Shown here: piece after piece, positions 1 to 64,000 of the stretch
Numbering within the stretch: the first letter of the stretch is position 1
How the letters are laid out: every line of letters begins with the position of its first letter
Assembly: GCA_048940445.1 (NCBI GenBank)
Contig: JBHLON010000003.1
Span: 1-64,000, forward strand
DNA length: 64,000 nucleotides
Origin: Promethearchaeota archaeon
Lineage (GTDB): Archaea > Asgardarchaeota > Lokiarchaeia > Sigyniarchaeales > SOKP01
Direction: 5' to 3'
The notes under the pieces: generated by a model
What the model saw: only the letters and a program-made list of their open reading frames with translations
What the model was told of the DNA's origin: nothing
Databases searched by the model: none
Translations under genes and position numbers: made by a program

Positions 1-194
1 CCTAAATTATTATGAGTAAGCGAAAAATTTATTTCAACTTGATAGGTAACACTCCCTGTTATAGTATAACCAGAAACACCAGAATTAGATGATTTGAGAC
101 TAATGATTTCACTATTAAAAAGAGGATTTGTACTTATTAAGATCATTGAAAAAATAGTTAAACTAGAGAATAATATTAATTTCCTTGTTTTCAT
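1..194 (-). CDS. Secreted or membrane-anchored protein, 5' part only (runs off the window)
   Basis: Manual translation from ATG at 194: MKTRKLILFSSLTIFSMILISTNPLF..., open to position 1; basic N-terminus plus hydrophobic stretch resembles a signal peptide. Confidence 0.6.
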   Translation of the reverse strand, partial: MKTRKLILFSSLTIFSMILISTNPLFNSEIISLKSSNSGVSGYTITGSVTYQVEINFSLTHNNL

Positions 195-334
195 TACTAA
201 AATTCCTTATAATTTTATAAGTCATATAAAAAAGAGACTTTATATTTTTAATCGTAATAAAAATGTAATGTAAAGATTCTTAAGAGACTACTATTATTAT
301 TTTGATAATAAAAATCACTTTCTTATTTTAAGTA

Positions 335-985
335 TTGATATACAAAATTTATTTAATTGACGGAGATAACGGGATTTCTATATTAGAGACCACTTTCAAG
401 GAATTTCAAAAAGATAAAGTTGGGGATGAAGTGATACCAGGTTTTTTTAAAGAAATAAATCAAATTATTGATAATATACAAGATGCAATGGCAAAAGGCA
501 AAAGAAGCGATGAGATCATAAGAAGTGTTGAATCTGAAGATTCTACTATAGTGATTTTTTACCATCCAACTTCAAGGATACTATTTTGTTCAATTTCTGA
601 TGCTGATGACAATTTAGATAAACTAATCGAAGTAATTAAGAAGATTGCTAATAGATTTTGGAAAAAGCATCAATCCGATATAAAGGCGTTCCGAACAACA
701 ACTGAAAGGAGCAGATTTCAGACGATCAATACTGATATTGACAATTTAACATATCATGGTAAAATAGCTGAAGTCTTCCCTGCTTTACTGCTTGCTAAAA
801 ATGTATTAGAAAAAATATTGTCAATGGGGATGATCAATGATTTTGATTTTAGAGTAGCCTTAAAATGCACTGGTGAAAAAGAAAAAAATTCTCCTCTTAA
901 AATTGCACGCTATTTTAATAAAACTCGAACAGAAATAAATGAAATATTAAAGAAATTAGCAGAATTAGACATTATAAGGTTCTAG
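335..985 (+). CDS. Longin/roadblock-like domain protein with C-terminal winged-helix
   Basis: IYKIYLID..NGISIL strand pair and IPGFFKEI helix typical of Asgard longin-like domains; C-terminal SPLKIARYFNKTRTEINEILKKL HTH. Confidence 0.55.
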   Translation: MIYKIYLIDGDNGISILETTFKEFQKDKVGDEVIPGFFKEINQIIDNIQDAMAKGKRSDEIIRSVESEDSTIVIFYHPTSRILFCSISDADDNLDKLIEVIKKIANRFWKKHQSDIKAFRTTTERSRFQTINTDIDNLTYHGKIAEVFPALLLAKNVLEKILSMGMINDFDFRVALKCTGEKEKNSPLKIARYFNKTRTEINEILKKLAELDIIRF

Positions 986-1102
986 TTTTTATTTACATAT
1001 CTTACATTTTTCAATCTTTATGTGAGTTTAAATAGAAAAGAATAAAAACTTTCAAGAGTTATCTTAAATACAATTATATCTGCTAAATTAAGTGTTTTTA
1101 TT

Positions 1103-1693
1103 ATGGAAACTAAAGATTCTGTAAATGCAATGGTTTATTCACCATCGAACATGCATTCATTAAGAAAAGGAAAAGGTTTTTCTTTAACTGAAATTAAAGA
1201 AGCAGGAAAAACAATTCAATTATTAAAAAGTTTAAATATTCAAATTGATTACTTTAGGAAATCAACTCATAGAGAAAACATAGAAATATTAGAAAAACTT
1301 AAAACACCTGAGAGAAAAGGAAAGAAAAAAAAACCTTATGTTTTTAAAGAAAAGAAAAGGACTCCATTTAAACCAGAAGTAAAGAAACCTGTTAAGAAAA
1401 AAATAAAAAAAGAGGTAACTAGTAAAAAGGTAGTACCTAAAAAGAAAGCAAAATCAATTAAGAAAAAACAACCCAAAGAAGAAAAAGAGAAAGTTGAGTT
1501 GAAAGGTACTCCATTGACTTCATTAACTGGTTTAGGTCCATCAACAGAACAAAAATTTGGCGAATTAGGAGTCAATAATTTAGAAGATTTAATAAAAGAA
1601 GACCCTCAAGAACTTTCTACGTTGATAAAAGGAGTATCAGAAGAAAGAATTCAAAACTGGATAGAAGAAGCTAAAAAATTGTTAGAACCATAA
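1103..1693 (+). CDS. rpl13e: Ribosomal protein eL13 (L13e) fused via a Lys-rich linker to a helix-hairpin-helix domain
   Basis: RKGKGFSLTEIKEAG and IDYFRKSTHREN match L13e; C-terminal LTSLTGLGPSTEQKF..GV..LEDL..IKGVSEERIQNW is an HhH pair. Confidence 0.8.
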   Translation: METKDSVNAMVYSPSNMHSLRKGKGFSLTEIKEAGKTIQLLKSLNIQIDYFRKSTHRENIEILEKLKTPERKGKKKKPYVFKEKKRTPFKPEVKKPVKKKIKKEVTSKKVVPKKKAKSIKKKQPKEEKEKVELKGTPLTSLTGLGPSTEQKFGELGVNNLEDLIKEDPQELSTLIKGVSEERIQNWIEEAKKLLEP

Positions 1694-1758
1694 TCAAAAT
1701 ATAATTTCTCTTTATAAAAATTTTTAAAGTTTTAATTTATTTAGTAGTAAATTAAATC

Positions 1759-2280
1759 TTGATTTTAATTATTTATTTAAGTTTTAATATGGAATATAAT
1801 TATTATGTCTATGACAAGCCAGAATGTAATCTTTTAATTAATAAAATGCCTATTTGGTTTAAAGAAGTTAAATATGAAGGGGATCAAAGTGAAGGCACAA
1901 TTCTCCTTCATTCTCAAAATGATTACGATGAGATTTGGGGATCTGACGCTAAGATGGAGATTTTTTGGGAGAAAATGGATCCTGCTAGCTTATTTTATGC
2001 AAAAGAGATTCAGAAATCAATTGACATATATAGTAGGATAGGATTAGTTATTACCTCTAAAGAAGATTCGTATTTAATGAGTCATAATGTTACATTTTGG
2101 TTTGGTCGAAGGGCTAAGATGATAAGAAAAAGATATTATAATGAAAAAAGCATCCATGCTATTTTTTATTGTGATAATACTAATCGTTTGATTAATATCC
2201 ATTGTGCAATTATTGATAGCGTTTACGAAAATTTTAAACCATTTATTCTTAAATGTTATAATAACATAGTATGTCATTGA
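1759..2280 (+). CDS. Hypothetical protein (ATG at 1789 is a likely start)
   Basis: 173-aa ORF with protein-like composition, no motif recognised. Confidence 0.6.
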   Translation: MILIIYLSFNMEYNYYVYDKPECNLLINKMPIWFKEVKYEGDQSEGTILLHSQNDYDEIWGSDAKMEIFWEKMDPASLFYAKEIQKSIDIYSRIGLVITSKEDSYLMSHNVTFWFGRRAKMIRKRYYNEKSIHAIFYCDNTNRLINIHCAIIDSVYENFKPFILKCYNNIVCH

Positions 2281-3015
2281 TTATTCATCTAATTTTTGGA
2301 TTAATATAAAAAAATTATCTTTTTCATTTGGACCACCTAGTTTTTTAAATTCTTTGATATGAAAATCTTTAACAAGTTCTCTAGCCTCCCTTTTAGAAAA
2401 GAAATGATAATATCTATTATAGATCCCTTTATTAGTTGTCCAAGGAACAAGCTTGTCTCCAAAATTAATCAATTTTTTTTCTATTTGCTTAAATCTATAT
2501 TTACGACTTATAAATCTTTTGAGCCAATCTGAAATAAAGTAATGACGATATTTTTTTTGGAATCTTCTCCAAACTGTTATACAACAATAACCTGTATCTT
2601 TTAAAATTCCCTGAATTTGTGATAATATATCCATTCTTTCGTGCTTTGAGTTAATATGATGAATTGTTGCTATTGAAAAGATGTTTTGAATGGTCTTGGG
2701 TCTTATTGGAATGAATCTTACATCACTTAAAATTATTTGAGGTGTAACTTTAAATCTTTCTGAATTGTTAAATCGATTTTTAGCAATTTCTAGCAATTCA
2801 AGAGAATTATCGATACCGATAATCCTATCAGAAAAATTGCAAAATATTTCAAAATTTCTACCATTCCCGCATCCTAAATCGCATGTATATCCAAAGAAAT
2901 TATAATTTTTTTCTTCAAGATGTTTTATAAACTTTACAAAATCATTCCATGGTTTTTTTCTCTTTAAATCATAATCTTTGGCTATACAGTTATAAGAGAA
3001 TTTTTCAATTGGCAT
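2281..3015 (-). CDS. Class I SAM-dependent methyltransferase, Trm9/ALKBH8-like tRNA methyltransferase
   Basis: DLGCGNGR motif I, IATIHHI, VPW and RYYHFF motifs as in Trm9/ALKBH8 MTase domains. Confidence 0.7.
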   Translation of the reverse strand: MPIEKFSYNCIAKDYDLKRKKPWNDFVKFIKHLEEKNYNFFGYTCDLGCGNGRNFEIFCNFSDRIIGIDNSLELLEIAKNRFNNSERFKVTPQIILSDVRFIPIRPKTIQNIFSIATIHHINSKHERMDILSQIQGILKDTGYCCITVWRRFQKKYRHYFISDWLKRFISRKYRFKQIEKKLINFGDKLVPWTTNKGIYNRYYHFFSKREARELVKDFHIKEFKKLGGPNEKDNFFILIQKLDE

Positions 3016-3137
3016 CTAGGATTAACTTTTTCTACAGATTATTAATCTAATGATCAAGAAAATTAAAGTTAATTTAATTAAAATATTAAAGATAATTAAT
3101 GTCTATAAAATTTTAATTTTTTAGCTCACTCTATAAT

Positions 3138-4757
3138 TTGAGTATTGAAATGGAAAATTTATCTAATTTATTAGCAGAATTGATTAAAAAGCTTAGGTCA
3201 GAAATCCTAGAATATTATGATAAAAGCTATATGTATATAAAAGACTTATATTCATACAAAAAAATTGATATAAAAACAAAATTCTCTGATATTCCTGAAA
3301 AAGATGTAGATAAAGGGATATATGCAATAATCTCTGCGACTAACTCAGCTTTAAATACGATCGGAATTCCTATAGAACAATTAAGTTTAGAAAAGAATCT
3401 TTTTAATAACCTATTCAAGAATCACAGAGAATCTTATTCCAATTATGATAGTTTCATTGAGAGTAGTTTAAAGGCCTATATTAATAAATATCTTTTTATC
3501 ATCATCCTTGAATATGTTTTAGGTATTGATCAGAAAAAAATTCAAAATCTAGATCTCTTTGATTTATTACCAAAAAAATTTCTCCATAAATTAAATCAGT
3601 TTAGAGGTAAAGAATATTTTAATTTCGAGGAGAAAACTTATATTCAACAAATCACCAGCAAGATTGATTTGTACTATGATGTAAATAATTTTACTATTGA
3701 TAAGGAGAAACTAAATTCATTAGTTAAAGAGATTAAAGAAGTTTCTAGTAAAGACATATTAAGATTATTAGAGAAAGCAAAAAAGGATAATATTGAAGTG
3801 CTTGGTAAATCTACGATCTTGAAACAAACGCCTTCTAAAGATTTTATCCCGGAGACCAAGAAAAAACTTAGTTTCTTAGATTATTTTGGTAACTTTCCTC
3901 AACTTGATACCAAAATGTTAAGAAAGTTGAATATTAATATTGATAATCTTCTCAATTGTGTTGAAAATGAAATAGACTTTTTTGATTTAGAGAATCTATT
4001 TTATTTAATCATAATTTCAAAAGTAATGGGAACTAATTTACCATTTAGACCGGATGAAGTACTAAAAATGTTAAAAAACTTTATCAGTGGAAAGGTGTTT
4101 AGTACCGGGATGTATCATAAGCCTAATCCTATCAGCAATTTCTATGGTTTATCCATTTTATCTGAATTAAATTTACTAGATAAAACAGAAATAATCGATA
4201 TATTTGAAATTGAAATGATTTTAGAAAAAGAGTTAAAAAATTTTTTACCTGAAAAACTCTCTTTAAACTTTTATAGTTTACTTTCATTGAAGATCTTGGA
4301 AAGAAATGGAGGCACGATCTCCAATAAAGATCATTTAATTAAGCCTTTAATTGATTTAGACTTATTATTATTAGAAAATAAAAGTCTTCCAACAGATATG
4401 TTTTACCATCTTGGGCTTTTAAAGCTAATTGATAATGATATTAATTTAAACATTTTTAAAAATATATATAACTCTGAAATTAAAACCCTTATCTCTCCAA
4501 AAGGACTTATTAATAACAACTTGACTGATACATCTCGCGCCTTATTAATATATGACATGCTTGATTTTAAAAATGAGGAATATACTACAGTAAATACCCT
4601 ATTTCGGAATATTATTCAATATTCTAATTTTTTCAGTAATGAGCAATTAGAAGAGGATTTTAATTGGAAAAATAATAAGCTCGCAATGAGAGTGGAATTA
4701 AGAATGCTCTTTTGGACTTTGTTGGCTTCTTTGCAATATCTAGAATTTCAATCCTGA
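3138..4757 (+). CDS. Hypothetical protein; C-terminal half possibly an alpha/alpha-toroid (prenyltransferase beta-like) repeat region
   Basis: 539-aa ORF with repeated xxFYxLxxLxxL helices. Confidence 0.55.
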   Translation: MSIEMENLSNLLAELIKKLRSEILEYYDKSYMYIKDLYSYKKIDIKTKFSDIPEKDVDKGIYAIISATNSALNTIGIPIEQLSLEKNLFNNLFKNHRESYSNYDSFIESSLKAYINKYLFIIILEYVLGIDQKKIQNLDLFDLLPKKFLHKLNQFRGKEYFNFEEKTYIQQITSKIDLYYDVNNFTIDKEKLNSLVKEIKEVSSKDILRLLEKAKKDNIEVLGKSTILKQTPSKDFIPETKKKLSFLDYFGNFPQLDTKMLRKLNINIDNLLNCVENEIDFFDLENLFYLIIISKVMGTNLPFRPDEVLKMLKNFISGKVFSTGMYHKPNPISNFYGLSILSELNLLDKTEIIDIFEIEMILEKELKNFLPEKLSLNFYSLLSLKILERNGGTISNKDHLIKPLIDLDLLLLENKSLPTDMFYHLGLLKLIDNDINLNIFKNIYNSEIKTLISPKGLINNNLTDTSRALLIYDMLDFKNEEYTTVNTLFRNIIQYSNFFSNEQLEEDFNWKNNKLAMRVELRMLFWTLLASLQYLEFQS

Positions 4758-5363
4758 GTTAATTAAAAAATTTAAAAAATTTCTTACTGAAGGTTGAAGT
4801 TTATTTCCTTGGATAAGTGAATTATATGTATATATCACATTTTCATTCTTTTCGATTTCTTCTAGGGTTTGCATTCCTAATTTTAGCCATTCTCCAAGAT
4901 AAATCTGAGGAGATTTATCATTTAATCCTGGGCAATATTCAATACCCTTTTTACTTATAAAAATCTTAATTTCTTTGGAAGAATCATTCGTTTCTTTATC
5001 GATCCTTTTAAAAGAAAACGGGAAAGTCTTACAGAACTGCGGTCTTAGGTTATAGATTGTGCATTCCTTTGCGTTTCTATTATAAAAATAACAATCACCA
5101 CTTTCTTTTTTAAATAGACCTACAAATGCTAATCCCTTTTCAATAATTATTGGAGAAATTACTAATTTTTTACGAATTCTTTCAGAAATCTTACCTCTAT
5201 ATAAATAAAAACCTAAAACATAGATTAATTCATCTAAAGTTAAATTTAATCCATTTTTAATTCTTAAAATATCAAAATATGTAGTATTCACAATCGTATT
5301 CTGATCTGTACAACAATTGCCACATCTAGTACATTCAAATCTAAGTTCTTCTGATAATACCAT
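4740..5363 (-). CDS. YkgJ-family cysteine cluster protein
   Basis: FECTRCGNCC, C.FY, CTIY..RPQFCKTFPF, CPGL. Confidence 0.85.
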   Translation of the reverse strand: MVLSEELRFECTRCGNCCTDQNTIVNTTYFDILRIKNGLNLTLDELIYVLGFYLYRGKISERIRKKLVISPIIIEKGLAFVGLFKKESGDCYFYNRNAKECTIYNLRPQFCKTFPFSFKRIDKETNDSSKEIKIFISKKGIEYCPGLNDKSPQIYLGEWLKLGMQTLEEIEKNENVIYTYNSLIQGNKLQPSVRNFLNFLINSGLKF

Positions 5364-5398
5364 ACTCTAAATTAAAAAATAAAAAATAAATAATTAAT

Positions 5399-8300
5399 TT
5401 AACTGCTTTTTGGAATAATCAGTTTCTTTTGAATTAGAGATTCCAAGGCATCAATAACGTTATCTTTATTTTCTTCATGAATAGAGTTGATAATATAATC
5501 TAGATAAAATTCGCTCTTGCTTTTCGCAATTGAATAGATAACATTTATAATCCTGGTTTCCATTGAGCTTAATTCGCTTTCTTTCTTTAGTTTTGCAATG
5601 TGTTCTGTCTTTCCAATGATAAATGGTTCTTTATAATATAATTCAATATAATCATTTAAAACTGGCGGCACTAAATCATCAAATTGATCTAAAGAACCAT
5701 CCCATCTCTCAATAATTTCGCTCAGATGTAGTGTTAGAGCCAAAGCAAGATGGGTTATTTGTTCTTTTAATCTGGGTGATGCCTTTTCTTTAAGCACAAA
5801 AACTATTCGAATATCTTCCTTATCACATATAAGACAATAGAAATATTTGAAATCTAGTTCTAAAAGGCGTTCTTTCTGGGTTGGTTTTAATTTCAGTTCA
5901 GAATTTTCTTCGGTTAATTCTCTTCCGACAATCTCTTCGCCAATAGTTGTAATTGCTTGAATAAAACCAGAAAATAATTCTTTTTTATGCTTTTCAAGAA
6001 TTGAATAAGTTTTTGAAAAAATGGGAATTCCACTCATCTTATTAATGACTACAATAGCTTGGATATTGGATAAATCCTTGAATCTTTGAGTCCTTGCTAA
6101 TAATTCGGATTCTTTCTTTCGTCTTCTAGGCAATATGACATATGATCTTATACTCAATGCTGCTAATATACCAATAATGATAACTGCTGCTAATAGAATA
6201 AATAACAATAAAATATTTGGTCCATTATTATCTGGGGGAGGATATATTACTCGAAATTGATAGATATGGATTTGTTCCTCGAATCCAGGAGCATAAAAAA
6301 CAAACTGTAATCTGTATACTCCTGGTTGTGTAATAAAAGCTGTACTAAATGTTATCTCATAATATCCATCTAATAAATCATCAACCCTGTAGTAGCTTGG
6401 ATTGGTAATATTAACTGTTACAATTGCTCCTGCTATTCCTTCCTCATCAAAATCAGAATAATAATAAAATTTGATTGTACTGTTTGCATTTAGAATAATC
6501 TGAGAATCTGAATCTAATCTTTGTAAAATTGTATTTTCCCCTAGATTAATACTTAACGTAATATTGCTAGTACTAAAGCCCACCTTATTTATTTGTATTA
6601 AAATTGTATAAAGGCCAAATGATCCTAAGTCACTTGTATCTAAAATGGTTTCATATATCCCTAAAGCAGCTTCTGCCATATATTGCACTCCAGAACTCCA
6701 ATTATAAGAAACTATTGCATTAGTAATACTATTATTGTTTTCAAAGTCTCTTCCAAATACCCTCAATGGAATTATATCACCTAAAGTACCCCCCGTCATA
6801 AGGTCCTCCCTCGCATCATCTGGTTTTAATATGGTAATATAACTTTGATGAATAACTGTGAAAAATGAACTTAGACCTCCCAAAGCTGTGCCATTATTCC
6901 AAAATAACGTAAAATTATAGACACCTCCAGTAGTATTTGATGAGGAGAACCACACTTTCGAAAAGTTGAGTTTTCCATCAGATTGAGGGATTTTCGCTTC
7001 TTTATGCCAAACATCGCCTAGTGGATTGTAAATAGTAAGATTTGCAAAAGTTTGATCCAATCCTAATGGAATATTATTTGAACAATTAATTTGCGTCTTA
7101 ATTTCTGCAAAATCACCTGAATAAAATTTGTCATTTCCTAATTCTCCATTCCTCGAAATATAAGTATTTTGACTCCCAATAAAATTTGGTGATGTTGCTT
7201 TAAACTTCCACCAACCAGGAAATTTGGCTTGTGTTTTATTAATCTTAATATAATTATCACCAGAATTTCCTCCCTCATATGCGACTGGTAAATATGTTGG
7301 ATCAAGAACAGAAATAACTTGCCAATCACTTGGTTTATTTATAATAAACTCAGAATCAGAATAAAATGAGGGCATGTAAAGATTATGATAAAATTCCCAA
7401 ATCACAGTTCCATTATTTAAGATAGTATATGATACTCCATTCTCGTTTTCTTGATTAATTTTTGATAATCCTTTATGATATCCTGCCAAAATTGTATCTA
7501 GATTAAACTTTAAATTTGGAGAAGTAGTATTAACCGTGATAATTATAGGATTTAAGTCCCAATTTCCACTTATCCAGAGATTAGCAGTTCCCCATTCATT
7601 CCCTTGAGTTAAATCTAATGAATTTAATTTTAAATTTATTCCTTCTTGACTGCAATTTGCAACAGTTGTAAGGACTAATGAAATATTATCGAACCAAAAT
7701 ATTTGTTGAAATTGATCTTCAAATCCCGTATAAATGACTGAAGCACCACTCATGATTCCTACCGAAATATTAAATTCTTGATTATTTTTAATATCTCCAA
7801 ATATATTCGATGTGTTTGTCCATAAATCCATATAAATTTTACCAGTATTATGCCATACACGTCGTCCGGATTCTACTATATCTCCTAAACCTCTCGAATA
7901 TATTTTATTATTATTGATCTGGCAAAAGATATAATTTTCATTAGATTCCATTGCGAATTCAGCATAATAGTCAAAGCTAATGTATCCATCAACTACTTTT
8001 CCTCTTGGAATAGAAATATTTTGGTATAATTCAGCAAAATTTCCCTTATAATAAGTAGCACTAAGATGATTTGAAGATATTTCTGAGTAAAGAGCTAAAT
8101 ACATACTGTCTATTTCATCAGCTTGACCAGCTCCATATCTCGTTTTAGTAAATGAGATATTATTAAATCCCCATGATTGTGCATTTCGATAATAATTTGA
8201 AGATTCATTTACAAATTCAAAATAATCAATCTCATAACCCCACTCTTGAATTAAACCATCAGATTCAAAATAGAAGTATAAGCTACTTCCTAAAATCCAA

Positions 8301-8920
8301 GGAGAATAAAAATCTGATTTAAATCCAGTATCAACATAACAAAGCGTATTATTTTCATTTTCCATTAAAAAAAAATCATAACCGTCTTCAAAACTTAAGT
8401 TAGTAAAATGAGCTCTCATAGCTATAGCTCCAAATTTGCTTGTTGATTGAAGAGTTTGCGCTCTCCCTCTATTGGGCAAGTAATTATGGCCACTCTGATG
8501 ATTATCATAGTTTTTAAATGTTGATATAGGTAAAAAGTCACTATTGTTAATCCAAATTCTAGTATCCTGTATTTGGTTTATTGAACTATTGATTTGGGAA
8601 ACCTCCCACCCATGATAATCATCAAGATAGTATTTTAAATTTATTTCTGCTTTATCAGTTAGAGATATTTCTTGACTGGTATTATATAATGTTCCATAAT
8701 CAGTGATATTTAATGGGTTTAAAGCACCATCAAATAGAGACGATTTACCATTTGCAACCTTTAATATTTCAGAATTATGGTTAAATATATTGTTGTCTCG
8801 ATTTTTAATATCACTATAAAATAGATTTGTATTTATCATTAATAAAAATATTAATGTAATAGACCCTATTATGGAAATTTTGCTTAGATATTTTTTTTTA
8901 TCATTCAAGCATCCATACAT
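5399..8920 (-). CDS. Large single-pass membrane protein: extracellular CUB-like and beta-sandwich domains, TM helix, cytoplasmic longin-like plus winged-helix region
   Basis: N-terminal hydrophobic segment; HFTNLSFEDGYDF...FESDG..QEWGY (CUB); TM ILLLFILLAAVIIIGILAAL followed by RRRKK; IQAIVVINKMSGIPIF...LFSGFIQAI. Confidence 0.7.
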   Translation of the reverse strand: MYGCLNDKKKYLSKISIIGSITLIFLLMINTNLFYSDIKNRDNNIFNHNSEILKVANGKSSLFDGALNPLNITDYGTLYNTSQEISLTDKAEINLKYYLDDYHGWEVSQINSSINQIQDTRIWINNSDFLPISTFKNYDNHQSGHNYLPNRGRAQTLQSTSKFGAIAMRAHFTNLSFEDGYDFFLMENENNTLCYVDTGFKSDFYSPWILGSSLYFYFESDGLIQEWGYEIDYFEFVNESSNYYRNAQSWGFNNISFTKTRYGAGQADEIDSMYLALYSEISSNHLSATYYKGNFAELYQNISIPRGKVVDGYISFDYYAEFAMESNENYIFCQINNNKIYSRGLGDIVESGRRVWHNTGKIYMDLWTNTSNIFGDIKNNQEFNISVGIMSGASVIYTGFEDQFQQIFWFDNISLVLTTVANCSQEGINLKLNSLDLTQGNEWGTANLWISGNWDLNPIIITVNTTSPNLKFNLDTILAGYHKGLSKINQENENGVSYTILNNGTVIWEFYHNLYMPSFYSDSEFIINKPSDWQVISVLDPTYLPVAYEGGNSGDNYIKINKTQAKFPGWWKFKATSPNFIGSQNTYISRNGELGNDKFYSGDFAEIKTQINCSNNIPLGLDQTFANLTIYNPLGDVWHKEAKIPQSDGKLNFSKVWFSSSNTTGGVYNFTLFWNNGTALGGLSSFFTVIHQSYITILKPDDAREDLMTGGTLGDIIPLRVFGRDFENNNSITNAIVSYNWSSGVQYMAEAALGIYETILDTSDLGSFGLYTILIQINKVGFSTSNITLSINLGENTILQRLDSDSQIILNANSTIKFYYYSDFDEEGIAGAIVTVNITNPSYYRVDDLLDGYYEITFSTAFITQPGVYRLQFVFYAPGFEEQIHIYQFRVIYPPPDNNGPNILLLFILLAAVIIIGILAALSIRSYVILPRRRKKESELLARTQRFKDLSNIQAIVVINKMSGIPIFSKTYSILEKHKKELFSGFIQAITTIGEEIVGRELTEENSELKLKPTQKERLLELDFKYFYCLICDKEDIRIVFVLKEKASPRLKEQITHLALALTLHLSEIIERWDGSLDQFDDLVPPVLNDYIELYYKEPFIIGKTEHIAKLKKESELSSMETRIINVIYSIAKSKSEFYLDYIINSIHEENKDNVIDALESLIQKKLIIPKSS

Positions 8921-8967
8921 GCTAAAATCCTGTTATTAAAGTTAAATTTAACAAAAACATGAAAGAA

Positions 8968-10377
8968 TTAGCTAATAAATTTATCCTTAAGTAACTGTTT
9001 TTGTACAAGTTTGTTATTATTTATTGTCTTAATATGACTAATCAAAAATAATGTGACCAATTGCATACAGACAAAAGATACAATTGAAATAAATTCTGTT
9101 TTAATATTAATAAGGTTAAATATAAGCAAAATTAAAAATAAAGTACCAGTTAAAATCATTCCTATTAGTGGGAACACCTTTTTAGTTTCAGTCTTTTTAT
9201 GCACTTTATAATTTGTATAGTTCATTACAAAAAATACTTGACTAAAGATGAAAGCAGCAACTTTAGCAATTGCTAATGCCCCCCCAGTAATTATAGTAAG
9301 TATTATGCTTAAAATACTAATAAAAAGGATTGCGTTGTGAGGAACTCTATTTTTACTTAAATTTGAAAAACTCTTAGGAAAAATTTTATCTTTCGCAAGC
9401 AAATAGACCAACCGTGAAGAGCCTAAAATTGTTGCATTTAAAGCGCTTGAAGTTGATAATAAAGCACCAAAAGTAATAATTACCATACCAAACGGCCCCA
9501 TAAATTTTAGGGCTGCATTAGCAATTGCTACTTCCGCATTTTGAGTTCCTTTTCCAATAAGACCTGAAATACCTAAGATAGCGATTGTAGTAAACCCTAC
9601 CAAACAATATATTATCATCGAGATCAAAACTGACCATCGCATCATCTTTAATCCTCCCTTTATATCTTTCATTTCACTGGATCCATAGGCAATTAATTGA
9701 AATCCTTGATATGATACAAAAATTGAAGAACTACCAATTATTAAACCTAAGAATGAAAAATCTTTAAGAGAATCAATATCTAATCCAACATTTGATATCA
9801 TCTGACTAGGAGTATTCAAGGCATAAGACATTCCCATAATGCTAAATATAATTAAAATGATTACTTTAATCATTACAAGTATATTTTGCATTGATGCTGA
9901 TTCTTTCACCCCTTTTAAGTTCAAAAGAGTAAAAATTAAAAATAAAACCGTAATAATTATCGAAATTATCAAATAGTTGTATGGTATGTTAAACAATAAA
10001 AGAAAATAAACACTAAACGTATAAGCATATAACGCCATTGAAGCAATATACCCGAAACATAATAAAAGTCCAACAAATAATCCCAAATCGCGAAATTTAG
10101 TGTTTAAAAAAACGCTCTGAACTATAGAATATTCTCCTCCTGGTCCATACCATTTAAAATTCAGTTTTTGGTAAGAATAAACCGTTATTAAAGTTATACT
10201 GCCCATTATCAGATAAGAAATGTATGCATAAGGACCTGTATATACCGATATTGCTCCAATTACACTAAAAATTCCTCCACCAATTAATCCTCCAATTCCT
10301 ATCATCAAACAACTGAATTTACCAAGATGTTTATGAAACCCTTTCTCTTCAGGAAGGATCTTAGTGGATTCCACCAT
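8968..10377 (-). CDS. APC-family amino acid permease
   Basis: GGLIGGGIF, GGEY, SYQGFQ, SSRLVY; about 12 TM segments. Confidence 0.9.
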   Translation of the reverse strand: MVESTKILPEEKGFHKHLGKFSCLMIGIGGLIGGGIFSVIGAISVYTGPYAYISYLIMGSITLITVYSYQKLNFKWYGPGGEYSIVQSVFLNTKFRDLGLFVGLLLCFGYIASMALYAYTFSVYFLLLFNIPYNYLIISIIITVLFLIFTLLNLKGVKESASMQNILVMIKVIILIIFSIMGMSYALNTPSQMISNVGLDIDSLKDFSFLGLIIGSSSIFVSYQGFQLIAYGSSEMKDIKGGLKMMRWSVLISMIIYCLVGFTTIAILGISGLIGKGTQNAEVAIANAALKFMGPFGMVIITFGALLSTSSALNATILGSSRLVYLLAKDKIFPKSFSNLSKNRVPHNAILFISILSIILTIITGGALAIAKVAAFIFSQVFFVMNYTNYKVHKKTETKKVFPLIGMILTGTLFLILLIFNLINIKTEFISIVSFVCMQLVTLFLISHIKTINNNKLVQKQLLKDKFIS

Positions 10378-10595
10378 AATTAAAAACTAGAAATAATATT
10401 TTGTTATAATAATCTATCAAATTATTTTAATCAAATTTTAGCCAGATTAAAAAATTTTTCTTTATTACCAAGTTTTCACTATATAAACTTTTCTATTTGT
10501 AAAAAAAATTACACTTTCGAGTGAAATATTTTAAAAAAATCTTTTTAAAATTTACTTCTTCATTATTTAAGATAAAATTAGATAAAATAAGTTAG

Positions 10596-10922
10596 TTAAT
10601 ATGAATTTTGGTCTATGAATTCTGATTTCATTAAATTTAAATATGATTTTTTTTCTTTTTCATCTATTAAATTAGCATCTTTCCCCCGATTGTTAAACAG
10701 ATCTGGAGGCATTTGTTCGAATAATGAGATAAGTATTATTATTGCATTTTGTATAAATTCTTTATTTTTGGTTCTCTCCAGAACTTTCATTAATTCAATA
10801 AGAGATTTGGCTTTCCAGATTTCGATAGTATCTTTAGTTGATGGCAGATTCTTGTAAAAATTAATAATCTTTGTATAATAATTCATTTCAAAATCGTTAT
10901 TGGGGATGGACTTTTTCGTCAT
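10596..10922 (-). CDS. Hypothetical protein
   Basis: 108-aa ORF with ATG start. Confidence 0.55.
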   Translation of the reverse strand: MTKKSIPNNDFEMNYYTKIINFYKNLPSTKDTIEIWKAKSLIELMKVLERTKNKEFIQNAIIILISLFEQMPPDLFNNRGKDANLIDEKEKKSYLNLMKSEFIDQNSY

Positions 10923-11134
10923 ATATTTCTCTTGTTTCTAATATGGTTATTTCAGTCTTTTTCTTAATAGTTTCTAATCCTTAATTTATTTAAATAATAT
11001 GGAGATCAATTGATAGATTTTTTAGTTATTCTAATTATCTATTATGATATTTAGATATTACTTTCGGAGTGTAATGCACTTATCATCATAAATAGATTAC
11101 AATATAAACTACCGACAACAATACATATTCATTC

Positions 11135-11764
11135 ATGCAAGATTTAATAGATTGTGTAAATGTTCTCAAGAGTTCTGAAGCATCAAAAATAATAGATTCA
11201 CGAATTAATGAATTCTCAGAGATTAAGGAAATGGATAGGAATGTTATCTTTAAGGAGCTTTGTTTCTGCATTATGACTGCGAATTGTGCTGCTGAAAAAT
11301 GTATCGAAATCCACGAAAAAATTGGAAAGAATTTTAATAATTTATCTCAAGCAGACTTAACAAAAATGTTTAAAAAACTTGGATATCGATTTCCTAATAT
11401 TAGATCCAAATATATTATAGAAGCAAGGAATAATAAAAATGTATTAATAGAAAAAATTAAATTCGACTCAAATAATGATAATTCCTTACGAGAATGGCTA
11501 GTAAAAAATATTAAAGGACTTGGGTATAAAGAAGCTAGCCATTTTTTAAGAAATATTGGATTTAAGAATTATGCTATTATAGATTTTCATATTGTAGACT
11601 TGTTAGTTAAATATAATCTAATTGAAAAGCCAAAACAAATATCAAAAAAGAAATATATTGAAATTGAAACTATTTTAAAAGATATTGGGACTAAGCTTAA
11701 TCTGAGTTTAGCTGAATTAGATCTTTATTTATGGTTTTTAGAAACTGGCAAAATTCTAAAATAG
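11135..11764 (+). CDS. ogg: 8-oxoguanine DNA glycosylase/AP lyase (archaeal Ogg)
   Basis: ELCFCIMTAN, GYRFPN.R, IKGLGYKEASHFLRNIG, AIIDFHI, LDLYLW...TGKILK. Confidence 0.92.
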   Translation: MQDLIDCVNVLKSSEASKIIDSRINEFSEIKEMDRNVIFKELCFCIMTANCAAEKCIEIHEKIGKNFNNLSQADLTKMFKKLGYRFPNIRSKYIIEARNNKNVLIEKIKFDSNNDNSLREWLVKNIKGLGYKEASHFLRNIGFKNYAIIDFHIVDLLVKYNLIEKPKQISKKKYIEIETILKDIGTKLNLSLAELDLYLWFLETGKILK

Positions 11765-11789
11765 TTAAAAAGAAAAGCTACAATTCTTT

Positions 11790-12056
11790 TTATAGGCTTA
11801 AGAAAGTCATATCTAAGTCAATCTCAGCTAGTTGAATTTTTCTCATAAATTCACTTGTACCACGTTCATTAACTAATAATTCGATAAGATTTTGATATAT
11901 AGCTTCAATATTATCTTGCCCCATTTTAAAATAAATCGTGTTACGTTGCAGTATAATTTTCAAAATTTCATATAAACCTTGGGTAGCTTTTTTAATATTT
12001 TCGAAGTTATTTATTGCCTTTTTTGTTGATTCAAAAATAATATCATCACTTTCCAT
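11790..12056 (-). CDS. Hypothetical protein (88 aa; start moved to ATG 12056)
   Basis: Strong SD AAGGAGG upstream of the ATG at 12056; the ORF-track extension to 12191 overlaps the upstream gene. Confidence 0.6.
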   Translation of the reverse strand: MESDDIIFESTKKAINNFENIKKATQGLYEILKIILQRNTIYFKMGQDNIEAIYQNLIELLVNERGTSEFMRKIQLAEIDLDMTFLSL

Positions 12057-12187
12057 ATCGTATATCCTCCTTAAATAGATTAAAAATGAGGGATTTAAAA
12101 ATTTCAATACAATTATTAAAGTATGTGACAACAACACTCTCATACTTCTTATAAAATAATTTAAGGATTCATCAAGAAGATTCTCAT

Positions 12188-12505
12188 TCAATCTAAACCT
12201 AAAAATACTTTAAACATAATATCCTCTTTTCCATCATCCACAGCTGTTATCTTATAATCAATTCCATATTGATCTCGAATTTTTGGCGCTGATTGGGTCG
12301 CTATAAACTTTTTCCTAATTCCAGCATGACGTCCATGCCAAAGCCATATTTGTTTATTTTCCTCATCAAGAAATAGAAAAATAGAATTCGGTTTTAGGAT
12401 CTTGTAGATTGGGCCATCCTCTAGCTCTAATTTTTTAAATTGTTCTAATTCCTCATCAATCTCAAAAACAAGAATTTGTTTTTCTAATTCAGTTATGCAA
12501 TTCAC
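12188..12505 (-). CDS. Single-domain gelsolin-like protein
   Basis: IFLFLD..KQIWLWHG..A...K.....A..I......I..VDDGKE...F..FL follows the gelsolin repeat pattern. Confidence 0.7.
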   Translation of the reverse strand: MNCITELEKQILVFEIDEELEQFKKLELEDGPIYKILKPNSIFLFLDEENKQIWLWHGRHAGIRKKFIATQSAPKIRDQYGIDYKITAVDDGKEDIMFKVFLGLD

Positions 12506-12648
12506 CGCAATTTATTCATAAAAAATTTTCTAATCAATAATTGGAAGTCAAGTTATCAGAACATAAGTAAGTAAATTAGGTTTTTAAAGTTTATAATGAA
12601 TAATTTTATTTATCTAAATTTTAATGAAAGAAAAAAAAACTAATAATT

Positions 12649-13758
12649 TTATATCTTCCAATTTCCTTCTTCATAAATAAGCTTTCCATCTGCGATAATT
12701 TTTGAACCAGGAACTTTCATATCTTTCAATATGTCCCAATGTATTACACTAAAATTCTTTGACCCTGTCTTAGGAATTCCCCTCCCTAACGCGCAGTGAA
12801 TGGTTCCTCCCATTTTTTCGTCAAATAACATATTTTTAGTAAATTGGGTAATTCCATAATTTGTCCCTATTGCGAATTCTCCTAATTTATCAGCATTCTT
12901 CATTTTTAGTATTTCTTGTAACAATTCTTGACCTTTATCTGCGGTTCCTTTAATTACTTTTCCATCTTTAAATTCTAAAGATATATTATGAATTTCTTGA
13001 CCTAGATAAATTCCAGGATAAGTAAATCGAATATGACCATTTACTGAATCTTCGATGGGTCCAGTGAAAACTTCACCATCAGGTAAGTTATTTTGACCAT
13101 TACAATTTTCCCAAATTCTTCCATCTACTGATAATGTTAAATCAGTATCTTCACCTAATACTTGCACATTTTTTACATTATTTAAATAAGTTACAATATT
13201 CTCTTGCTTTTTGTCTAAACTTTTCCACTCTTTTATAGCATCCTCTTTGTCTAAGAATAGTGCTTTCTCTACAAAAATTGAATAAGAATATAAGTCCATA
13301 TTTGCTTCTTGGGCATATGATTGGCATGGATAAGGAATTATCACCCACTTGATTTCTCCTTTTGCTTCTCTATCATTAAAGATTTTCAACATTTCATACC
13401 TCTTTGCAGCGCCTTGATTTCTGCCTATTTTCTTTGGATCAATTAGAGTTAACTTTTTCGTATTATAATCAGCAAATATTTGAACTAGTCCATCGAATTC
13501 TTTTGCTATACTAATGTAAATATCATCAAAATAACCTAGTTGATCATCAGTTGCATATTTGAAAAATAATTCATCTTCTCCTTCTAATTGGGGAATCAAA
13601 AATGGATGTCCACCAGCTTTTAAAATTTCAATTTGTAAAGCTAAAAATAATTCTTTTGCTAGCACAGGTCCCAATATAACAATTCTTTTTCCTTTCTCAA
13701 CATTAATTGAATATTTAATCGCTAGTTTTGCTAATTTCTCACAGTAGGGGTTTAAAAT
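12649..13758 (-). CDS. Thermophilic metalloaminopeptidase (M29, AmpS/AmpT family); probable non-canonical ATT start at 13758
   Basis: NLPDGEVFTGP, LGEFAIG, LFDEKMGGTIHCALG, SVIHWD; frame extends upstream with the conserved EKLAKLAIKYSINV; GGTGA SD upstream of ATT. Confidence 0.88.
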   Translation of the reverse strand: MLNPYCEKLAKLAIKYSINVEKGKRIVILGPVLAKELFLALQIEILKAGGHPFLIPQLEGEDELFFKYATDDQLGYFDDIYISIAKEFDGLVQIFADYNTKKLTLIDPKKIGRNQGAAKRYEMLKIFNDREAKGEIKWVIIPYPCQSYAQEANMDLYSYSIFVEKALFLDKEDAIKEWKSLDKKQENIVTYLNNVKNVQVLGEDTDLTLSVDGRIWENCNGQNNLPDGEVFTGPIEDSVNGHIRFTYPGIYLGQEIHNISLEFKDGKVIKGTADKGQELLQEILKMKNADKLGEFAIGTNYGITQFTKNMLFDEKMGGTIHCALGRGIPKTGSKNFSVIHWDILKDMKVPGSKIIADGKLIYEEGNWKI

Positions 13759-13937
13759 AGTATCACCATCTCTTAAAAATTAATTAAAATAGGATTTCAT
13801 ATTAGTTTTAGATTACATTACTTCATATTTAAAAATTGTTTAATTAGATTTAGAACATCATTAGAAATATAAGAAAAACTTTTAAATTATTGGTGAGAAA
13901 TTGAAATATTAAAAGAATAATTTATAATGTTTGTATT

Positions 13938-14156
13938 ATGAATATTAAGAAATGGGAAGATAACGAACATTGGGTAGAAGTTGATTTGGATTTATGCATT
14001 GGAGCAGCAGACTGCATAGATGTTTGCCCTGCCGAAGTCTTTAGATTAGAGGATGGAAAAGTTGTAGCAGATAATATTGGGGAATGTACTGACTGCTTAG
14101 CATGTGATGGAGTGTGTCCTACTAATGCTATTTTACGTCATTCCGCATGGGAATAA
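13938..14156 (+). CDS. 2x[4Fe-4S] ferredoxin
   Basis: CIGAADCIDVCP and CTDCLACDGVCP. Confidence 0.9.
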   Translation: MNIKKWEDNEHWVEVDLDLCIGAADCIDVCPAEVFRLEDGKVVADNIGECTDCLACDGVCPTNAILRHSAWE

Positions 14157-14447
14157 CCTGTTTATAAACCTGCATTTCCACCATCGATAACAAATAAACT
14201 CTTTTTTTCTATATTTTTATCCAAAATTACCACCAAATTCTATAATGATTTACTACCTGAAACTATTTAAAATCATAATTTACTTTTTTGTCGAATTATT
14301 ACAAGAGTTCATGGGTTAGCTTAATTTTTATTTTAAAGAAGAAAAATTGAGGGAAATGTTTCCCTCGTTAACATAAATATTTAAATACTTTTAGTACAAT
14401 TATTAATAACATCATTTCAATTAGAAATGGTAATAAAACAATAAAAT

Positions 14448-14729
14448 GTGATATCAATGGGAAAAGTTTTTGGAATTCTTGGATTAATTTTTGGTATTGT
14501 ATCCATTGCGTTATGCTGGATCTTCTTCCTCGGTATTCCTCTTGGAGCACTGGGAATCATATTTGGAGGAATAGGAATTGCTAAAGATGATTCAAAGGGA
14601 TTAGGAATAGCTGGATTGATTTTAGGAATAATTGGACTTGTACTAAGCATTCTCTTCATAACAGTTCTTGCAATTTTTATTGCTGGGATATATGGGGGAT
14701 TATTCGGCGGAGGCATGTTTCCATTTTGA
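14448..14729 (+). CDS. Small membrane protein (DUF4190-like)
   Basis: LGLIFGIVSI...GIIFGGIGI...GLGIAGLILGIIG pattern. Confidence 0.65.
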   Translation: MISMGKVFGILGLIFGIVSIALCWIFFLGIPLGALGIIFGGIGIAKDDSKGLGIAGLILGIIGLVLSILFITVLAIFIAGIYGGLFGGGMFPF

Positions 14730-14816
14730 ACTAGATAACGCGAAAAATCAATTTATAAATATTTTTTTTATTTAATTATAATTCTTTAGATTTGAGCTAA
14801 AATTAGATTTTCTAAT

Positions 14817-15881
14817 TTATTTCAATAATATATCCCAGTTAAGATTATTCTTTACTAATTCTTTTACGATTTGAATTTCTTCTTCTTGAATTCCTGGTTT
14901 AACCCTTTCCATATTTCGTATTGTAGTATATGTATCACTGGGACTTAAAAGAATTGGCACTTTCTTCTCGTTTGCAGCGCTTATAACAGCAACATCAGGT
15001 TGAATAAATCCCGTCAATACTAAAGCTACTACATCTTCTTTTAATGCAGCTAGAGAAACATCAACTCTGTCGCCTCCTGTAATTACAGCAGCTCGTTTAA
15101 CAGATCGTAAATATTTTAATGCGGCTTGAACATTCATGGCAGCAATAATATAAGTTTCAACAATTTGGTTTAAGTTTTCTCGGGCAGGTTCATTAAGTAA
15201 TTCAGCTCCAATAGCAAATTGAATTTCAGAAACTCTGGGACTCAATAATTCTAAGGTTTTTTCAATTAAGCCAATTATAGGAATTTTATAACGTATAATA
15301 TGGTTTTCCTGCAATTCTTTAATTCGAGCCTCATAATCATAATCAATCTTGTTGAAAATTATTCCTTTAAATTTCATATTTCTAAATTCGAAATATTTTT
15401 TGGTAAAAAATAAGTTATCAATGCACTTGTCTGACGATTCTGCTTGTATAAAAACTAGTTCACTTAATCCTAATTTTTGAGCCACAGTTACATCGTCTAA
15501 TCCCACACGAATATACTTTTTGATGCTAGGAGCACCTTCAATGATTACATAATCATACTCCTTATCTAATTCATCGTAGGCTTTCTTTATATTATTCAAA
15601 TAATCTTCCTTCTTTGATACATCGATTAAATCTACATAATAGCAATCTGGAATCGAGACAGGGCTAATAATATCATATGGTAATGAAGTTTTAAATACAG
15701 TGCTTTGTATGAAACCTACATCTCTATCAGCCTTGTTACTAAAAGCTCCCCTAGGAATTCCAATCGGTTTAAAGTAGGCTACCCTTTTACCATCTTCCTG
15801 TAACTTCAACATTATTCCTATTGATAGTAAACTTTTTCCAACATGCTCAGATAAAGAACACAAATATATTGTTTTTGCCAT
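14817..15881 (-). CDS. Phosphotransacetylase N-terminal family protein (BioD-like P-loop plus DRTGG domain)
   Basis: HVGKS, AYFKPIG, IIEGA, ITGGDR; co-oriented with the ADP-forming ACS. Confidence 0.85.
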   Translation of the reverse strand: MAKTIYLCSLSEHVGKSLLSIGIMLKLQEDGKRVAYFKPIGIPRGAFSNKADRDVGFIQSTVFKTSLPYDIISPVSIPDCYYVDLIDVSKKEDYLNNIKKAYDELDKEYDYVIIEGAPSIKKYIRVGLDDVTVAQKLGLSELVFIQAESSDKCIDNLFFTKKYFEFRNMKFKGIIFNKIDYDYEARIKELQENHIIRYKIPIIGLIEKTLELLSPRVSEIQFAIGAELLNEPARENLNQIVETYIIAAMNVQAALKYLRSVKRAAVITGGDRVDVSLAALKEDVVALVLTGFIQPDVAVISAANEKKVPILLSPSDTYTTIRNMERVKPGIQEEEIQIVKELVKNNLNWDILLK

Positions 15882-15945
15882 AACTACATCATTCCTTCTT
15901 CGATCATTTTAATTATATCTATTAAATATTTTATATTTTCTTAAT

Positions 15946-18117
15946 TCATTCACGAGAGATTGTAATTTTAATATCGACAGCAGAATATCCTTTAATAAAA
16001 CTTAAAAGAGGGTTGATGTCCAATTCCATAATATCCGGGAAATCATTAACTAATTGTGAAAGTCTTAATAAAACATCGATAATTGCATCTATATCTGAAG
16101 GATTCTCCCCTCTTACACCTTGCAACAAATTAAATATTTTAGTTTTTTGAAGCATTTTTTTAGCTTCCTGTTCATTAAATTTGTATGATAAAGCAAATGA
16201 TACATCTTTTAGAAAATTGGCATAAATCCCTCCTGATCCTACCATTAAAAGGGAGCCAAATTGTGGATCTCTTGAAACTCCAACAATTAATTCATTTACT
16301 TTTTTTTGTTTTTTGAGATCAATCATTTCTTGCACTTCTACACCATAAATTTTTGCGTTTTGAGGTCCGAATTTTTTTGAATTATCTATTATTTGAATAT
16401 ACGCTTCAAATGCTTGTTCTGGTGATCTGACATCTAAGATTATTCCTCCAACATCAGTTTTATGTATTATTTGAGGACTTACTATTTTCATAACAGCAGT
16501 TCCAAGCTTTGTCTGTAACTTCATTGCTTCACGAGGCGTATGTGCTAATTTTGATTTTGGCGATTTAATTCCGTAGCATTCAAATACCTCACTTGATTCA
16601 TAACTCAAAAGCACAGTTCTACCATCCTTTCTAACATTCTGAAAGATTTCCTTAACTCTTTCTTGATTCTCTTTAAATTGAGGGATCTTTAGTTTATCTA
16701 ATGGAACACTTTGTAAGTATTCACCATATTCAACCATTGATTTAAGGGATTGTGCACCTTCTTCAGGAAAAGGATAACAAGGAATGTGATGTTGCCTTAA
16801 ATAATTGGCAGCTTCATTAACGGAAATTCCCCCTATAAAAGAACAAATTATGGGCTTTTCTGATAAATACTCTTTCGATATATTATTTATTATTTTAGCA
16901 ACATCATTGGGATGCGTTTGTGCCTGAGGAGACATTATAATTAATGCTCCATAAGTAGTTACATCATCTTTATCAATTTTAATTGGTGGATTACCTGAAT
17001 TTAGGCCAAAAATTGTTTTGATAGTAAACTCATAACGTTCGGGACTTGCATCTCCAACAATATCCACAGGATTGAAAATTGCGGCTTCTTGTGGAAGACT
17101 ATCACGTAATTGATGTAGAATTGGCTCAGTGAATTGAGCAAACTTTAAATTTTCACGTTCAAATGAATCTGTAGCGACAATTCCTGGCCCACCTGCATTC
17201 GTTATAATTGCAAATGAATTTTTTCTGGGAATGGGTTGGTAAAGAAATATTTCCCCATAGTCAAACAAATCTTCTATAGTTTTTGCTCTTAAAACTCCAC
17301 ATTTTTCAAACGCAAGAGTATAAGCAATATCAGAACCAGCAAGAGCACCAGTATGACTTGATGCTGCTCTTGCTCCAGCTTCACTAATACCTGCTTTTAA
17401 AATAATTATTGGCTTTTTTCTTGATGCTTTTGAAACTTGTTTCAGGAACTTCTCTCCATTTTCTATACTTTCTAAATAACATAAAATAACTTTTGTTTCA
17501 GGATCTTCCGCTAAATATTCGATAAAATCAACTTCATCGAGGTCTGCTTTATTTCCTAAGCTTATATTACAAGAAAATCCAAAAGCTTGATCCATCGAAT
17601 AATCCATCAATCCGGTTAACATTGCCCCTGATTGAGAAATCATCGCAATATGTCCTTTTTTGGGAGTATTGGCTGCGAAAGATCCATTATACTTATTTCC
17701 TATGAACCCTAAACAATTGGGCCCAATGATTCTCATTTCATATTTCTTCGCAATAGCAGTAAGATCACGTTCTCTCTGTATACCTTCGCCTCCAATTTCT
17801 TTAAATCCAGCAGTAATTATTACCACGCCTTTAACATTTTTCTTTCCACATTCCTCAGCTACAGAATTAACATATTTTGCTGGAATTACAATAATTGCAA
17901 CTTCGATCTCATCTGGAACATCTAGTACACTTTTAAAGGTTTTATGATTAAGAATTTGTTTCGCTGTAGGATTAATAGGGTAAACTTTTCCGGAAAATCC
18001 CGAGTCTATTATATTTTTCAATACATTATAACCAACCTTACCAGGGGTAGAGCTTGCTCCGATTACTGCAATACTCTTTGGATTAAAAAAATAGGAGAGT
18101 TCGTGATCAATTGTCAT
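15946..18117 (-). CDS. acdAB: Acetate/acyl-CoA ligase (ADP-forming), fused alpha-beta subunits
   Basis: IAVIGAS..PGKVG, IGPNCLG, SQSGA, SHTGALAG (phospho-His), NAGGPG, NPVD, HKTDVGG, ELDINP. Confidence 0.93.
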   Translation of the reverse strand: MTIDHELSYFFNPKSIAVIGASSTPGKVGYNVLKNIIDSGFSGKVYPINPTAKQILNHKTFKSVLDVPDEIEVAIIVIPAKYVNSVAEECGKKNVKGVVIITAGFKEIGGEGIQRERDLTAIAKKYEMRIIGPNCLGFIGNKYNGSFAANTPKKGHIAMISQSGAMLTGLMDYSMDQAFGFSCNISLGNKADLDEVDFIEYLAEDPETKVILCYLESIENGEKFLKQVSKASRKKPIIILKAGISEAGARAASSHTGALAGSDIAYTLAFEKCGVLRAKTIEDLFDYGEIFLYQPIPRKNSFAIITNAGGPGIVATDSFERENLKFAQFTEPILHQLRDSLPQEAAIFNPVDIVGDASPERYEFTIKTIFGLNSGNPPIKIDKDDVTTYGALIIMSPQAQTHPNDVAKIINNISKEYLSEKPIICSFIGGISVNEAANYLRQHHIPCYPFPEEGAQSLKSMVEYGEYLQSVPLDKLKIPQFKENQERVKEIFQNVRKDGRTVLLSYESSEVFECYGIKSPKSKLAHTPREAMKLQTKLGTAVMKIVSPQIIHKTDVGGIILDVRSPEQAFEAYIQIIDNSKKFGPQNAKIYGVEVQEMIDLKKQKKVNELIVGVSRDPQFGSLLMVGSGGIYANFLKDVSFALSYKFNEQEAKKMLQKTKIFNLLQGVRGENPSDIDAIIDVLLRLSQLVNDFPDIMELDINPLLSFIKGYSAVDIKITISRE

Positions 18118-18250
18118 ACTAATTATTTTTTTGAATGATAATAGATCTATGAACGTACTTTATTTATATTAATTTTAAATTTTTTATAAATTGAAAACAA
18201 AAAATTTTGTTTTAAGCATAATTTTAATTAAAAGATATTTTAGAATATCT

Positions 18251-18727
18251 ATGACAAAAATAACAATAGTAACAAATAAAGGAAATATTAACCTCAATCT
18301 GTTTGATAATGATGCTCCCTTAACTGTAGCTAGCTTTCTTTTTTTAGCTAAACGTGGATTTTATAGTAATCTAAAATTTCATAGAGTTATAAAAAGCTTT
18401 ATGATTCAGGGTGGAGATCCAATGGGAAATGGTATGGGAGGACCCAGATCTAAAAGAATTGATTCTTTTCCTTATCAAGGACGCGAAATTAAATATCCTT
18501 TTGCTGATGAATTTCAATCCAATAGGAAATTTGATAAACCCGGAATTTTAGCTATGGCAAACGCAGGTCCTAATACAAATGGTAGTCAGTTCTTCATAAC
18601 TCATGTACCAACACCACATTTGAATAATAAACACACGATTTTTGGAGAGGTGCTTGGTTCAGATGATCAGAAAATTGTAGATTCAATCGCTCAAGGAGAT
18701 ATTATTAGGGAGATTAAAGTTCTTTAA
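18251..18727 (+). CDS. Cyclophilin-type peptidyl-prolyl isomerase
   Basis: FHRVIKSFMIQGGDP, LAMANAGPNTNGSQFFIT, HTIFG; ATG 18251 preferred over TTG 18191. Confidence 0.95.
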   Translation: MTKITIVTNKGNINLNLFDNDAPLTVASFLFLAKRGFYSNLKFHRVIKSFMIQGGDPMGNGMGGPRSKRIDSFPYQGREIKYPFADEFQSNRKFDKPGILAMANAGPNTNGSQFFITHVPTPHLNNKHTIFGEVLGSDDQKIVDSIAQGDIIREIKVL

Positions 18728-18776
18728 AAAAATGTAGGTAAAAAAATATAATTATTTTTTTTAATTTAATATCATT

Positions 18777-18998
18777 TTAATAATCGTCCTCATCATCATA
18801 GTCATCGTCCTCATCTTCATCATAGTCTTCTTCGTCATCGTTCTCAAAATCATCATCCCATTCTCCATCATTATAATCATCTAAATCTTCATCCTCATCT
18901 TCATCCTCATCTTCATCCCAATCGTCTTCTTCGTCCCAATCATCATCTTCATCTTCTCTGGGGCTTAAATCCAATTCAGGAACATCTTCATCTGTCAT
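18777..18998 (-). CDS. Very acidic, intrinsically disordered small protein
   Basis: 73 aa, mostly Asp/Glu; GGAGGT SD directly upstream. Confidence 0.7.
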   Translation of the reverse strand: MTDEDVPELDLSPREDEDDDWDEEDDWDEDEDEDEDEDLDDYNDGEWDDDFENDDEEDYDEDEDDDYDDEDDY

Positions 18999-19211
18999 AT
19001 GAATACCTCCAATGTTTTGCAGTGAAGCTTTAAAATCTTAAATAATTTTCTAATGAAATAAATTTTAAACAAATTTTTAAATATTACTATTTACTTTGCC
19101 GTGAATCATTTATACTTAGAGAGGTTATTTTCGTAAACTATTATTTTTTGAAAAATGTGAATATTTTTTAATTCAAACTTTCATAACATAAATAAAATAA
19201 ACATTCAAAAT

Positions 19212-20642
19212 ATGAGCAAAGATCTAAAAGATCTAATTGAATCAATTGATTCTGCGAATCGTGCGCACTTAGATTTAGAGAGAATAATTCGCTTTTTAAA
19301 AGAAGAGGTACAGAGGTTAACGTTTACTGTAAATGAGCAAAAAAAGATTATCCAAAATCAACGTGCTAAACTTGATGATATTCAAGAAAATGACTTACCA
19401 ACTGATATTGAAACATTAAAAGAAATCATTTCTAACCAACGACAAGATTTGATAAAAAAAGATAAAGATATCGAAATTTTAGAGCAAACCATAGAAGATA
19501 TAACGATAGAATTAGGTAATACTAAAAATTATAGTGAAGAGAGTGAAGAACTAGTCTATACGAATAAGGTTATAGTTCAATTAACTGAAGAAAATGAACT
19601 AAAAAAGGCACAAATCAAAGATTTAGAAGAAGAATTGGAAATACTAAAAGAAAAATTTGAGTCTTCGAAGCAACTCGAATTAAATGATAAAGCCCAACAA
19701 TTGATTGATGCAAAAAAGATTATTTTTCAACTTACTGAGGAAAATGGATTAAATAGAGTAAAAATAGAGTCATTAAAAGCTGAATTACAAGAGCTTAAAA
19801 ACAAATTAGAGGAAACAGAGAATCTTAAACAGGACCTTAGTGAAGAATTAGAGAGTCTTACCAAAGCTCATACAGATATAATTAATGAAAACCAAGAATA
19901 CCCAAAAAAACTAGAAAATAGATTGGACTCATATCAGAGTGAAATTCATAATAATGAGAAGGACGAATTAATAGTTAAAATTAAGGATTTAGAAATAGAA
20001 AATGAAAATTTAAGAACAGCTTTAGATTCAAATACAACAATTTCAGATAATTTAAAATTTCGTAATAATGAGCTTGTAAAAGAATTAAATCAAATCAAAA
20101 ATCTTGAACTTAGTAGAGAAAGTGAATATAGAAAAAACATGACCTTGAAAGAAGAAGAATTAGATCTTATTAATGCGAAATTAGAGAAAACCCAAAACGC
20201 AAATAAGCAACTAAATGAAACGTTGATAAAATTGAAAGAACAAGAAGAAAAAGCGATATCTAAAAATAGATTACAATTAACGCAGGAAAAATCAGATTTC
20301 CAAGAAATTAGTCCCAATATTTTTATCAATATGTTTAAATTATTAGATAATAATTCTCAAAATCTTATTGTTGATACATTAATTAATGGTCTAAACAATT
20401 CTAACAGAACAAAAAAGATTGCGACAATAAAACAATTAAGCATGATTAAAGATAATAAAGTATTTACAGCTTTTAAGAACTTGATTAAAGATAACGATTG
20501 GATTGTAAAATTGTATCTTATAAAAGCCTTAATGAAATATGATACTTTAGAAGTAAAAAATTTATTAACTGAACTCAAAAAAGATAAAGATGTTGATGTT
20601 CGGGAGACTGCCAAAAAAGCTTTTGGTGAACTTTTTAATTAA
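19212..20642 (+). CDS. Long coiled-coil protein with C-terminal HEAT repeats
   Basis: About 350 aa of heptad-rich E/K/L sequence; DNDWIVK and DKDVDVRETA HEAT motifs. Confidence 0.75.
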   Translation: MSKDLKDLIESIDSANRAHLDLERIIRFLKEEVQRLTFTVNEQKKIIQNQRAKLDDIQENDLPTDIETLKEIISNQRQDLIKKDKDIEILEQTIEDITIELGNTKNYSEESEELVYTNKVIVQLTEENELKKAQIKDLEEELEILKEKFESSKQLELNDKAQQLIDAKKIIFQLTEENGLNRVKIESLKAELQELKNKLEETENLKQDLSEELESLTKAHTDIINENQEYPKKLENRLDSYQSEIHNNEKDELIVKIKDLEIENENLRTALDSNTTISDNLKFRNNELVKELNQIKNLELSRESEYRKNMTLKEEELDLINAKLEKTQNANKQLNETLIKLKEQEEKAISKNRLQLTQEKSDFQEISPNIFINMFKLLDNNSQNLIVDTLINGLNNSNRTKKIATIKQLSMIKDNKVFTAFKNLIKDNDWIVKLYLIKALMKYDTLEVKNLLTELKKDKDVDVRETAKKAFGELFN

Positions 20643-20776
20643 TTAAGGACCTATATCATAACCCGTTAATATATTTTTAAAAAAAATATATATAAGAAAT
20701 ACATACTGTTTTTCATGTAATAGAAACAATAACAGGTATTTGATCCTTTAAATCTTTAAAATAACCAAAATTAGAT

Positions 20777-21037
20777 ATGGTTAGGCAATTAACTCCAAAT
20801 AGATGGAATTGGTCACAAGCAGATGGAAAATGGGTTTACATTGAATTGACTCATAAGGGAGAAAAAAAGTATTATTACCAATTACATCCTCCTCGAGAAT
20901 TTATAGATCTAACCTATAAGATTAAACTATTAAATGACAAATTAATCGCATGTAAAGATCCAACAGAAAATGATAGAATTTTTAATAAAATGATGAAAAT
21001 TTCTAAGCGAATGCAATCTATGAGTAGAACTAGCTAA
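20777..21037 (+). CDS. Hypothetical protein
   Basis: 86-aa ORF. Confidence 0.55.
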   Translation: MVRQLTPNRWNWSQADGKWVYIELTHKGEKKYYYQLHPPREFIDLTYKIKLLNDKLIACKDPTENDRIFNKMMKISKRMQSMSRTS

Positions 21038-21149
21038 TTTTAATATGTTATAAAATTACTTTGAAAATTCTTATTAAGTTTAATATAAAGCTTTTTTTTC
21101 ATGAAAATTTGTAAACTAAATATTTAATATTATTTATTCACTTACTCAA

Positions 21150-21956
21150 TTGATGAAGATCGCTGTTTCTGGAAAAGGTGGAGTAGGAAAAACATTAATT
21201 GCTGGAACATTAGCAAGATTATTTGCAAAAGATGGATATAAAGTATTAGCAATTGACAATGATTCAGCAATGAATTTATCTATGACATTAGGAATAGATT
21301 CAGAGACAAAAAAGAAAATCGTACCAATCTCTGAAATGAAACAAATGATCGAAGAACGAACAAATGTCCCAGGAGCCGGTCCTGGAGTTTATAATATTAA
21401 TCCTGAAGTTTCAGATATACCAGATAGATATAAAGTATCTGGTCCAGATGGATTACAATTGCTGGTTTTGGGTGGTATTGAAGAACCTGCTACGGGATGT
21501 TTGTGTCCAGAAAATGCATTAATTCGAACTTTACTCTACAATTTATTTGTTAAGCGAGATGAAGTTGTAATTGTTGATTTTGAAGCAGGATTAGAACATC
21601 TAGGTCGAGGTACAGCTAAAGGGATTGATGTAATGTTAGTTATAACTGAGCCTTCTCAAAAATCTCTTGATTTGTGTGAAAAAATTATTACATTATCGAA
21701 AAAACTAGGTGTAATCAACAATTATTTAATAGCGAATAAAGTTATGGATAACTCTCAAATTAATATCATCCACAAGATCATCGATAAATGGGAAGTACCT
21801 CTCTATCATACTATTCCATTTGATTCAGAGATTGGTAAAGCTGATTTAAATGGAGTCTCGCCACTCGATTTTAATTCAAAATCGGAAGCAATTAATTCTA
21901 TAACTATTCTCTACAAAAAATTGAAAAAGTTAAAGAAAGAACTATTTGATTTCTAA
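21150..21956 (+). CDS. cooC: CooC/AcsF-type nickel-insertion ATPase
   Basis: KIAVSGKGGVGKT, GCLCPEN, DFEAGLEHLGRG. Confidence 0.9.
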   Translation: MMKIAVSGKGGVGKTLIAGTLARLFAKDGYKVLAIDNDSAMNLSMTLGIDSETKKKIVPISEMKQMIEERTNVPGAGPGVYNINPEVSDIPDRYKVSGPDGLQLLVLGGIEEPATGCLCPENALIRTLLYNLFVKRDEVVIVDFEAGLEHLGRGTAKGIDVMLVITEPSQKSLDLCEKIITLSKKLGVINNYLIANKVMDNSQINIIHKIIDKWEVPLYHTIPFDSEIGKADLNGVSPLDFNSKSEAINSITILYKKLKKLKKELFDF

Positions 21957-22057
21957 CTCAACAATCTATATAGCCCAGCTTTTTATATCTAATTTAAACT
22001 AGTTTTATTGGAGAAATCCATATAATTAATAGAAGTAAGGAGGATATTAAATTAGAT

Positions 22058-22246
22058 ATGAAAAAGGATAATGTAATTGTATTAGGAATGATTTCTCTTT
22101 GTATAGCATTAGCATTAGAAACATTAGGAAATAATAACATTTTACTTAACCTTATAATACTCATATTTATCGGTATTTCAATATTCTCTAGTGCTGAATA
22201 CCTTGTTATTAATTCCTTAGATAAGAAAAAACAAAAATCAAAATAG
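22058..22246 (+). CDS. Small two-TM membrane protein
   Basis: AAGGAGG SD upstream; two hydrophobic stretches and a basic tail. Confidence 0.55.
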   Translation: MKKDNVIVLGMISLCIALALETLGNNNILLNLIILIFIGISIFSSAEYLVINSLDKKKQKSK

Positions 22247-22280
22247 AAGTTTATTTTATCGGGATTAGAATTTAAAATAA

Positions 22281-22529
22281 CTATAACATCTCAGAAAGAT
22301 TTAAATCTTGATCTTCTGCTATTTCTTTCCATTGTTCAATCGCCTCTAAGGCCTCTTTTTCATGCATTTGCTCAATCGCATAACCAGCATGCACAATTAC
22401 ATAATTTCCAATTTTAGGTTCTGAAATTAAAGCAATAACTACATCTTGTATTATTCCATCAAAGTCAACCTTTGCGGTAGTTTCATCATCATTGAATTTT
22501 ATTATCTTTCCAGGAATAGCTAAGCACAT
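22281..22529 (-). CDS. hypC: Hydrogenase maturation chaperone HypC
   Basis: MCLAIPGKI...VIVHAGYAI; start set to ATG 22529. Confidence 0.95.
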   Translation of the reverse strand: MCLAIPGKIIKFNDDETTAKVDFDGIIQDVVIALISEPKIGNYVIVHAGYAIEQMHEKEALEAIEQWKEIAEDQDLNLSEML

Positions 22530-22595
22530 AACAATCAATAATTTTATTATTATTGGTTAAAATTCTTCCTTTTAAAAAAAAATTATGGTTATTAA

Positions 22596-23384
22596 TTATT
22601 TCTGAGTACGTCTTGAGTAAAAGTCTATTAAATCATCAAGCCAATTAAATATCTCTTCTTTATTAAGATTGTCAATATTAAACTTTAATCGTTCTAATTC
22701 TCTCAATAGATTTTGCATTTCGACAGGAATATCTGTCATTGAAAGCTCAAATAAGTATTCATTAGATTTCGATATTAATGATTTAATTTCACTAACAATT
22801 GATTCATATTGAGGAGAATTATCGAAATTACATAAAACATTTATTAAGTTAAAGAGGTATTCAGTTTTGTTTCCCTTAAATGAAATATCTAAATTATAAT
22901 AATATCCTTGATGGTGATCGATAGGGATTAATTCATTATATTTATTGTCAATCTTAATAATTGACTTCACTTTTTTAAATAATAAAGATGGAGACCAAGT
23001 AAATATTTGGTGGGTAGGCTCAGCATATCTTGCTTTTATTTTTGGTGTAAATTTATTATCTTCCGTAAAATGCCCAAATGGTATAAAAATGAAATCTAAT
23101 TGCTGAATCGAAATGTCTTTATTAATTTCATAATATAAATTTTCTAATTTATGAATAGAATCTTCCTTATGGTTAATTACATCAAATTTTATAACCGTAT
23201 GATTTGGTCGATATATATAAAATAATAATCCTTCAAATCCTCTCAGATCCATTTCTATTAAGAAATCTAATCTCTCACTTATATTTTCACATTTAAGAAA
23301 TTTAATATCCAATAAAATATGAGAATAACTTTCAATATATGGAAAAAACCAAGGTGGCTGACGTACTAAATTAATAGGAACCAT
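22596..23384 (-). CDS. Hypothetical protein
   Basis: 262-aa ORF, no motif recognised. Confidence 0.6.
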   Translation of the reverse strand: MVPINLVRQPPWFFPYIESYSHILLDIKFLKCENISERLDFLIEMDLRGFEGLLFYIYRPNHTVIKFDVINHKEDSIHKLENLYYEINKDISIQQLDFIFIPFGHFTEDNKFTPKIKARYAEPTHQIFTWSPSLLFKKVKSIIKIDNKYNELIPIDHHQGYYYNLDISFKGNKTEYLFNLINVLCNFDNSPQYESIVSEIKSLISKSNEYLFELSMTDIPVEMQNLLRELERLKFNIDNLNKEEIFNWLDDLIDFYSRRTQK

Positions 23385-23574
23385 TCTATTTACCTAACTC
23401 TATTTTATAACTTGAAGAAATCTACTTTACCCTTTTTAACGTATTAGTAAATTATACCAATATAAATATTTTTAATTTTTTGGTATTTAAATTTTATAGC
23501 TGAAATTTATTCTGAGAAACAATAAGAATTAGTAAGAAATAATAAAAAAAATAGAGTAAAAATGTTTATTAAAA

Positions 23575-24432
23575 CTATATTTGGGTCTTCATTCTAGTTC
23601 TATGAAACTTAAGCCCAATTTCGTCAGGACTTATTCCCATTGCTAATGCTAAAAGCTCTGTTATATATAACACCGGAAGATCATAATCTGTGTCATACTT
23701 TTTATTCAAGTCTCTCTGGCGGGTATCAAATTGCTGAAAGCAAGAAGGACAATTTACACAAATTATATCTGCTCCAGCTTTTTTAATACTATCCATTTTG
23801 ATTTTTAAATTTGCTAAACCATGTTCCTCATAAGCATTAGTCACTGCTGATCCACAACATAAAACTATATCATCATAATCAACTACTGTTGCTCCTGCAG
23901 CTGCTACCAGTTTCTTTAAGTTCTGGGGACGCATGGGATCATCACTTTCCATCCATTCTGCAGGCCTCATATAATGACAACCAGGATGAACAGCAACTTT
24001 TAATCCGCTTAATGGTTTTGTTATTGCGCTTCTGATATTTTCTAAATTGTCTTTTAAAACATCAACAAAATGCTTTACGTCTACGTTTCCCTTATATTCT
24101 TTCCCAATTTTCGCTAATTGTTTGTTAACTTTTTCTCTCTTTAAAGAATCATGCTTTAATTGGTGTTGAACTCCTCTAAGAGTATTAGCACATCCATTAC
24201 ATAGTGATATAATATCTTTTCCTTCAGCTTCAGCAAGACATAGATTTCTAGCTCCTATTGCTAACCATGAATTATTATCATAACTTTTCATTCCTGTTGG
24301 ATCGGGACAACAGCTAAATGGTGCCTCTGAAGTGTCGATCCCTATTTTCTCAAATACTCTTCGTGAAGCGGCTTCTATAAAGGGAATTCGATTCCCTATT
24401 GTACAACCCTCAAACATCTTATATTCTGTCAT
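23575..24432 (-). CDS. hdrB: Heterodisulfide reductase subunit B
   Basis: GC, SCCP, ARNL, CNGC, HPGCH, CCG, CPSCFQQFD (two CCG domains). Confidence 0.93.
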   Translation of the reverse strand: MTEYKMFEGCTIGNRIPFIEAASRRVFEKIGIDTSEAPFSCCPDPTGMKSYDNNSWLAIGARNLCLAEAEGKDIISLCNGCANTLRGVQHQLKHDSLKREKVNKQLAKIGKEYKGNVDVKHFVDVLKDNLENIRSAITKPLSGLKVAVHPGCHYMRPAEWMESDDPMRPQNLKKLVAAAGATVVDYDDIVLCCGSAVTNAYEEHGLANLKIKMDSIKKAGADIICVNCPSCFQQFDTRQRDLNKKYDTDYDLPVLYITELLALAMGISPDEIGLKFHRTRMKTQI

Positions 24433-24957
24433 TTAATCATCCTCTAAATGTTTATTTAAGTTTTTATCTGCTCCAATATTTCTTAATAACATTTGAAGTT
24501 CATTAACGTCGGGTGTCATTATATTTGGTAATCCTAATTGTTCTCTTCTTCTTTCAATTGCGGGTTGCGAAGGAATTGCCTTAGCGTTCTCGAAAATCAT
24601 TTTTGCTTGAGAATAAATAAATTCAGGTGCTTTTCCTTGCTTCACCGATTGATTCTTCAAGAAAGCGAATATTTCGGTTAACTCAATTTTTTGGGGACAC
24701 ACTTCGTCACATGTATCGCAAACTGTGCATCCCCAAATGGTCAAGGGATCAGCTGAAAAGATAGCATCTTTATACCCCAATAAAGCATTTAGAATATTAT
24801 TACGTGGATTATACCCGGTAGTTGTATAGAAATCTGTTGTCACTTTCGTAACAGGACAATTGTCGGCACATCGACTACATTGGTAGCAATATTTGATCAA
24901 ATCAGACCCTATATGATAATCCATAACTTGTTTCCTAAACTCAAAATTTATTGTCAT
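24433..24957 (-). CDS. hdrC: Heterodisulfide reductase subunit C
   Basis: CYQCSRCADNCP and WGCTVCDTCDEVCP; ATG 24957 is the likely start. Confidence 0.9.
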   Translation of the reverse strand: MTINFEFRKQVMDYHIGSDLIKYCYQCSRCADNCPVTKVTTDFYTTTGYNPRNNILNALLGYKDAIFSADPLTIWGCTVCDTCDEVCPQKIELTEIFAFLKNQSVKQGKAPEFIYSQAKMIFENAKAIPSQPAIERRREQLGLPNIMTPDVNELQMLLRNIGADKNLNKHLEDD

Positions 24958-25003
24958 CTTTTTCACTATTTTCTGATATTTCATTCTTTATAATTGATAT
25001 TTT

Positions 25004-25077
25004 CGTTGGCTTTAACCCGTGCGTGGGCAGTTATATCCAATCTATGATTTTTATTGGATATTCATCCTAAGCCAACG
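25004..25077 (-). promoter_or_regulatory. Candidate SECIS-like RNA structure of vhuU
   Basis: Outer 9-bp stem CGUUGGCUU/AAGCCAACG; AUGA followed by a perfect 9-bp stem AUAUCCAAU/AUUGGAUAU closing an AAAAA-starting loop; the 3' side reads UAAC rather than NGAN. Confidence 0.55.
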
Positions 25078-25214
25078 TTTAACTCGCGAGAGTAAATCTC
25101 AGAGCCATTTTCATCGACTACAGTGATGTGTGCGGCACATGATAGTCAGCAATCAAAACAGCGAACTATCATTTCCAAAAGATTTACTACTCCTTCTGGT
25201 ATTTCTTCACTCAT
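25062..25214 (-). CDS. vhuU: Selenocysteine-containing small subunit VhuU of [NiFeSe] hydrogenase (UGA=Sec at 25146-25148)
   Basis: MSEEIPEGVVNLLEMIVRCFDC-U-LSCAAHITVVDENGSEIYSRELNVGLG*; supplies the DxUxxCxxH motif missing from the upstream large subunit; AGGCGA SD. Confidence 0.92.
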
Positions 25215-25243
25215 TTCTTTTTTATCGCCTTTATAGTTTAATT

Positions 25244-26548
25244 TTATTTTATCCAAGGGTCTGGTAACTTTAATCCGGACAAAGCATTTTGTTCAAATAC
25301 TTGTTTTGCAACATGCATTAATGTCTTTTCAATGCCAGCAATATTATGATTCGTAGCTACTAAAAGATTCGCCTTTTTGCATAAACCATCTGCATCTGAC
25401 CAAATATGATATAACAATAGACCACGTGGAGCCTCTACTAAACCAACCCCATCAGCCTCTCGTGGTTGAACATCTAGAGTCTTGCAATCTGGATTGACAA
25501 TATCTGGGTCTTGAAGCAATGTGGCGATCATTTCAATAGATTCAACTAGTTCAATTAACCTTGCCCAATGATACGCAAATGTATGATGGGATATGGCACC
25601 AACTTTTTCCCTCATGGCTCTTAAAGCCTCATCAGCTAAAGGAGTTGCCATTTTATCCGCAGCATTGATCATTGCTAATGTATTAGCCCTATAGATACCT
25701 TCTGGGTATCCAGCTGGTTTATAATACATATGAGTCGCATATGAATGCTCTGGAATATGTTCTCCTATAACATCTAAGTAATTTTGAGGGGGATAATCGA
25801 ATTTTTTCCCATCAGGAGCTACAATCCTAAGATCTCCTTCATAAATGTCGTGGACACCATTCTTAGTCATACCCGCATAATAAGTAGGTACGACTCCCAC
25901 ATTTGCAACAACATCCCAATAATCCTCTACGACTTTTAATCCGATATCTACTGTCTTTTTTGACCATTCTACCTGATCTTCAATTTGCTTTAAAAATAAA
26001 TCGCGAGCACTTTCATCCATTGGTTTTTTCATCCCACCAACTATACCACTTATAGGATGGACTGATTTACCTCCAATTTCAGCACATAACTTCTGTCCGA
26101 AATCCATCATCTTAAGGGCCATAGCACCCACATCTGGCATCTGACTAATTACATGAACCACATTCCTTAATGCAGGGTCTGCCATAGGACCTAATAAGAA
26201 ATCTGGTGCAGCTAATGCGTAAAAATGTAGTGCGTGAGATGAATATTGTTTTGCATTAATAAGCAATTTTCGTAATTTCAATGCCGGAGTAGGGATTTCA
26301 ACACCCCAAGCAGCTTCAACTGCTTTCGTCGGAGCTAAATGATGAGGAATCGGACATATTCCACAAATCCGAGGTGTGATCCGAGGGATATGTTCACAGT
26401 AACGGCCTTCAAGAAACTTTTCGAAAAATCTCGTTGAAGTAATGTTAAACTGAACATCTTTTACTTTTCCATCATCTCCTAAAACAATTTTTAATCCGCC
26501 ATGCCCTTCTAATCGGGTTACAGGTTCAACCTCTATTTCTTTTCCCAT
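25244..26548 (-). CDS. mvhA: F420-non-reducing [NiFe] hydrogenase large subunit (group 3c), lacking the C-terminal L2 motif
   Basis: TRLEGHG, RFFEKFL.GR, RICGICPIPHH, EAPRG, LVATNHN; ends at DPWIK without DPCxxC. Confidence 0.93.
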   Translation of the reverse strand: MGKEIEVEPVTRLEGHGGLKIVLGDDGKVKDVQFNITSTRFFEKFLEGRYCEHIPRITPRICGICPIPHHLAPTKAVEAAWGVEIPTPALKLRKLLINAKQYSSHALHFYALAAPDFLLGPMADPALRNVVHVISQMPDVGAMALKMMDFGQKLCAEIGGKSVHPISGIVGGMKKPMDESARDLFLKQIEDQVEWSKKTVDIGLKVVEDYWDVVANVGVVPTYYAGMTKNGVHDIYEGDLRIVAPDGKKFDYPPQNYLDVIGEHIPEHSYATHMYYKPAGYPEGIYRANTLAMINAADKMATPLADEALRAMREKVGAISHHTFAYHWARLIELVESIEMIATLLQDPDIVNPDCKTLDVQPREADGVGLVEAPRGLLLYHIWSDADGLCKKANLLVATNHNIAGIEKTLMHVAKQVFEQNALSGLKLPDPWIK

Positions 26549-26552
26549 TTTT

Positions 26553-27878
26553 CTATTCTCCTCCTTTATAACTTCTATTTGAAGCTAATGTGAACTTTTC
26601 AAAAGTCCCTAAATGATCCTTTACTTGCCTTAACAATTCTTCTTTTGAAATATCAACATTAAAGCCTTTAATTGCTGCATCAGCAAATCTACCTGCTTGA
26701 TCTGCCACCCATTCAGTCTGACCGAAACAGCCAGTACAGGGAGCGTTAACTTTTAGGCATAATCCACCACAACCTGCCTTAGTTACAGGTCCCATACAGA
26801 TATATCCTTGTTCAATTAAACAATCGTCCATATTTGGTAATCCTTCATAATCTCGTTTTACCCTTGTCATTCTTGATTTGCTACCAATTATTCTTGGACA
26901 TGTATCGCACACATTAGATATTTCGTGGAAATCAGGATTATCCCTCAAAAATCCTAATGCATTGGATGCAATCTCCTCGGTTGTATTTGGTAAATTCGCT
27001 AGTGGCGTCTCTGGTTTTCCTTTTTTCTTAACCTGCTTTAAAATATCTCCTGCGAGATCGAAACCAGCCATTAAGGGAATATTCAAGAATAACGATAAGA
27101 ACTGATACAGGCTCTTCTTGTCTCCAGAGCTAACGCCTCCCAAATTTGAAGACATAGTTTTTAATTTATCAGCTCTAGGATAAACAGATTTTGATGGACC
27201 GAAACACCCTACACAGGGTTTATTATCACTTGTACATTTTAGTTCGCATCCTACACTAGTAATTGGACCAAAACATAAAGTCCCTTTCTCTAACAAACAA
27301 TTCTCATTATTTAAAATGCAATTATTGCAAAAAGCAGAATCGTTCATAGGAAAAGGTTGTTGACCAAGTAGGAATTGAATTGCAGAAACGATAGCTTCTG
27401 GTTTAGGCGGGCACCCAGAAATATACGCATCAACTTTAATAATCGCATCTAAGGGTACTATTTTATCAGTGAATCCAGGCACGTTTTCTTTCGGTTCGTG
27501 GGGAGATTCATTAGTAATGCTCTCTACTTCAGTAAATTTCCGATTAACTAATTTTTGAACATCCCATTGGTTTGCTAACCCATGTACATTCCCATAGCAA
27601 GCACAAGAACCAAAAGATATGATAAGTTGGCACTTAGCTCTCATCAATTTAGCATTTTCAACATCTTCATTTGTTCTAAGACTTCCTTCAACGAATCCTA
27701 CTACGATATCTCCGTCTGGTCTAGATTTTAAAGAATCATGTTTCATATCTACAACTGCTGGCCAGTATACAATATCTAATGCTGGTAATACTGGCAATAA
27801 TCCTAGATGAGCATTCAATAAGGATTGATGACAGCCCCAGCAATCTGAACATTGCATAAAAGCAACTTTTACTGCCAT
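26553..27878 (-). CDS. mvhG: F420-non-reducing hydrogenase small subunit with duplicated C-terminal Fe-S module
   Basis: CWGCHQS, GSCACYG, GCPP, followed by two CxxC..CL....G..C.GP.T..GC...C.....C.GCFG modules. Confidence 0.9.
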   Translation of the reverse strand: MAVKVAFMQCSDCWGCHQSLLNAHLGLLPVLPALDIVYWPAVVDMKHDSLKSRPDGDIVVGFVEGSLRTNEDVENAKLMRAKCQLIISFGSCACYGNVHGLANQWDVQKLVNRKFTEVESITNESPHEPKENVPGFTDKIVPLDAIIKVDAYISGCPPKPEAIVSAIQFLLGQQPFPMNDSAFCNNCILNNENCLLEKGTLCFGPITSVGCELKCTSDNKPCVGCFGPSKSVYPRADKLKTMSSNLGGVSSGDKKSLYQFLSLFLNIPLMAGFDLAGDILKQVKKKGKPETPLANLPNTTEEIASNALGFLRDNPDFHEISNVCDTCPRIIGSKSRMTRVKRDYEGLPNMDDCLIEQGYICMGPVTKAGCGGLCLKVNAPCTGCFGQTEWVADQAGRFADAAIKGFNVDISKEELLRQVKDHLGTFEKFTLASNRSYKGGE

Positions 27879-28335
27879 ATTTTTCTACCTATTTGTTTGT
27901 TAAATTTATTTTTTTTAAATTAGCTAATTTATTTTAAAAAAACTAATTGTATTAATTTAATCTTAATTTTATAAAAAAGCTTCTGCTTTCCTTATTTAAG
28001 CGTTTAGATTTCATGTATTTGTTATGAATTATTATTCAAAATGACTATTTTGTTTATTTAAGCTATTTAGTTAGAAAATTTATTTGGAGATGTACGGTGT
28101 GTGATCCGTGGGATGAAGTTTCTCCTTAAAGATTATAATTATAATTTAAAATATAAGAAATCTTAGTAAAAATCAGTGCTCACACTTCAGCCATTATCTC
28201 TATTATTATTGTGGAGGAAGGATCAAAAAATAACTCTAATAAAGGATATTTTTTATTCTCAAGGAATATATTGGATACAAGAATTAAATATGAAGTACTG
28301 AAAGGTAGATAATATAATTATTTTTACCAAATTTT

Positions 28336-28899
28336 TTAAAAATTTCCACATCCATTACATTTTCCATCGAGGAAAGCTGCACAATTCTTACAAACGTTTC
28401 CACATTCTTTTTCATGGCTCTCATGGCTAAATAAATTAATGGGGACATATTTTGGTTTAATAATTTCTGTAGTAAACATCACAGCAGAATGTAAAATGCC
28501 CTTTTTATTTGTGGGGCCACAATAGTTTAAATATCTATGGAGAATATCGAGATTTTGACCAATTACTCCTAAAATTAAATTATATTGTCCAGTTACAGGT
28601 GCCATTAAAAATACTCGAGGACAATTGGAGTAAGCTTTAATAATATTTTGGACTTCTTCAAAATTGACCATTTCCATTAATAAAAATAAACCTTTATACT
28701 GCAATCTGTTTAAGTTTGTATTAGCTTGAATTTTAATTATATCACTGTCTTCTAATTTTGTGATCCTTTTTGCTATGCCTGTATGACTCATAGTCTCTGT
28801 GTCAGACTTGATTATCTTTGTTTCTAAACTTGTTAAACTTTCACGTCCATTTTTGAATAACGCATTGAGTATTTGTTTGTCAATATTATCTAATTGCAT
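28336..28899 (-). CDS. Lrp/AsnC-family transcriptional regulator with Cys-rich C-terminal tail
   Basis: LDNIDKQILNAL..NGRES...MSHTGIAKRITKLE HTH; TGQYNL RAM domain; CGNVCKNC.......CNGC tail. Confidence 0.85.
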   Translation of the reverse strand: MQLDNIDKQILNALFKNGRESLTSLETKIIKSDTETMSHTGIAKRITKLEDSDIIKIQANTNLNRLQYKGLFLLMEMVNFEEVQNIIKAYSNCPRVFLMAPVTGQYNLILGVIGQNLDILHRYLNYCGPTNKKGILHSAVMFTTEIIKPKYVPINLFSHESHEKECGNVCKNCAAFLDGKCNGCGNF

Positions 28900-29206
28900 A
28901 ATTCTTCAATAATAATGAAATGTATTTAATATATTCTTTATTTCCACTTTTTAAAATTTGACGATTATAAGTAATTTGCAATATTAAAAATTTTATAATA
29001 AAAAATGTTCTTATAATTAAACCTAAACTTGCAAAGTTAAGTTTTCGCTTTCATGGAGTAAAATAATTAAAAAGTATTACTTCTCAAAACCATGTAATTG
29101 AGTTATTAATATGGAACTTAATTCTTCTTTTATCTTAAATAATATATAAAAAATAAATTTAAATTCTAGATTTGGACTATTAAGTCTAAAAGAATTAAAT
29201 ACAATG

Positions 29207-29282
29207 GTTTAATTTTTAAACTTTAAATAAGATTTTGGAGGAAATTGAAACTCATCAAAATTAAAAAGTTTAAATTATCCAA
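29207..29282. promoter_or_regulatory. Phased 15-bp palindromic operator boxes (GTTTMAA-N-TTKAAAC)
   Basis: GTTTAAT-T-TTTAAAC at 29207, half-sites TTGAAAC at 29245 and GTTTAAA at 29268; 30-31-bp phasing. Confidence 0.55.
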
Positions 29283-29386
29283 ATATAGTAAACCTTAAAA
29301 GAGAATAGTTAGTCTTAAAATTAAGAAATACTCTTAATGTGGAAATGTTATCTTTTTTAAGATTGAATGAATAAAATAAAAAAATC

Positions 29387-30049
29387 GTGGCAATTCAAAT
29401 GAAAAAAAAAATAATCCCTGTTATTGTACTCACTAGTTTTCTTTTGGTTTTAGTCGGTGGGGTGGTTGCATACCCTTCTTCCATCGAAGGGTTTCTTGGT
29501 GGTTCACATACTGGATGTCATGCTCTCGTTAGTCCCACTACAGAAAGTATTGAAGGAACAGTAACTGTTGATTGCGTTCAAGGCACATCATTAACAGCAG
29601 GACAATATTTTACTATAAATGTAGCAATAATAAATTTTACTGAGGCTTTAATTAATGATAGAGGCAGTGAAGTGAGCGTAGCAGTCGCTGCTACTCGTGG
29701 TGATAATGCTAATTTTGGTTCAAAATTAGATGAACCTGTAAGATTAGCAGAAATTACTTTGGATGGCAATGGTGATTCAAATGTTCCGATTTCTTTTGAT
29801 TTAATAGCTCCCACAACCGATGGTAGTTATACCTTAGTTGTTGATGCTTTATCTGCTGCAAATTCTACTGATGCTGTGGGCATAATTTATGCTTCAGGTA
29901 ATGTAGTTTTAACTATTAGTGGTGGAACTCCTGCAGCTCCTGGAATTCCTGGGTTTGAATTTTATACTTTGATTGGTGTGCTTGCTGTAACAGTTTCTTC
30001 TCTTATAGTTGTAGTAGTATATTGGAAGAGACAAAAACATTTCTTCTAA
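29387..30049 (+). CDS. Secreted, C-terminally anchored beta-sandwich protein with HxxCH motif (putative atypical c-type cytochrome)
   Basis: Signal peptide, mature YPS..., HTGCH at 29507-29521, C-terminal PGIPGF plus TM and basic tail (PGF/Loki-CTERM-like); directly upstream of ccmC. Confidence 0.7.
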   Translation: MAIQMKKKIIPVIVLTSFLLVLVGGVVAYPSSIEGFLGGSHTGCHALVSPTTESIEGTVTVDCVQGTSLTAGQYFTINVAIINFTEALINDRGSEVSVAVAATRGDNANFGSKLDEPVRLAEITLDGNGDSNVPISFDLIAPTTDGSYTLVVDALSAANSTDAVGIIYASGNVVLTISGGTPAAPGIPGFEFYTLIGVLAVTVSSLIVVVVYWKRQKHFF

Positions 30050-30200
30050 ATAATGCAAAATTATTTTTTTTTTTTTTAATTTGAAACAGCAATTATTTCA
30101 TAAGAACAAATTTTAAAAATGAATTAAAATAACTTCCAATTATAAGAAACTAAAGATATTTTTTATCTTACCTATTACCATTAGCTTTAACCGCAATAAA

Positions 30201-30962
30201 GTGAATCAAAGCTTATCAGATAGAAAATTTTATATTTATTTGAGAAACAAAATGAAAAGAACTAAGAATTGGTTCAGAAGCGATTATCTACTAATTACCT
30301 CAATTTCACTCCTAATTGTAAACTTGTTTTTCATTTTCTTTTTGACTAATTTTAGTCGTATTGTTTATATGATTTTTTATTATCATGTGTCATCAGCATG
30401 GCTATCTTATTTTTCGTTTGCTATAAGTTTTATTTTTCACTTATTATACTTAAAACAAAAAAAGTTATTATGGAATATCCTTGGTAAAAATAGTATTGTG
30501 GTGGGAGTCTTTTTTTGTGCTTTCACTCTAATTACTGGTTCACTTTGGTATAATGCTACTTCGGGAGGTTATAATAATGTCTACTGGCAATGGAGTGATG
30601 CAAGACAAACTATGACATTAGTCTTATTTTTATCATATTTATCTTATCTCATTTTTGGAGCGATGATTGAAGAAAGGGAAAAAAAAGCTAAATTAACTTC
30701 TATTTTGGGAATAATATTTTTTCCTATGGTACCATTGAGTTACTTATCAGCAATAATCTTTACTAGTTTACATCCATTGATAAATCCTAATCCAACTGGA
30801 TCGGGATATATTTATTGGGATTTTATGAAGCTTTTTGTATTATTCCTTAATTTATTTGCAATAACGATATTCTATATTTATGTAGTAGGAAATTTAGTTG
30901 AACTAGATCTAAATAAAGAAAAACTAAATGAGATCATTCAAAGTAATTTAAGAGAGGATTAA
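30201..30962 (+). CDS. ccmC: Heme exporter/cytochrome c biogenesis protein CcmC
   Basis: YYHVSSAW, LITGSLW....YWQWSDARQT (WWD domain), SLHP. Confidence 0.85.
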   Translation: MNQSLSDRKFYIYLRNKMKRTKNWFRSDYLLITSISLLIVNLFFIFFLTNFSRIVYMIFYYHVSSAWLSYFSFAISFIFHLLYLKQKKLLWNILGKNSIVVGVFFCAFTLITGSLWYNATSGGYNNVYWQWSDARQTMTLVLFLSYLSYLIFGAMIEEREKKAKLTSILGIIFFPMVPLSYLSAIIFTSLHPLINPNPTGSGYIYWDFMKLFVLFLNLFAITIFYIYVVGNLVELDLNKEKLNEIIQSNLRED

Positions 30963-30967
30963 AAATA

Positions 30968-31120
30968 ATGTCAGTATTTACAATGGATTTTATTACACTA
31001 ATTATTAGTTATATTTTATTTTGGATTATAATAATAATTTTGATTCTTTACCCAAAATTACGCTTAAGAAGAATAAAGAAAAGAATTAACAATTTAGAAA
31101 AAACCTATAAGAGAGATTAA
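30968..31120 (+). CDS. ccmD: CcmD-like small membrane protein (50 aa, not in ORF track)
   Basis: MSVFTMDFITLIISYILFWIIIIILILYPKLRLRRIKKRINNLEKTYKRD*: one TM with Tyr and a basic tail, between ccmC and ccmE. Confidence 0.7.
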   Translation: MSVFTMDFITLIISYILFWIIIIILILYPKLRLRRIKKRINNLEKTYKRD

Positions 31121-31121
31121 T

Positions 31122-31460
31122 TTGAAGAAAACCAAAATTGTAGCAATTTTAGCAATAATTTTTTCTTTAACTTTAATTGTTGTATTGGTAAGTATCAATA
31201 TACGACCGTATCTTAAAGTTTCTCAAGTTGTATCCAATCCTACAAGTTATGATAATCTTGAAATTCAAGTAATAGGAATTGTACAAGATTTTTCAGGGGG
31301 TAATTTTAACCTAACAGAAAATACAGATAAAATTCTAATTGATGTTTCTCAAACTACAATCCCCAGCGAATTAAACAATGGACTTCAAGTAGTTGTGATG
31401 GGTCAATTTAGCGCGGCTTTGATTTTAATAGCAACCCAAATCCTAACACAGTGTAGTTAA
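31122..31460 (+). CDS. ccmE: Heme chaperone CcmE, Cys-type with truncated C-terminus
   Basis: N-terminal TM, PYLKVSQV, QVIGIV, VVVMG, ATQILTQCS* (Cys at the heme-binding position, no downstream Tyr). Confidence 0.8.
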   Translation: MKKTKIVAILAIIFSLTLIVVLVSINIRPYLKVSQVVSNPTSYDNLEIQVIGIVQDFSGGNFNLTENTDKILIDVSQTTIPSELNNGLQVVVMGQFSAALILIATQILTQCS

Positions 31461-31467
31461 TATTAAT

Positions 31468-32184
31468 CTAATCAAATAACAACTGTTGTGAAACTAAAGT
31501 CAAAATTGAAGCCATAAGTATGATATGGGAACTTAAAAACAAAATTTCATATATTAAATTAGATATTGGAGTTAATTCTAATAATTTAATGTTGATTGAT
31601 ATGATAGGAATTGTTATTGGTAAAATTATAGGAAATAATAAAAGGGGTAAAATAAACGATTTTTTTTTAGCATACATAGTAAGTGCAGAAACTATTGTGC
31701 CACAAATAGATAAATCTATTGTTGGTAAAATAATACCTAAGAGTATGTAATCTAGCAATTGATAAAATTGCATACCAGGCGTTAATGGATTTGAAATAAC
31801 GAAACTAAATAGAAAAAGAATAATCTCAACAACACTTAATAATATAAAACAAAAAACTATTTTGCTGAATATAATCGTAGTAGCAGAAATAGGCGATGAA
31901 ATTAATCCTCCTAGGGTCCCAGATTCGCTTTCCTTAATAAATAATTTGGCCATTATAAAAATAAGAGTAAAAAAAATTATTAACCATATCTCAATTATAA
32001 ATATTTCAAGTGGCATCTGCTGATATTGTGTACTGAAGTTATATATGGATGAGAAAATAAAAATAGAAATAATATCAAAAAGAAATATTGAAAAAATATC
32101 ATGTATTTGGCGAATTTCTGATTTTATATCTTTCTTAATTAGAGCAAAGAATAATTTAATTCTAAATGTAAATTTTATCCTCAT
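31468..32184 (-). CDS. ccmB: Heme exporter permease CcmB
   Basis: KKDIKSEIR, FIKESESGTLGGL..SP, SKI, ILPLLLFPIILP. Confidence 0.85.
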   Translation of the reverse strand: MRIKFTFRIKLFFALIKKDIKSEIRQIHDIFSIFLFDIISIFIFSSIYNFSTQYQQMPLEIFIIEIWLIIFFTLIFIMAKLFIKESESGTLGGLISSPISATTIIFSKIVFCFILLSVVEIILFLFSFVISNPLTPGMQFYQLLDYILLGIILPTIDLSICGTIVSALTMYAKKKSFILPLLLFPIILPITIPIISINIKLLELTPISNLIYEILFLSSHIILMASILTLVSQQLLFD

Positions 32185-32203
32185 TTAATTCCCAACTATT
32201 ATC

Positions 32204-32917
32204 TTAAAAATATGTTTCTATTTCAAATTCTTCAAAATTCTCTTTTGTAATTACTTTATTAATCTTTCCCTTCTTTAAAACAATTAAATCATCACAAATT
32301 TTGGTTAACACCTCTACTTTATGGGTTGTAAGAATTATCGTCAAATCATTACCTTTTCTCAATTTTTGGAGTAAATCTACTAATAACTCACTTGCTTTAA
32401 AATCTAAACCGGAAAATGGTTCATCTAAGAATAAAATTGAAGGTTCAGGCATTAAGACTCTAATTATTTCAACCTTCTGTTTCATTCCGTGAGAAAGATT
32501 CCGAATAGGTTCATCTAACCAATCTCGGATATCAAATAAATTTGTAAACTTTTCTATTTTACGATTAATCTGATCTTTATTAAAATTATAATGTAGGTTT
32601 TCATAAAACTGTAGATTTTCATTGATTGTTAATTCTTCATAAAGAAAAGATTCTTCAGTAGTAATACCAATCGCATTTTTAATAAGACGTGGGTCTTCAT
32701 CAAAATTGTGTCCTTGAATATAAACTTTTCCAGAGGTTGGATTCGTTAATCCTGATAAAATCTTAATTAATGTTGTTTTACCTGCTCCATTTGCTCCAGC
32801 AACTCCAAAAGTTGTATTATTGATCACTTTGAATGAAATATTTTTCAATGCAAAGAAGTATCCAAATTGTTTTGAAATATTTTTACAGTTTATAATTACT
32901 TTATTTTCAATAGCCAA
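32204..32917 (-). CDS. ccmA: Heme exporter ATPase CcmA
   Basis: GANGAGKTT, LSHGMKQK, LFLDEPFSGLD, TTH; adjacent to ccmB. Confidence 0.85.
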   Translation of the reverse strand: MAIENKVIINCKNISKQFGYFFALKNISFKVINNTTFGVAGANGAGKTTLIKILSGLTNPTSGKVYIQGHNFDEDPRLIKNAIGITTEESFLYEELTINENLQFYENLHYNFNKDQINRKIEKFTNLFDIRDWLDEPIRNLSHGMKQKVEIIRVLMPEPSILFLDEPFSGLDFKASELLVDLLQKLRKGNDLTIILTTHKVEVLTKICDDLIVLKKGKINKVITKENFEEFEIETYF

Positions 32918-33027
32918 ATTCTTCGACCTATTATCTTATATTTAATATAGGAGTAAGTTCCTAAATGAAGCAAGTTAATTATCTTAAATTTAAATTAGTA
33001 AATAAAAAAATTTTGCTATTTAAAAGA

Positions 33028-33362
33028 TTATTTAATTAATCTTTTTGTCTTTGAATTCAGCTATAGAATAAGAAGTATAATGGAAATAGCCGAAACCGTG
33101 CCAATTATTAATCCTAAGTCGAATCCTGATACTATTTCTTCTCCAGGATTTACTATATTCCCTGTACATGATACTATTGATAAATATCCAGTATTAGTTT
33201 GAGCTGAAGAGCTGGAGAGCTGAAATGGCAAGATGCCCCAGGAGGGCTTCCATTAAAATTATCAAAATAACTTGGGTAAGTAAAAGTATACCCAGTAAAT
33301 AGCATTAAAGGGTAGATAATAATCATAAAAGGTAAAATTATCCTCTTTTTATTATATCTTAA
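33028..33362 (-). pseudogene. Decayed third paralog of the xxxCH secreted proteins
   Basis: Signal-like KKRIILPFMIIIYPLMLFTGYTFT, then YPSYFDNFNGSPPGASCH; frameshift at an 8-bp triplicated unit (33201-33222); then TNTGYLSIVSCTGNIVNPGEE joined directly to IVSGFDLGLIIGTVSAISIILLIL with internal TAG (33061-33063). Confidence 0.7.
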
Positions 33363-33499
33363 AGATCGCTCTTAATTTGTTAGGGTTATCTCAAACCTTT
33401 AAACTTATTTTTTAGAAAGATTTGTGAATTTAAACTATTGATGCAAAAATCGCAGCTAATTCCCAATAGTTTTTTAATAGTTGAAATTTAATTTTTTTA

Positions 33500-35206
33500 A
33501 TGAATTTTAATAAAAATTCCTTAAGATCAATTCTTATTTATGATTTTGTAATTATTATAACTATCGTTCTCATTATCCCAAATATATTAAACTTTGTTAG
33601 CTTAAATTTAAAAGTTCAAATATTATCTTATCTTGCCAACATCCTAATTATATTAAATATCTTATTTGTGATTGTAGATTTATTCTTTCTAATATGGAAG
33701 AGAGAAAATTATTTCTACCTTCCATCACTCAATATGACTCTATCAATTTCAATTTTCTTGCTTTTGGAATATTGTTTTGTAAATAATTATTATGATTTTG
33801 TGTATGTATGGAGTTATAGTGAATCAAGTTTAGCACTTGTTTATAAAATTGTTGCAATATGGGCAGGTCAAGCTGGTTCAATAATGACATGGATGGTGTT
33901 CAATTCTATAGTAATATTTTTTTATAGAATCAAAAATCAAGATAAAGAGGACAAAGTTTTCATTTGGTCAAGTATTTCTTCTATGCTAATATCTATTGTT
34001 TTTTTAATAATTCTATTTTCCCTTAATCCTTTTGAAGTTGAACCACCTGTATTATTTCCCAATGGCTTTGGACTTAATCCTTCCTTAATGTCTCCTTTTA
34101 TGATTTGGCATCCTTTTTTTACTTTTATAGCATATGCCATCTTTCTAATTCCATTTACAATTAGTATGACAGAAATTATAAAACCGCAATTTTCTTTAAA
34201 AAATCCATATCAACGGGCATTTTATAACTTCTCTTTAAAATTTGGATGGTTAGTTATTACACTAAGTATAGGTCTTGGTGCTTATTGGGCAAAAATCACT
34301 TCTAGTTGGGGTAGATATTGGGGTTGGGATCCAGTAGAGATTGTATCTCTTATTCCGTGGTTTTTTTGCACAGCTTTTTTTCATTCCAATCTATTTAAAG
34401 TAAAAAATGCAAAGATTATTAAAATGAATTCTATTTTGATCTTCCTTTCAATAATTTTTACAACACTGATAACAAGGGGAGGAGGATTAAGTTCGCTACA
34501 CGCATTTACAGGTGAAGGAGAACTAATTTTATGGGTTATAATAATTGGTATTATCCTATTAGTATTAGCATTATATGTGATTTATGAAGTGTTGAATTAC
34601 CTTTTCGAAGAATATCATAAAGTCAAAAGCCTTTTTGATTTATTAAGTTATCTCATTTTATTTTGTCTATCTTTTGTTTGCATTTTCGGCTTAATAATTC
34701 CTCCCTTAACTAGCTTCATATCTAATTTTATCGAAATAAACACGATATACCTTGGTTCAAACTTTTTTAGAATTCCAGCATTTTTATTAGCTATATTATT
34801 AGCAAGTACACTCATTTTCTGTTCTTTATGGGATATATATAAAGTAAAGTGGATTTTTATTACTATATTTATTATATTTTTTATTCAATTGACTATTTCA
34901 ATATTTTTACTATTTCTATTTAATATTTGGATTAATCCATTCATAGCTATCTGTTACTATGCTCTTGTGGCTTCGATATTTAAATTAATAAAGCAAACTG
35001 ACATTAAAATGGGATTTAATAAATTCTTTAGAATAAACTCAAAAACAATTATCCATGCTGGAATATCACTTATTTTAATTGGAAGTTTAATTAATGTTAG
35101 TTACGAAATTGCTCTAAGTATTTTTTACATTTCTGGATTTACATTTTTACTAATTGGGATAATTCCATCTATTTTTATAGTTTTTTTTATTAAAAATAAA
35201 CTTTAA
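33500..35206 (+). CDS. ccmF: Cytochrome c heme lyase CcmF
   Basis: WAGQAGS, GLNPSL, IWHP, GAYWA...WGRYWGWDPVE, FFH, SLHAF, IIHAG. Confidence 0.92.
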   Translation: MNFNKNSLRSILIYDFVIIITIVLIIPNILNFVSLNLKVQILSYLANILIILNILFVIVDLFFLIWKRENYFYLPSLNMTLSISIFLLLEYCFVNNYYDFVYVWSYSESSLALVYKIVAIWAGQAGSIMTWMVFNSIVIFFYRIKNQDKEDKVFIWSSISSMLISIVFLIILFSLNPFEVEPPVLFPNGFGLNPSLMSPFMIWHPFFTFIAYAIFLIPFTISMTEIIKPQFSLKNPYQRAFYNFSLKFGWLVITLSIGLGAYWAKITSSWGRYWGWDPVEIVSLIPWFFCTAFFHSNLFKVKNAKIIKMNSILIFLSIIFTTLITRGGGLSSLHAFTGEGELILWVIIIGIILLVLALYVIYEVLNYLFEEYHKVKSLFDLLSYLILFCLSFVCIFGLIIPPLTSFISNFIEINTIYLGSNFFRIPAFLLAILLASTLIFCSLWDIYKVKWIFITIFIIFFIQLTISIFLLFLFNIWINPFIAICYYALVASIFKLIKQTDIKMGFNKFFRINSKTIIHAGISLILIGSLINVSYEIALSIFYISGFTFLLIGIIPSIFIVFFIKNKL

Positions 35207-35266
35207 TCTATATCTCCTAGTGTTTCAAATAATTCTTTTTCTTTTTATAGTTAGATAAGGTCTTGA

Positions 35267-35343
35267 CTTTCGAGTTTAAACTTTTTTTAAAAAAATTGTT
35301 TCAGTTTGAAACTAAAGATTGATTGATTGTTTAAATTACTCAG
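35267..35343. promoter_or_regulatory. Three phased palindromic operator boxes
   Basis: CTTTCGA-G-TTTAAAC (35267), GTTTCAG-T-TTGAAAC (35298), GTTTAAA-T-TACTCAG (35329); 31-bp spacing. Confidence 0.6.
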
Positions 35344-35472
35344 TTTTGAAAAAAGTTAAAAATTGTTAAGTTTATAATAAAGTTAATTGCCAAACTTTTT
35401 TAAAATTTAAAAATAAGTTTTATTAAGGTTAATATCTGAAATATTGATCAAAAAAAATAATTAAAACTGCTA

Positions 35473-36342
35473 ATGATGTTGAATAAAAAAGTAATTGCAA
35501 TAATCTCAGCTTTTTTTCTAGTTGTTTTTGTCTCAATTTTTTTAAATGGAAGTGCTTTTCCGAGTTATAATCAACCTCATGAAAATTGTCATACTATTCC
35601 GGGAGGTTATTCAATTGAAACTAATATAACTACCTCAAATTCTGTCAACGCTTCATCTATTATTTCATTCAGCATTACAGCTACTGGTTCGAATTTGTTC
35701 ATTCAAGCACCTCCAGATGCTAAACAAAATAATGACTTTACTATTAACCCTACCACCACTAGAATATTAGATAATTCTGTATACGACTTAGATTCTGCTC
35801 TGAATGCAATGACGGTTATATTTAATATAACAGCTCCTTCAGAAGATGGATATTATATTATTCTCATCTTAGCTGGAGATAATTCTGTTTCTGGTAGTCC
35901 GCCTCCTTTCGATTATATAGATATAGCATTTAGTATTGGGGGTGAACTCCCACCAGCTCCAACAATAGATATATTTAATCATTTTGGAATCTATATGGGA
36001 TTGACTGCCTTATTGATATTATCTGTAAGTACAATTTTAGTTTTAATAAATGAGAATAAATTTGTGAAGATCCACGGTATTCTAGCTGGGGTTTCATGGG
36101 GTTTAACCCTTACAAATGTCATATCGCTAGCAATTTTAAATTCTGCAATCTGGACATCATTTTCATTTGGAATCCATTGGCCTCATATAATATTAGGAGG
36201 AGCTGGATTAGTTACCGGGTTCCTCAGTATGTTGTATGGGATCGCAGCAGAGCGAAAGAATGCAAAATTAACTGGCTATATAACTTTAATTTGCTGGTGG
36301 GCTGCTTTCTTTTCTGGCTTTTTAATGGTTCCATTATTTTAA
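35473..36342 (+). CDS. Secreted HxxCH beta-sandwich domain fused to a 4-TM His-containing (cytochrome b561/DUF420-like) domain
   Basis: Signal peptide, mature FPS..., HENCH at 35578-35592; TM helices with NHFG, KIHG and IHWPH. Confidence 0.7.
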   Translation: MMLNKKVIAIISAFFLVVFVSIFLNGSAFPSYNQPHENCHTIPGGYSIETNITTSNSVNASSIISFSITATGSNLFIQAPPDAKQNNDFTINPTTTRILDNSVYDLDSALNAMTVIFNITAPSEDGYYIILILAGDNSVSGSPPPFDYIDIAFSIGGELPPAPTIDIFNHFGIYMGLTALLILSVSTILVLINENKFVKIHGILAGVSWGLTLTNVISLAILNSAIWTSFSFGIHWPHIILGGAGLVTGFLSMLYGIAAERKNAKLTGYITLICWWAAFFSGFLMVPLF

Positions 36343-36348
36343 AAAAAG

Positions 36349-37863
36349 GTGATAAATAAAATGAATTATTCTAATACTAAAGAATTGAATAGTGAAACTA
36401 ATATAGAAGATCAGGAATTTGAGAGAAAAAAAGATAAACAGAATTTTGAAGAGGTACTGAAGGAGTTTATATCTCCTTATCATGTTAGCTCTAATCCTTA
36501 TGAGCTCGAATCTGCATCAGCAGATCTAACTTCACTTCCCTCATATCATTATAAATTCAAAAAAAGTTATTTAGCTAATTTACTTGTTCGTCCTGCAGAT
36601 ACTGCTAGTCTTTCAAAAGTAATAGAAAAATGTAGGGAACGAAATATTCCAGTTACAGTAAGAGCTGCTGGAACATCATGCTTTTCTTCAGCTACTCCCT
36701 CAAAAGGTGGTGTAATAATAGATACAAGGAGACTAAACATGATCCATAATATTGATAAAGATAATATGACAGTTAAAGTAGGGTCTGGTATATCTTGGTT
36801 AAATTTAATTGAAAAACTTGCTGATTATGGTCTCGCACCTAAATGTTATCCTACAAGCTTTAAAACATCATGTGTAGGAGGTTTTATCGCTACTCCAGGA
36901 ACAGCTGGTATAGGAGTATTAAAATATGGAACAATGAAAGATTCAATTATAAATTTAAAACTAGTCCTGCCAGATGGAAAAATCATATCCCTTTCCAAGG
37001 ATTCTAACGGAATGTTTACACTCGAAGATGCATGTGGAACTTATGGGATTTACGGTGCTATAGCTGAGGTTGAATTATCTCTAACTACTTTAAAAACCTC
37101 CCTAGAGATAGTTGGTTATGGGTTTAAATCGATTCATGAAGCGGTCGAATTTTATCAAAATTTGAAAAATGATTCAAATAAACCATTCTTTATATCTATT
37201 TCAGAACGAAAGTTTGAAATATATTCTCATGTTAATTTCCCTGATCAAGATTGGTTAGTTTGGGCTGTCTTTTACGACGATCCAGAGATAACATCTCAAT
37301 GTGTATCTGCATCTGAACGATATGCTTCTGAATTAAATGGAGTGGTAGTCGATAAATCATATTTAAAAGAAAAATGGCGTGATATCAGTGATGCAGAAGT
37401 AGCGATAGGAAGATCAAGTAGAAATTTAATTTTTCAAGAATATTGGATCGCTGATAAGAGATTAGAGTCATTTATCCAAAAATATCTCAACCAAGATAAT
37501 AAATACAAATTTCCAACAGCTTTATATACAATTTCAGGACCTTTAGGGTGGAGTAGGGTGAAAGTTTTTGGATTATCTGATATTGAAAAAACTAGTGAAT
37601 TTTTCACTGTAAAGGCGTTTTTACATGATCTCTCAATTCAGGCATTTGCTCAAGGTGATAGAGTATATACAATAGGAATTGTAAACACGTTTTATTTGTT
37701 TAAATATAGACCACAGTTAGTCTCGAAAATGAAAAAATTAAAAAATTTTCTAGATCCAAAGGATTTATTTAATTCTTATCGAATAGTAAATACTAGATTA
37801 AAATTCTGGAGAATATCATTATTGTTTAATACTGCGAAATTGTTGTATAAAATTTTTAAATAA
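36349..37863 (+). CDS. FAD-binding oxidoreductase (GlcD/D-lactate dehydrogenase-like, PCMH fold)
   Basis: VRP, PVTVRAAGTS, P.KGGVIID, SCVGGFIAT...G....KYG, LVLPDG, LDPKDLFN. Confidence 0.85.
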   Translation: MINKMNYSNTKELNSETNIEDQEFERKKDKQNFEEVLKEFISPYHVSSNPYELESASADLTSLPSYHYKFKKSYLANLLVRPADTASLSKVIEKCRERNIPVTVRAAGTSCFSSATPSKGGVIIDTRRLNMIHNIDKDNMTVKVGSGISWLNLIEKLADYGLAPKCYPTSFKTSCVGGFIATPGTAGIGVLKYGTMKDSIINLKLVLPDGKIISLSKDSNGMFTLEDACGTYGIYGAIAEVELSLTTLKTSLEIVGYGFKSIHEAVEFYQNLKNDSNKPFFISISERKFEIYSHVNFPDQDWLVWAVFYDDPEITSQCVSASERYASELNGVVVDKSYLKEKWRDISDAEVAIGRSSRNLIFQEYWIADKRLESFIQKYLNQDNKYKFPTALYTISGPLGWSRVKVFGLSDIEKTSEFFTVKAFLHDLSIQAFAQGDRVYTIGIVNTFYLFKYRPQLVSKMKKLKNFLDPKDLFNSYRIVNTRLKFWRISLLFNTAKLLYKIFK

Positions 37864-37994
37864 AATCTTCAAAAAGCAGTCAGGATGGAGGTCATTCATA
37901 AAAAATCAATTCAAATAAAATATAACAATTAGACTTAATTAATTATAAAAATATGATTTATATAATATTGTTTAAAATAAGGAGAAAGAGTTAA

Positions 37995-39362
37995 ATGAGC
38001 GAAGGTAAAGAAAAAGATGATATAAGAAATGTAATTACAACAGGTCCTCCGGTAGCTGGTTTAGTGTCACCATCTAAAGAAAATTTAATAGAACCTAAGA
38101 GTAAAAGAAAAGAGGAAAAATATTCTTATGAACGCTGTACTCATTGTGGATATTGTCGACATGTTTGTAGGGTTTATAATACCTCCTGGTCTGAAACAGA
38201 TTATGCAGGTGGACGGAATAGGATTATTAAAGCCCTTGATAGCCACGATATCAAATTTGATAATGAAAAAATAATACCTTCAGTATTTCGTTGTATGCTT
38301 TGTGGTAATTGTAGAGTCGTCTGTCCCGTTGGAATTGATACTTTAGAAGTTTTTCAGACTTTTCGGAAAGCGGTAGTACGGAAAGGTGCTATACCTCCTA
38401 AACTAATAACGCTAAAAAATTCAATTATTGAAAATAATAACCCGTTTTTAGAAAAGCATATTGATAGATTTAATTGGTGTGACGCTTGTGAAGAAGGAAA
38501 AGAAGCATATGAAAGAGCAAAACAAGAATTAGAATCAATAAAGGCTGAAGTCGACTTGGAAGTTCCTAAACGTATACCGGGTAAAGTAGGGTATTTCGTT
38601 GGATGTACTTCTTCCTATAGAAATAAAGAACTGGTAACTGCGACAAGCCAGGTTTTAGCAAAACTCGGAGTTAAATTTGTACTTTTTCCAGAAGAAAGAT
38701 GCTGTGGCTCAGTCTTATTTAGAACTGGGCTTGAAGATGAGGCTCTTGAACTTGTAAAACATAATTACAGAACTATTCTAGAAAGTGGAGTATCTGAATT
38801 AGTATTTTCTTGTTCCGGATGTTTTTCCACATTCACTCTTGAATATACTAAATATGCTGGTCATAAACTTGAATTTGATCTTTATCATCTAACACAATAT
38901 GTGTTAAAGACTGTGAAAGAAAAGAATTTAAAAATTCGATATACAAAGCGCACAAAAGATGATCCCTTACTAATTACATATCATGATCCTTGCCATCTAG
39001 GCAGATATTGTGGAGTTTATGAAGAACCAAGAGAACTTATAAATATGATTGAAGGTATAAAATTATTCGAAATGAAGCATAATCGAGATATGTCATGGTG
39101 CTGTGGAGCAGGTGGTGGTGTAAAAGCGTTATATGGTGAAATTGCTGGTGAGATTGGGAGAGATAGATTAACTGAAACTCGTACTTGCATGGTAAGAATA
39201 CGAGAGGATCGTCTAAAGGAAGCATTAGAAACTAATGCTGAAGTTCTTGTGAGCTCCTGTGTTTTTTGTAAAAACAATTTGTTTGAAGTTGCAACTGAAG
39301 ATAACTCACCTATAAAAGTCATGGATATTTCACAACTTCTAAACGATTGTGAATTCTATTAA
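37995..39362 (+). CDS. Fe-S oxidoreductase with two 4Fe-4S motifs and two CCG domains (GlcF/HdrD-like)
   Basis: CTHCGYCRHVC, CMLCGNCRVVCP, YFVGC, CCG, CSGC, YHDPCHLGR, CCGAGGG, CVFC. Confidence 0.9.
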   Translation: MSEGKEKDDIRNVITTGPPVAGLVSPSKENLIEPKSKRKEEKYSYERCTHCGYCRHVCRVYNTSWSETDYAGGRNRIIKALDSHDIKFDNEKIIPSVFRCMLCGNCRVVCPVGIDTLEVFQTFRKAVVRKGAIPPKLITLKNSIIENNNPFLEKHIDRFNWCDACEEGKEAYERAKQELESIKAEVDLEVPKRIPGKVGYFVGCTSSYRNKELVTATSQVLAKLGVKFVLFPEERCCGSVLFRTGLEDEALELVKHNYRTILESGVSELVFSCSGCFSTFTLEYTKYAGHKLEFDLYHLTQYVLKTVKEKNLKIRYTKRTKDDPLLITYHDPCHLGRYCGVYEEPRELINMIEGIKLFEMKHNRDMSWCCGAGGGVKALYGEIAGEIGRDRLTETRTCMVRIREDRLKEALETNAEVLVSSCVFCKNNLFEVATEDNSPIKVMDISQLLNDCEFY

Positions 39363-39395
39363 AAGAAAATTTTAATACACTTTTTCTTTTTCATC

Positions 39396-41459
39396 TTAAA
39401 TCAATTCAGGGATAATTTTCAGCTTCTTATTTTTTAAATGTAATTTTTTCAGTAAAGAAAGAACTGTTATCGATTTGGGTAAATCTGTTAAATCGTTGCT
39501 ACTTAACCATAATTGTTCCATTTCATTAAGTAAGCAGATTGATTCTGGGATAGTTCTCAGCTTATTATCATCTAAGTTTAAAAATTTTAAATCTCGAATT
39601 AATCCTATAGATTCAGGAAGCCAGATTAGCTGATTATTATTCAATCTTAAGACTTTTAAAGATTTTAAGTTCCCTATAGACTCTGGTAGCACAGATAAGT
39701 CATTCCAGGATAAATCCAGTGTTTCTAGTGAATAATGAAGATTGATTGAATCGGGGATTTTAATCAATTTATTGTTCATTAGGTATAGATGTTTAATAGA
39801 TTTTAATAACCAAATTGATGTAGGTAATAATTCCAATTTATTCCATCCCAATTTTAATGTCTCTAATGATTTGAGAGTCCCAAATACATCTGGCAAATTT
39901 TTTAATTTATTTTCTTCTACATTTAGGTACTTTAATGAAGTAAATAAATTTAAAGTAGAAGGGAGGTAAGTTAAAAGATTTTTCTCAAGATTAAGAGTTT
40001 GGAGTGATCTTAGTAGGCCAATCGATTCAGGTAGAATTTGTATCCTATTTGAACTTAAAATTAAATTCCTTAAAGAATTAAGATTACCGATGGAATCAGG
40101 AATTCGTTCTAATTTATTTCCTTTTAAGTCTAAGTACTCTAAAGAAGAAAGGTAACCTATTGAATTAGGTAATTCAGTTAGTTGATTATCTGATAAACTT
40201 AAGGATTCTAGCTTATAAAGTGCACCAATTGAAACTGGTAATTTTTTCAGTTTATTTTTATTCAAGTTTAACATCTTTAAAGAGGTGAGTTGCTCAATGT
40301 TTTTAGGTAAAGTACTAAGATTATTTCCTTCTAGATCCAGAATTTCTAAATTTTTAAAAGTATAAATTGTCTCAGGGAGGGTATAAATATTGCAATTTTT
40401 TAAAATAAGGTGTTTTATTGACCTGAAATTTTCAATACAGCTTGATAGAGTAACAATAGATTTTCCCTCAATAAGTAACTTGATTACTTCACCTTTTTGC
40501 ACTCCATATTGTAATTGAGGATTTTTCTTTTTCAAGTAACAAATAGTAATAAAATTTCTTAAAATATCAGATAACTTTGAAATCGAAATATTATCAATTG
40601 AAGCATATAAAATTAATAGCTCTTTAATTGAATTTACAAATTTTTTATCTTCAATTTTTTCAATTTGGTAAATCAAAGTCTTCTTTGCCACATCATTATT
40701 AAGTCTTTCTAAAGCTTTAATTAAAGCAATGTAACAATTGAAGGTTAAGTCGTTATTTAAAGCCCATTTCAGAGAAAAGAATTTAATTTCTTTTAGATTT
40801 TTTAGATTTCTCATCCCTGCTATATCAGTAGTATCTTTTAGTAATTCCCTATACCTCCAATTTATAACAAGATCATCAACTTCAGAGAAATCTAATTTAA
40901 TGATTAAACCATCTTTTAAAGTGTATTTGAGTTTTTTGAATTTCTTTAATAAAGAAAAAATAGTTGCATGATTAATTAGAATTTCTGCTAAATCTTGAGT
41001 ACTATAATTATAGATCAACTTATTTTTAAAGAGAACTGATAAATTCTTTTTAAATTGCTCTGTCTCTATCTTTTCAATTTCATTAATTAGAAGATTATTT
41101 ACCTCTATATCCTTAATCTTCATTAGAGATTTAAGGATTGTGATTAGACAATTATAGCAAGATTCATGTTGAAGAACCCATAAGAAAGGCTTTAACGCCT
41201 TCTCTTTAAATTTATTCTTTATCACTCTTGCAGCAGCATGTCTTAGATTCTCATTTGAGTCAGAAATTAAAATATTCTCCAATATTTGAAATACTCCATT
41301 ATGTTTAATGTCAATTTTATTTAAGATTTCAATAGATTCCTTCCTTATATTGTCATCATCAATATTTTCAATGATATCAATTAATAAATCTATGAATTTA
41401 GTTTTTCCGATATTTTGCCCCCTATAATCATTATATATTGCGCTAGGTTGTAAATTCAT
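39396..41459 (-). CDS. HEAT plus leucine-rich repeat protein
   Basis: About 15 LxxLxLxxNxLxxLPxxIG repeats; N-terminal SDSNENLRHAAA HEAT motif and a duplicated ~60-aa segment. Confidence 0.9.
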   Translation of the reverse strand: MNLQPSAIYNDYRGQNIGKTKFIDLLIDIIENIDDDNIRKESIEILNKIDIKHNGVFQILENILISDSNENLRHAAARVIKNKFKEKALKPFLWVLQHESCYNCLITILKSLMKIKDIEVNNLLINEIEKIETEQFKKNLSVLFKNKLIYNYSTQDLAEILINHATIFSLLKKFKKLKYTLKDGLIIKLDFSEVDDLVINWRYRELLKDTTDIAGMRNLKNLKEIKFFSLKWALNNDLTFNCYIALIKALERLNNDVAKKTLIYQIEKIEDKKFVNSIKELLILYASIDNISISKLSDILRNFITICYLKKKNPQLQYGVQKGEVIKLLIEGKSIVTLSSCIENFRSIKHLILKNCNIYTLPETIYTFKNLEILDLEGNNLSTLPKNIEQLTSLKMLNLNKNKLKKLPVSIGALYKLESLSLSDNQLTELPNSIGYLSSLEYLDLKGNKLERIPDSIGNLNSLRNLILSSNRIQILPESIGLLRSLQTLNLEKNLLTYLPSTLNLFTSLKYLNVEENKLKNLPDVFGTLKSLETLKLGWNKLELLPTSIWLLKSIKHLYLMNNKLIKIPDSINLHYSLETLDLSWNDLSVLPESIGNLKSLKVLRLNNNQLIWLPESIGLIRDLKFLNLDDNKLRTIPESICLLNEMEQLWLSSNDLTDLPKSITVLSLLKKLHLKNKKLKIIPELI

Positions 41460-41565
41460 TTTACCATTAATTCCTGTTAATTTAATAGAAAGAAAAATAG
41501 ATAAAATTTCAAAAAAAAAATTTCTATTCTAGCTCCATTCCAATCATAAAGTTAACTTTGAATCT

Positions 41566-41760
41566 CTAACGCATCTCAACGTTCATTAAACTAGAATAAA
41601 GCTCTTTTCCTTTATTATCTGCTATGGAGAATTTTAGATGGGGTGTTCCAGCTAATAATAAACTAAAATATTGATCAACATTTGCTTTTCCATCAATTTC
41701 AAATGTTGGAATAGATAATTTTTCTTCTAATTCCAGTTCCATAGATATTGCTTCGACCAT
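41566..41760 (-). CDS. Cysteine-less VhuU-like small protein
   Basis: DQYFSLLLAGTPH-LKFSIADNKGKELYSSLMNV aligns with VhuU VRCFDCULSCAAH-ITVVDENGSEIYSRELNV. Confidence 0.55.
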   Translation of the reverse strand: MVEAISMELELEEKLSIPTFEIDGKANVDQYFSLLLAGTPHLKFSIADNKGKELYSSLMNVEMR

Positions 41761-41847
41761 ATTTTATCATCTTTTTGTTTTTAGTTTGCATTAATCTATT
41801 TTATCTAAACTAAAATTCTCCTTGAAAATATTTAAATATATCGGTTA

Positions 41848-41923
41848 TTGGTTAATTTAAACAACTGAATCCTTTATTGTTTCAATTCTAAACAATTTTA
41901 ACTAAATAGTTTCAATTTAAAAG
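41848..41923. promoter_or_regulatory. Three phased palindromic operator boxes
   Basis: Half-site TTTAAAC (41856), GTTTCAA-T-TCTAAAC (41879), GTTTCAA-T-TTAAAAG (41909). Confidence 0.6.
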
Positions 41924-42071
41924 ATAAAAAATACTTGAATTTTTCTTTTCATCAAAAATTAAGGTGTTCAAACGATCGGATCCCAACAATTTTAAGATTT
42001 TTTGATCATTCTCCTAAATTTTAAACGAAAATGGTTACCCATTTCTTATAAAATATAAGTATTCGATAATT

Positions 42072-42746
42072 TCAGGTTTTGATTCGTTTTAACAAAGATT
42101 CCCAAAATCTCATTTTAAAATCCCCTGAAAAGTGAAGTGAACGATCCTCTAAACTTATAGCTTTTACTGAACACGCTCTAACACACGTACCGCATTTGAT
42201 GCATTTTTCTTCATTAAATGATACTCTAGTTTTTTTTGAGCCATTATCACTCTGTGATTTAGATTTAATTAGAGCTTCCTGAGGGCATACATCCACGCAT
42301 GACATGCATTTAATACATTTATCCCAATCTATAGAGATTTTACCATCAAAATATACATTTATGATTTTTTTAGATTTTTTAGATTTAATTGATTTATAAT
42401 CTAATCTGGGGACAACCTTATTTTTCACTATCCCTAAATCATCTTTGTTTATTAATTTTTCATTATATTTAAGAGATATTGCTGTTAGGGGGCACATAAA
42501 CATACAAGTCCCACAATATGAACATTTAAGGACATTTGGTGTATCAGGTACGAGATCCTCTGTTTTTACCCGTACTTTTCCCTCTAAATTTCGAGCAGGA
42601 ATAGCATTATTAGGGCAAACTTTGATACAAAAGCCACATCCAATGCATTTTTCCTTATCGATCGCAATAGTATAATTTTCAGTATAAAAATTTAAAATTA
42701 CTTCATTAAATTTATCTGTCTGAATTTCTTTAACTCTTGGATACAA
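42072..42746 (-). CDS. Polyferredoxin (four 4Fe-4S motifs)
   Basis: CIGCGFCIKVCP, CSYCGTCMFMCP, CIKCMSCVDVCP, CIKCGTCVRACS. Confidence 0.88.
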   Translation of the reverse strand: MYPRVKEIQTDKFNEVILNFYTENYTIAIDKEKCIGCGFCIKVCPNNAIPARNLEGKVRVKTEDLVPDTPNVLKCSYCGTCMFMCPLTAISLKYNEKLINKDDLGIVKNKVVPRLDYKSIKSKKSKKIINVYFDGKISIDWDKCIKCMSCVDVCPQEALIKSKSQSDNGSKKTRVSFNEEKCIKCGTCVRACSVKAISLEDRSLHFSGDFKMRFWESLLKRIKT

Positions 42747-42781
42747 TTCTCATTCAACCTATAATAACATTTTTCATAAAA

Positions 42782-43204
42782 TTATGTAGTTTTTAGTGGA
42801 TTAGGGCCTAATTCCTTCAATTCTTCTACAAAATTATTAACAACATTCGTAAGTTTGCTTCCTTCAGATGCAGAAACAAAGATATATTTAACTCTTTTTG
42901 GATTTATTCCGAATTGTTTTAAATACTTCGATAATAATGGTATTTTTCTTGCAGTTTTTTGATTTCCTGTCACATAATGACAATCTCCCAGATGGCAATG
43001 TGAAATTAAAACACCATCTACCCCATCTTTTAAGGCAGTAACAACAAAATATGGGTCAATTCTTCCTCCGCACATCACACGTAAAATCCTTAGACTAGCA
43101 TATCTCTGCATCCGTGAGGTTCCTGCTTGATCTGCTCCTGCATAAGAGCACCAATGGCAAAAAATGCCTAAAATAGATGGATCGTAAGATTTAACTTCTG
43201 TCAT
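42782..43204 (-). CDS. mvhD: Methyl-viologen-reducing hydrogenase delta subunit (Cys form)
   Basis: FCHWCSYAGADQAG, RVMCGGRID, CHLGDCHY..GN, SASEG; start at ATG 43204 (ORF-track extension overlaps hdrA). Confidence 0.93.
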   Translation of the reverse strand: MTEVKSYDPSILGIFCHWCSYAGADQAGTSRMQRYASLRILRVMCGGRIDPYFVVTALKDGVDGVLISHCHLGDCHYVTGNQKTARKIPLLSKYLKQFGINPKRVKYIFVSASEGSKLTNVVNNFVEELKELGPNPLKTT

Positions 43205-43209
43205 GATAA

Positions 43210-45189
43210 TCAGCCCTCCACTTCGTCTAGTTTTTGAATTGCTGTATGCACCATTGGTATCAATTGAACATCTCCAAATTGATTTTGTATAATAGCAGAA
43301 TTTGGACAAGCAGCAACGCAAGTACCGCATCCCTTGCATAAAACTTTATTAATTTCGGCAATACCTTTAATTTCATTAAAAGAAATTGCATTGTAAGGAC
43401 ATAAACTTAAGCAACTTTTACAACCAGTGCATTTATGATTTAATACAATAGAAAAGATGGGATCAATCTCAACCTTTCCTTTAGCAATTAGTAAAGATGC
43501 TTCAACTGCAGCTGCTTTTGCTTGAGCAACTGTATCAGGAATGTCTTTAGGACCTTGAACTGTACCTGCAATGAAAACTCCATCCGTAAGAGTTTCTACT
43601 GGACGTAATTTAGGATGAGCTTCCATTAAAAACCCATCTTCTGATTTTTGTACATTAAACAAGCGTGAGACTTTATTCGAATCTGCTCGTGGCTCTAATC
43701 CCACTGCTAGAACTAACAAATCGGCTTCTATTTCTACTAATCTTTGGAGGAGAGTATCTTCTCCCCGGATGATAATATTATGATTTTTATCTTCAAATAC
43801 TTCAGAAATTCTTCCTCTTATAAATTTAACACCATAGTCTCTCGCAGTAGAATCATAAAATTCTTCATAACCTTTTCCGAATGCTCGGATATCAATATAA
43901 AAAATATAAACGTTAGAATCTGGATGCTTTTCTTTATAAAGGCGAGCTTGTTTTGCTGAATACATACAACATACTCTAGAACAATACTTATTTCCTTTTT
44001 CAGTAAAATCTCTACTACCTACACATTGTAAAAAAATAATAGTCGATGGTTCTTTTAAGTCAGACGGTCTCTGGATTTTACCACCAGTTGGACCAAAAGA
44101 GCTTAATAGCCTTTCCATTTGAAGTCCCGTAATCACATTTTGATATCTTCCATACCCATATTGAGTTAATATTGTTGGATCATATGTGTCAAAGCCTGTT
44201 GCCAAAATTATTGCTCCCACCTTAACTTCTTTATACTCTATTTTATCATCGTAATTAACCGCTCCAACAGGACACACTTCCGCACATATTCCACATTGTA
44301 TACAATGCTGCATATCAATTGTATATTTTCCTGGAATAGCTTGAGGAAATGGGATATAGGCAGCTTTTCTTTTTTTCATTCCAATATCAAATTCATTTGG
44401 ACTTACGACTATACACGCTTCAGCACAACTTCCGCATCCAGTACATTTTTCTTGATCTATATAGTGAGGGTATTTCTTTATATTGACAATAAAATTACCT
44501 ATGTATCCCGAAATTTCAGAAACTTCAGAATACGTCATTAATTCAATATTTTTTGCTTTAGCTACTTCAGACATTTTAGGGGTAATAACACATGATGAAC
44601 AATCTAATGTTGGAAATGTTTTATCAAGTTGTGCCATATGACCACCTATAGAAGGTGTTTTTTCCACTAGATAAACCTTATAGCCAAAATTTGCGAGAGC
44701 TAAAGAAGCATTCATTCCAGCTATTCCTCCACCTACTACTAAACATGCTGGCTCGACATCAACATAAAATTTATCTAATGCTCTTAGTTCATTAACTTTA
44801 GCTACACCCATTCTAATATGTGCTTGAGCGATTTTATAAGCTCCCTCAGGGTCATTTGCATTAACCCAACTACACTGTTCACGAATGTTTGCTATTTCGC
44901 ATAAGTATTGATTTAAACCAGCATCTTCACAGACTTTTTTAAAGGTGGATTCATGCATTCTAGGTGAACAAGACGCTACAACTACTCGATCTATTTCACC
45001 ATTTTCAATCTTTTCTTGAATTAATCCTTGACCAATTTCTGAACACATAAACTTATAATTTTCAGCTGCAATCACATTAGGCAACGTTTTAGCATATTTA
45101 GTTAGTTTATCTACATCTATTACTCCAGCGATATTATTACCGCAGTGACAAATGAAAACGCCTACTTTCTGTTCATCCTTCAATTTCAT
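43210..45189 (-). CDS. hdrA: Heterodisulfide reductase subunit A (Cys form)
   Basis: GVFICHCG.NIA, VVGGGIAG, DKTFPTLDCSSC, QCVGSRD, CSRVCCMY, GPKDIPDTVAQA, four ferredoxin motifs. Confidence 0.96.
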   Translation of the reverse strand: MKLKDEQKVGVFICHCGNNIAGVIDVDKLTKYAKTLPNVIAAENYKFMCSEIGQGLIQEKIENGEIDRVVVASCSPRMHESTFKKVCEDAGLNQYLCEIANIREQCSWVNANDPEGAYKIAQAHIRMGVAKVNELRALDKFYVDVEPACLVVGGGIAGMNASLALANFGYKVYLVEKTPSIGGHMAQLDKTFPTLDCSSCVITPKMSEVAKAKNIELMTYSEVSEISGYIGNFIVNIKKYPHYIDQEKCTGCGSCAEACIVVSPNEFDIGMKKRKAAYIPFPQAIPGKYTIDMQHCIQCGICAEVCPVGAVNYDDKIEYKEVKVGAIILATGFDTYDPTILTQYGYGRYQNVITGLQMERLLSSFGPTGGKIQRPSDLKEPSTIIFLQCVGSRDFTEKGNKYCSRVCCMYSAKQARLYKEKHPDSNVYIFYIDIRAFGKGYEEFYDSTARDYGVKFIRGRISEVFEDKNHNIIIRGEDTLLQRLVEIEADLLVLAVGLEPRADSNKVSRLFNVQKSEDGFLMEAHPKLRPVETLTDGVFIAGTVQGPKDIPDTVAQAKAAAVEASLLIAKGKVEIDPIFSIVLNHKCTGCKSCLSLCPYNAISFNEIKGIAEINKVLCKGCGTCVAACPNSAIIQNQFGDVQLIPMVHTAIQKLDEVEG

Positions 45190-46129
45190 CACTAACTCTT
45201 TCTAAAAATGGTTTAATCGATGTAAAGGGTGGCACTCCTTTTAATTCTATATCTCTTACTAGTCCAACATCTTCTGGACTTAAGCCTATTGCAAGACCTA
45301 AGAGCTGTGTATAATAAATAACAGGAAAATTAAAAGGAGTCTCAATCTTTTCTTTAAATATATTATTAATCTCAATTTGACCTAGATCAAACTGAAGATG
45401 ACAAAAGGGACAGGCAGTAACAATAATTTCTGCTCCAGCAGTCCTCATGTTTTCTAACTTCTCTCTAGTAAAGTCTAATGATATCTCTTTAAAGGCACTT
45501 CTCACTGCTCCAGCTGCACCACAACACATATTTTTGTCTTTATAATCTATACTCTTACAGCCAGTTATTTCTACTAATTCATCTAAAAATTGTGGATTTT
45601 CGGTTTCATTACCCCAAGGTCGAATATTCGCTGGCTTTTGAATATGGCAGCCATAATGAACTGCTACGTTTAAATTTAATCCTTTTTTACGGCCGTACTT
45701 TACTCTTTTTCTTAATTTTTCTATTCCAATGTCTTTGTATAGAATTTCTATAATATGTTTTACATTTACGCTTCCTTGATATTCTCGATTTATTTTAGCA
45801 AGATGTTTGTTGACCATCTCTTTTTTTAGTTTGTTTGTTTTCAATTGATGATTGACTTCAAGTAAGCTTCCATAACAACCATTACACATCGTAGCGAGGT
45901 CAAGATTGTTTTGTTCTGCAATTGTTAAATTCCTAGCTCCTATAATCAACCAAGTATCTATATCAAATCCACGAAATACACCTGGGGCTGGACAACAAGA
46001 TGCCCCATTCATTTCAACAAATTCAATACCCAATTTTTGAAATACATTCCGAGTCGCTAATTCAATAAAAGGATATCGGTTTGGAATAACGCAACCAAGG
46101 AAAAGTGAATACTTTCGATTTATGCTCAT
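45173..46129 (-). CDS. hdrB: Heterodisulfide reductase subunit B (second copy)
   Basis: FLGC, SCCPAPG, ARNL, CNGCY, HYGCH, CCGAAG, CPFCHLQFD. Confidence 0.95.
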   Translation of the reverse strand: MSINRKYSLFLGCVIPNRYPFIELATRNVFQKLGIEFVEMNGASCCPAPGVFRGFDIDTWLIIGARNLTIAEQNNLDLATMCNGCYGSLLEVNHQLKTNKLKKEMVNKHLAKINREYQGSVNVKHIIEILYKDIGIEKLRKRVKYGRKKGLNLNVAVHYGCHIQKPANIRPWGNETENPQFLDELVEITGCKSIDYKDKNMCCGAAGAVRSAFKEISLDFTREKLENMRTAGAEIIVTACPFCHLQFDLGQIEINNIFKEKIETPFNFPVIYYTQLLGLAIGLSPEDVGLVRDIELKGVPPFTSIKPFLERVSDEIEG

Positions 46130-46164
46130 CCCTTTAAAACCTCTTAAATTTTAATAGTAATAAA

Positions 46165-46740
46165 CTATCTTTCTTCTTTGTTAACCTCTTTTTTTTTGGA
46201 ATCAAGATTTACTAATTTATCAAATTTAGCGCTGTGAAGAAGTATCTGGATTTCTTTCAGATCAGTCTGATTAGAGTGGACAGTTGGTGGTATTTGTTTT
46301 AAACCATATGATTGCCTTAATCTTTTCCATTTATCATCATCTATAGGGACTCCATGTCCTGAGTCATAAAGTTTTTTACATAATTCAAGGTGACTTTCAA
46401 GAATGAATCCTTTTCGCACTGCTAGATTTCTCAAATAAATAAGCATATCTGTTATAGGTAATTTACGAGGACACCTCTCGAGGCAAGTATAACAAGTAGA
46501 ACAATACCAAATATCTTTTTCTGTTAGAACTTCTTCAATACCCAATTGAACTTTTCTTATAATTGTTCTAACTCTTAATGCCGTTCTTCTTCCTGATGGA
46601 CATCCGCCAGAACAAGTTCCACATTGAATGCAGGCATTAATTTCGGGATATCCTGCATTTTTTAAAGAGTTGGCTAAATTATCTGTGAAGCTTTTAATTA
46701 TCTCTGGTTCAGAATCGATCATACTTATACTTTTCTCCAA
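46165..46740 (-). CDS. hdrC: Heterodisulfide reductase subunit C (second copy)
   Basis: CIQCGTCSGGCPSGR, WYCSTCYTCLERCPR, GHGVP, PPTVH. Confidence 0.93.
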   Translation of the reverse strand: MEKSISMIDSEPEIIKSFTDNLANSLKNAGYPEINACIQCGTCSGGCPSGRRTALRVRTIIRKVQLGIEEVLTEKDIWYCSTCYTCLERCPRKLPITDMLIYLRNLAVRKGFILESHLELCKKLYDSGHGVPIDDDKWKRLRQSYGLKQIPPTVHSNQTDLKEIQILLHSAKFDKLVNLDSKKKEVNKEER

Positions 46741-46913
46741 AAATTTTTCATTATTCTTCTATTTAATAAATTTTTTTGATAAAATAGTAATTTAGAAGAG
46801 ATAGGATAGACTTAACTTTAATTAAGTCTGTAAAAATAGACCTTTTCTTAATATTTAAGTTTTTCTTTTACTTAATATAGGATTGGGAAATTCTAACTAT
46901 TCAATCCTATAAT

Positions 46914-46958
46914 GTATCAATTTTAAACAACTTTTTAGTATTAATTTAAATTTTAAAC
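46914..46958. promoter_or_regulatory. Two phased palindromic operator boxes
   Basis: GTATCAA-T-TTTAAAC (46914) and ATTTAAA-T-TTTAAAC (46944), 30 bp apart. Confidence 0.55.
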
Positions 46959-47351
46959 TTATTCTCCATGAAAATAAATAAAATAAATTTTTGAATAGCG
47001 TTTTGGATTACTAATGAAAAAGAAAATTTACGTTGAATGAAAATTATTCTCATTATTTTGGTTAAAAATTAAATAATATTAATATAAATAGATAATTCTA
47101 ATTCATTGTAATTCTGTAACGACTCAAGAATTTCAGATTTTTTTATTTCTAATTCGAAAGTTTAATAAATTATCATGTCGGTACAAAATAAGCAACCCAA
47201 TTCAGCAGATCGGTTTAGAAAAATTTATTTCAACTGACAAAGAGAGATAATTTAGCATAACGGGTTCCTTTTTTTTTATAACAAGTTATTTTTTCTAATT
47301 TAATTATTTTATTTTATACGAGTTATATATAACTAATAAATATAGATTAAA

Positions 47352-48722
47352 ATGTCTTTAACTGTAAATTATTTACAACTCAGCTCTTGCTGGGGATGTC
47401 ATCAGAGTCTATTAAATGCCCATTTTGAATTACTTCCAATTCTACCTGAACTAAATTTCGTTTTTTGGAGATCAGAATATACTAAAACGAATCGCAACCA
47501 AATTAAGAAAGGAAAGATTGGGATTATAGAGGGAATTATAAGAACAAAACAAGATACTGTTAATGTCAAACGATTAAGGAAAGAATGTGAATATATTGTT
47601 TCTCTAGGAGCATGTGCTTGTTATGGAAGCATTCCGGGATTAGCTAATTTAATTGATAAAGAGGAATTAATAAAAAGCGAATTTATAAAAAATGAAAAAT
47701 CTTTGGATGAAGAATATGATGTTCGAAATTTTGATTTACCAGATTTTGAAAAATATGTTTATAACGTTAAAGATATAATTCATGTTGACATTTACGTTCC
47801 TGGTTGCCCCCCAAAAACTGAAAACATAATTGCAACAATTTTACACTTAAAATCATTTATTTTAGACCGTGATAGTCCACAAAATCAAAATTTTTCTGTA
47901 TGTGATAAATGCAATCTATTTAATGAAGGTTGTTTCTTAGATAATGGTACATTATGCTATGGTGCAATAACCGCTGGAGGATGTAAACTAATGTGCCCAA
48001 ATAAAGGTGAAATTTGTTTTGGTTGCTTTAAGCATACAAAAATTCCGGGAGAGAAAGCAGAAAGTTTGCTTGATTTAATTATGAATTTAGATCAATTAGA
48101 TGAAAAAATTAGATCAAATTTTTTACGTTTTCTAATATTATATTTAGGATCCACAAGTATTACAAGTTTTTACTTTTATGATGACTTGGTTCAACGTTTA
48201 GCCTATGAACCCGAAAGTTTTAATGATTTTGAAAATAAAAACACCAAGAAATTAGATTTAAATCCGACGGGAATAGAAATAAATGATGATATTATTAGCT
48301 CGATAATTTTTCTATTAAAGAATGATCGTAACTTCAAATTTAGCTCTAAAACTGTCTGTAGTCATTGTGATAGAGTGATTGTTAATAAGGTTCCAACTGA
48401 GTTAAAGAGAGATTATGAAGGATTACCTACAACAGATAAATGTTTCCTAGAACAAGGATATATATGTCTTGGGTTAGTCACTCAAGCAGGATGTGGAACA
48501 ATCTGTCCTAATAAAGGAAATGCTCCTTGCTTGGGATGCTATGGACCTCCAGTTGGTATTAAAGATCAAGGTATAAAGCTTATAAGTACATTGGGTTCTC
48601 TATTATCTGATCGTGATCCCAAAGAAATTTTAGATTTTATTAAAGATCCTGTAGGACTATTTAATAGATTTACATTGGCAGATAGTATTTTAGGACATAA
48701 AAACTATAAAAATAATCATTAG
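47352..48722 (+). CDS. mvhG: Second MvhG paralog (duplicated C-terminal module; no adjacent large subunit)
   Basis: CWGCHQSLLNAH, GACACYG, PGCPP, two C-terminal Cys modules as in 26553..27878. Confidence 0.85.
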   Translation: MSLTVNYLQLSSCWGCHQSLLNAHFELLPILPELNFVFWRSEYTKTNRNQIKKGKIGIIEGIIRTKQDTVNVKRLRKECEYIVSLGACACYGSIPGLANLIDKEELIKSEFIKNEKSLDEEYDVRNFDLPDFEKYVYNVKDIIHVDIYVPGCPPKTENIIATILHLKSFILDRDSPQNQNFSVCDKCNLFNEGCFLDNGTLCYGAITAGGCKLMCPNKGEICFGCFKHTKIPGEKAESLLDLIMNLDQLDEKIRSNFLRFLILYLGSTSITSFYFYDDLVQRLAYEPESFNDFENKNTKKLDLNPTGIEINDDIISSIIFLLKNDRNFKFSSKTVCSHCDRVIVNKVPTELKRDYEGLPTTDKCFLEQGYICLGLVTQAGCGTICPNKGNAPCLGCYGPPVGIKDQGIKLISTLGSLLSDRDPKEILDFIKDPVGLFNRFTLADSILGHKNYKNNH

Positions 48723-49048
48723 TTCTTTTCAATAGGCTTAAAATTTTTAAAAAGATGGCGAATTCCCATTATTGGATGTAAATATATCATGCGAGGGCCA
48801 GAATATCGCATAACCTCTTGAATTCTTTCTCTCATAGTAGGTTTATAACAATGAATAGGACATTTTTTACAGGTCGGTTTATTTTTTCCAAATCTGCAAT
48901 TTTTTAATCGTTCTTCAACATATTCAAGAAGTTCAAGACATTCATTACATAATTCGCTTTTATTACCATGAAATTTCTTACAATATATTTTAACCATTGT
49001 TTGAACAGTAATTCTTTCTTTTTCAATAGTCTTATTGTATGAATTCAT
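48719..49048 (-). CDS. YgbA/nitrous oxide-stimulated promoter family protein
   Basis: TV..MV.IYC...H...LC.EC..L..Y...RL..C....KPTC..CPIHCYKP..R..I..VMRYSGPRM. Confidence 0.88.
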   Translation of the reverse strand: MNSYNKTIEKERITVQTMVKIYCKKFHGNKSELCNECLELLEYVEERLKNCRFGKNKPTCKKCPIHCYKPTMRERIQEVMRYSGPRMIYLHPIMGIRHLFKNFKPIEKN

Positions 49049-49192
49049 TTTATAATCACAATATAATTTTCCCCTTAATATTTTCTATTGTAAGTAATAA
49101 ATAGCGAGTTTTTATTTTTTCGTATAAATACCATCAAATATATTATATTGAATAATCTAAATTCTTTTAATTTTTCCTTCTTATTTTCATTT

Positions 49193-50245
49193 ATGAGTAT
49201 GAAAAAAGTAAGCTCGAGTGTCATTCGTCTTGCTCACGGTGCTGGTGGCTTATTACAAGAAGAGTTAATTAACTTTATTACTAAGAACATAACCTATAAA
49301 AATGTTAATAAGGGAATAGGTGTCGAAGAGTTAGACGATGGAGCTACGATTCCATTGGAAGATTACGATAAGGAAATTGTAGTAACTTCAGATGGATATA
49401 CTGTATACCCACTATTCTTTCCTGGAGGAAACTTAGGAATTTTAAGTGTTTGTGGAACTGTTAATGATTTACTTATGATGGGTGCACAGCCTTTAGCTAT
49501 TAGTTCTATTATTATAATAGAAGAAGGATTGAAATTTGAGTTATTAGAAAAGATTATCAATTCATTTAATTTTAAAGCTAGAGAATCTAATATCTCTATT
49601 ATTGCGGGAGATACGAAAGTAATGCCCCGTGGTACATTAAATGAATTAATTATGGCTATTACAGGAATAGGAATTAAAGATAAATCTGTAAAGATTTTAG
49701 ATAGTAATTTACAGCCGAAAGATAAGATTATTGTGACTGGATCCATTGGCGATCATGGAACAGCATTAATTTCCAGTCGAGAAGGGTTAAATATCTCATC
49801 TGATTTAGAATCAGATGTTGAAACCTTATTAGAAATTTATAATAATTTAAAAACAGAAATAAACAACAATTATATTCATGCGATGAAAGATCCTACGAGA
49901 GGTGGGATTGCCGCTGCTTTAAATGATTGGGCTATGAAATCTAATGTTGGTATTATGTTAGAGGAAGATAATATCCCAATTAAAAAGCAAGTAGTTGCTG
50001 TATGTGAGATGCTTGGTTTAGATCCTTTCAATATTGCTTCTGAAGGCAGAGCCTTATTATCTGTTGATCCTAATCAAGCAGTAAATATTCTTAAAAAAAT
50101 AAAATCTACAAAAATAGGAAAAGATGCTAGCATTATTGGGGAAGTAACGACCGAAAATAATAAGAAAGTTTTACTTAAAACATTGATCGGCGGAACGCGA
50201 TTCATGGAGATGCCTTTGGGTGAAGTTATTCCCAGAATTTGTTAA
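49193..50245 (+). CDS. hypE: Hydrogenase maturation carbamoyl dehydratase HypE
   Basis: LAHGAGG, FFPGGNLG, GTVNDL, GDTKV, MKDPTRGG, C-terminal PRIC. Confidence 0.95.
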   Translation: MSMKKVSSSVIRLAHGAGGLLQEELINFITKNITYKNVNKGIGVEELDDGATIPLEDYDKEIVVTSDGYTVYPLFFPGGNLGILSVCGTVNDLLMMGAQPLAISSIIIIEEGLKFELLEKIINSFNFKARESNISIIAGDTKVMPRGTLNELIMAITGIGIKDKSVKILDSNLQPKDKIIVTGSIGDHGTALISSREGLNISSDLESDVETLLEIYNNLKTEINNNYIHAMKDPTRGGIAAALNDWAMKSNVGIMLEEDNIPIKKQVVAVCEMLGLDPFNIASEGRALLSVDPNQAVNILKKIKSTKIGKDASIIGEVTTENNKKVLLKTLIGGTRFMEMPLGEVIPRIC

Positions 50246-50279
50246 ATTGAATATTTATTTAAGTATTTAAACTAAAAAT

Positions 50280-51374
50280 ATGGAAATTCCAGGAACAAGT
50301 CTGTTAAAAGATAAAGCATTTGCCGAAAAACTTGTAAACTCTATTAAGAAAATATGCAGAAATCTTAACAGAAATATCAAACTAATGCATGTATGCGGCA
50401 CACACGAGCACACCATCTCCAAATATGGTTTAAGAACGCTACTCCCTAAGGAAATCGAGGTAGTTTCAGGACCAGGATGCCCAGTTTGTGTGTGTCCAGC
50501 GGCAGATATTGATAAAGCTGTTGAATTGGGTAAAAGGGATGATGTTATTATTACTACTTTTGGAGATATGATTAGAGTCCCTGCTACCAATATTTCTTTG
50601 GCTGAATTAAAGTCTCAAGGAGCAGATGTACGTATCGTCTATGGACCCCATGATGCAGTTAAAATAGCACAAAATAATCCAAATAAAGAAATTGTATTTT
50701 TTGCAATTGGATTTGAAACAACGGTTCCTTTGACGGGATATGAAATAAAGGTTAAGCCTCCTTCTAATTTTTCAGTAATCTGTGCCCATAAATTAATTCC
50801 TGCTGCTTTAGAGCTTTTAATTAGTCAATCTAAAATAGATATTGATGGTTTTATTTCTCCTGGGCATGTGTCTACAATTATAGGGTTGAAACCTTTTCAA
50901 ATTTTTTCGGATGCATATAAAGTCCCAAATGTGATAACTGGATTTGAACCCAATGATGTTTTATTAGCTATTCTTATGTTATTAAAACAGATTAAAGAGA
51001 AGAATTACAAGACCCAGAATGAATACTCTAGGGTTGTGAAACCTGAAGGAAATCTTGTAGCCCAGAAGATTATCGAAGAAGTTTTTGAGTCTGTTTCATC
51101 TCCTTGGCGAGGAATTGGGAGAGTCTTGGATGGAGGATTAATTATTAGAGATAAATATGAAGAGTTTAATGCCGATAAAAAATTTAATATCAAAATATCT
51201 AAATCGCAAGACATACCCCCGGGTTGTTCTTGCCATTTAGTAATGGTTGGTAAACTTTTTCCTTATGAATGCAAACTTTTTAGGAAGGAATGCACTCCTC
51301 TCTATCCAGTAGGTCCTTGTATGGTTTCAAGTGAAGGTACTTGTTCAATATATTATAAATATTATCAGGAATAA
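50280..51374 (+). CDS. hypD: Hydrogenase maturation protein HypD
   Basis: MHVCGTH, GPGCPVC, GFETT, PGHVS, PVGPCMVSSEGTC. Confidence 0.96.
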   Translation: MEIPGTSLLKDKAFAEKLVNSIKKICRNLNRNIKLMHVCGTHEHTISKYGLRTLLPKEIEVVSGPGCPVCVCPAADIDKAVELGKRDDVIITTFGDMIRVPATNISLAELKSQGADVRIVYGPHDAVKIAQNNPNKEIVFFAIGFETTVPLTGYEIKVKPPSNFSVICAHKLIPAALELLISQSKIDIDGFISPGHVSTIIGLKPFQIFSDAYKVPNVITGFEPNDVLLAILMLLKQIKEKNYKTQNEYSRVVKPEGNLVAQKIIEEVFESVSSPWRGIGRVLDGGLIIRDKYEEFNADKKFNIKISKSQDIPPGCSCHLVMVGKLFPYECKLFRKECTPLYPVGPCMVSSEGTCSIYYKYYQE

Positions 51375-51397
51375 GTTTTGGTGTTTATATTAGTCGG

Positions 51398-53800
51398 ATG
51401 ACTGAGAAAACTGTAGAGATTAATATAACAGGAATTGTTCAAGGAGTAGGATTTCGCCCGTTTTTATTTAACTTAGCAAAGGATTATAATCTGAATGGTG
51501 TAATTTTAAATAGGGGTAATGCAGGAGTTCGATTAATTGTTCAAGGTGAACCAGTTAAAATTCAAACATTTATTGATACTATTCCCCTATCCAAACCAGT
51601 CATTGCTTATATTGAAAGTATAAATAGTAAGGAAATTCAAACGAATAACAAATATGATAACCTTGAAATTATTAAAAGCGAACAAGGTCGTGGTATTAGT
51701 TTAACACTCCCACCAGATATAGCAACGTGTATAGACTGTGTAAAAGATATGCGAGATAAGGACCTGGAGAAATACTTTAATTATCCTTTTATAGCATGTG
51801 CTGTTTGTGGTCCTAGATTTACCACCGTTCGAACTTTGCCTTATGATAGAGAACGAACTACAATGAGCAATTTTCCACTTTGTAAACATGCATTTCCCCA
51901 ATCATGTATTAAAGAATATAATTCTTTTAATAACAGACGATTTCACGCTCAAACATTTGCCTGTTCAGTTTGCGGTCCTAATTATACTCTCTATGACAAA
52001 TCTAAAAAAGCAATACCTATAAACTCAATTGAAGAAATGTTGCTTGAAACTGCTAAAAAAATCAATAATGGTGAAATTGGAGCAATTAAAGGTATAGGGG
52101 GAGTTCATCTTGTTTGTTTAGCTGAAGATAGTGATGTCATATCAAAACTTCGAAATAGGAAGGGTGATCGAAAATTTAAGCCATTCGCTGTTATGATCCC
52201 AAATTTAGGATTAATAGAAAAAGAATTCAAAATCTCTGAAAAAGAAAAAGAACTTTTAGAATCTTTCAGGAGACCTATTGTATTATTAGAGAGAAAAAAT
52301 CTCTTTACAAATCCTGGAATAAGTGAAGAGGTAGCTCCAGGTTTAAATAATGTCGGTATAATGCTCCCCTATTCTGGTATACATTATTTATTGTTCGATT
52401 ATATAGGAGAAAAACCATTAGTTTATACTAGTGGGAATAAATCAAATATCCCGATGGGAATAGATAATAACATAATATTTGACCAACTTCATGATTTAGC
52501 CGATTTCTTTTTACTCCATAATCGTCCTATATTTCAAAGAGCTGATGATAGCGTTCTAAGAATTCATAATGATAAATCAAAATTAATTAGAAGATCACGA
52601 GGGTATGTTCCCGAATATTTATCTCTGCCTTTTAAAGTAGAGATTCAAGGTGCAATTGCAACTGGTCCTGAATTAACAACGACAGGAGCAATTTTACGGA
52701 GAAATCGAATTTTTCCCACTCAACATATTGGAAACACCACTAACTTAGAGACTTATGAATTTTTAAAAGATGCTATCTTTCATATGAAAAATCTATTGCA
52801 AATAAAAGATTCTGAAATTGAGTTTGTTTGCTGTGATGCTCATCCTGCATTTGTTTCTACTAAATTAGGCAATGATTTGGCGTCATCTTTTAAGGTTAGG
52901 TTATATCCTATTCAACATCATTTTGCACATGTATTAGGTTTAATGGCTGAAAATAAAGTAGAAAAAAGTGAACGTGTAGTAGGTATAAGTGTTGATGGTG
53001 TTGGATATGGAGATGATGGTAACGTTTGGGGTGGTGAAATTTTATTAAGTTCTTATCATAATTATAAACGATTAGCTCATCTTCAATATCAGCCGATGAT
53101 TGGAGCAGATAGGTGTACAAAATATCCTGCAAGAATGGTCGCCTCAATATTATTAAACAAACTAGGCATTGAAGAAGCAACTAAACTCTTCACGCTTTTG
53201 AACTTAAAGAAGGATCTTGAATATAAGGAAAAAGAAATAAAAACCATAATATCTCAATATAATGCTGCAAATAACCATTTTCCCGCTCAAAATATTCCAC
53301 TTACGAGTTCAGCTGGTAGAATTTTTGATTGTATCTCTTACATTTTAGGAGCCTCGAAAATAAAAACATATAGAGGAGAACCTGCTATGAGATTAGAGGG
53401 ATTAGCTGCTAAAGGAAATCCAAAAGATGTAAATCTTGAAATTAACTATACTAAAAATGATGGAGTTTATGTTATTGAATCTTCGGACCTAATTTTACAA
53501 ATATTAAAGCTAAAGCTTAATAATTCACATCTTGAAAGTGATATTGCTGCTGCTTTTCAAATTAAGTTCGCTGAAAAATTCGCTGAATTGGCTATAAAGA
53601 TTGCTACAGACCATAACATTGATAAAATTGGATTAACTGGCGGTGTAGCATATAATTACTCTTTTTCTAATACAATTAAAAACTTTATAGAAGAGAATGG
53701 TTTTACTTTTTTAGAACATGATGTGATTGCTTCAGGAGATGCTGGTATAAGCACGGGTCAATTAATAGGGGGATTATTTAAATCTTTAAAAAAAAATTAA
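51398..53800 (+). CDS. hypF: Carbamoyltransferase HypF
   Basis: GIVQGVGFRPF, zinc fingers, RRFHAQ, KGIGG, QHHFAH, DGVGYG, GDAGISTGQ. Confidence 0.96.
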   Translation: MTEKTVEINITGIVQGVGFRPFLFNLAKDYNLNGVILNRGNAGVRLIVQGEPVKIQTFIDTIPLSKPVIAYIESINSKEIQTNNKYDNLEIIKSEQGRGISLTLPPDIATCIDCVKDMRDKDLEKYFNYPFIACAVCGPRFTTVRTLPYDRERTTMSNFPLCKHAFPQSCIKEYNSFNNRRFHAQTFACSVCGPNYTLYDKSKKAIPINSIEEMLLETAKKINNGEIGAIKGIGGVHLVCLAEDSDVISKLRNRKGDRKFKPFAVMIPNLGLIEKEFKISEKEKELLESFRRPIVLLERKNLFTNPGISEEVAPGLNNVGIMLPYSGIHYLLFDYIGEKPLVYTSGNKSNIPMGIDNNIIFDQLHDLADFFLLHNRPIFQRADDSVLRIHNDKSKLIRRSRGYVPEYLSLPFKVEIQGAIATGPELTTTGAILRRNRIFPTQHIGNTTNLETYEFLKDAIFHMKNLLQIKDSEIEFVCCDAHPAFVSTKLGNDLASSFKVRLYPIQHHFAHVLGLMAENKVEKSERVVGISVDGVGYGDDGNVWGGEILLSSYHNYKRLAHLQYQPMIGADRCTKYPARMVASILLNKLGIEEATKLFTLLNLKKDLEYKEKEIKTIISQYNAANNHFPAQNIPLTSSAGRIFDCISYILGASKIKTYRGEPAMRLEGLAAKGNPKDVNLEINYTKNDGVYVIESSDLILQILKLKLNNSHLESDIAAAFQIKFAEKFAELAIKIATDHNIDKIGLTGGVAYNYSFSNTIKNFIEENGFTFLEHDVIASGDAGISTGQLIGGLFKSLKKN

Positions 53801-53975
53801 ATGTTAATCTGAAATTTTTAGATTTTAGTCTATTATTCCAAATAAATTAATCGATTTCCAAAATTCTTTACTTTTATTATTTAAAATTATAATAAATTAA
53901 TTATTTCATTTAAGGTAAATAGCTAACTAAAGGAAAAGGTATGCATTTATTGCTGTGATGGGTTAGAAAAACTCA

Positions 53976-55505
53976 CTATTTTTTAGCTCTTTCCATTGAT
54001 ATTGATTTTTCTAATTCAATTAATTTTTCTATAGACTTCAATGGATAATTACCAGTTAAACATGCCATACATAATTGGTTCTCAGTTTTGTGTAAAGCAT
54101 CTGATAGATCATTTATCGTTTGATACAGTAGTGAATCAGCACCAATCTGTTTTTCAATCTCTTTAACATAGTTTTCTTTATAAAGCATTTGGAACTTACC
54201 TGCTATCAGTTCTTCTTTTGTCGGAAAATCAATTCCCATATAGCATGGACTAATTATTGGAGGACAACTTATACGTAAATGCACTGCTTTAGCATTCCCA
54301 ACATTTTTTAATATAGATACTATTTGTTGTGTAGTGGTACCTCGAACTATTGAATCGTCCAATAAAATTACATCTTTTCCCTCTACTATACTTCTAATTG
54401 GATTTAATTTATCTTTTACAGCAATCTTTCTCTTTTGTTGACCAGGTAAAATAAAAGTTCTATGAATATATCGATTTTTCATCAAACCTTCCACGTAAGG
54501 TAAACCCGATTCTTTTGCATATCCTACTGCAACACTTCTACCAGAATCTGGAACTGGAACGACTATAGCATTTTTTCTAAATTCTGGATCCTTTAAAAGA
54601 GGATCATTTTTAGCTAAGTTTATTCCTAATCTTAATCTTGCTTCAGCTACAGATACTCCATCAATAACTGAATCGGGACGAGCAAAGTATACAAATTCAA
54701 ATTGACAAAGAGCTGTTCTCTCTTTTTTTAGTATTGCTTCTGAATGAATATCTTTTTGATGACTTAAATGAACAATTTCCCCTGGAATAACGTCTCTTAT
54801 AAATTTTCCACCTACAGCATCAATTGCACATGATTCAGATGCCACAAAATATATGTTTCTCTTCTCGGTTTTTAATTCACCTATACATAAAGGTTTAAAC
54901 CCCAAAGGATCGCGCATTGCGTAGATATCACCCTCCGGTGATAAAAGTATCAGAGAATAGGAACCATCAAAAAACCTACTGGCAATCTTCAATATTTCTG
55001 GCCAATCTTCTGTTCCTAAAGCTAATGAAGCTATAAATTGTGCAGCTATTTCAGTATCAGTATTCGTAATGAAAATCCGGCCCATATCTTCCATTCTCTT
55101 TTGAAGATCAGCATAATTTGGGATCGTTCCATTAAATGCCATAGAAAATTCAATTTCATTGTTTTTAAGGTGATACGGCTGCATATATTCGAGAGAGCTA
55201 TACTCTTGAGCTCCTGTCGTGGCGTATCTGGTATGACCTATACCAACATTTCCCCAAAATTTAGATAATATTTTATTGGTTAATACACTTGATACTAACC
55301 CTTTCTTTTTATATGTATATATTTTTCCACCTGTTTTTAAAATAGAAATCCCCGCTGATTCTTGTCCTCTATGTTGCTGCGCAATAAGACCTGTATATAT
55401 CAAATTTGAAACTGAATAGCCAATATCGTTACAAGTGGCCCCAAAAACAGCACAATTTTCCCTAACTTTCTCTCCTAAAGGGGTACAACTATAATTTAGA
55501 GTCAT
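53976..55505 (-). CDS. purF: Amidophosphoribosyltransferase
   Basis: ENCAVFG, QHRGQESAG, GHTRYAT, CQFEFVYFARPDS, PVPDSG, DDSIVRGTT, CMAC. Confidence 0.96.
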   Translation of the reverse strand: MTLNYSCTPLGEKVRENCAVFGATCNDIGYSVSNLIYTGLIAQQHRGQESAGISILKTGGKIYTYKKKGLVSSVLTNKILSKFWGNVGIGHTRYATTGAQEYSSLEYMQPYHLKNNEIEFSMAFNGTIPNYADLQKRMEDMGRIFITNTDTEIAAQFIASLALGTEDWPEILKIASRFFDGSYSLILLSPEGDIYAMRDPLGFKPLCIGELKTEKRNIYFVASESCAIDAVGGKFIRDVIPGEIVHLSHQKDIHSEAILKKERTALCQFEFVYFARPDSVIDGVSVAEARLRLGINLAKNDPLLKDPEFRKNAIVVPVPDSGRSVAVGYAKESGLPYVEGLMKNRYIHRTFILPGQQKRKIAVKDKLNPIRSIVEGKDVILLDDSIVRGTTTQQIVSILKNVGNAKAVHLRISCPPIISPCYMGIDFPTKEELIAGKFQMLYKENYVKEIEKQIGADSLLYQTINDLSDALHKTENQLCMACLTGNYPLKSIEKLIELEKSISMERAKK

Positions 55506-55621
55506 AATTTAACATATCTTGAAAAAGAGATGTACATTTTCAACCATAAATACAATTAATACAAATGAATAATAATTTTTAATTATTAGTTTAATAGAAT
55601 ATATATAATTTACAATTTTAG

Positions 55622-56278
55622 CTGTTAAAAATTAAATTCAAAAATAAAGATTTTGCTTTTATTATCTTAATAGGCGGAAAGAGTAATCGTTTTGGAACAG
55701 ATAAATGCCTTTTTCAATTTAAAGGAAAAGCTCTTATTGAACATCAATTAGACATATTGACTCAATTTCCCTACGATATTTTTATAACTGCTAGTTCTAA
55801 GAACCAAGTTCAAAAATGCTTAGACCAAATTAACATTAAAAAGATTACAGCATTTATCATAGATGATGATCTTATTTTAAATGGGAATGTGCGAGTTGCT
55901 ATGCTAGGATTGTACTCTGCTTTTAAAGAATTACGAGTCCTTGGGTATCAAAAAGCTTTTGCATTATCATGTGATAATCCACTGATCAAATATGAGGTTA
56001 TTGATTATATGATAAAAGAATGTCAAAACTACGATTGTTGTATTCCAAGATGGAACAGTGGCTTTCTCGAGCCTTTATTTGCTATTTACTCTGTTGAAAA
56101 AGCTTATGTATCTTCATTAAACAATTTAAAAAAAAGAAAGTATAGATTAGTTAATTTAATTAATGATTCTTGGCAAATTAATTACATTTCAATCGAAGAT
56201 TCTATCAAAAAATTTGATTTGAATCTCTTTTCTTTTAAAAATATTAATAATCCGGAGGATATTGAAACTTTAGAATAA
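55622..56278 (+). CDS. mobA: Molybdenum cofactor guanylyltransferase; non-canonical start (CTG 55622 or ATT 55631)
   Basis: Frame extends upstream to IILIGGKSNRFGTDKC; SCDNP, EPLFAIY, NINNPED; TAG at 55619 bounds the frame. Confidence 0.85.
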   Translation: MLKIKFKNKDFAFIILIGGKSNRFGTDKCLFQFKGKALIEHQLDILTQFPYDIFITASSKNQVQKCLDQINIKKITAFIIDDDLILNGNVRVAMLGLYSAFKELRVLGYQKAFALSCDNPLIKYEVIDYMIKECQNYDCCIPRWNSGFLEPLFAIYSVEKAYVSSLNNLKKRKYRLVNLINDSWQINYISIEDSIKKFDLNLFSFKNINNPEDIETLE

Positions 56279-56314
56279 ATGAGATAAAAAAATAAAAAAA
56301 AGTTAAATCTAAAT

Positions 56315-56809
56315 TTACTTTCTTTCTAAGAACACACTGATAATTCCTAAAACTCCTCCAGAAATCAGTACATAAGTTCCTAACCCTAATTGGTCGATGG
56401 GTACATAAAATGGAAATATACCTGCAACTTGAGACGCTTCAAAATAGGTTTCAAAAAATTCGCTTTTAATGCCTAAAAAGTCTGTATAAGTTAAAAAGAA
56501 AAACATTAATCCAATTGCTAATGGAAAAAGGGAAAAGATAAAGCTAACAGCTCTATTGGCCATACCAATTATTTGCAATACACCAGCGGCAAGAAAAATT
56601 ATAAATAACGCTACTAATAAATAATAAACCCAAATGTCAACACCTAAATAGGCAGCATTTCCAGCAGGATCTGCAAATAACGAAGTTAAATTAGTTATGA
56701 ATCCAACACCTGAACTTACACCGGTCAATGAAGCAGAAACCGCTAGAACATAGGTACCAATAATGGTTATTATCCCGCTTAATAATGCTAAAGCCCTTCC
56801 AGATTTCAT
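56315..56809 (-). CDS. Four-TM membrane protein
   Basis: Hydrophobic ORF; architecture similar to 62198..62731. Confidence 0.7.
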   Translation of the reverse strand: MKSGRALALLSGIITIIGTYVLAVSASLTGVSSGVGFITNLTSLFADPAGNAAYLGVDIWVYYLLVALFIIFLAAGVLQIIGMANRAVSFIFSLFPLAIGLMFFFLTYTDFLGIKSEFFETYFEASQVAGIFPFYVPIDQLGLGTYVLISGGVLGIISVFLERK

Positions 56810-56930
56810 TTAAATTCTACCTTTTATAATTTGCTTTTTTTTAATTAAGATATTCTTAATAAGATTAATCAAAATAGAAAAGATATAAAAATTTAAGTGT
56901 TCTTAAATTATTGATTCAACATTTATCTCT

Positions 56931-57602
56931 TTATTTGCGGCAGCTTATTATAAGGAAATTAGCCACAATGTTACAATCAGTTAAATGTGGAACTTTTTCA
57001 ATTGCTTCTTTAGTTGCTTTAGGTTCACTTATTTTTTCTAGTTTAAATCCAACGTCAAATATTGTATTAAACCATATACTTAATGTTCTATGAAACCTGG
57101 GAACCTTAAATTTCTTCATATCTTTAGTTAATTCAATTGGAGCTGCATTAATAATCCATTCCTCAATAAAACCTTCCATTTCATTAAAATAATCTCCACA
57201 TATTAACCCATTTTTATTCCCTTCTCGATCCTTTATCCATTCATGGATTGGGGTAGAATAGTATGGATGAAGAATAGAAAATTGAAAAAATCCACCACTT
57301 TTTACTATTCTATATATTTCTTTTAGTGCCTTATCTAATTGAGTCATATCCATGAAAGTCATAGTAGAAATTGCAAAATCAAACTCATCACTATTAAATG
57401 GTATATTTTTAGCATTTACCAGTTTATATTTAATCCCGAGACGATGGTGCTTCTCTTCTTCCATTGCTTTTTCAATAAATACTTTAGAAATATCGATACC
57501 TACCATTTGCGCTCCCTTTTTATGCGCAATTCTCGTGTTATATCCTTTTCCACAGCCAATATCAATCCCTCTCATTTGAGAAATTTTTGGAACGATGCAC
57601 AC
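56931..57602 (-). CDS. Class I SAM-dependent methyltransferase, 5' end apparently degraded
   Basis: IDIGCGKG, FDFAIS, GGFFQFSILHP, FHRTLS.W; only about 12 aa precede motif I. Confidence 0.7.
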   Translation of the reverse strand: MCIVPKISQMRGIDIGCGKGYNTRIAHKKGAQMVGIDISKVFIEKAMEEEKHHRLGIKYKLVNAKNIPFNSDEFDFAISTMTFMDMTQLDKALKEIYRIVKSGGFFQFSILHPYYSTPIHEWIKDREGNKNGLICGDYFNEMEGFIEEWIINAAPIELTKDMKKFKVPRFHRTLSIWFNTIFDVGFKLEKISEPKATKEAIEKVPHLTDCNIVANFLIISCRK

Positions 57603-57654
57603 AAATTTTTAAAATTTTTAACAAGATACCGAAATCTGTCCTAAATCGTTGTTA

Positions 57655-57829
57655 TACCATTATTCTAGGTTTTGTGTTATATTTTCTGGTGCTATTAATC
57701 TTTTTTTTAATCTCAAGGCTTTTACCAGTAGGTCCCATCTTAGCATATCTCTCTATTTCATATACATCTTCACAATATGATCAAATGTGTCATCAATTAG
57801 GATTTCATAGACCATTTTTTGAACAATTC
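57655..57829 (+). pseudogene. Degenerate duplicate of the 5' end of the downstream peptide ABC permease gene
   Basis: ISRLLPVGPILAYLSISYTSSQYDQMCHQLGFHRPFFEQF versus LSRLIPGDPVLAYLPTPYTPSQYDQMYRQLGLDKPPFQQF. Confidence 0.75.
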
Positions 57830-57956
57830 AAAAAAAGTAATAAATTTAAAATATTAGGTTCTATTAAGATTTCTTAAAATCATAATATACTCACAAAAAC
57901 GTTTAAATATTTATTTAATTTAATTCTAATAAAAATCCTGAAGGGTCAATATTATC

Positions 57957-59882
57957 ATGAATAATGTTAATAAGCGATTTGGTATAAAAAAAGTATTTTT
58001 TAACTTAATATATACGGTAACTATAGGAATTATTCTATTTTTTCTGGTAATTTATATCTCATTTCTGCTGTCAAGACTTATACCGGGAGATCCCGTCTTA
58101 GCCTATCTTCCTACGCCATATACACCTTCACAATATGACCAGATGTATCGCCAACTGGGGCTTGATAAACCCCCCTTTCAACAATTCATCCTATATCTTG
58201 GAAGGATGTTTTCTGGCAATTGGGGGATTTCGAACTCAATTAATCATGGGATGCCAGTCACAGAACTATTTGGGCGTTATTGTTTACCAAGAACAATCGA
58301 TCTATTACTCCTACCATTACTTATTGGAATAGTGCTGGGTGCGTTATTTGGAAATCTTTCCATGAAAGTCAAACATAAATGGATAGATAAACTAGTTCAA
58401 ATTCTTACTTTAGTTGGATGCGCATTGCCTTTATTTTTTCTTGGAATGTTATTTCAGTATGTTTTAGGGTATGTATTTCAAATATTTCCAACGATGGGTT
58501 ATAAAACACCTTCATACCCAGATCCTACTTTGATAACAGGCTCCCGAATTATAGATTCATTTCTATCTGGACAATTTTATCTCATCCCTGATTATTTACT
58601 TCACTTTGTTCTGCCATGGTCAGTATTAACAATCGGAATTGGTTCCTTAACCGCATTATTAGTGCGAATATACCTGTTAAATAAAGGTAAAAGACGTTCA
58701 ATAGTGCCAAACTCTTTTAATACAGCAACAAGTTTTGGATTGATTTTTGGATTTATAGTAATAATAGAAACTACATTTGGTTTATATGGAGTGGGCCAAT
58801 TATTTATCCAATCAATTATGAGTGCAGATTATTGGGTGCTTAATTCATTTATATTTTTGATACCTATTACGTTTGTCATTTTACTTGTGTTTTGCAATAT
58901 CCTCTTTATAGTATACGGTTTAATCAAGCGCATTATTATTAAGAAACTTGCCTATAAGCGATCTATAACTAAGAAGTTAAAACATAAAAATGAAATCAAG
59001 TCTGAAAATAATGATCCTCCTGCGATCAGTGGTTCTAATCAATTAGGTGTAAGGCAAGAGAAAGGAATTAAAAAGCAATTCAAAGATTTCTTAAGCTACT
59101 TTAATAAGAAATTATTATCTCCATTAACTATTTTTGGCTCAATAATTCTTTTGTTTTTCATTCTGATTTCAATTTTCCCTCAAATATTAACTCCCTATAC
59201 ATTTGAACAAGCAATTGAGCCTATTCCAGGAGCATGGGGTCCACCCTCACCGCTTCATCCATTTGGTCAAACTAAATTCGGTTGGGATGTTTTAGCAAGG
59301 GTTGTTTATAGTAGTCGAACTGCATTATCAACCATACCTCCCATTATTGGAATTGGGTTGTTAGGAGGATTGATAATTGGCATCCCTATGGCATTATTAA
59401 ATCGCCGATTTAAAATGTCAACTGAGATCTCAATGATAGTAATTTTTTGCGCTCCTATCTATTTTGGTATACTTGTAGTTCTTTCTTCAGTAGCACCAGT
59501 TACACTTGGCAATTCAATGCTTCTTTATGGAATCCTTCTGATTCCATTCTTTACTTTATTGATTGCAAAAACACGAATAAATGGATTTGAAATCATGAAG
59601 AAAGTGATTCCATATATCCCCCTATTCATTGGCTTTATTTTAATAATTGACGCTGGTATTGGATTTTTGGGCTTTTCTGATCCCAGATTTATTTCATTTG
59701 GGAATGAACTCAACGAATCAAGGATGTTTATCTATAATGCTCCTTGGGCTACCATTTGGCCCGGTCTATTCTTATTCTTACTCTCGTTAGGATTCTTTTT
59801 GCTCTATGCTGGTCTACAAAAGAAGCCCAGAGAAAATCCTTTACTATTTGCACCTGTACAAGAACAACCAATAAAAATATAA
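57957..59882 (+). CDS. Fused DppB-DppC-like peptide ABC permease lacking both EAA loops
   Basis: PGDPV..GNWG.S (DppB half); PPSPLHPFGQTKFGWDVLARVVY and APWATIWPG (DppC half). Confidence 0.8.
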   Translation: MNNVNKRFGIKKVFFNLIYTVTIGIILFFLVIYISFLLSRLIPGDPVLAYLPTPYTPSQYDQMYRQLGLDKPPFQQFILYLGRMFSGNWGISNSINHGMPVTELFGRYCLPRTIDLLLLPLLIGIVLGALFGNLSMKVKHKWIDKLVQILTLVGCALPLFFLGMLFQYVLGYVFQIFPTMGYKTPSYPDPTLITGSRIIDSFLSGQFYLIPDYLLHFVLPWSVLTIGIGSLTALLVRIYLLNKGKRRSIVPNSFNTATSFGLIFGFIVIIETTFGLYGVGQLFIQSIMSADYWVLNSFIFLIPITFVILLVFCNILFIVYGLIKRIIIKKLAYKRSITKKLKHKNEIKSENNDPPAISGSNQLGVRQEKGIKKQFKDFLSYFNKKLLSPLTIFGSIILLFFILISIFPQILTPYTFEQAIEPIPGAWGPPSPLHPFGQTKFGWDVLARVVYSSRTALSTIPPIIGIGLLGGLIIGIPMALLNRRFKMSTEISMIVIFCAPIYFGILVVLSSVAPVTLGNSMLLYGILLIPFFTLLIAKTRINGFEIMKKVIPYIPLFIGFILIIDAGIGFLGFSDPRFISFGNELNESRMFIYNAPWATIWPGLFLFLLSLGFFLLYAGLQKKPRENPLLFAPVQEQPIKI

Positions 59883-59919
59883 ATCCTATTTTTTATTCTT
59901 TTATTCTCTAATTTAAAAT

Positions 59920-60657
59920 TTAAGCAGACGGTTTTATTTTACGTACTTTAATCGTTTGAAGAATAAGTATTATTGTACCAAAAATTAAAAAGAACAATAA
60001 AAGTAAACCTATAGGGTCCTTTAAAATTTGACTACCTTGAATAAATACAAAAAATAAATAAAAAACAAATCCAAAAATGTATATTATTAAATATAATGAT
60101 ACTCGAGGAATTACTCTGTTCCTAATACGAATATAAAATTTGAAGATCCCATTTTTTATCTCCTCTTTTATATAATATTTTCCTTCCACTTCATCTTTCA
60201 ACAACAATCCCGCATCAATAAGTTTAGTTATCTGATAAGAGACCGTTCCGGATGAAGATATATCCAAAGCTTTCTGAATCTCTCGTATTCCCGCTAATCC
60301 ATGTGTAAATACATACCAATAAATTTGAAGAGTTTTGCCTTCCAATAGCAGTTCTTTAGTAGGTTTATGAGTAATCATCTCAATTTCAGGTTTATCTAAA
60401 AAACTTAGACTAAAGATAATAATACCATATGCGATAAAAGCTGAAATCGAGATAAAAATATAAAGGTCTATCATCAAAATTCCTTGAGAATAGATTATCA
60501 AAAACGTAATTGTCATTATCCCATGAAGAATTATAATATAATGAAAAACTCTTTTAAGATAATAAACTATGAAATTTTTTGAATAAGCTTTTCGAGATTC
60601 AAATCCCCCAGAACTTTTAACTTTTTCATCTTGTTGGTTTGTTTTTTTTATTACCAT
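59920..60657 (-). CDS. Membrane-anchored winged-helix protein
   Basis: GKTLQIYWY....AGIREIQKALDISSSGTVSYQITKL...GL flanked by TM pairs. Confidence 0.75.
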   Translation of the reverse strand: MVIKKTNQQDEKVKSSGGFESRKAYSKNFIVYYLKRVFHYIIILHGIMTITFLIIYSQGILMIDLYIFISISAFIAYGIIIFSLSFLDKPEIEMITHKPTKELLLEGKTLQIYWYVFTHGLAGIREIQKALDISSSGTVSYQITKLIDAGLLLKDEVEGKYYIKEEIKNGIFKFYIRIRNRVIPRVSLYLIIYIFGFVFYLFFVFIQGSQILKDPIGLLLLFFLIFGTIILILQTIKVRKIKPSA

Positions 60658-60863
60658 TAAAAATCCTAATCCTCCTTAATATAAGCTATTCTTTTTCAAC
60701 TTTTAAACCTTGCTCAAATCTATTGGATTAATTGTTCAAAAGTTCGAACACGAAAACCTATTTAAATCTATTAGTGCTTTTTAATTATAGCAAAAATAGT
60801 TCGATATTCAGTTTCCTTTATTAAAATTTACTTAATAGAAAAAATTAAGGATGTTTTTGGACA

Positions 60864-61883
60864 ATGAGTATGATAAAATATATTATTAGAAGATTGCTCG
60901 CAATTATACCAGTACTCTTTGGTGTACTGACATTAACATTTATTTTATCAAGATTTATGCCCGGGGATCCTGTTCTCGCATATTTACCGGAAGGTCATGT
61001 AAATCCTGAACAGTACAGACGGGTGATGCATTTACTAGGATTAGATCAACCCCTCTATATACAATATTTTCGGTATCTTGGTGATTTATTTACGGGGAAT
61101 TGGGGTATTTCTGTCTCGATTGTGCGAGGGATGCCAGTTTGGGATTTAATTATGGTCAGTTTACCTCGAACCGTTGATATTGCTATTTTATCCATTATTA
61201 TAGCTGCGTTTGTGGGTATAAAAACAGGAGTCATTTCTGCAAAACATCGAAATAAAGCAAAGGACACCATCTTCAGAGGCATGTCATTAATTGGGGTCGC
61301 TGTCCCGGTTTTCTTTCTTGGTATGTTATTACAATATATTTTGGGTTACATCTGGCCTATTTTTCCGACAACTGGATTTAAGACATATAGTTATCCTGAT
61401 CCCAACTTTGTCACTGGATTCAGGTGGATCGATGCGTTAATTTCTGGTAAAATTTATATGGTGTCTGACTATTTTTATCATTTGATCTTACCCGTGTTTT
61501 GCTTATCATTCATCTCATTGGCAGGAATCGTAAGACAGACGCGATCCAGCATGTTGGAAGTATTAGAGCAGGATTACGTAAGAACTGCAAGGGCAAAAGG
61601 CTGTAAAGAGAAGGATGTTATCAATACCCATGCTAGAAAAAATGCTATGATCCCTACCACTACTGTGATTGGCTTGAGTTTTGCTGGTCTTTTATCAGGT
61701 GCTGTTCTCACAGAGACAACATTTGGATTAAATGGAATAGGTCAATTGCTTATTCAATCCATTCGTAATTCAGATTATTGGGTGCTCAATGGATTAGTCT
61801 TTTTCTTCTCGATAATATTTGTTATTATCAATTTAATCACAGATTTAATCTATGGGATGCTAGATCCAAGGATTCGATATTAA
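60864..61883 (+). CDS. dppB: Peptide/nickel ABC transporter permease (DppB/OppB)
   Basis: YIIRRLL, PGDP, RSSMLEVLEQDYVRTARAKG, TETTF, LDPRIRY. Confidence 0.93.
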   Translation: MSMIKYIIRRLLAIIPVLFGVLTLTFILSRFMPGDPVLAYLPEGHVNPEQYRRVMHLLGLDQPLYIQYFRYLGDLFTGNWGISVSIVRGMPVWDLIMVSLPRTVDIAILSIIIAAFVGIKTGVISAKHRNKAKDTIFRGMSLIGVAVPVFFLGMLLQYILGYIWPIFPTTGFKTYSYPDPNFVTGFRWIDALISGKIYMVSDYFYHLILPVFCLSFISLAGIVRQTRSSMLEVLEQDYVRTARAKGCKEKDVINTHARKNAMIPTTTVIGLSFAGLLSGAVLTETTFGLNGIGQLLIQSIRNSDYWVLNGLVFFFSIIFVIINLITDLIYGMLDPRIRY

Positions 61884-61936
61884 AGTAATTAAGGAGGGTG
61901 ATTTTTGCGAAAAGAAGAAGTATATAAAATCCAATT

Positions 61937-61975
61937 GGGAAAAAAGAGACAAAAAATTCTTGTCTCTTATTTCCC
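61937..61975 (+). terminator. Strong hairpin downstream of dppB
   Basis: GGGAAA-A-AAGAGACAA / TTGTCTCTT-A-TTTCCC with 7-nt loop. Confidence 0.45.
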
Positions 61976-62197
61976 TCCTTACATTTTATTACATCAACCT
62001 TCTAAAACCTTAAAAATAATCTTTTAGATACTCCCCAATTATTTTTAAAAAAATCTTAACTCCTCCAACCCATCTATTTATATTATATAGAAGGTGCCCA
62101 AATTTTTATTAATAACTTTGAATAACATATATCTTAGTTCAATTTTTTAAGAATTGAATTCCATCAGCAAAAATAGAGTAAATATGAGGAGGGAGAT

Positions 62198-62731
62198 ATG
62201 AAAGCTGGAAAGCTTCTTACAATCATTGCAGCAAGTATTGCAGTTGTAAGTATTCTTTTAGGATTGATTGCACCTCAATATTTTGGTTGGTATAGGATAG
62301 AAGGCTATACTGGAGATTCATTAGTAGTTGGACTCTATACTACTGGTTTTGGTACAATAGTCACAATGCCACCGGGTTATGTACCTTTTCAAATTATGAA
62401 TCTAACACTAGTATCAGGAATAGTATTAATAATTGGAGCTATTCTCTGTATTAATGGAGCATTAGTAGAAAAAAGAACTCTAATTAATATTGGAGGAATC
62501 TTAATAATTATAACACCTTTACTTTCTTTAATAGATGTCCAACTGGTTTCTGGGAATTTTTATATCAATGTTTTAGATATATTGGGAGGACCCGAATTTG
62601 GCACATTAATCTGGGGCAGCTATACAATAGGACCGGGCTCCGTTCTTATTTGGGGTATTTGGATTGGTGCTTTCATAGCATTTGGAGCTGGAATCTTAGC
62701 ATTAGTAGGTGCAGGCTTAAAATTAAAATAA
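62198..62731 (+). CDS. Four-TM membrane protein
   Basis: GGAGG SD; hydrophobic segments, GWY and WG.WIG motifs. Confidence 0.7.
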   Translation: MKAGKLLTIIAASIAVVSILLGLIAPQYFGWYRIEGYTGDSLVVGLYTTGFGTIVTMPPGYVPFQIMNLTLVSGIVLIIGAILCINGALVEKRTLINIGGILIIITPLLSLIDVQLVSGNFYINVLDILGGPEFGTLIWGSYTIGPGSVLIWGIWIGAFIAFGAGILALVGAGLKLK

Positions 62732-62995
62732 AATTCTTTTTTTTCTTTTAATGAAAATAGTTTTTAATTTTTAAAATAAGATAAAAATTTATAGGCTTTA
62801 GAGCTAGACTCTTTATTTTCTTCTTATTTTTTATTACACCAACTTTTTAAATCTAAAATCTATTCCCCTTTTTAACCTAAAAATAATAATAAATCTTTAT
62901 AAAAATCATTGATTTTTCTCTTTAATAGAACAAATGTAATTTTAAACCAAAAGGTTTAATCTAACATTAATAGAGTAGAATATAGGAAATCAACT

Positions 62996-64000
62996 ATGAG
63001 CAACTTAATAATTAAAAATGGATTTGTATATGACCCGCTCAATAAAATCGACGGCGAAAAGAAAGATATCTACATTAAAGATGGACTCATTGCCGAAAAA
63101 GTTAATACCGACGCAAAAGTAATCGATGCTTCTGGAATGGTAGTGATGCCGGGTGGTGTTGATATGCATACCCACATCGCTGGACCCAAAGTCAACATTG
63201 GACGAGCTCTACGACCCGAAGATAAAGTCCCTGAATCAAACCTAAAGAAAACTAAGACTACACGATCTGGAACAGGTTTTAGCGTGCTCAGTACATGGTA
63301 TACCGGTTATAAGTACGCCCAAATGGGCTATACTACAGCTGTTGAACCTGCAATGCCACTTCTCGAAGCTCGACACACCCATGAAGAATTCCTTGAAATT
63401 CCAATCATCGATAAAGCTGCCTTACCCATATACGGAAATAATTGGTTCGTCCTGAAATATATACGCGACAATGATATTGATAAACTCACTGCTTACGTGA
63501 ATTGGATACTCCAAGCAACCAAAGGATATGCCATTAAAATCGTAAATCCCGGAGGGGTAGAAAACTGGGCATGGGGAAATGTGTGGCTTTTTATAGTCTG
63601 CACCCTAGAAAATTGTGAAAGTTTAGATGACCTAGTTTTCCATTGGAGCGTAACGCCTCGAAAGATTATTGAAAGTTTGGCAAAGGTTGCTGAGATTTTG
63701 AAACTGCCACATTCAATCCATGTTCATTGTAATAATTTAGGGCATCCAGGAAACTTCAAGCATTCCCTTGAGACATTTAAAGTTTGCGAGAGCATAAAAG
63801 CTAATAATGGTCGAAAAACAAGTCTTCATGTAACCCATTGTCAATTTAATGCATACGGTGGTACAAATTGGAATGATTTCACCTCTGGAGCCGGTGAGAT
63901 TGCCGAATACGTAAATGCACATAAGCATCTTACCATTGATTGCGGTCAAGTAGTATTTACTAAATATGCAACCACTACGATGACTGGAGACGGACCATGG
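62996..64000 (+). CDS. fwdA: Formylmethanofuran dehydrogenase subunit A, 5' part (runs off the window; not in ORF track)
   Basis: MSNLIIKNGFVYDPLN...VMPGGVDMHTHIAG.KVN.GR..RPED...ARHTHEE...KIVNPGG...LPHSIHVHCNNLG.PGN...TMTGDGPW. Confidence 0.95.
   Translation, partial: MSNLIIKNGFVYDPLNKIDGEKKDIYIKDGLIAEKVNTDAKVIDASGMVVMPGGVDMHTHIAGPKVNIGRALRPEDKVPESNLKKTKTTRSGTGFSVLSTWYTGYKYAQMGYTTAVEPAMPLLEARHTHEEFLEIPIIDKAALPIYGNNWFVLKYIRDNDIDKLTAYVNWILQATKGYAIKIVNPGGVENWAWGNVWLFIVCTLENCESLDDLVFHWSVTPRKIIESLAKVAEILKLPHSIHVHCNNLGHPGNFKHSLETFKVCESIKANNGRKTSLHVTHCQFNAYGGTNWNDFTSGAGEIAEYVNAHKHLTIDCGQVVFTKYATTTMTGDGPW
63579..63608 (+). other. Candidate 30-nt bulge-helix-bulge (BHB) intron in fwdA mRNA
   Basis: Central helix GGGG(63573-76)/CCCU(63603-06), 3-nt bulges AAA(63577-79) and AGA(63607-09), inner stem-loop; cutting after the 2nd nt of each bulge gives TGG GGA AAA AAT = WGKN. 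Confidence 0.75.

Follow-up and report, generated by a model that had tools for sequence, protein, structure and literature searches.

Archaeal cytochrome inventories are built on counts of CxxCH, and Loki-type archaea are generally pictured as fermenters that live in syntrophy by way of hydrogen or formate. Heme c attached to one cysteine occurs in the mitochondrial cytochromes c and c1 of Euglenozoa (A/FxxCH), in which the heme is held on the second Cys only, next to the proximal His. That case belongs to a eukaryotic organelle with no cytochrome c maturation (Ccm) system and no conserved His replacing the first Cys, and its all-alpha class I cytochromes are unrelated in fold to the Ig-like beta-sandwich proteins considered here. 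The System I* form of Ccm, known from Methanosarcina acetivorans (PMC9084895) and Desulfovibrio, resembles the present locus in having ccmA, ccmB, ccmC, ccmE and ccmF with no CcmH or CcmI, a CcmE whose heme-binding residue is Cys instead of His, and a CcmF with a WWD motif and four His. The lack of CcmH is normal in archaea, and CxxxY has been described as universal in archaeal CcmE (PMC9084895). System I also meets a one-cysteine acceptor when E. coli Ccm acts on engineered XXXCH and CXXXH variants of cytochrome b562; with only one cysteine, these proteins are matured very poorly and end up trapped in a covalent complex of CcmE, heme and cytochrome (PMC3268396). The ccm-linked novel family of PMC10849945 belongs to the bacterial class HRBIN17, not to Asgard archaea, and our literature search found no description of the one-cysteine Asgard Ccm system presented below.

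We analyzed a window of 64,000 nt, i.e., the whole stretch of DNA under study, from a Loki-type genome that is 93% complete. In this window, ccmC (30201..30962, plus strand; Pfam Cytochrom_C_asm E 2.2e-15, NCBIfam ccmC below cut-off), a ccmD-like small membrane ORF (30968..31120, plus strand; Pfam CcmD E 8.5e-4, 19.8 bits, below the 25.6 cut-off) and a variant ccmE (31122..31460, plus strand; Pfam CcmE 28.3 bits, above cut-off) are followed by ccmB (31468..32184, minus strand; Pfam CcmB E 5.1e-12), ccmA (32204..32917, minus strand; Pfam ABC_tran E 3.7e-32) and ccmF (33500..35206, plus strand; Pfam Cytochrom_C_asm E 3.1e-24), and two intact genes for secreted proteins and the remnant of a third are interspersed among them. 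The ATPase and permease of System I, CcmA and CcmB, are thus both present, with a conserved place for ccmA beside ccmB, and both heme-handling proteins of the WWD family, CcmC and CcmF, match PF01578. Relatives likewise carry a conserved ORF of 48-53 residues between ccmC and ccmE. Every ORF named in the initial annotation was found at its coordinates in the list of ORFs with translations, and the motif positions and the TQCS end of CcmE that it gave were exact.

The first secreted protein, protA (29387..30049, plus strand), is a surface protein in which a signal peptide is followed by the motif HTGCH (29507-29521) and a beta-rich domain, with a membrane or sorting anchor at the C-terminus. 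The second, protC (35473..36342, plus strand), is a heme-domain candidate with a membrane anchor, and its signal peptide and motif HENCH (35578-35592) precede an Ig-like beta-sandwich and a four-helix membrane domain rich in His. The proposed homology of the secreted proteins was borne out, as the two intact ones align by BLASTP (E 6e-07) and the third copy (33031..33353, minus strand; GASCH at 33225-33239, minus strand) aligns by tblastn with a 798-residue orthologue in a relative (L010:13774-16170), a large surface protein of the protA family. This copy, rightly described as decayed, is a true remnant that keeps only residues 3-74 and about 760-798 of the orthologue: the reading frame shifts directly behind CHFSS, about 690 internal residues are gone, and a stop interrupts the anchor. 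All three copies have a single Cys-His shortly after the signal peptide.

We read the island, with a probability of roughly 70%, as a remodelled archaeal System I, i.e., CcmABC(D)EF without CcmH, that is dedicated to exported beta-sandwich heme clients with one cysteine. We infer covalent heme on protA and protC: each client would bind one heme through the Cys-His behind its signal peptide, with the Cys forming a thioether to a heme vinyl and the His serving as proximal iron ligand. The first Cys of an ancestral or sister C-x(n)-C-H site would have been replaced, mostly by His at equal spacing. A Ccm variant for one-cysteine clients had already been suggested in the initial annotation; that part gains from the site homology, the remodelled CcmE and CcmF and the missing CxxCH substrate described below, whereas its thiol-reduction argument and the breadth that it gave to HxxCH did not hold.

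The motif that defines c-type cytochromes, CxxCH (or CxnCH, CxxCK), is absent from the island clients and present in their Thor-type orthologues. Cys-His was kept in 119/120 protC homologues, none of which reads CxxCH (0/120), and in 62/65 protA-family representatives, far more often than chance would give. Within the protA family, 56/65 representatives have H-x2-6-C-H and 4/65 have C-x1-2-C-H; P0134 and P0157, both on short contigs, read canonical CxxCH. In the Loki-type protC family, H-x2-C-H was counted in 104 sequences and H-x4-C-H in 14. The 39 Thor-type (f31) protC orthologues that were sampled carry C-x2-5-C-H at the same site, and their spacings before C-H were tallied as C-x2 in 18, C-x3 in 2 (by eye a few more), C-x4 in 15 and C-x5 in 2. 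The near-invariance of Cys-His in protC homologues, together with the Thor-type C-x2-5-C-H at the same site, argues that the motif is conserved and that HxxCH is not mere decay of CxxCH orthologues. Judged from these alignments, the client Cys-His site shares ancestry with a true heme c site of the two-cysteine kind, and the upstream His stands in for the first Cys of C-x(n)-C-H at matching spacings, x2 and x4 being the dominant ones in His-type and Cys-type families alike. HxxCH itself proved too narrow a description of the pattern, which is H-x(1-6)-C-H or a site with no His; a His at position -3 is frequent without being universal.

An upstream His at the first-Cys position, with the same dominant spacings, would also suit a double covalent link, in which this His adds to the heme 2-vinyl while the Cys makes the usual thioether at the 4-vinyl. 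In that case the same His would take over the task of the first Cys in classical substrates and resolve the CcmE-heme adduct. His-vinyl bonds are established for His130 of CcmE and His117 of cyanobacterial GlbN, the upstream His has a conservation of at least 90% in protC, and no tabulated sequence has both an upstream His and an upstream Cys. However, the spacing of the His varies from 1 to 6 residues, and both His and Cys are missing upstream in the Loki-type paralogues with TLGCH and TIGCH and in a few protA representatives. Since some Loki-type paralogues have none, an upstream His is not generally required, and we regard the double link as conceivable but rather unlikely; a single thioether is the linkage chemistry that we favor.

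The maturation proteins themselves depart from System I*. The island CcmE ends in QILTQCS-COOH, i.e., with LTQCS before the stop codon, so that its Cys is penultimate and the protein stops one residue past it; the Tyr of the System I tail H/C-x-x-x-Y, or of CxxxY in System I*, is missing, although the CcmE domain scores above the Pfam cut-off. A near-terminal Cys without Tyr was found in 56/56 members of this CcmE clade, with a QCS end in 53/56 and QCR, QCSN and QCSS in the remaining three. In Asgard families f31, f32 and f16, CcmE keeps C-P-x-x-Y (archaeal C-P-S-K-Y). By sequence, then, the type of CcmE tail matches the type of substrate motif, a correspondence that rests on essentially one evolutionary transition. 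The CcmF of the island is a short form of 568 residues whose WWD motif aligns to that of Thermus CcmF (6zmq) and which has the four His (H204, H295, H334, H519) that are invariant in 11 CcmF sequences. Unlike System I* CcmF, it is missing a stretch of about 105 extracytoplasmic residues beyond residue 536 that Thor-type and f32 CcmF have. The tryptophan-rich motif of CcmC is degenerate (WQWSDAR). Further differences from System I* are the CcmD-like ORF, the one-cysteine clients in place of CxxCH proteins, and a genome without CcmG and CcdA. Under the reading that we prefer, the cutting back of CcmE to QCS-COOH without the iron-binding Tyr, and likewise the loss of the C-terminal segment from CcmF, plausibly adapt the hand-over of heme to a one-cysteine acceptor. 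In contrast to the stalled complex and poor yield of the engineered b562 substrates in E. coli, the site here is natural and conserved, and it comes with an altered CcmE and CcmF. The island would thus be a natural experiment on how heme leaves CcmE, with a one-Cys acceptor, a Tyr-less CcmE and a CcmF minus a domain.

Canonical substrates could in principle have explained the Ccm genes. In the 93%-complete genome, however, we found no secreted CxxCH protein and no secreted C-x2-5-C-H/K candidate. By the CxxCH rule, this genome and its clade therefore score zero cytochromes c despite a complete and specialised maturation machine. As the sole plausible Ccm clients read His-x-x-Cys-His, the genome, on this sequence evidence, probably makes cytochromes that standard motif screens do not see. 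The same genome gave no match to CcmH (PF03918) or DsbD/CcdA (PF02683), and ccmG was not found either, which extends to the genome an absence first noted for the island. The missing thiol-reduction genes are not, however, a trait of this Ccm clade, because the same island in the relative G228 includes a ccmG-like gene and ccdA and its substrates are likewise single-cysteine.

HemB and HemC were not found in the 93%-complete genome. With no tetrapyrrole pathway, heme for the clients would have to be scavenged, and the function of the island would depend on an outside supply. The lack of heme synthesis might also mean that the Ccm genes and their clients are an unused relic heading for loss. The genome does lack ccmG and ccdA, which G228 keeps, one island paralogue is already a pseudogene, and distribution is patchy, with CcmF in only 8/41 genomes of the genus. 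The remaining eight island genes are nevertheless all intact, the catalytic His and WWD residues are invariant, and about 27 other genomes of family f1, only one of which has HemB, carry the island at 50-80% identity. An intact island without heme synthesis is therefore the settled condition of the clade rather than something that befell it recently, and we consider a relic improbable. Scavenging would fit a wider pattern, since CcmF was found in 87/400 Asgard genomes and HemB in 20/400, so that heme-dependent functions in Asgard archaea seem to be fed by scavenged heme.

The co-occurrence survey that the initial annotation had called for supported a link between clients and machinery: in a set of 400 Asgard genomes, full-length protC is found together with, and next to, a CcmF of this clade. 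The lone apparent exception among genomes with full-length protC (G234) has the gene at a contig end and a ccmC-like match elsewhere. Ccm is absent from the closed genome G138, whose protC homologue has Ala-His in place of Cys-His. In two MAGs, G273 (93% complete) and G282 (78% complete), no Ccm gene was detectable although their protC homologues read NCH or CNCH, which counts against reading these proteins as Ccm clients. The motif might instead bind a metal ion or another cofactor, with the Ccm genes serving a different substrate. Cys and His are typical copper ligands, the clients match no Pfam heme family, and the UniRef name of one homologue, seen in part, mentions cytochrome oxidase subunit II and copper. 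We rejected a copper site drawn from that partial name, as no COX2 or cupredoxin family was detected with Pfam. Metal binding of any kind is also hard to reconcile with orthologues that read canonical CxxCH, with a genome that has no other candidate Ccm substrate, with a homologue that has lost precisely the Cys in the Ccm-free closed genome, and with the full hemA-L-B-C-D/ahb operon that lies 7-10 kb from the island in G228; we judge it very improbable.

The AlphaFold2 model of protC has a pLDDT of 84. Its invariant residues are C39 and H40 of the motif and H170, H201 and H238, the last three in the four-helix domain. Structure searches (Foldseek, VIA-align, Atlas) gave only generic Ig-like, macroglobulin-like or four-helix-bundle matches; those of the membrane domain were to common four-helix bundles with Z up to 11.9, below a meaningful level for helical bundles. 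Two other readings of the N-terminal region were set aside. Ligation by the N-terminal amino group, as in cytochrome f, was suggested by a mature X-Pro N-terminus and a beta-rich fold, but the fold matches were generic and the Pro at position 2 is invariant solely in the Loki-type protC subfamily. The Cys is not that of a lipobox, as it lies 10-15 residues past the predicted cleavage site with an invariant His next to it. For protA, no Pfam family matched. It scored 26.9 bits (E 4.1e-06) against NCBIfam NF041895 (choice-of-anchor V), under the 42-bit cut-off, and also matched Heimdall-CTERM below threshold; by these scores it may be a distant relative of the choice-of-anchor V family, to which protC had no match. 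A resemblance of protA to a Reelin domain (protein language-model score 0.88) was under the reliable level and was discarded.

Directly downstream of protC lie genes for a GlcD-like FAD-dependent dehydrogenase (36349..37863, plus strand; Pfam FAD_binding_4 E 1.2e-34) and an HdrD/GlcF-like iron-sulfur protein with CCG domains (37995..39362, plus strand; precomputed Pfam Fer4 and CCG domains on the orthologue). The latter has sub-threshold NCBIfam matches to TfrB, LdhH, GlpC, GlcF, TmcB, HmcF and DsrK. In these families the HdrD-like protein has a membrane cytochrome b as its partner, as in HdrDE, DsrMK, HmcEF and TmcBC. The island resembles these modules in having an HdrD-like CCG gene beside a His-rich membrane protein, and the linkage is conserved, as protC always precedes the flavoprotein and the iron-sulfur protein in both Loki-type and Thor-type loci. 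It differs from them in its membrane partner, a four-helix domain that belongs to no known family and is joined to a predicted extracellular heme c domain, and in the additional GlcD-like flavoprotein; no quinone or methanophenazine link is evident. The constant order of the three genes suggests electron transfer across the membrane. Modelling of the HdrD-like protein with protC residues 160-289 gave a score of 0.00, which has no bearing on binding either way.

As to the direction and partners of electron flow, we infer that protC would be a transmembrane wire that uses a heme c domain on the outside and a His-rich anchor of four helices, probably holding heme b, to link the GlcD-like/HdrD-like cytoplasmic dehydrogenase to the cell surface, and that protA would be a surface carrier. 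A bolder version would be a new cytochrome class, with one thioether and one His-vinyl bond, matured by a Ccm machine whose CcmE would hold heme on its near-terminal Cys with no Tyr ligand, and forming an electron conduit, dependent on scavenged heme, from a cytoplasmic hydroxyacid/HdrD-type dehydrogenase to the surface, i.e., for direct electron exchange with syntrophic partners or minerals; this we regard as doubtful. If the clients carry heme, Loki-type Asgard archaea have uncounted surface and transmembrane cytochromes, which would bear on the passing of electrons to partners that is central to syntrophy models of eukaryote origin.

Upstream of protA, on the minus strand, is a gene (28336..28899) for an AsnC/Lrp-type HTH protein with a Cys-rich C-terminus (Pfam HTH_AsnC-type and HTH_24, with a weak DUF6171 match). 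Its orthologues, two copies each, lie directly upstream of protA in two relatives (L012, L013), and this position makes it a candidate regulator of the island.

ORF calling and Pfam searches confirmed the ORFs initially annotated at 29387-36342, in the initial 64 kb of contig C47 in the source assembly (3.64 Mb in 139 contigs, 30% G+C, 93% complete, 2.8% contamination), the nearest protein relatives of which carry Asgard labels (Promethearchaeota, Lokiarchaeota and similar). Pfam identified CcmC, CcmE (above cut-off), CcmB, CcmA and CcmF in this island. A 50-residue membrane ORF between ccmC and ccmE (30968-31120) matched Pfam CcmD below the cut-off; every Loki-type locus and one locus of another Asgard family (f32) keep it at this place. 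Archaea have been described as being without ccmD (PMC9084895). The core observation of the initial annotation, i.e., that the ccm genes are interleaved with secreted proteins bearing a single Cys-His motif, was upheld, and the positions assigned to the three motifs were exact. The two intact proteins, protA (29387-30049, HTGCH) and protC (35473-36342, HENCH), belong to no Pfam family and are homologous to each other (E 6e-07); protA scored below the family cut-off against NF041895 (NCBIfam choice-of-anchor V). The third copy, a minus-strand pseudogene at 33031-33353, is indeed decayed: when compared with a relative's 798-residue orthologue, it keeps only residues 3-74 and the C-terminal anchor; the reading frame shifts immediately after the Cys-His, and approximately 690 residues are deleted.

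Canonical clients elsewhere in the genome were also sought. CxxCH was present in 39 ORFs of at least 60 residues, all resembling iron-sulfur or zinc-ribbon proteins of the cytoplasm. When the scan was widened to C-x2-5-C-H/K preceded by a hydrophobic N-terminal segment, 12 ORFs were obtained, none convincing; the motif of one falls inside the signal peptide. These two sets thus contained no canonical secreted CxxCH substrate. Neither an EB_dh protein nor a real cytochrome bd was found in the genome, in which protA and protC are the sole members of their family.

A search with protC identified 147 homologues, and the motif was scored in the 120 listed. Cys-His occurred at the same place in 119 of these 120, and CxxCH in none. 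In an alignment of 45 homologues, C39 and H40 were invariant and H36 was at least 90% conserved. An exhaustive HMMER search for protA homologues yielded 65 cluster representatives, of which 56 had H-x2-6-C-H, four had C-x1-2-C-H (canonical CxxCH in two of the four), two lacked an upstream His or Cys, and three lacked Cys-His. Conservation across both families indicates that the Cys-His site is under selection. The HxxCH motif originally proposed is the commonest form, but does not hold strictly, the real pattern being the looser H-x(n)-C-H.

The decisive evidence on whether this is a heme c site comes from a second Asgard family, of Thor type (f31; relatives labelled Thorarchaeota), in which proteins of approximately 400 residues contain both protC domains and have the same two genes downstream. 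At the position homologous to the protC motif, 39 retrieved orthologues carried C-x2-C-H (18), C-x3-C-H (two by script, with a few more by eye), C-x4-C-H (15) or C-x5-C-H (two), all of which are, as judged from sequence, two-cysteine heme c motifs. The Loki-type family carries H-x2-C-H (104) and H-x4-C-H (14). As the two dominant spacings are the same in both families, the first Cys appears to have been replaced by His. This exact correspondence speaks for a specific role of the upstream His, which may form a second covalent bond, whereas its lack in some paralogues speaks against a general requirement. The closed 6.0-Mb genome G138 has no Ccm gene, and its protC homologue (L052, G138:C1:4104780-4105790) retains the His and has Ala-His where others have Cys-His. 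Loss of the Cys without Ccm is the expected outcome if this residue serves solely Ccm-dependent attachment, and in the G138 protein the same site may hold heme non-covalently, as a b-type variant.

When 400 Asgard genomes were compared, the same genomes of the source family (f1) were found to carry both full-length protC and a CcmF of the close clade, usually separated by a few hundred bases. The only genome with full-length protC and no CcmF match was G234, where protC lies at a contig end and a ccmC-like match lies elsewhere. True exceptions were G273 (93% complete) and G282 (78% complete), with homologues reading NCH and CNCH and no Ccm gene detected in either. The order protA, ccmCDE, ccmBA, ccmF, protC, GlcD-like, HdrD-like was kept in five relatives' loci. 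The comparison thus supports well, short of proof, the earlier proposal of a Ccm system dedicated to one-cysteine clients, to which we would assign a probability of roughly 70%. No published description of such a system was found among open-access papers and preprints.

The machinery itself differs between families. All 56 members of the CcmE clade have a near-terminal Cys with no Tyr after it, 53 ending in QCS-COOH and the others in QCR, QCSN and QCSS. CcmE of f31, f32 and a further Asgard family, f16, ends in C-P-S-K-Y or C-P-R-E-Y, i.e., the Cys...Tyr tail called universal in archaea (PMC9084895). The island CcmF retains the WWD motif and four invariant His; Loki-type CcmF, at approximately 570 residues, is without a polar segment of approximately 105 residues, after the helix bearing the last His, that is present in f31 and f32. 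Since E. coli Ccm matures single-cysteine cytochromes very poorly, and these pile up as a covalent CcmE-heme-cytochrome complex (PMC3268396), a lineage in which all clients lack the first Cys would need a different heme release step, the obvious candidate for which is the altered CcmE tail. We infer this link between tail and clients from one evolutionary transition. A divergent relative (L008, G189:C1:3288000-3306000) has two tandem ccmF paralogues, a CcmE ending in YCCDRSTGV-COOH and, beside xxxCH proteins, two large secreted proteins with post-signal C-x3-H (CGSGH, CDTGH), by its sequence another kind of single-cysteine site; each type may have a separate ccmF lyase.

Neither HemB nor HemC was found in the source genome (93% complete). 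HemB was detected in 20 and CcmF in 87 of the 400 Asgard genomes, with HemB in 1/134 genomes of f1; in f16 the figures were 1/22 for HemB and 17/22 for CcmF. Cytochrome maturation without tetrapyrrole synthesis thus seems common in Asgard archaea, and most clade members, the source genome included, must obtain heme from outside. HemB in f1 is confined to G228, where the region L013:1914-11583 and L014:10513-11847 (G228:C2) covers both the heme genes and the additional island genes. A complete siroheme-route hem/ahb operon there comprises hemA, hemL, hemB, hemC, a cobA-hemD fusion, ahbA/B and two radical SAM genes. That this operon lies at a distance of 7-10 kb links the same ccm island to heme. 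The G228 island also holds two EB_dh-domain genes upstream and, between ccmF and protC, ccdA and a membrane-anchored thioredoxin-like (ccmG-like) gene; the missing thiol-reduction genes, initially taken as a feature of the system, therefore reflect loss in some genomes.

The AlphaFold2 model of protC (pLDDT 84) begins with a signal helix and continues through a poorly ordered stretch with the motif to an Ig-like sandwich (47-155) and a four-helix membrane bundle (173-285), the last with invariant H170, H201 and H238 and an invariant AAER turn. Always downstream are a GlcD-like FAD protein (36349-37863) and an HdrD/GlcF-like CCG iron-sulfur protein (37995-39362), the latter matching, below threshold, the HdrD, DsrK, HmcF, TmcB and GlpC families. 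As CCG proteins of those families are partners of membrane cytochromes b, protC probably forms the membrane portion and the outer portion of a dehydrogenase complex carrying electrons across the membrane, and surface-anchored protA would be the carrier or terminal protein; electrons taken from a 2-hydroxy acid could flow outward, or the flow could be inward, to a disulfide. The four-helix domain also stands alone (130-270 residues) near further GlcD-like/HdrD-like pairs (L003-L006 and many other places), in several copies per genome in f31.

The gene directly 3' of HdrD-like (39396-41459) runs in the opposite direction and encodes a protein of 687 residues that contains HEAT repeats and numerous leucine-rich repeats. 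Adjoining protA in a conserved arrangement is an AsnC-type HTH protein (28336-28899) with a Cys-rich C-terminal tail weakly matching DUF6171; relatives have two divergently oriented copies. Mvh/Hdr-type hydrogenase/heterodisulfide reductase clusters flank the island on both sides (23575-27878 and 42072-48722), one with HdrB-, HdrC-, VhuA- and VhuG-like genes, the other with polyferredoxin, MvhD, HdrA, HdrB, HdrC and a second small-subunit-like gene, and hypE, hypD and hypF follow at 49148-53800.
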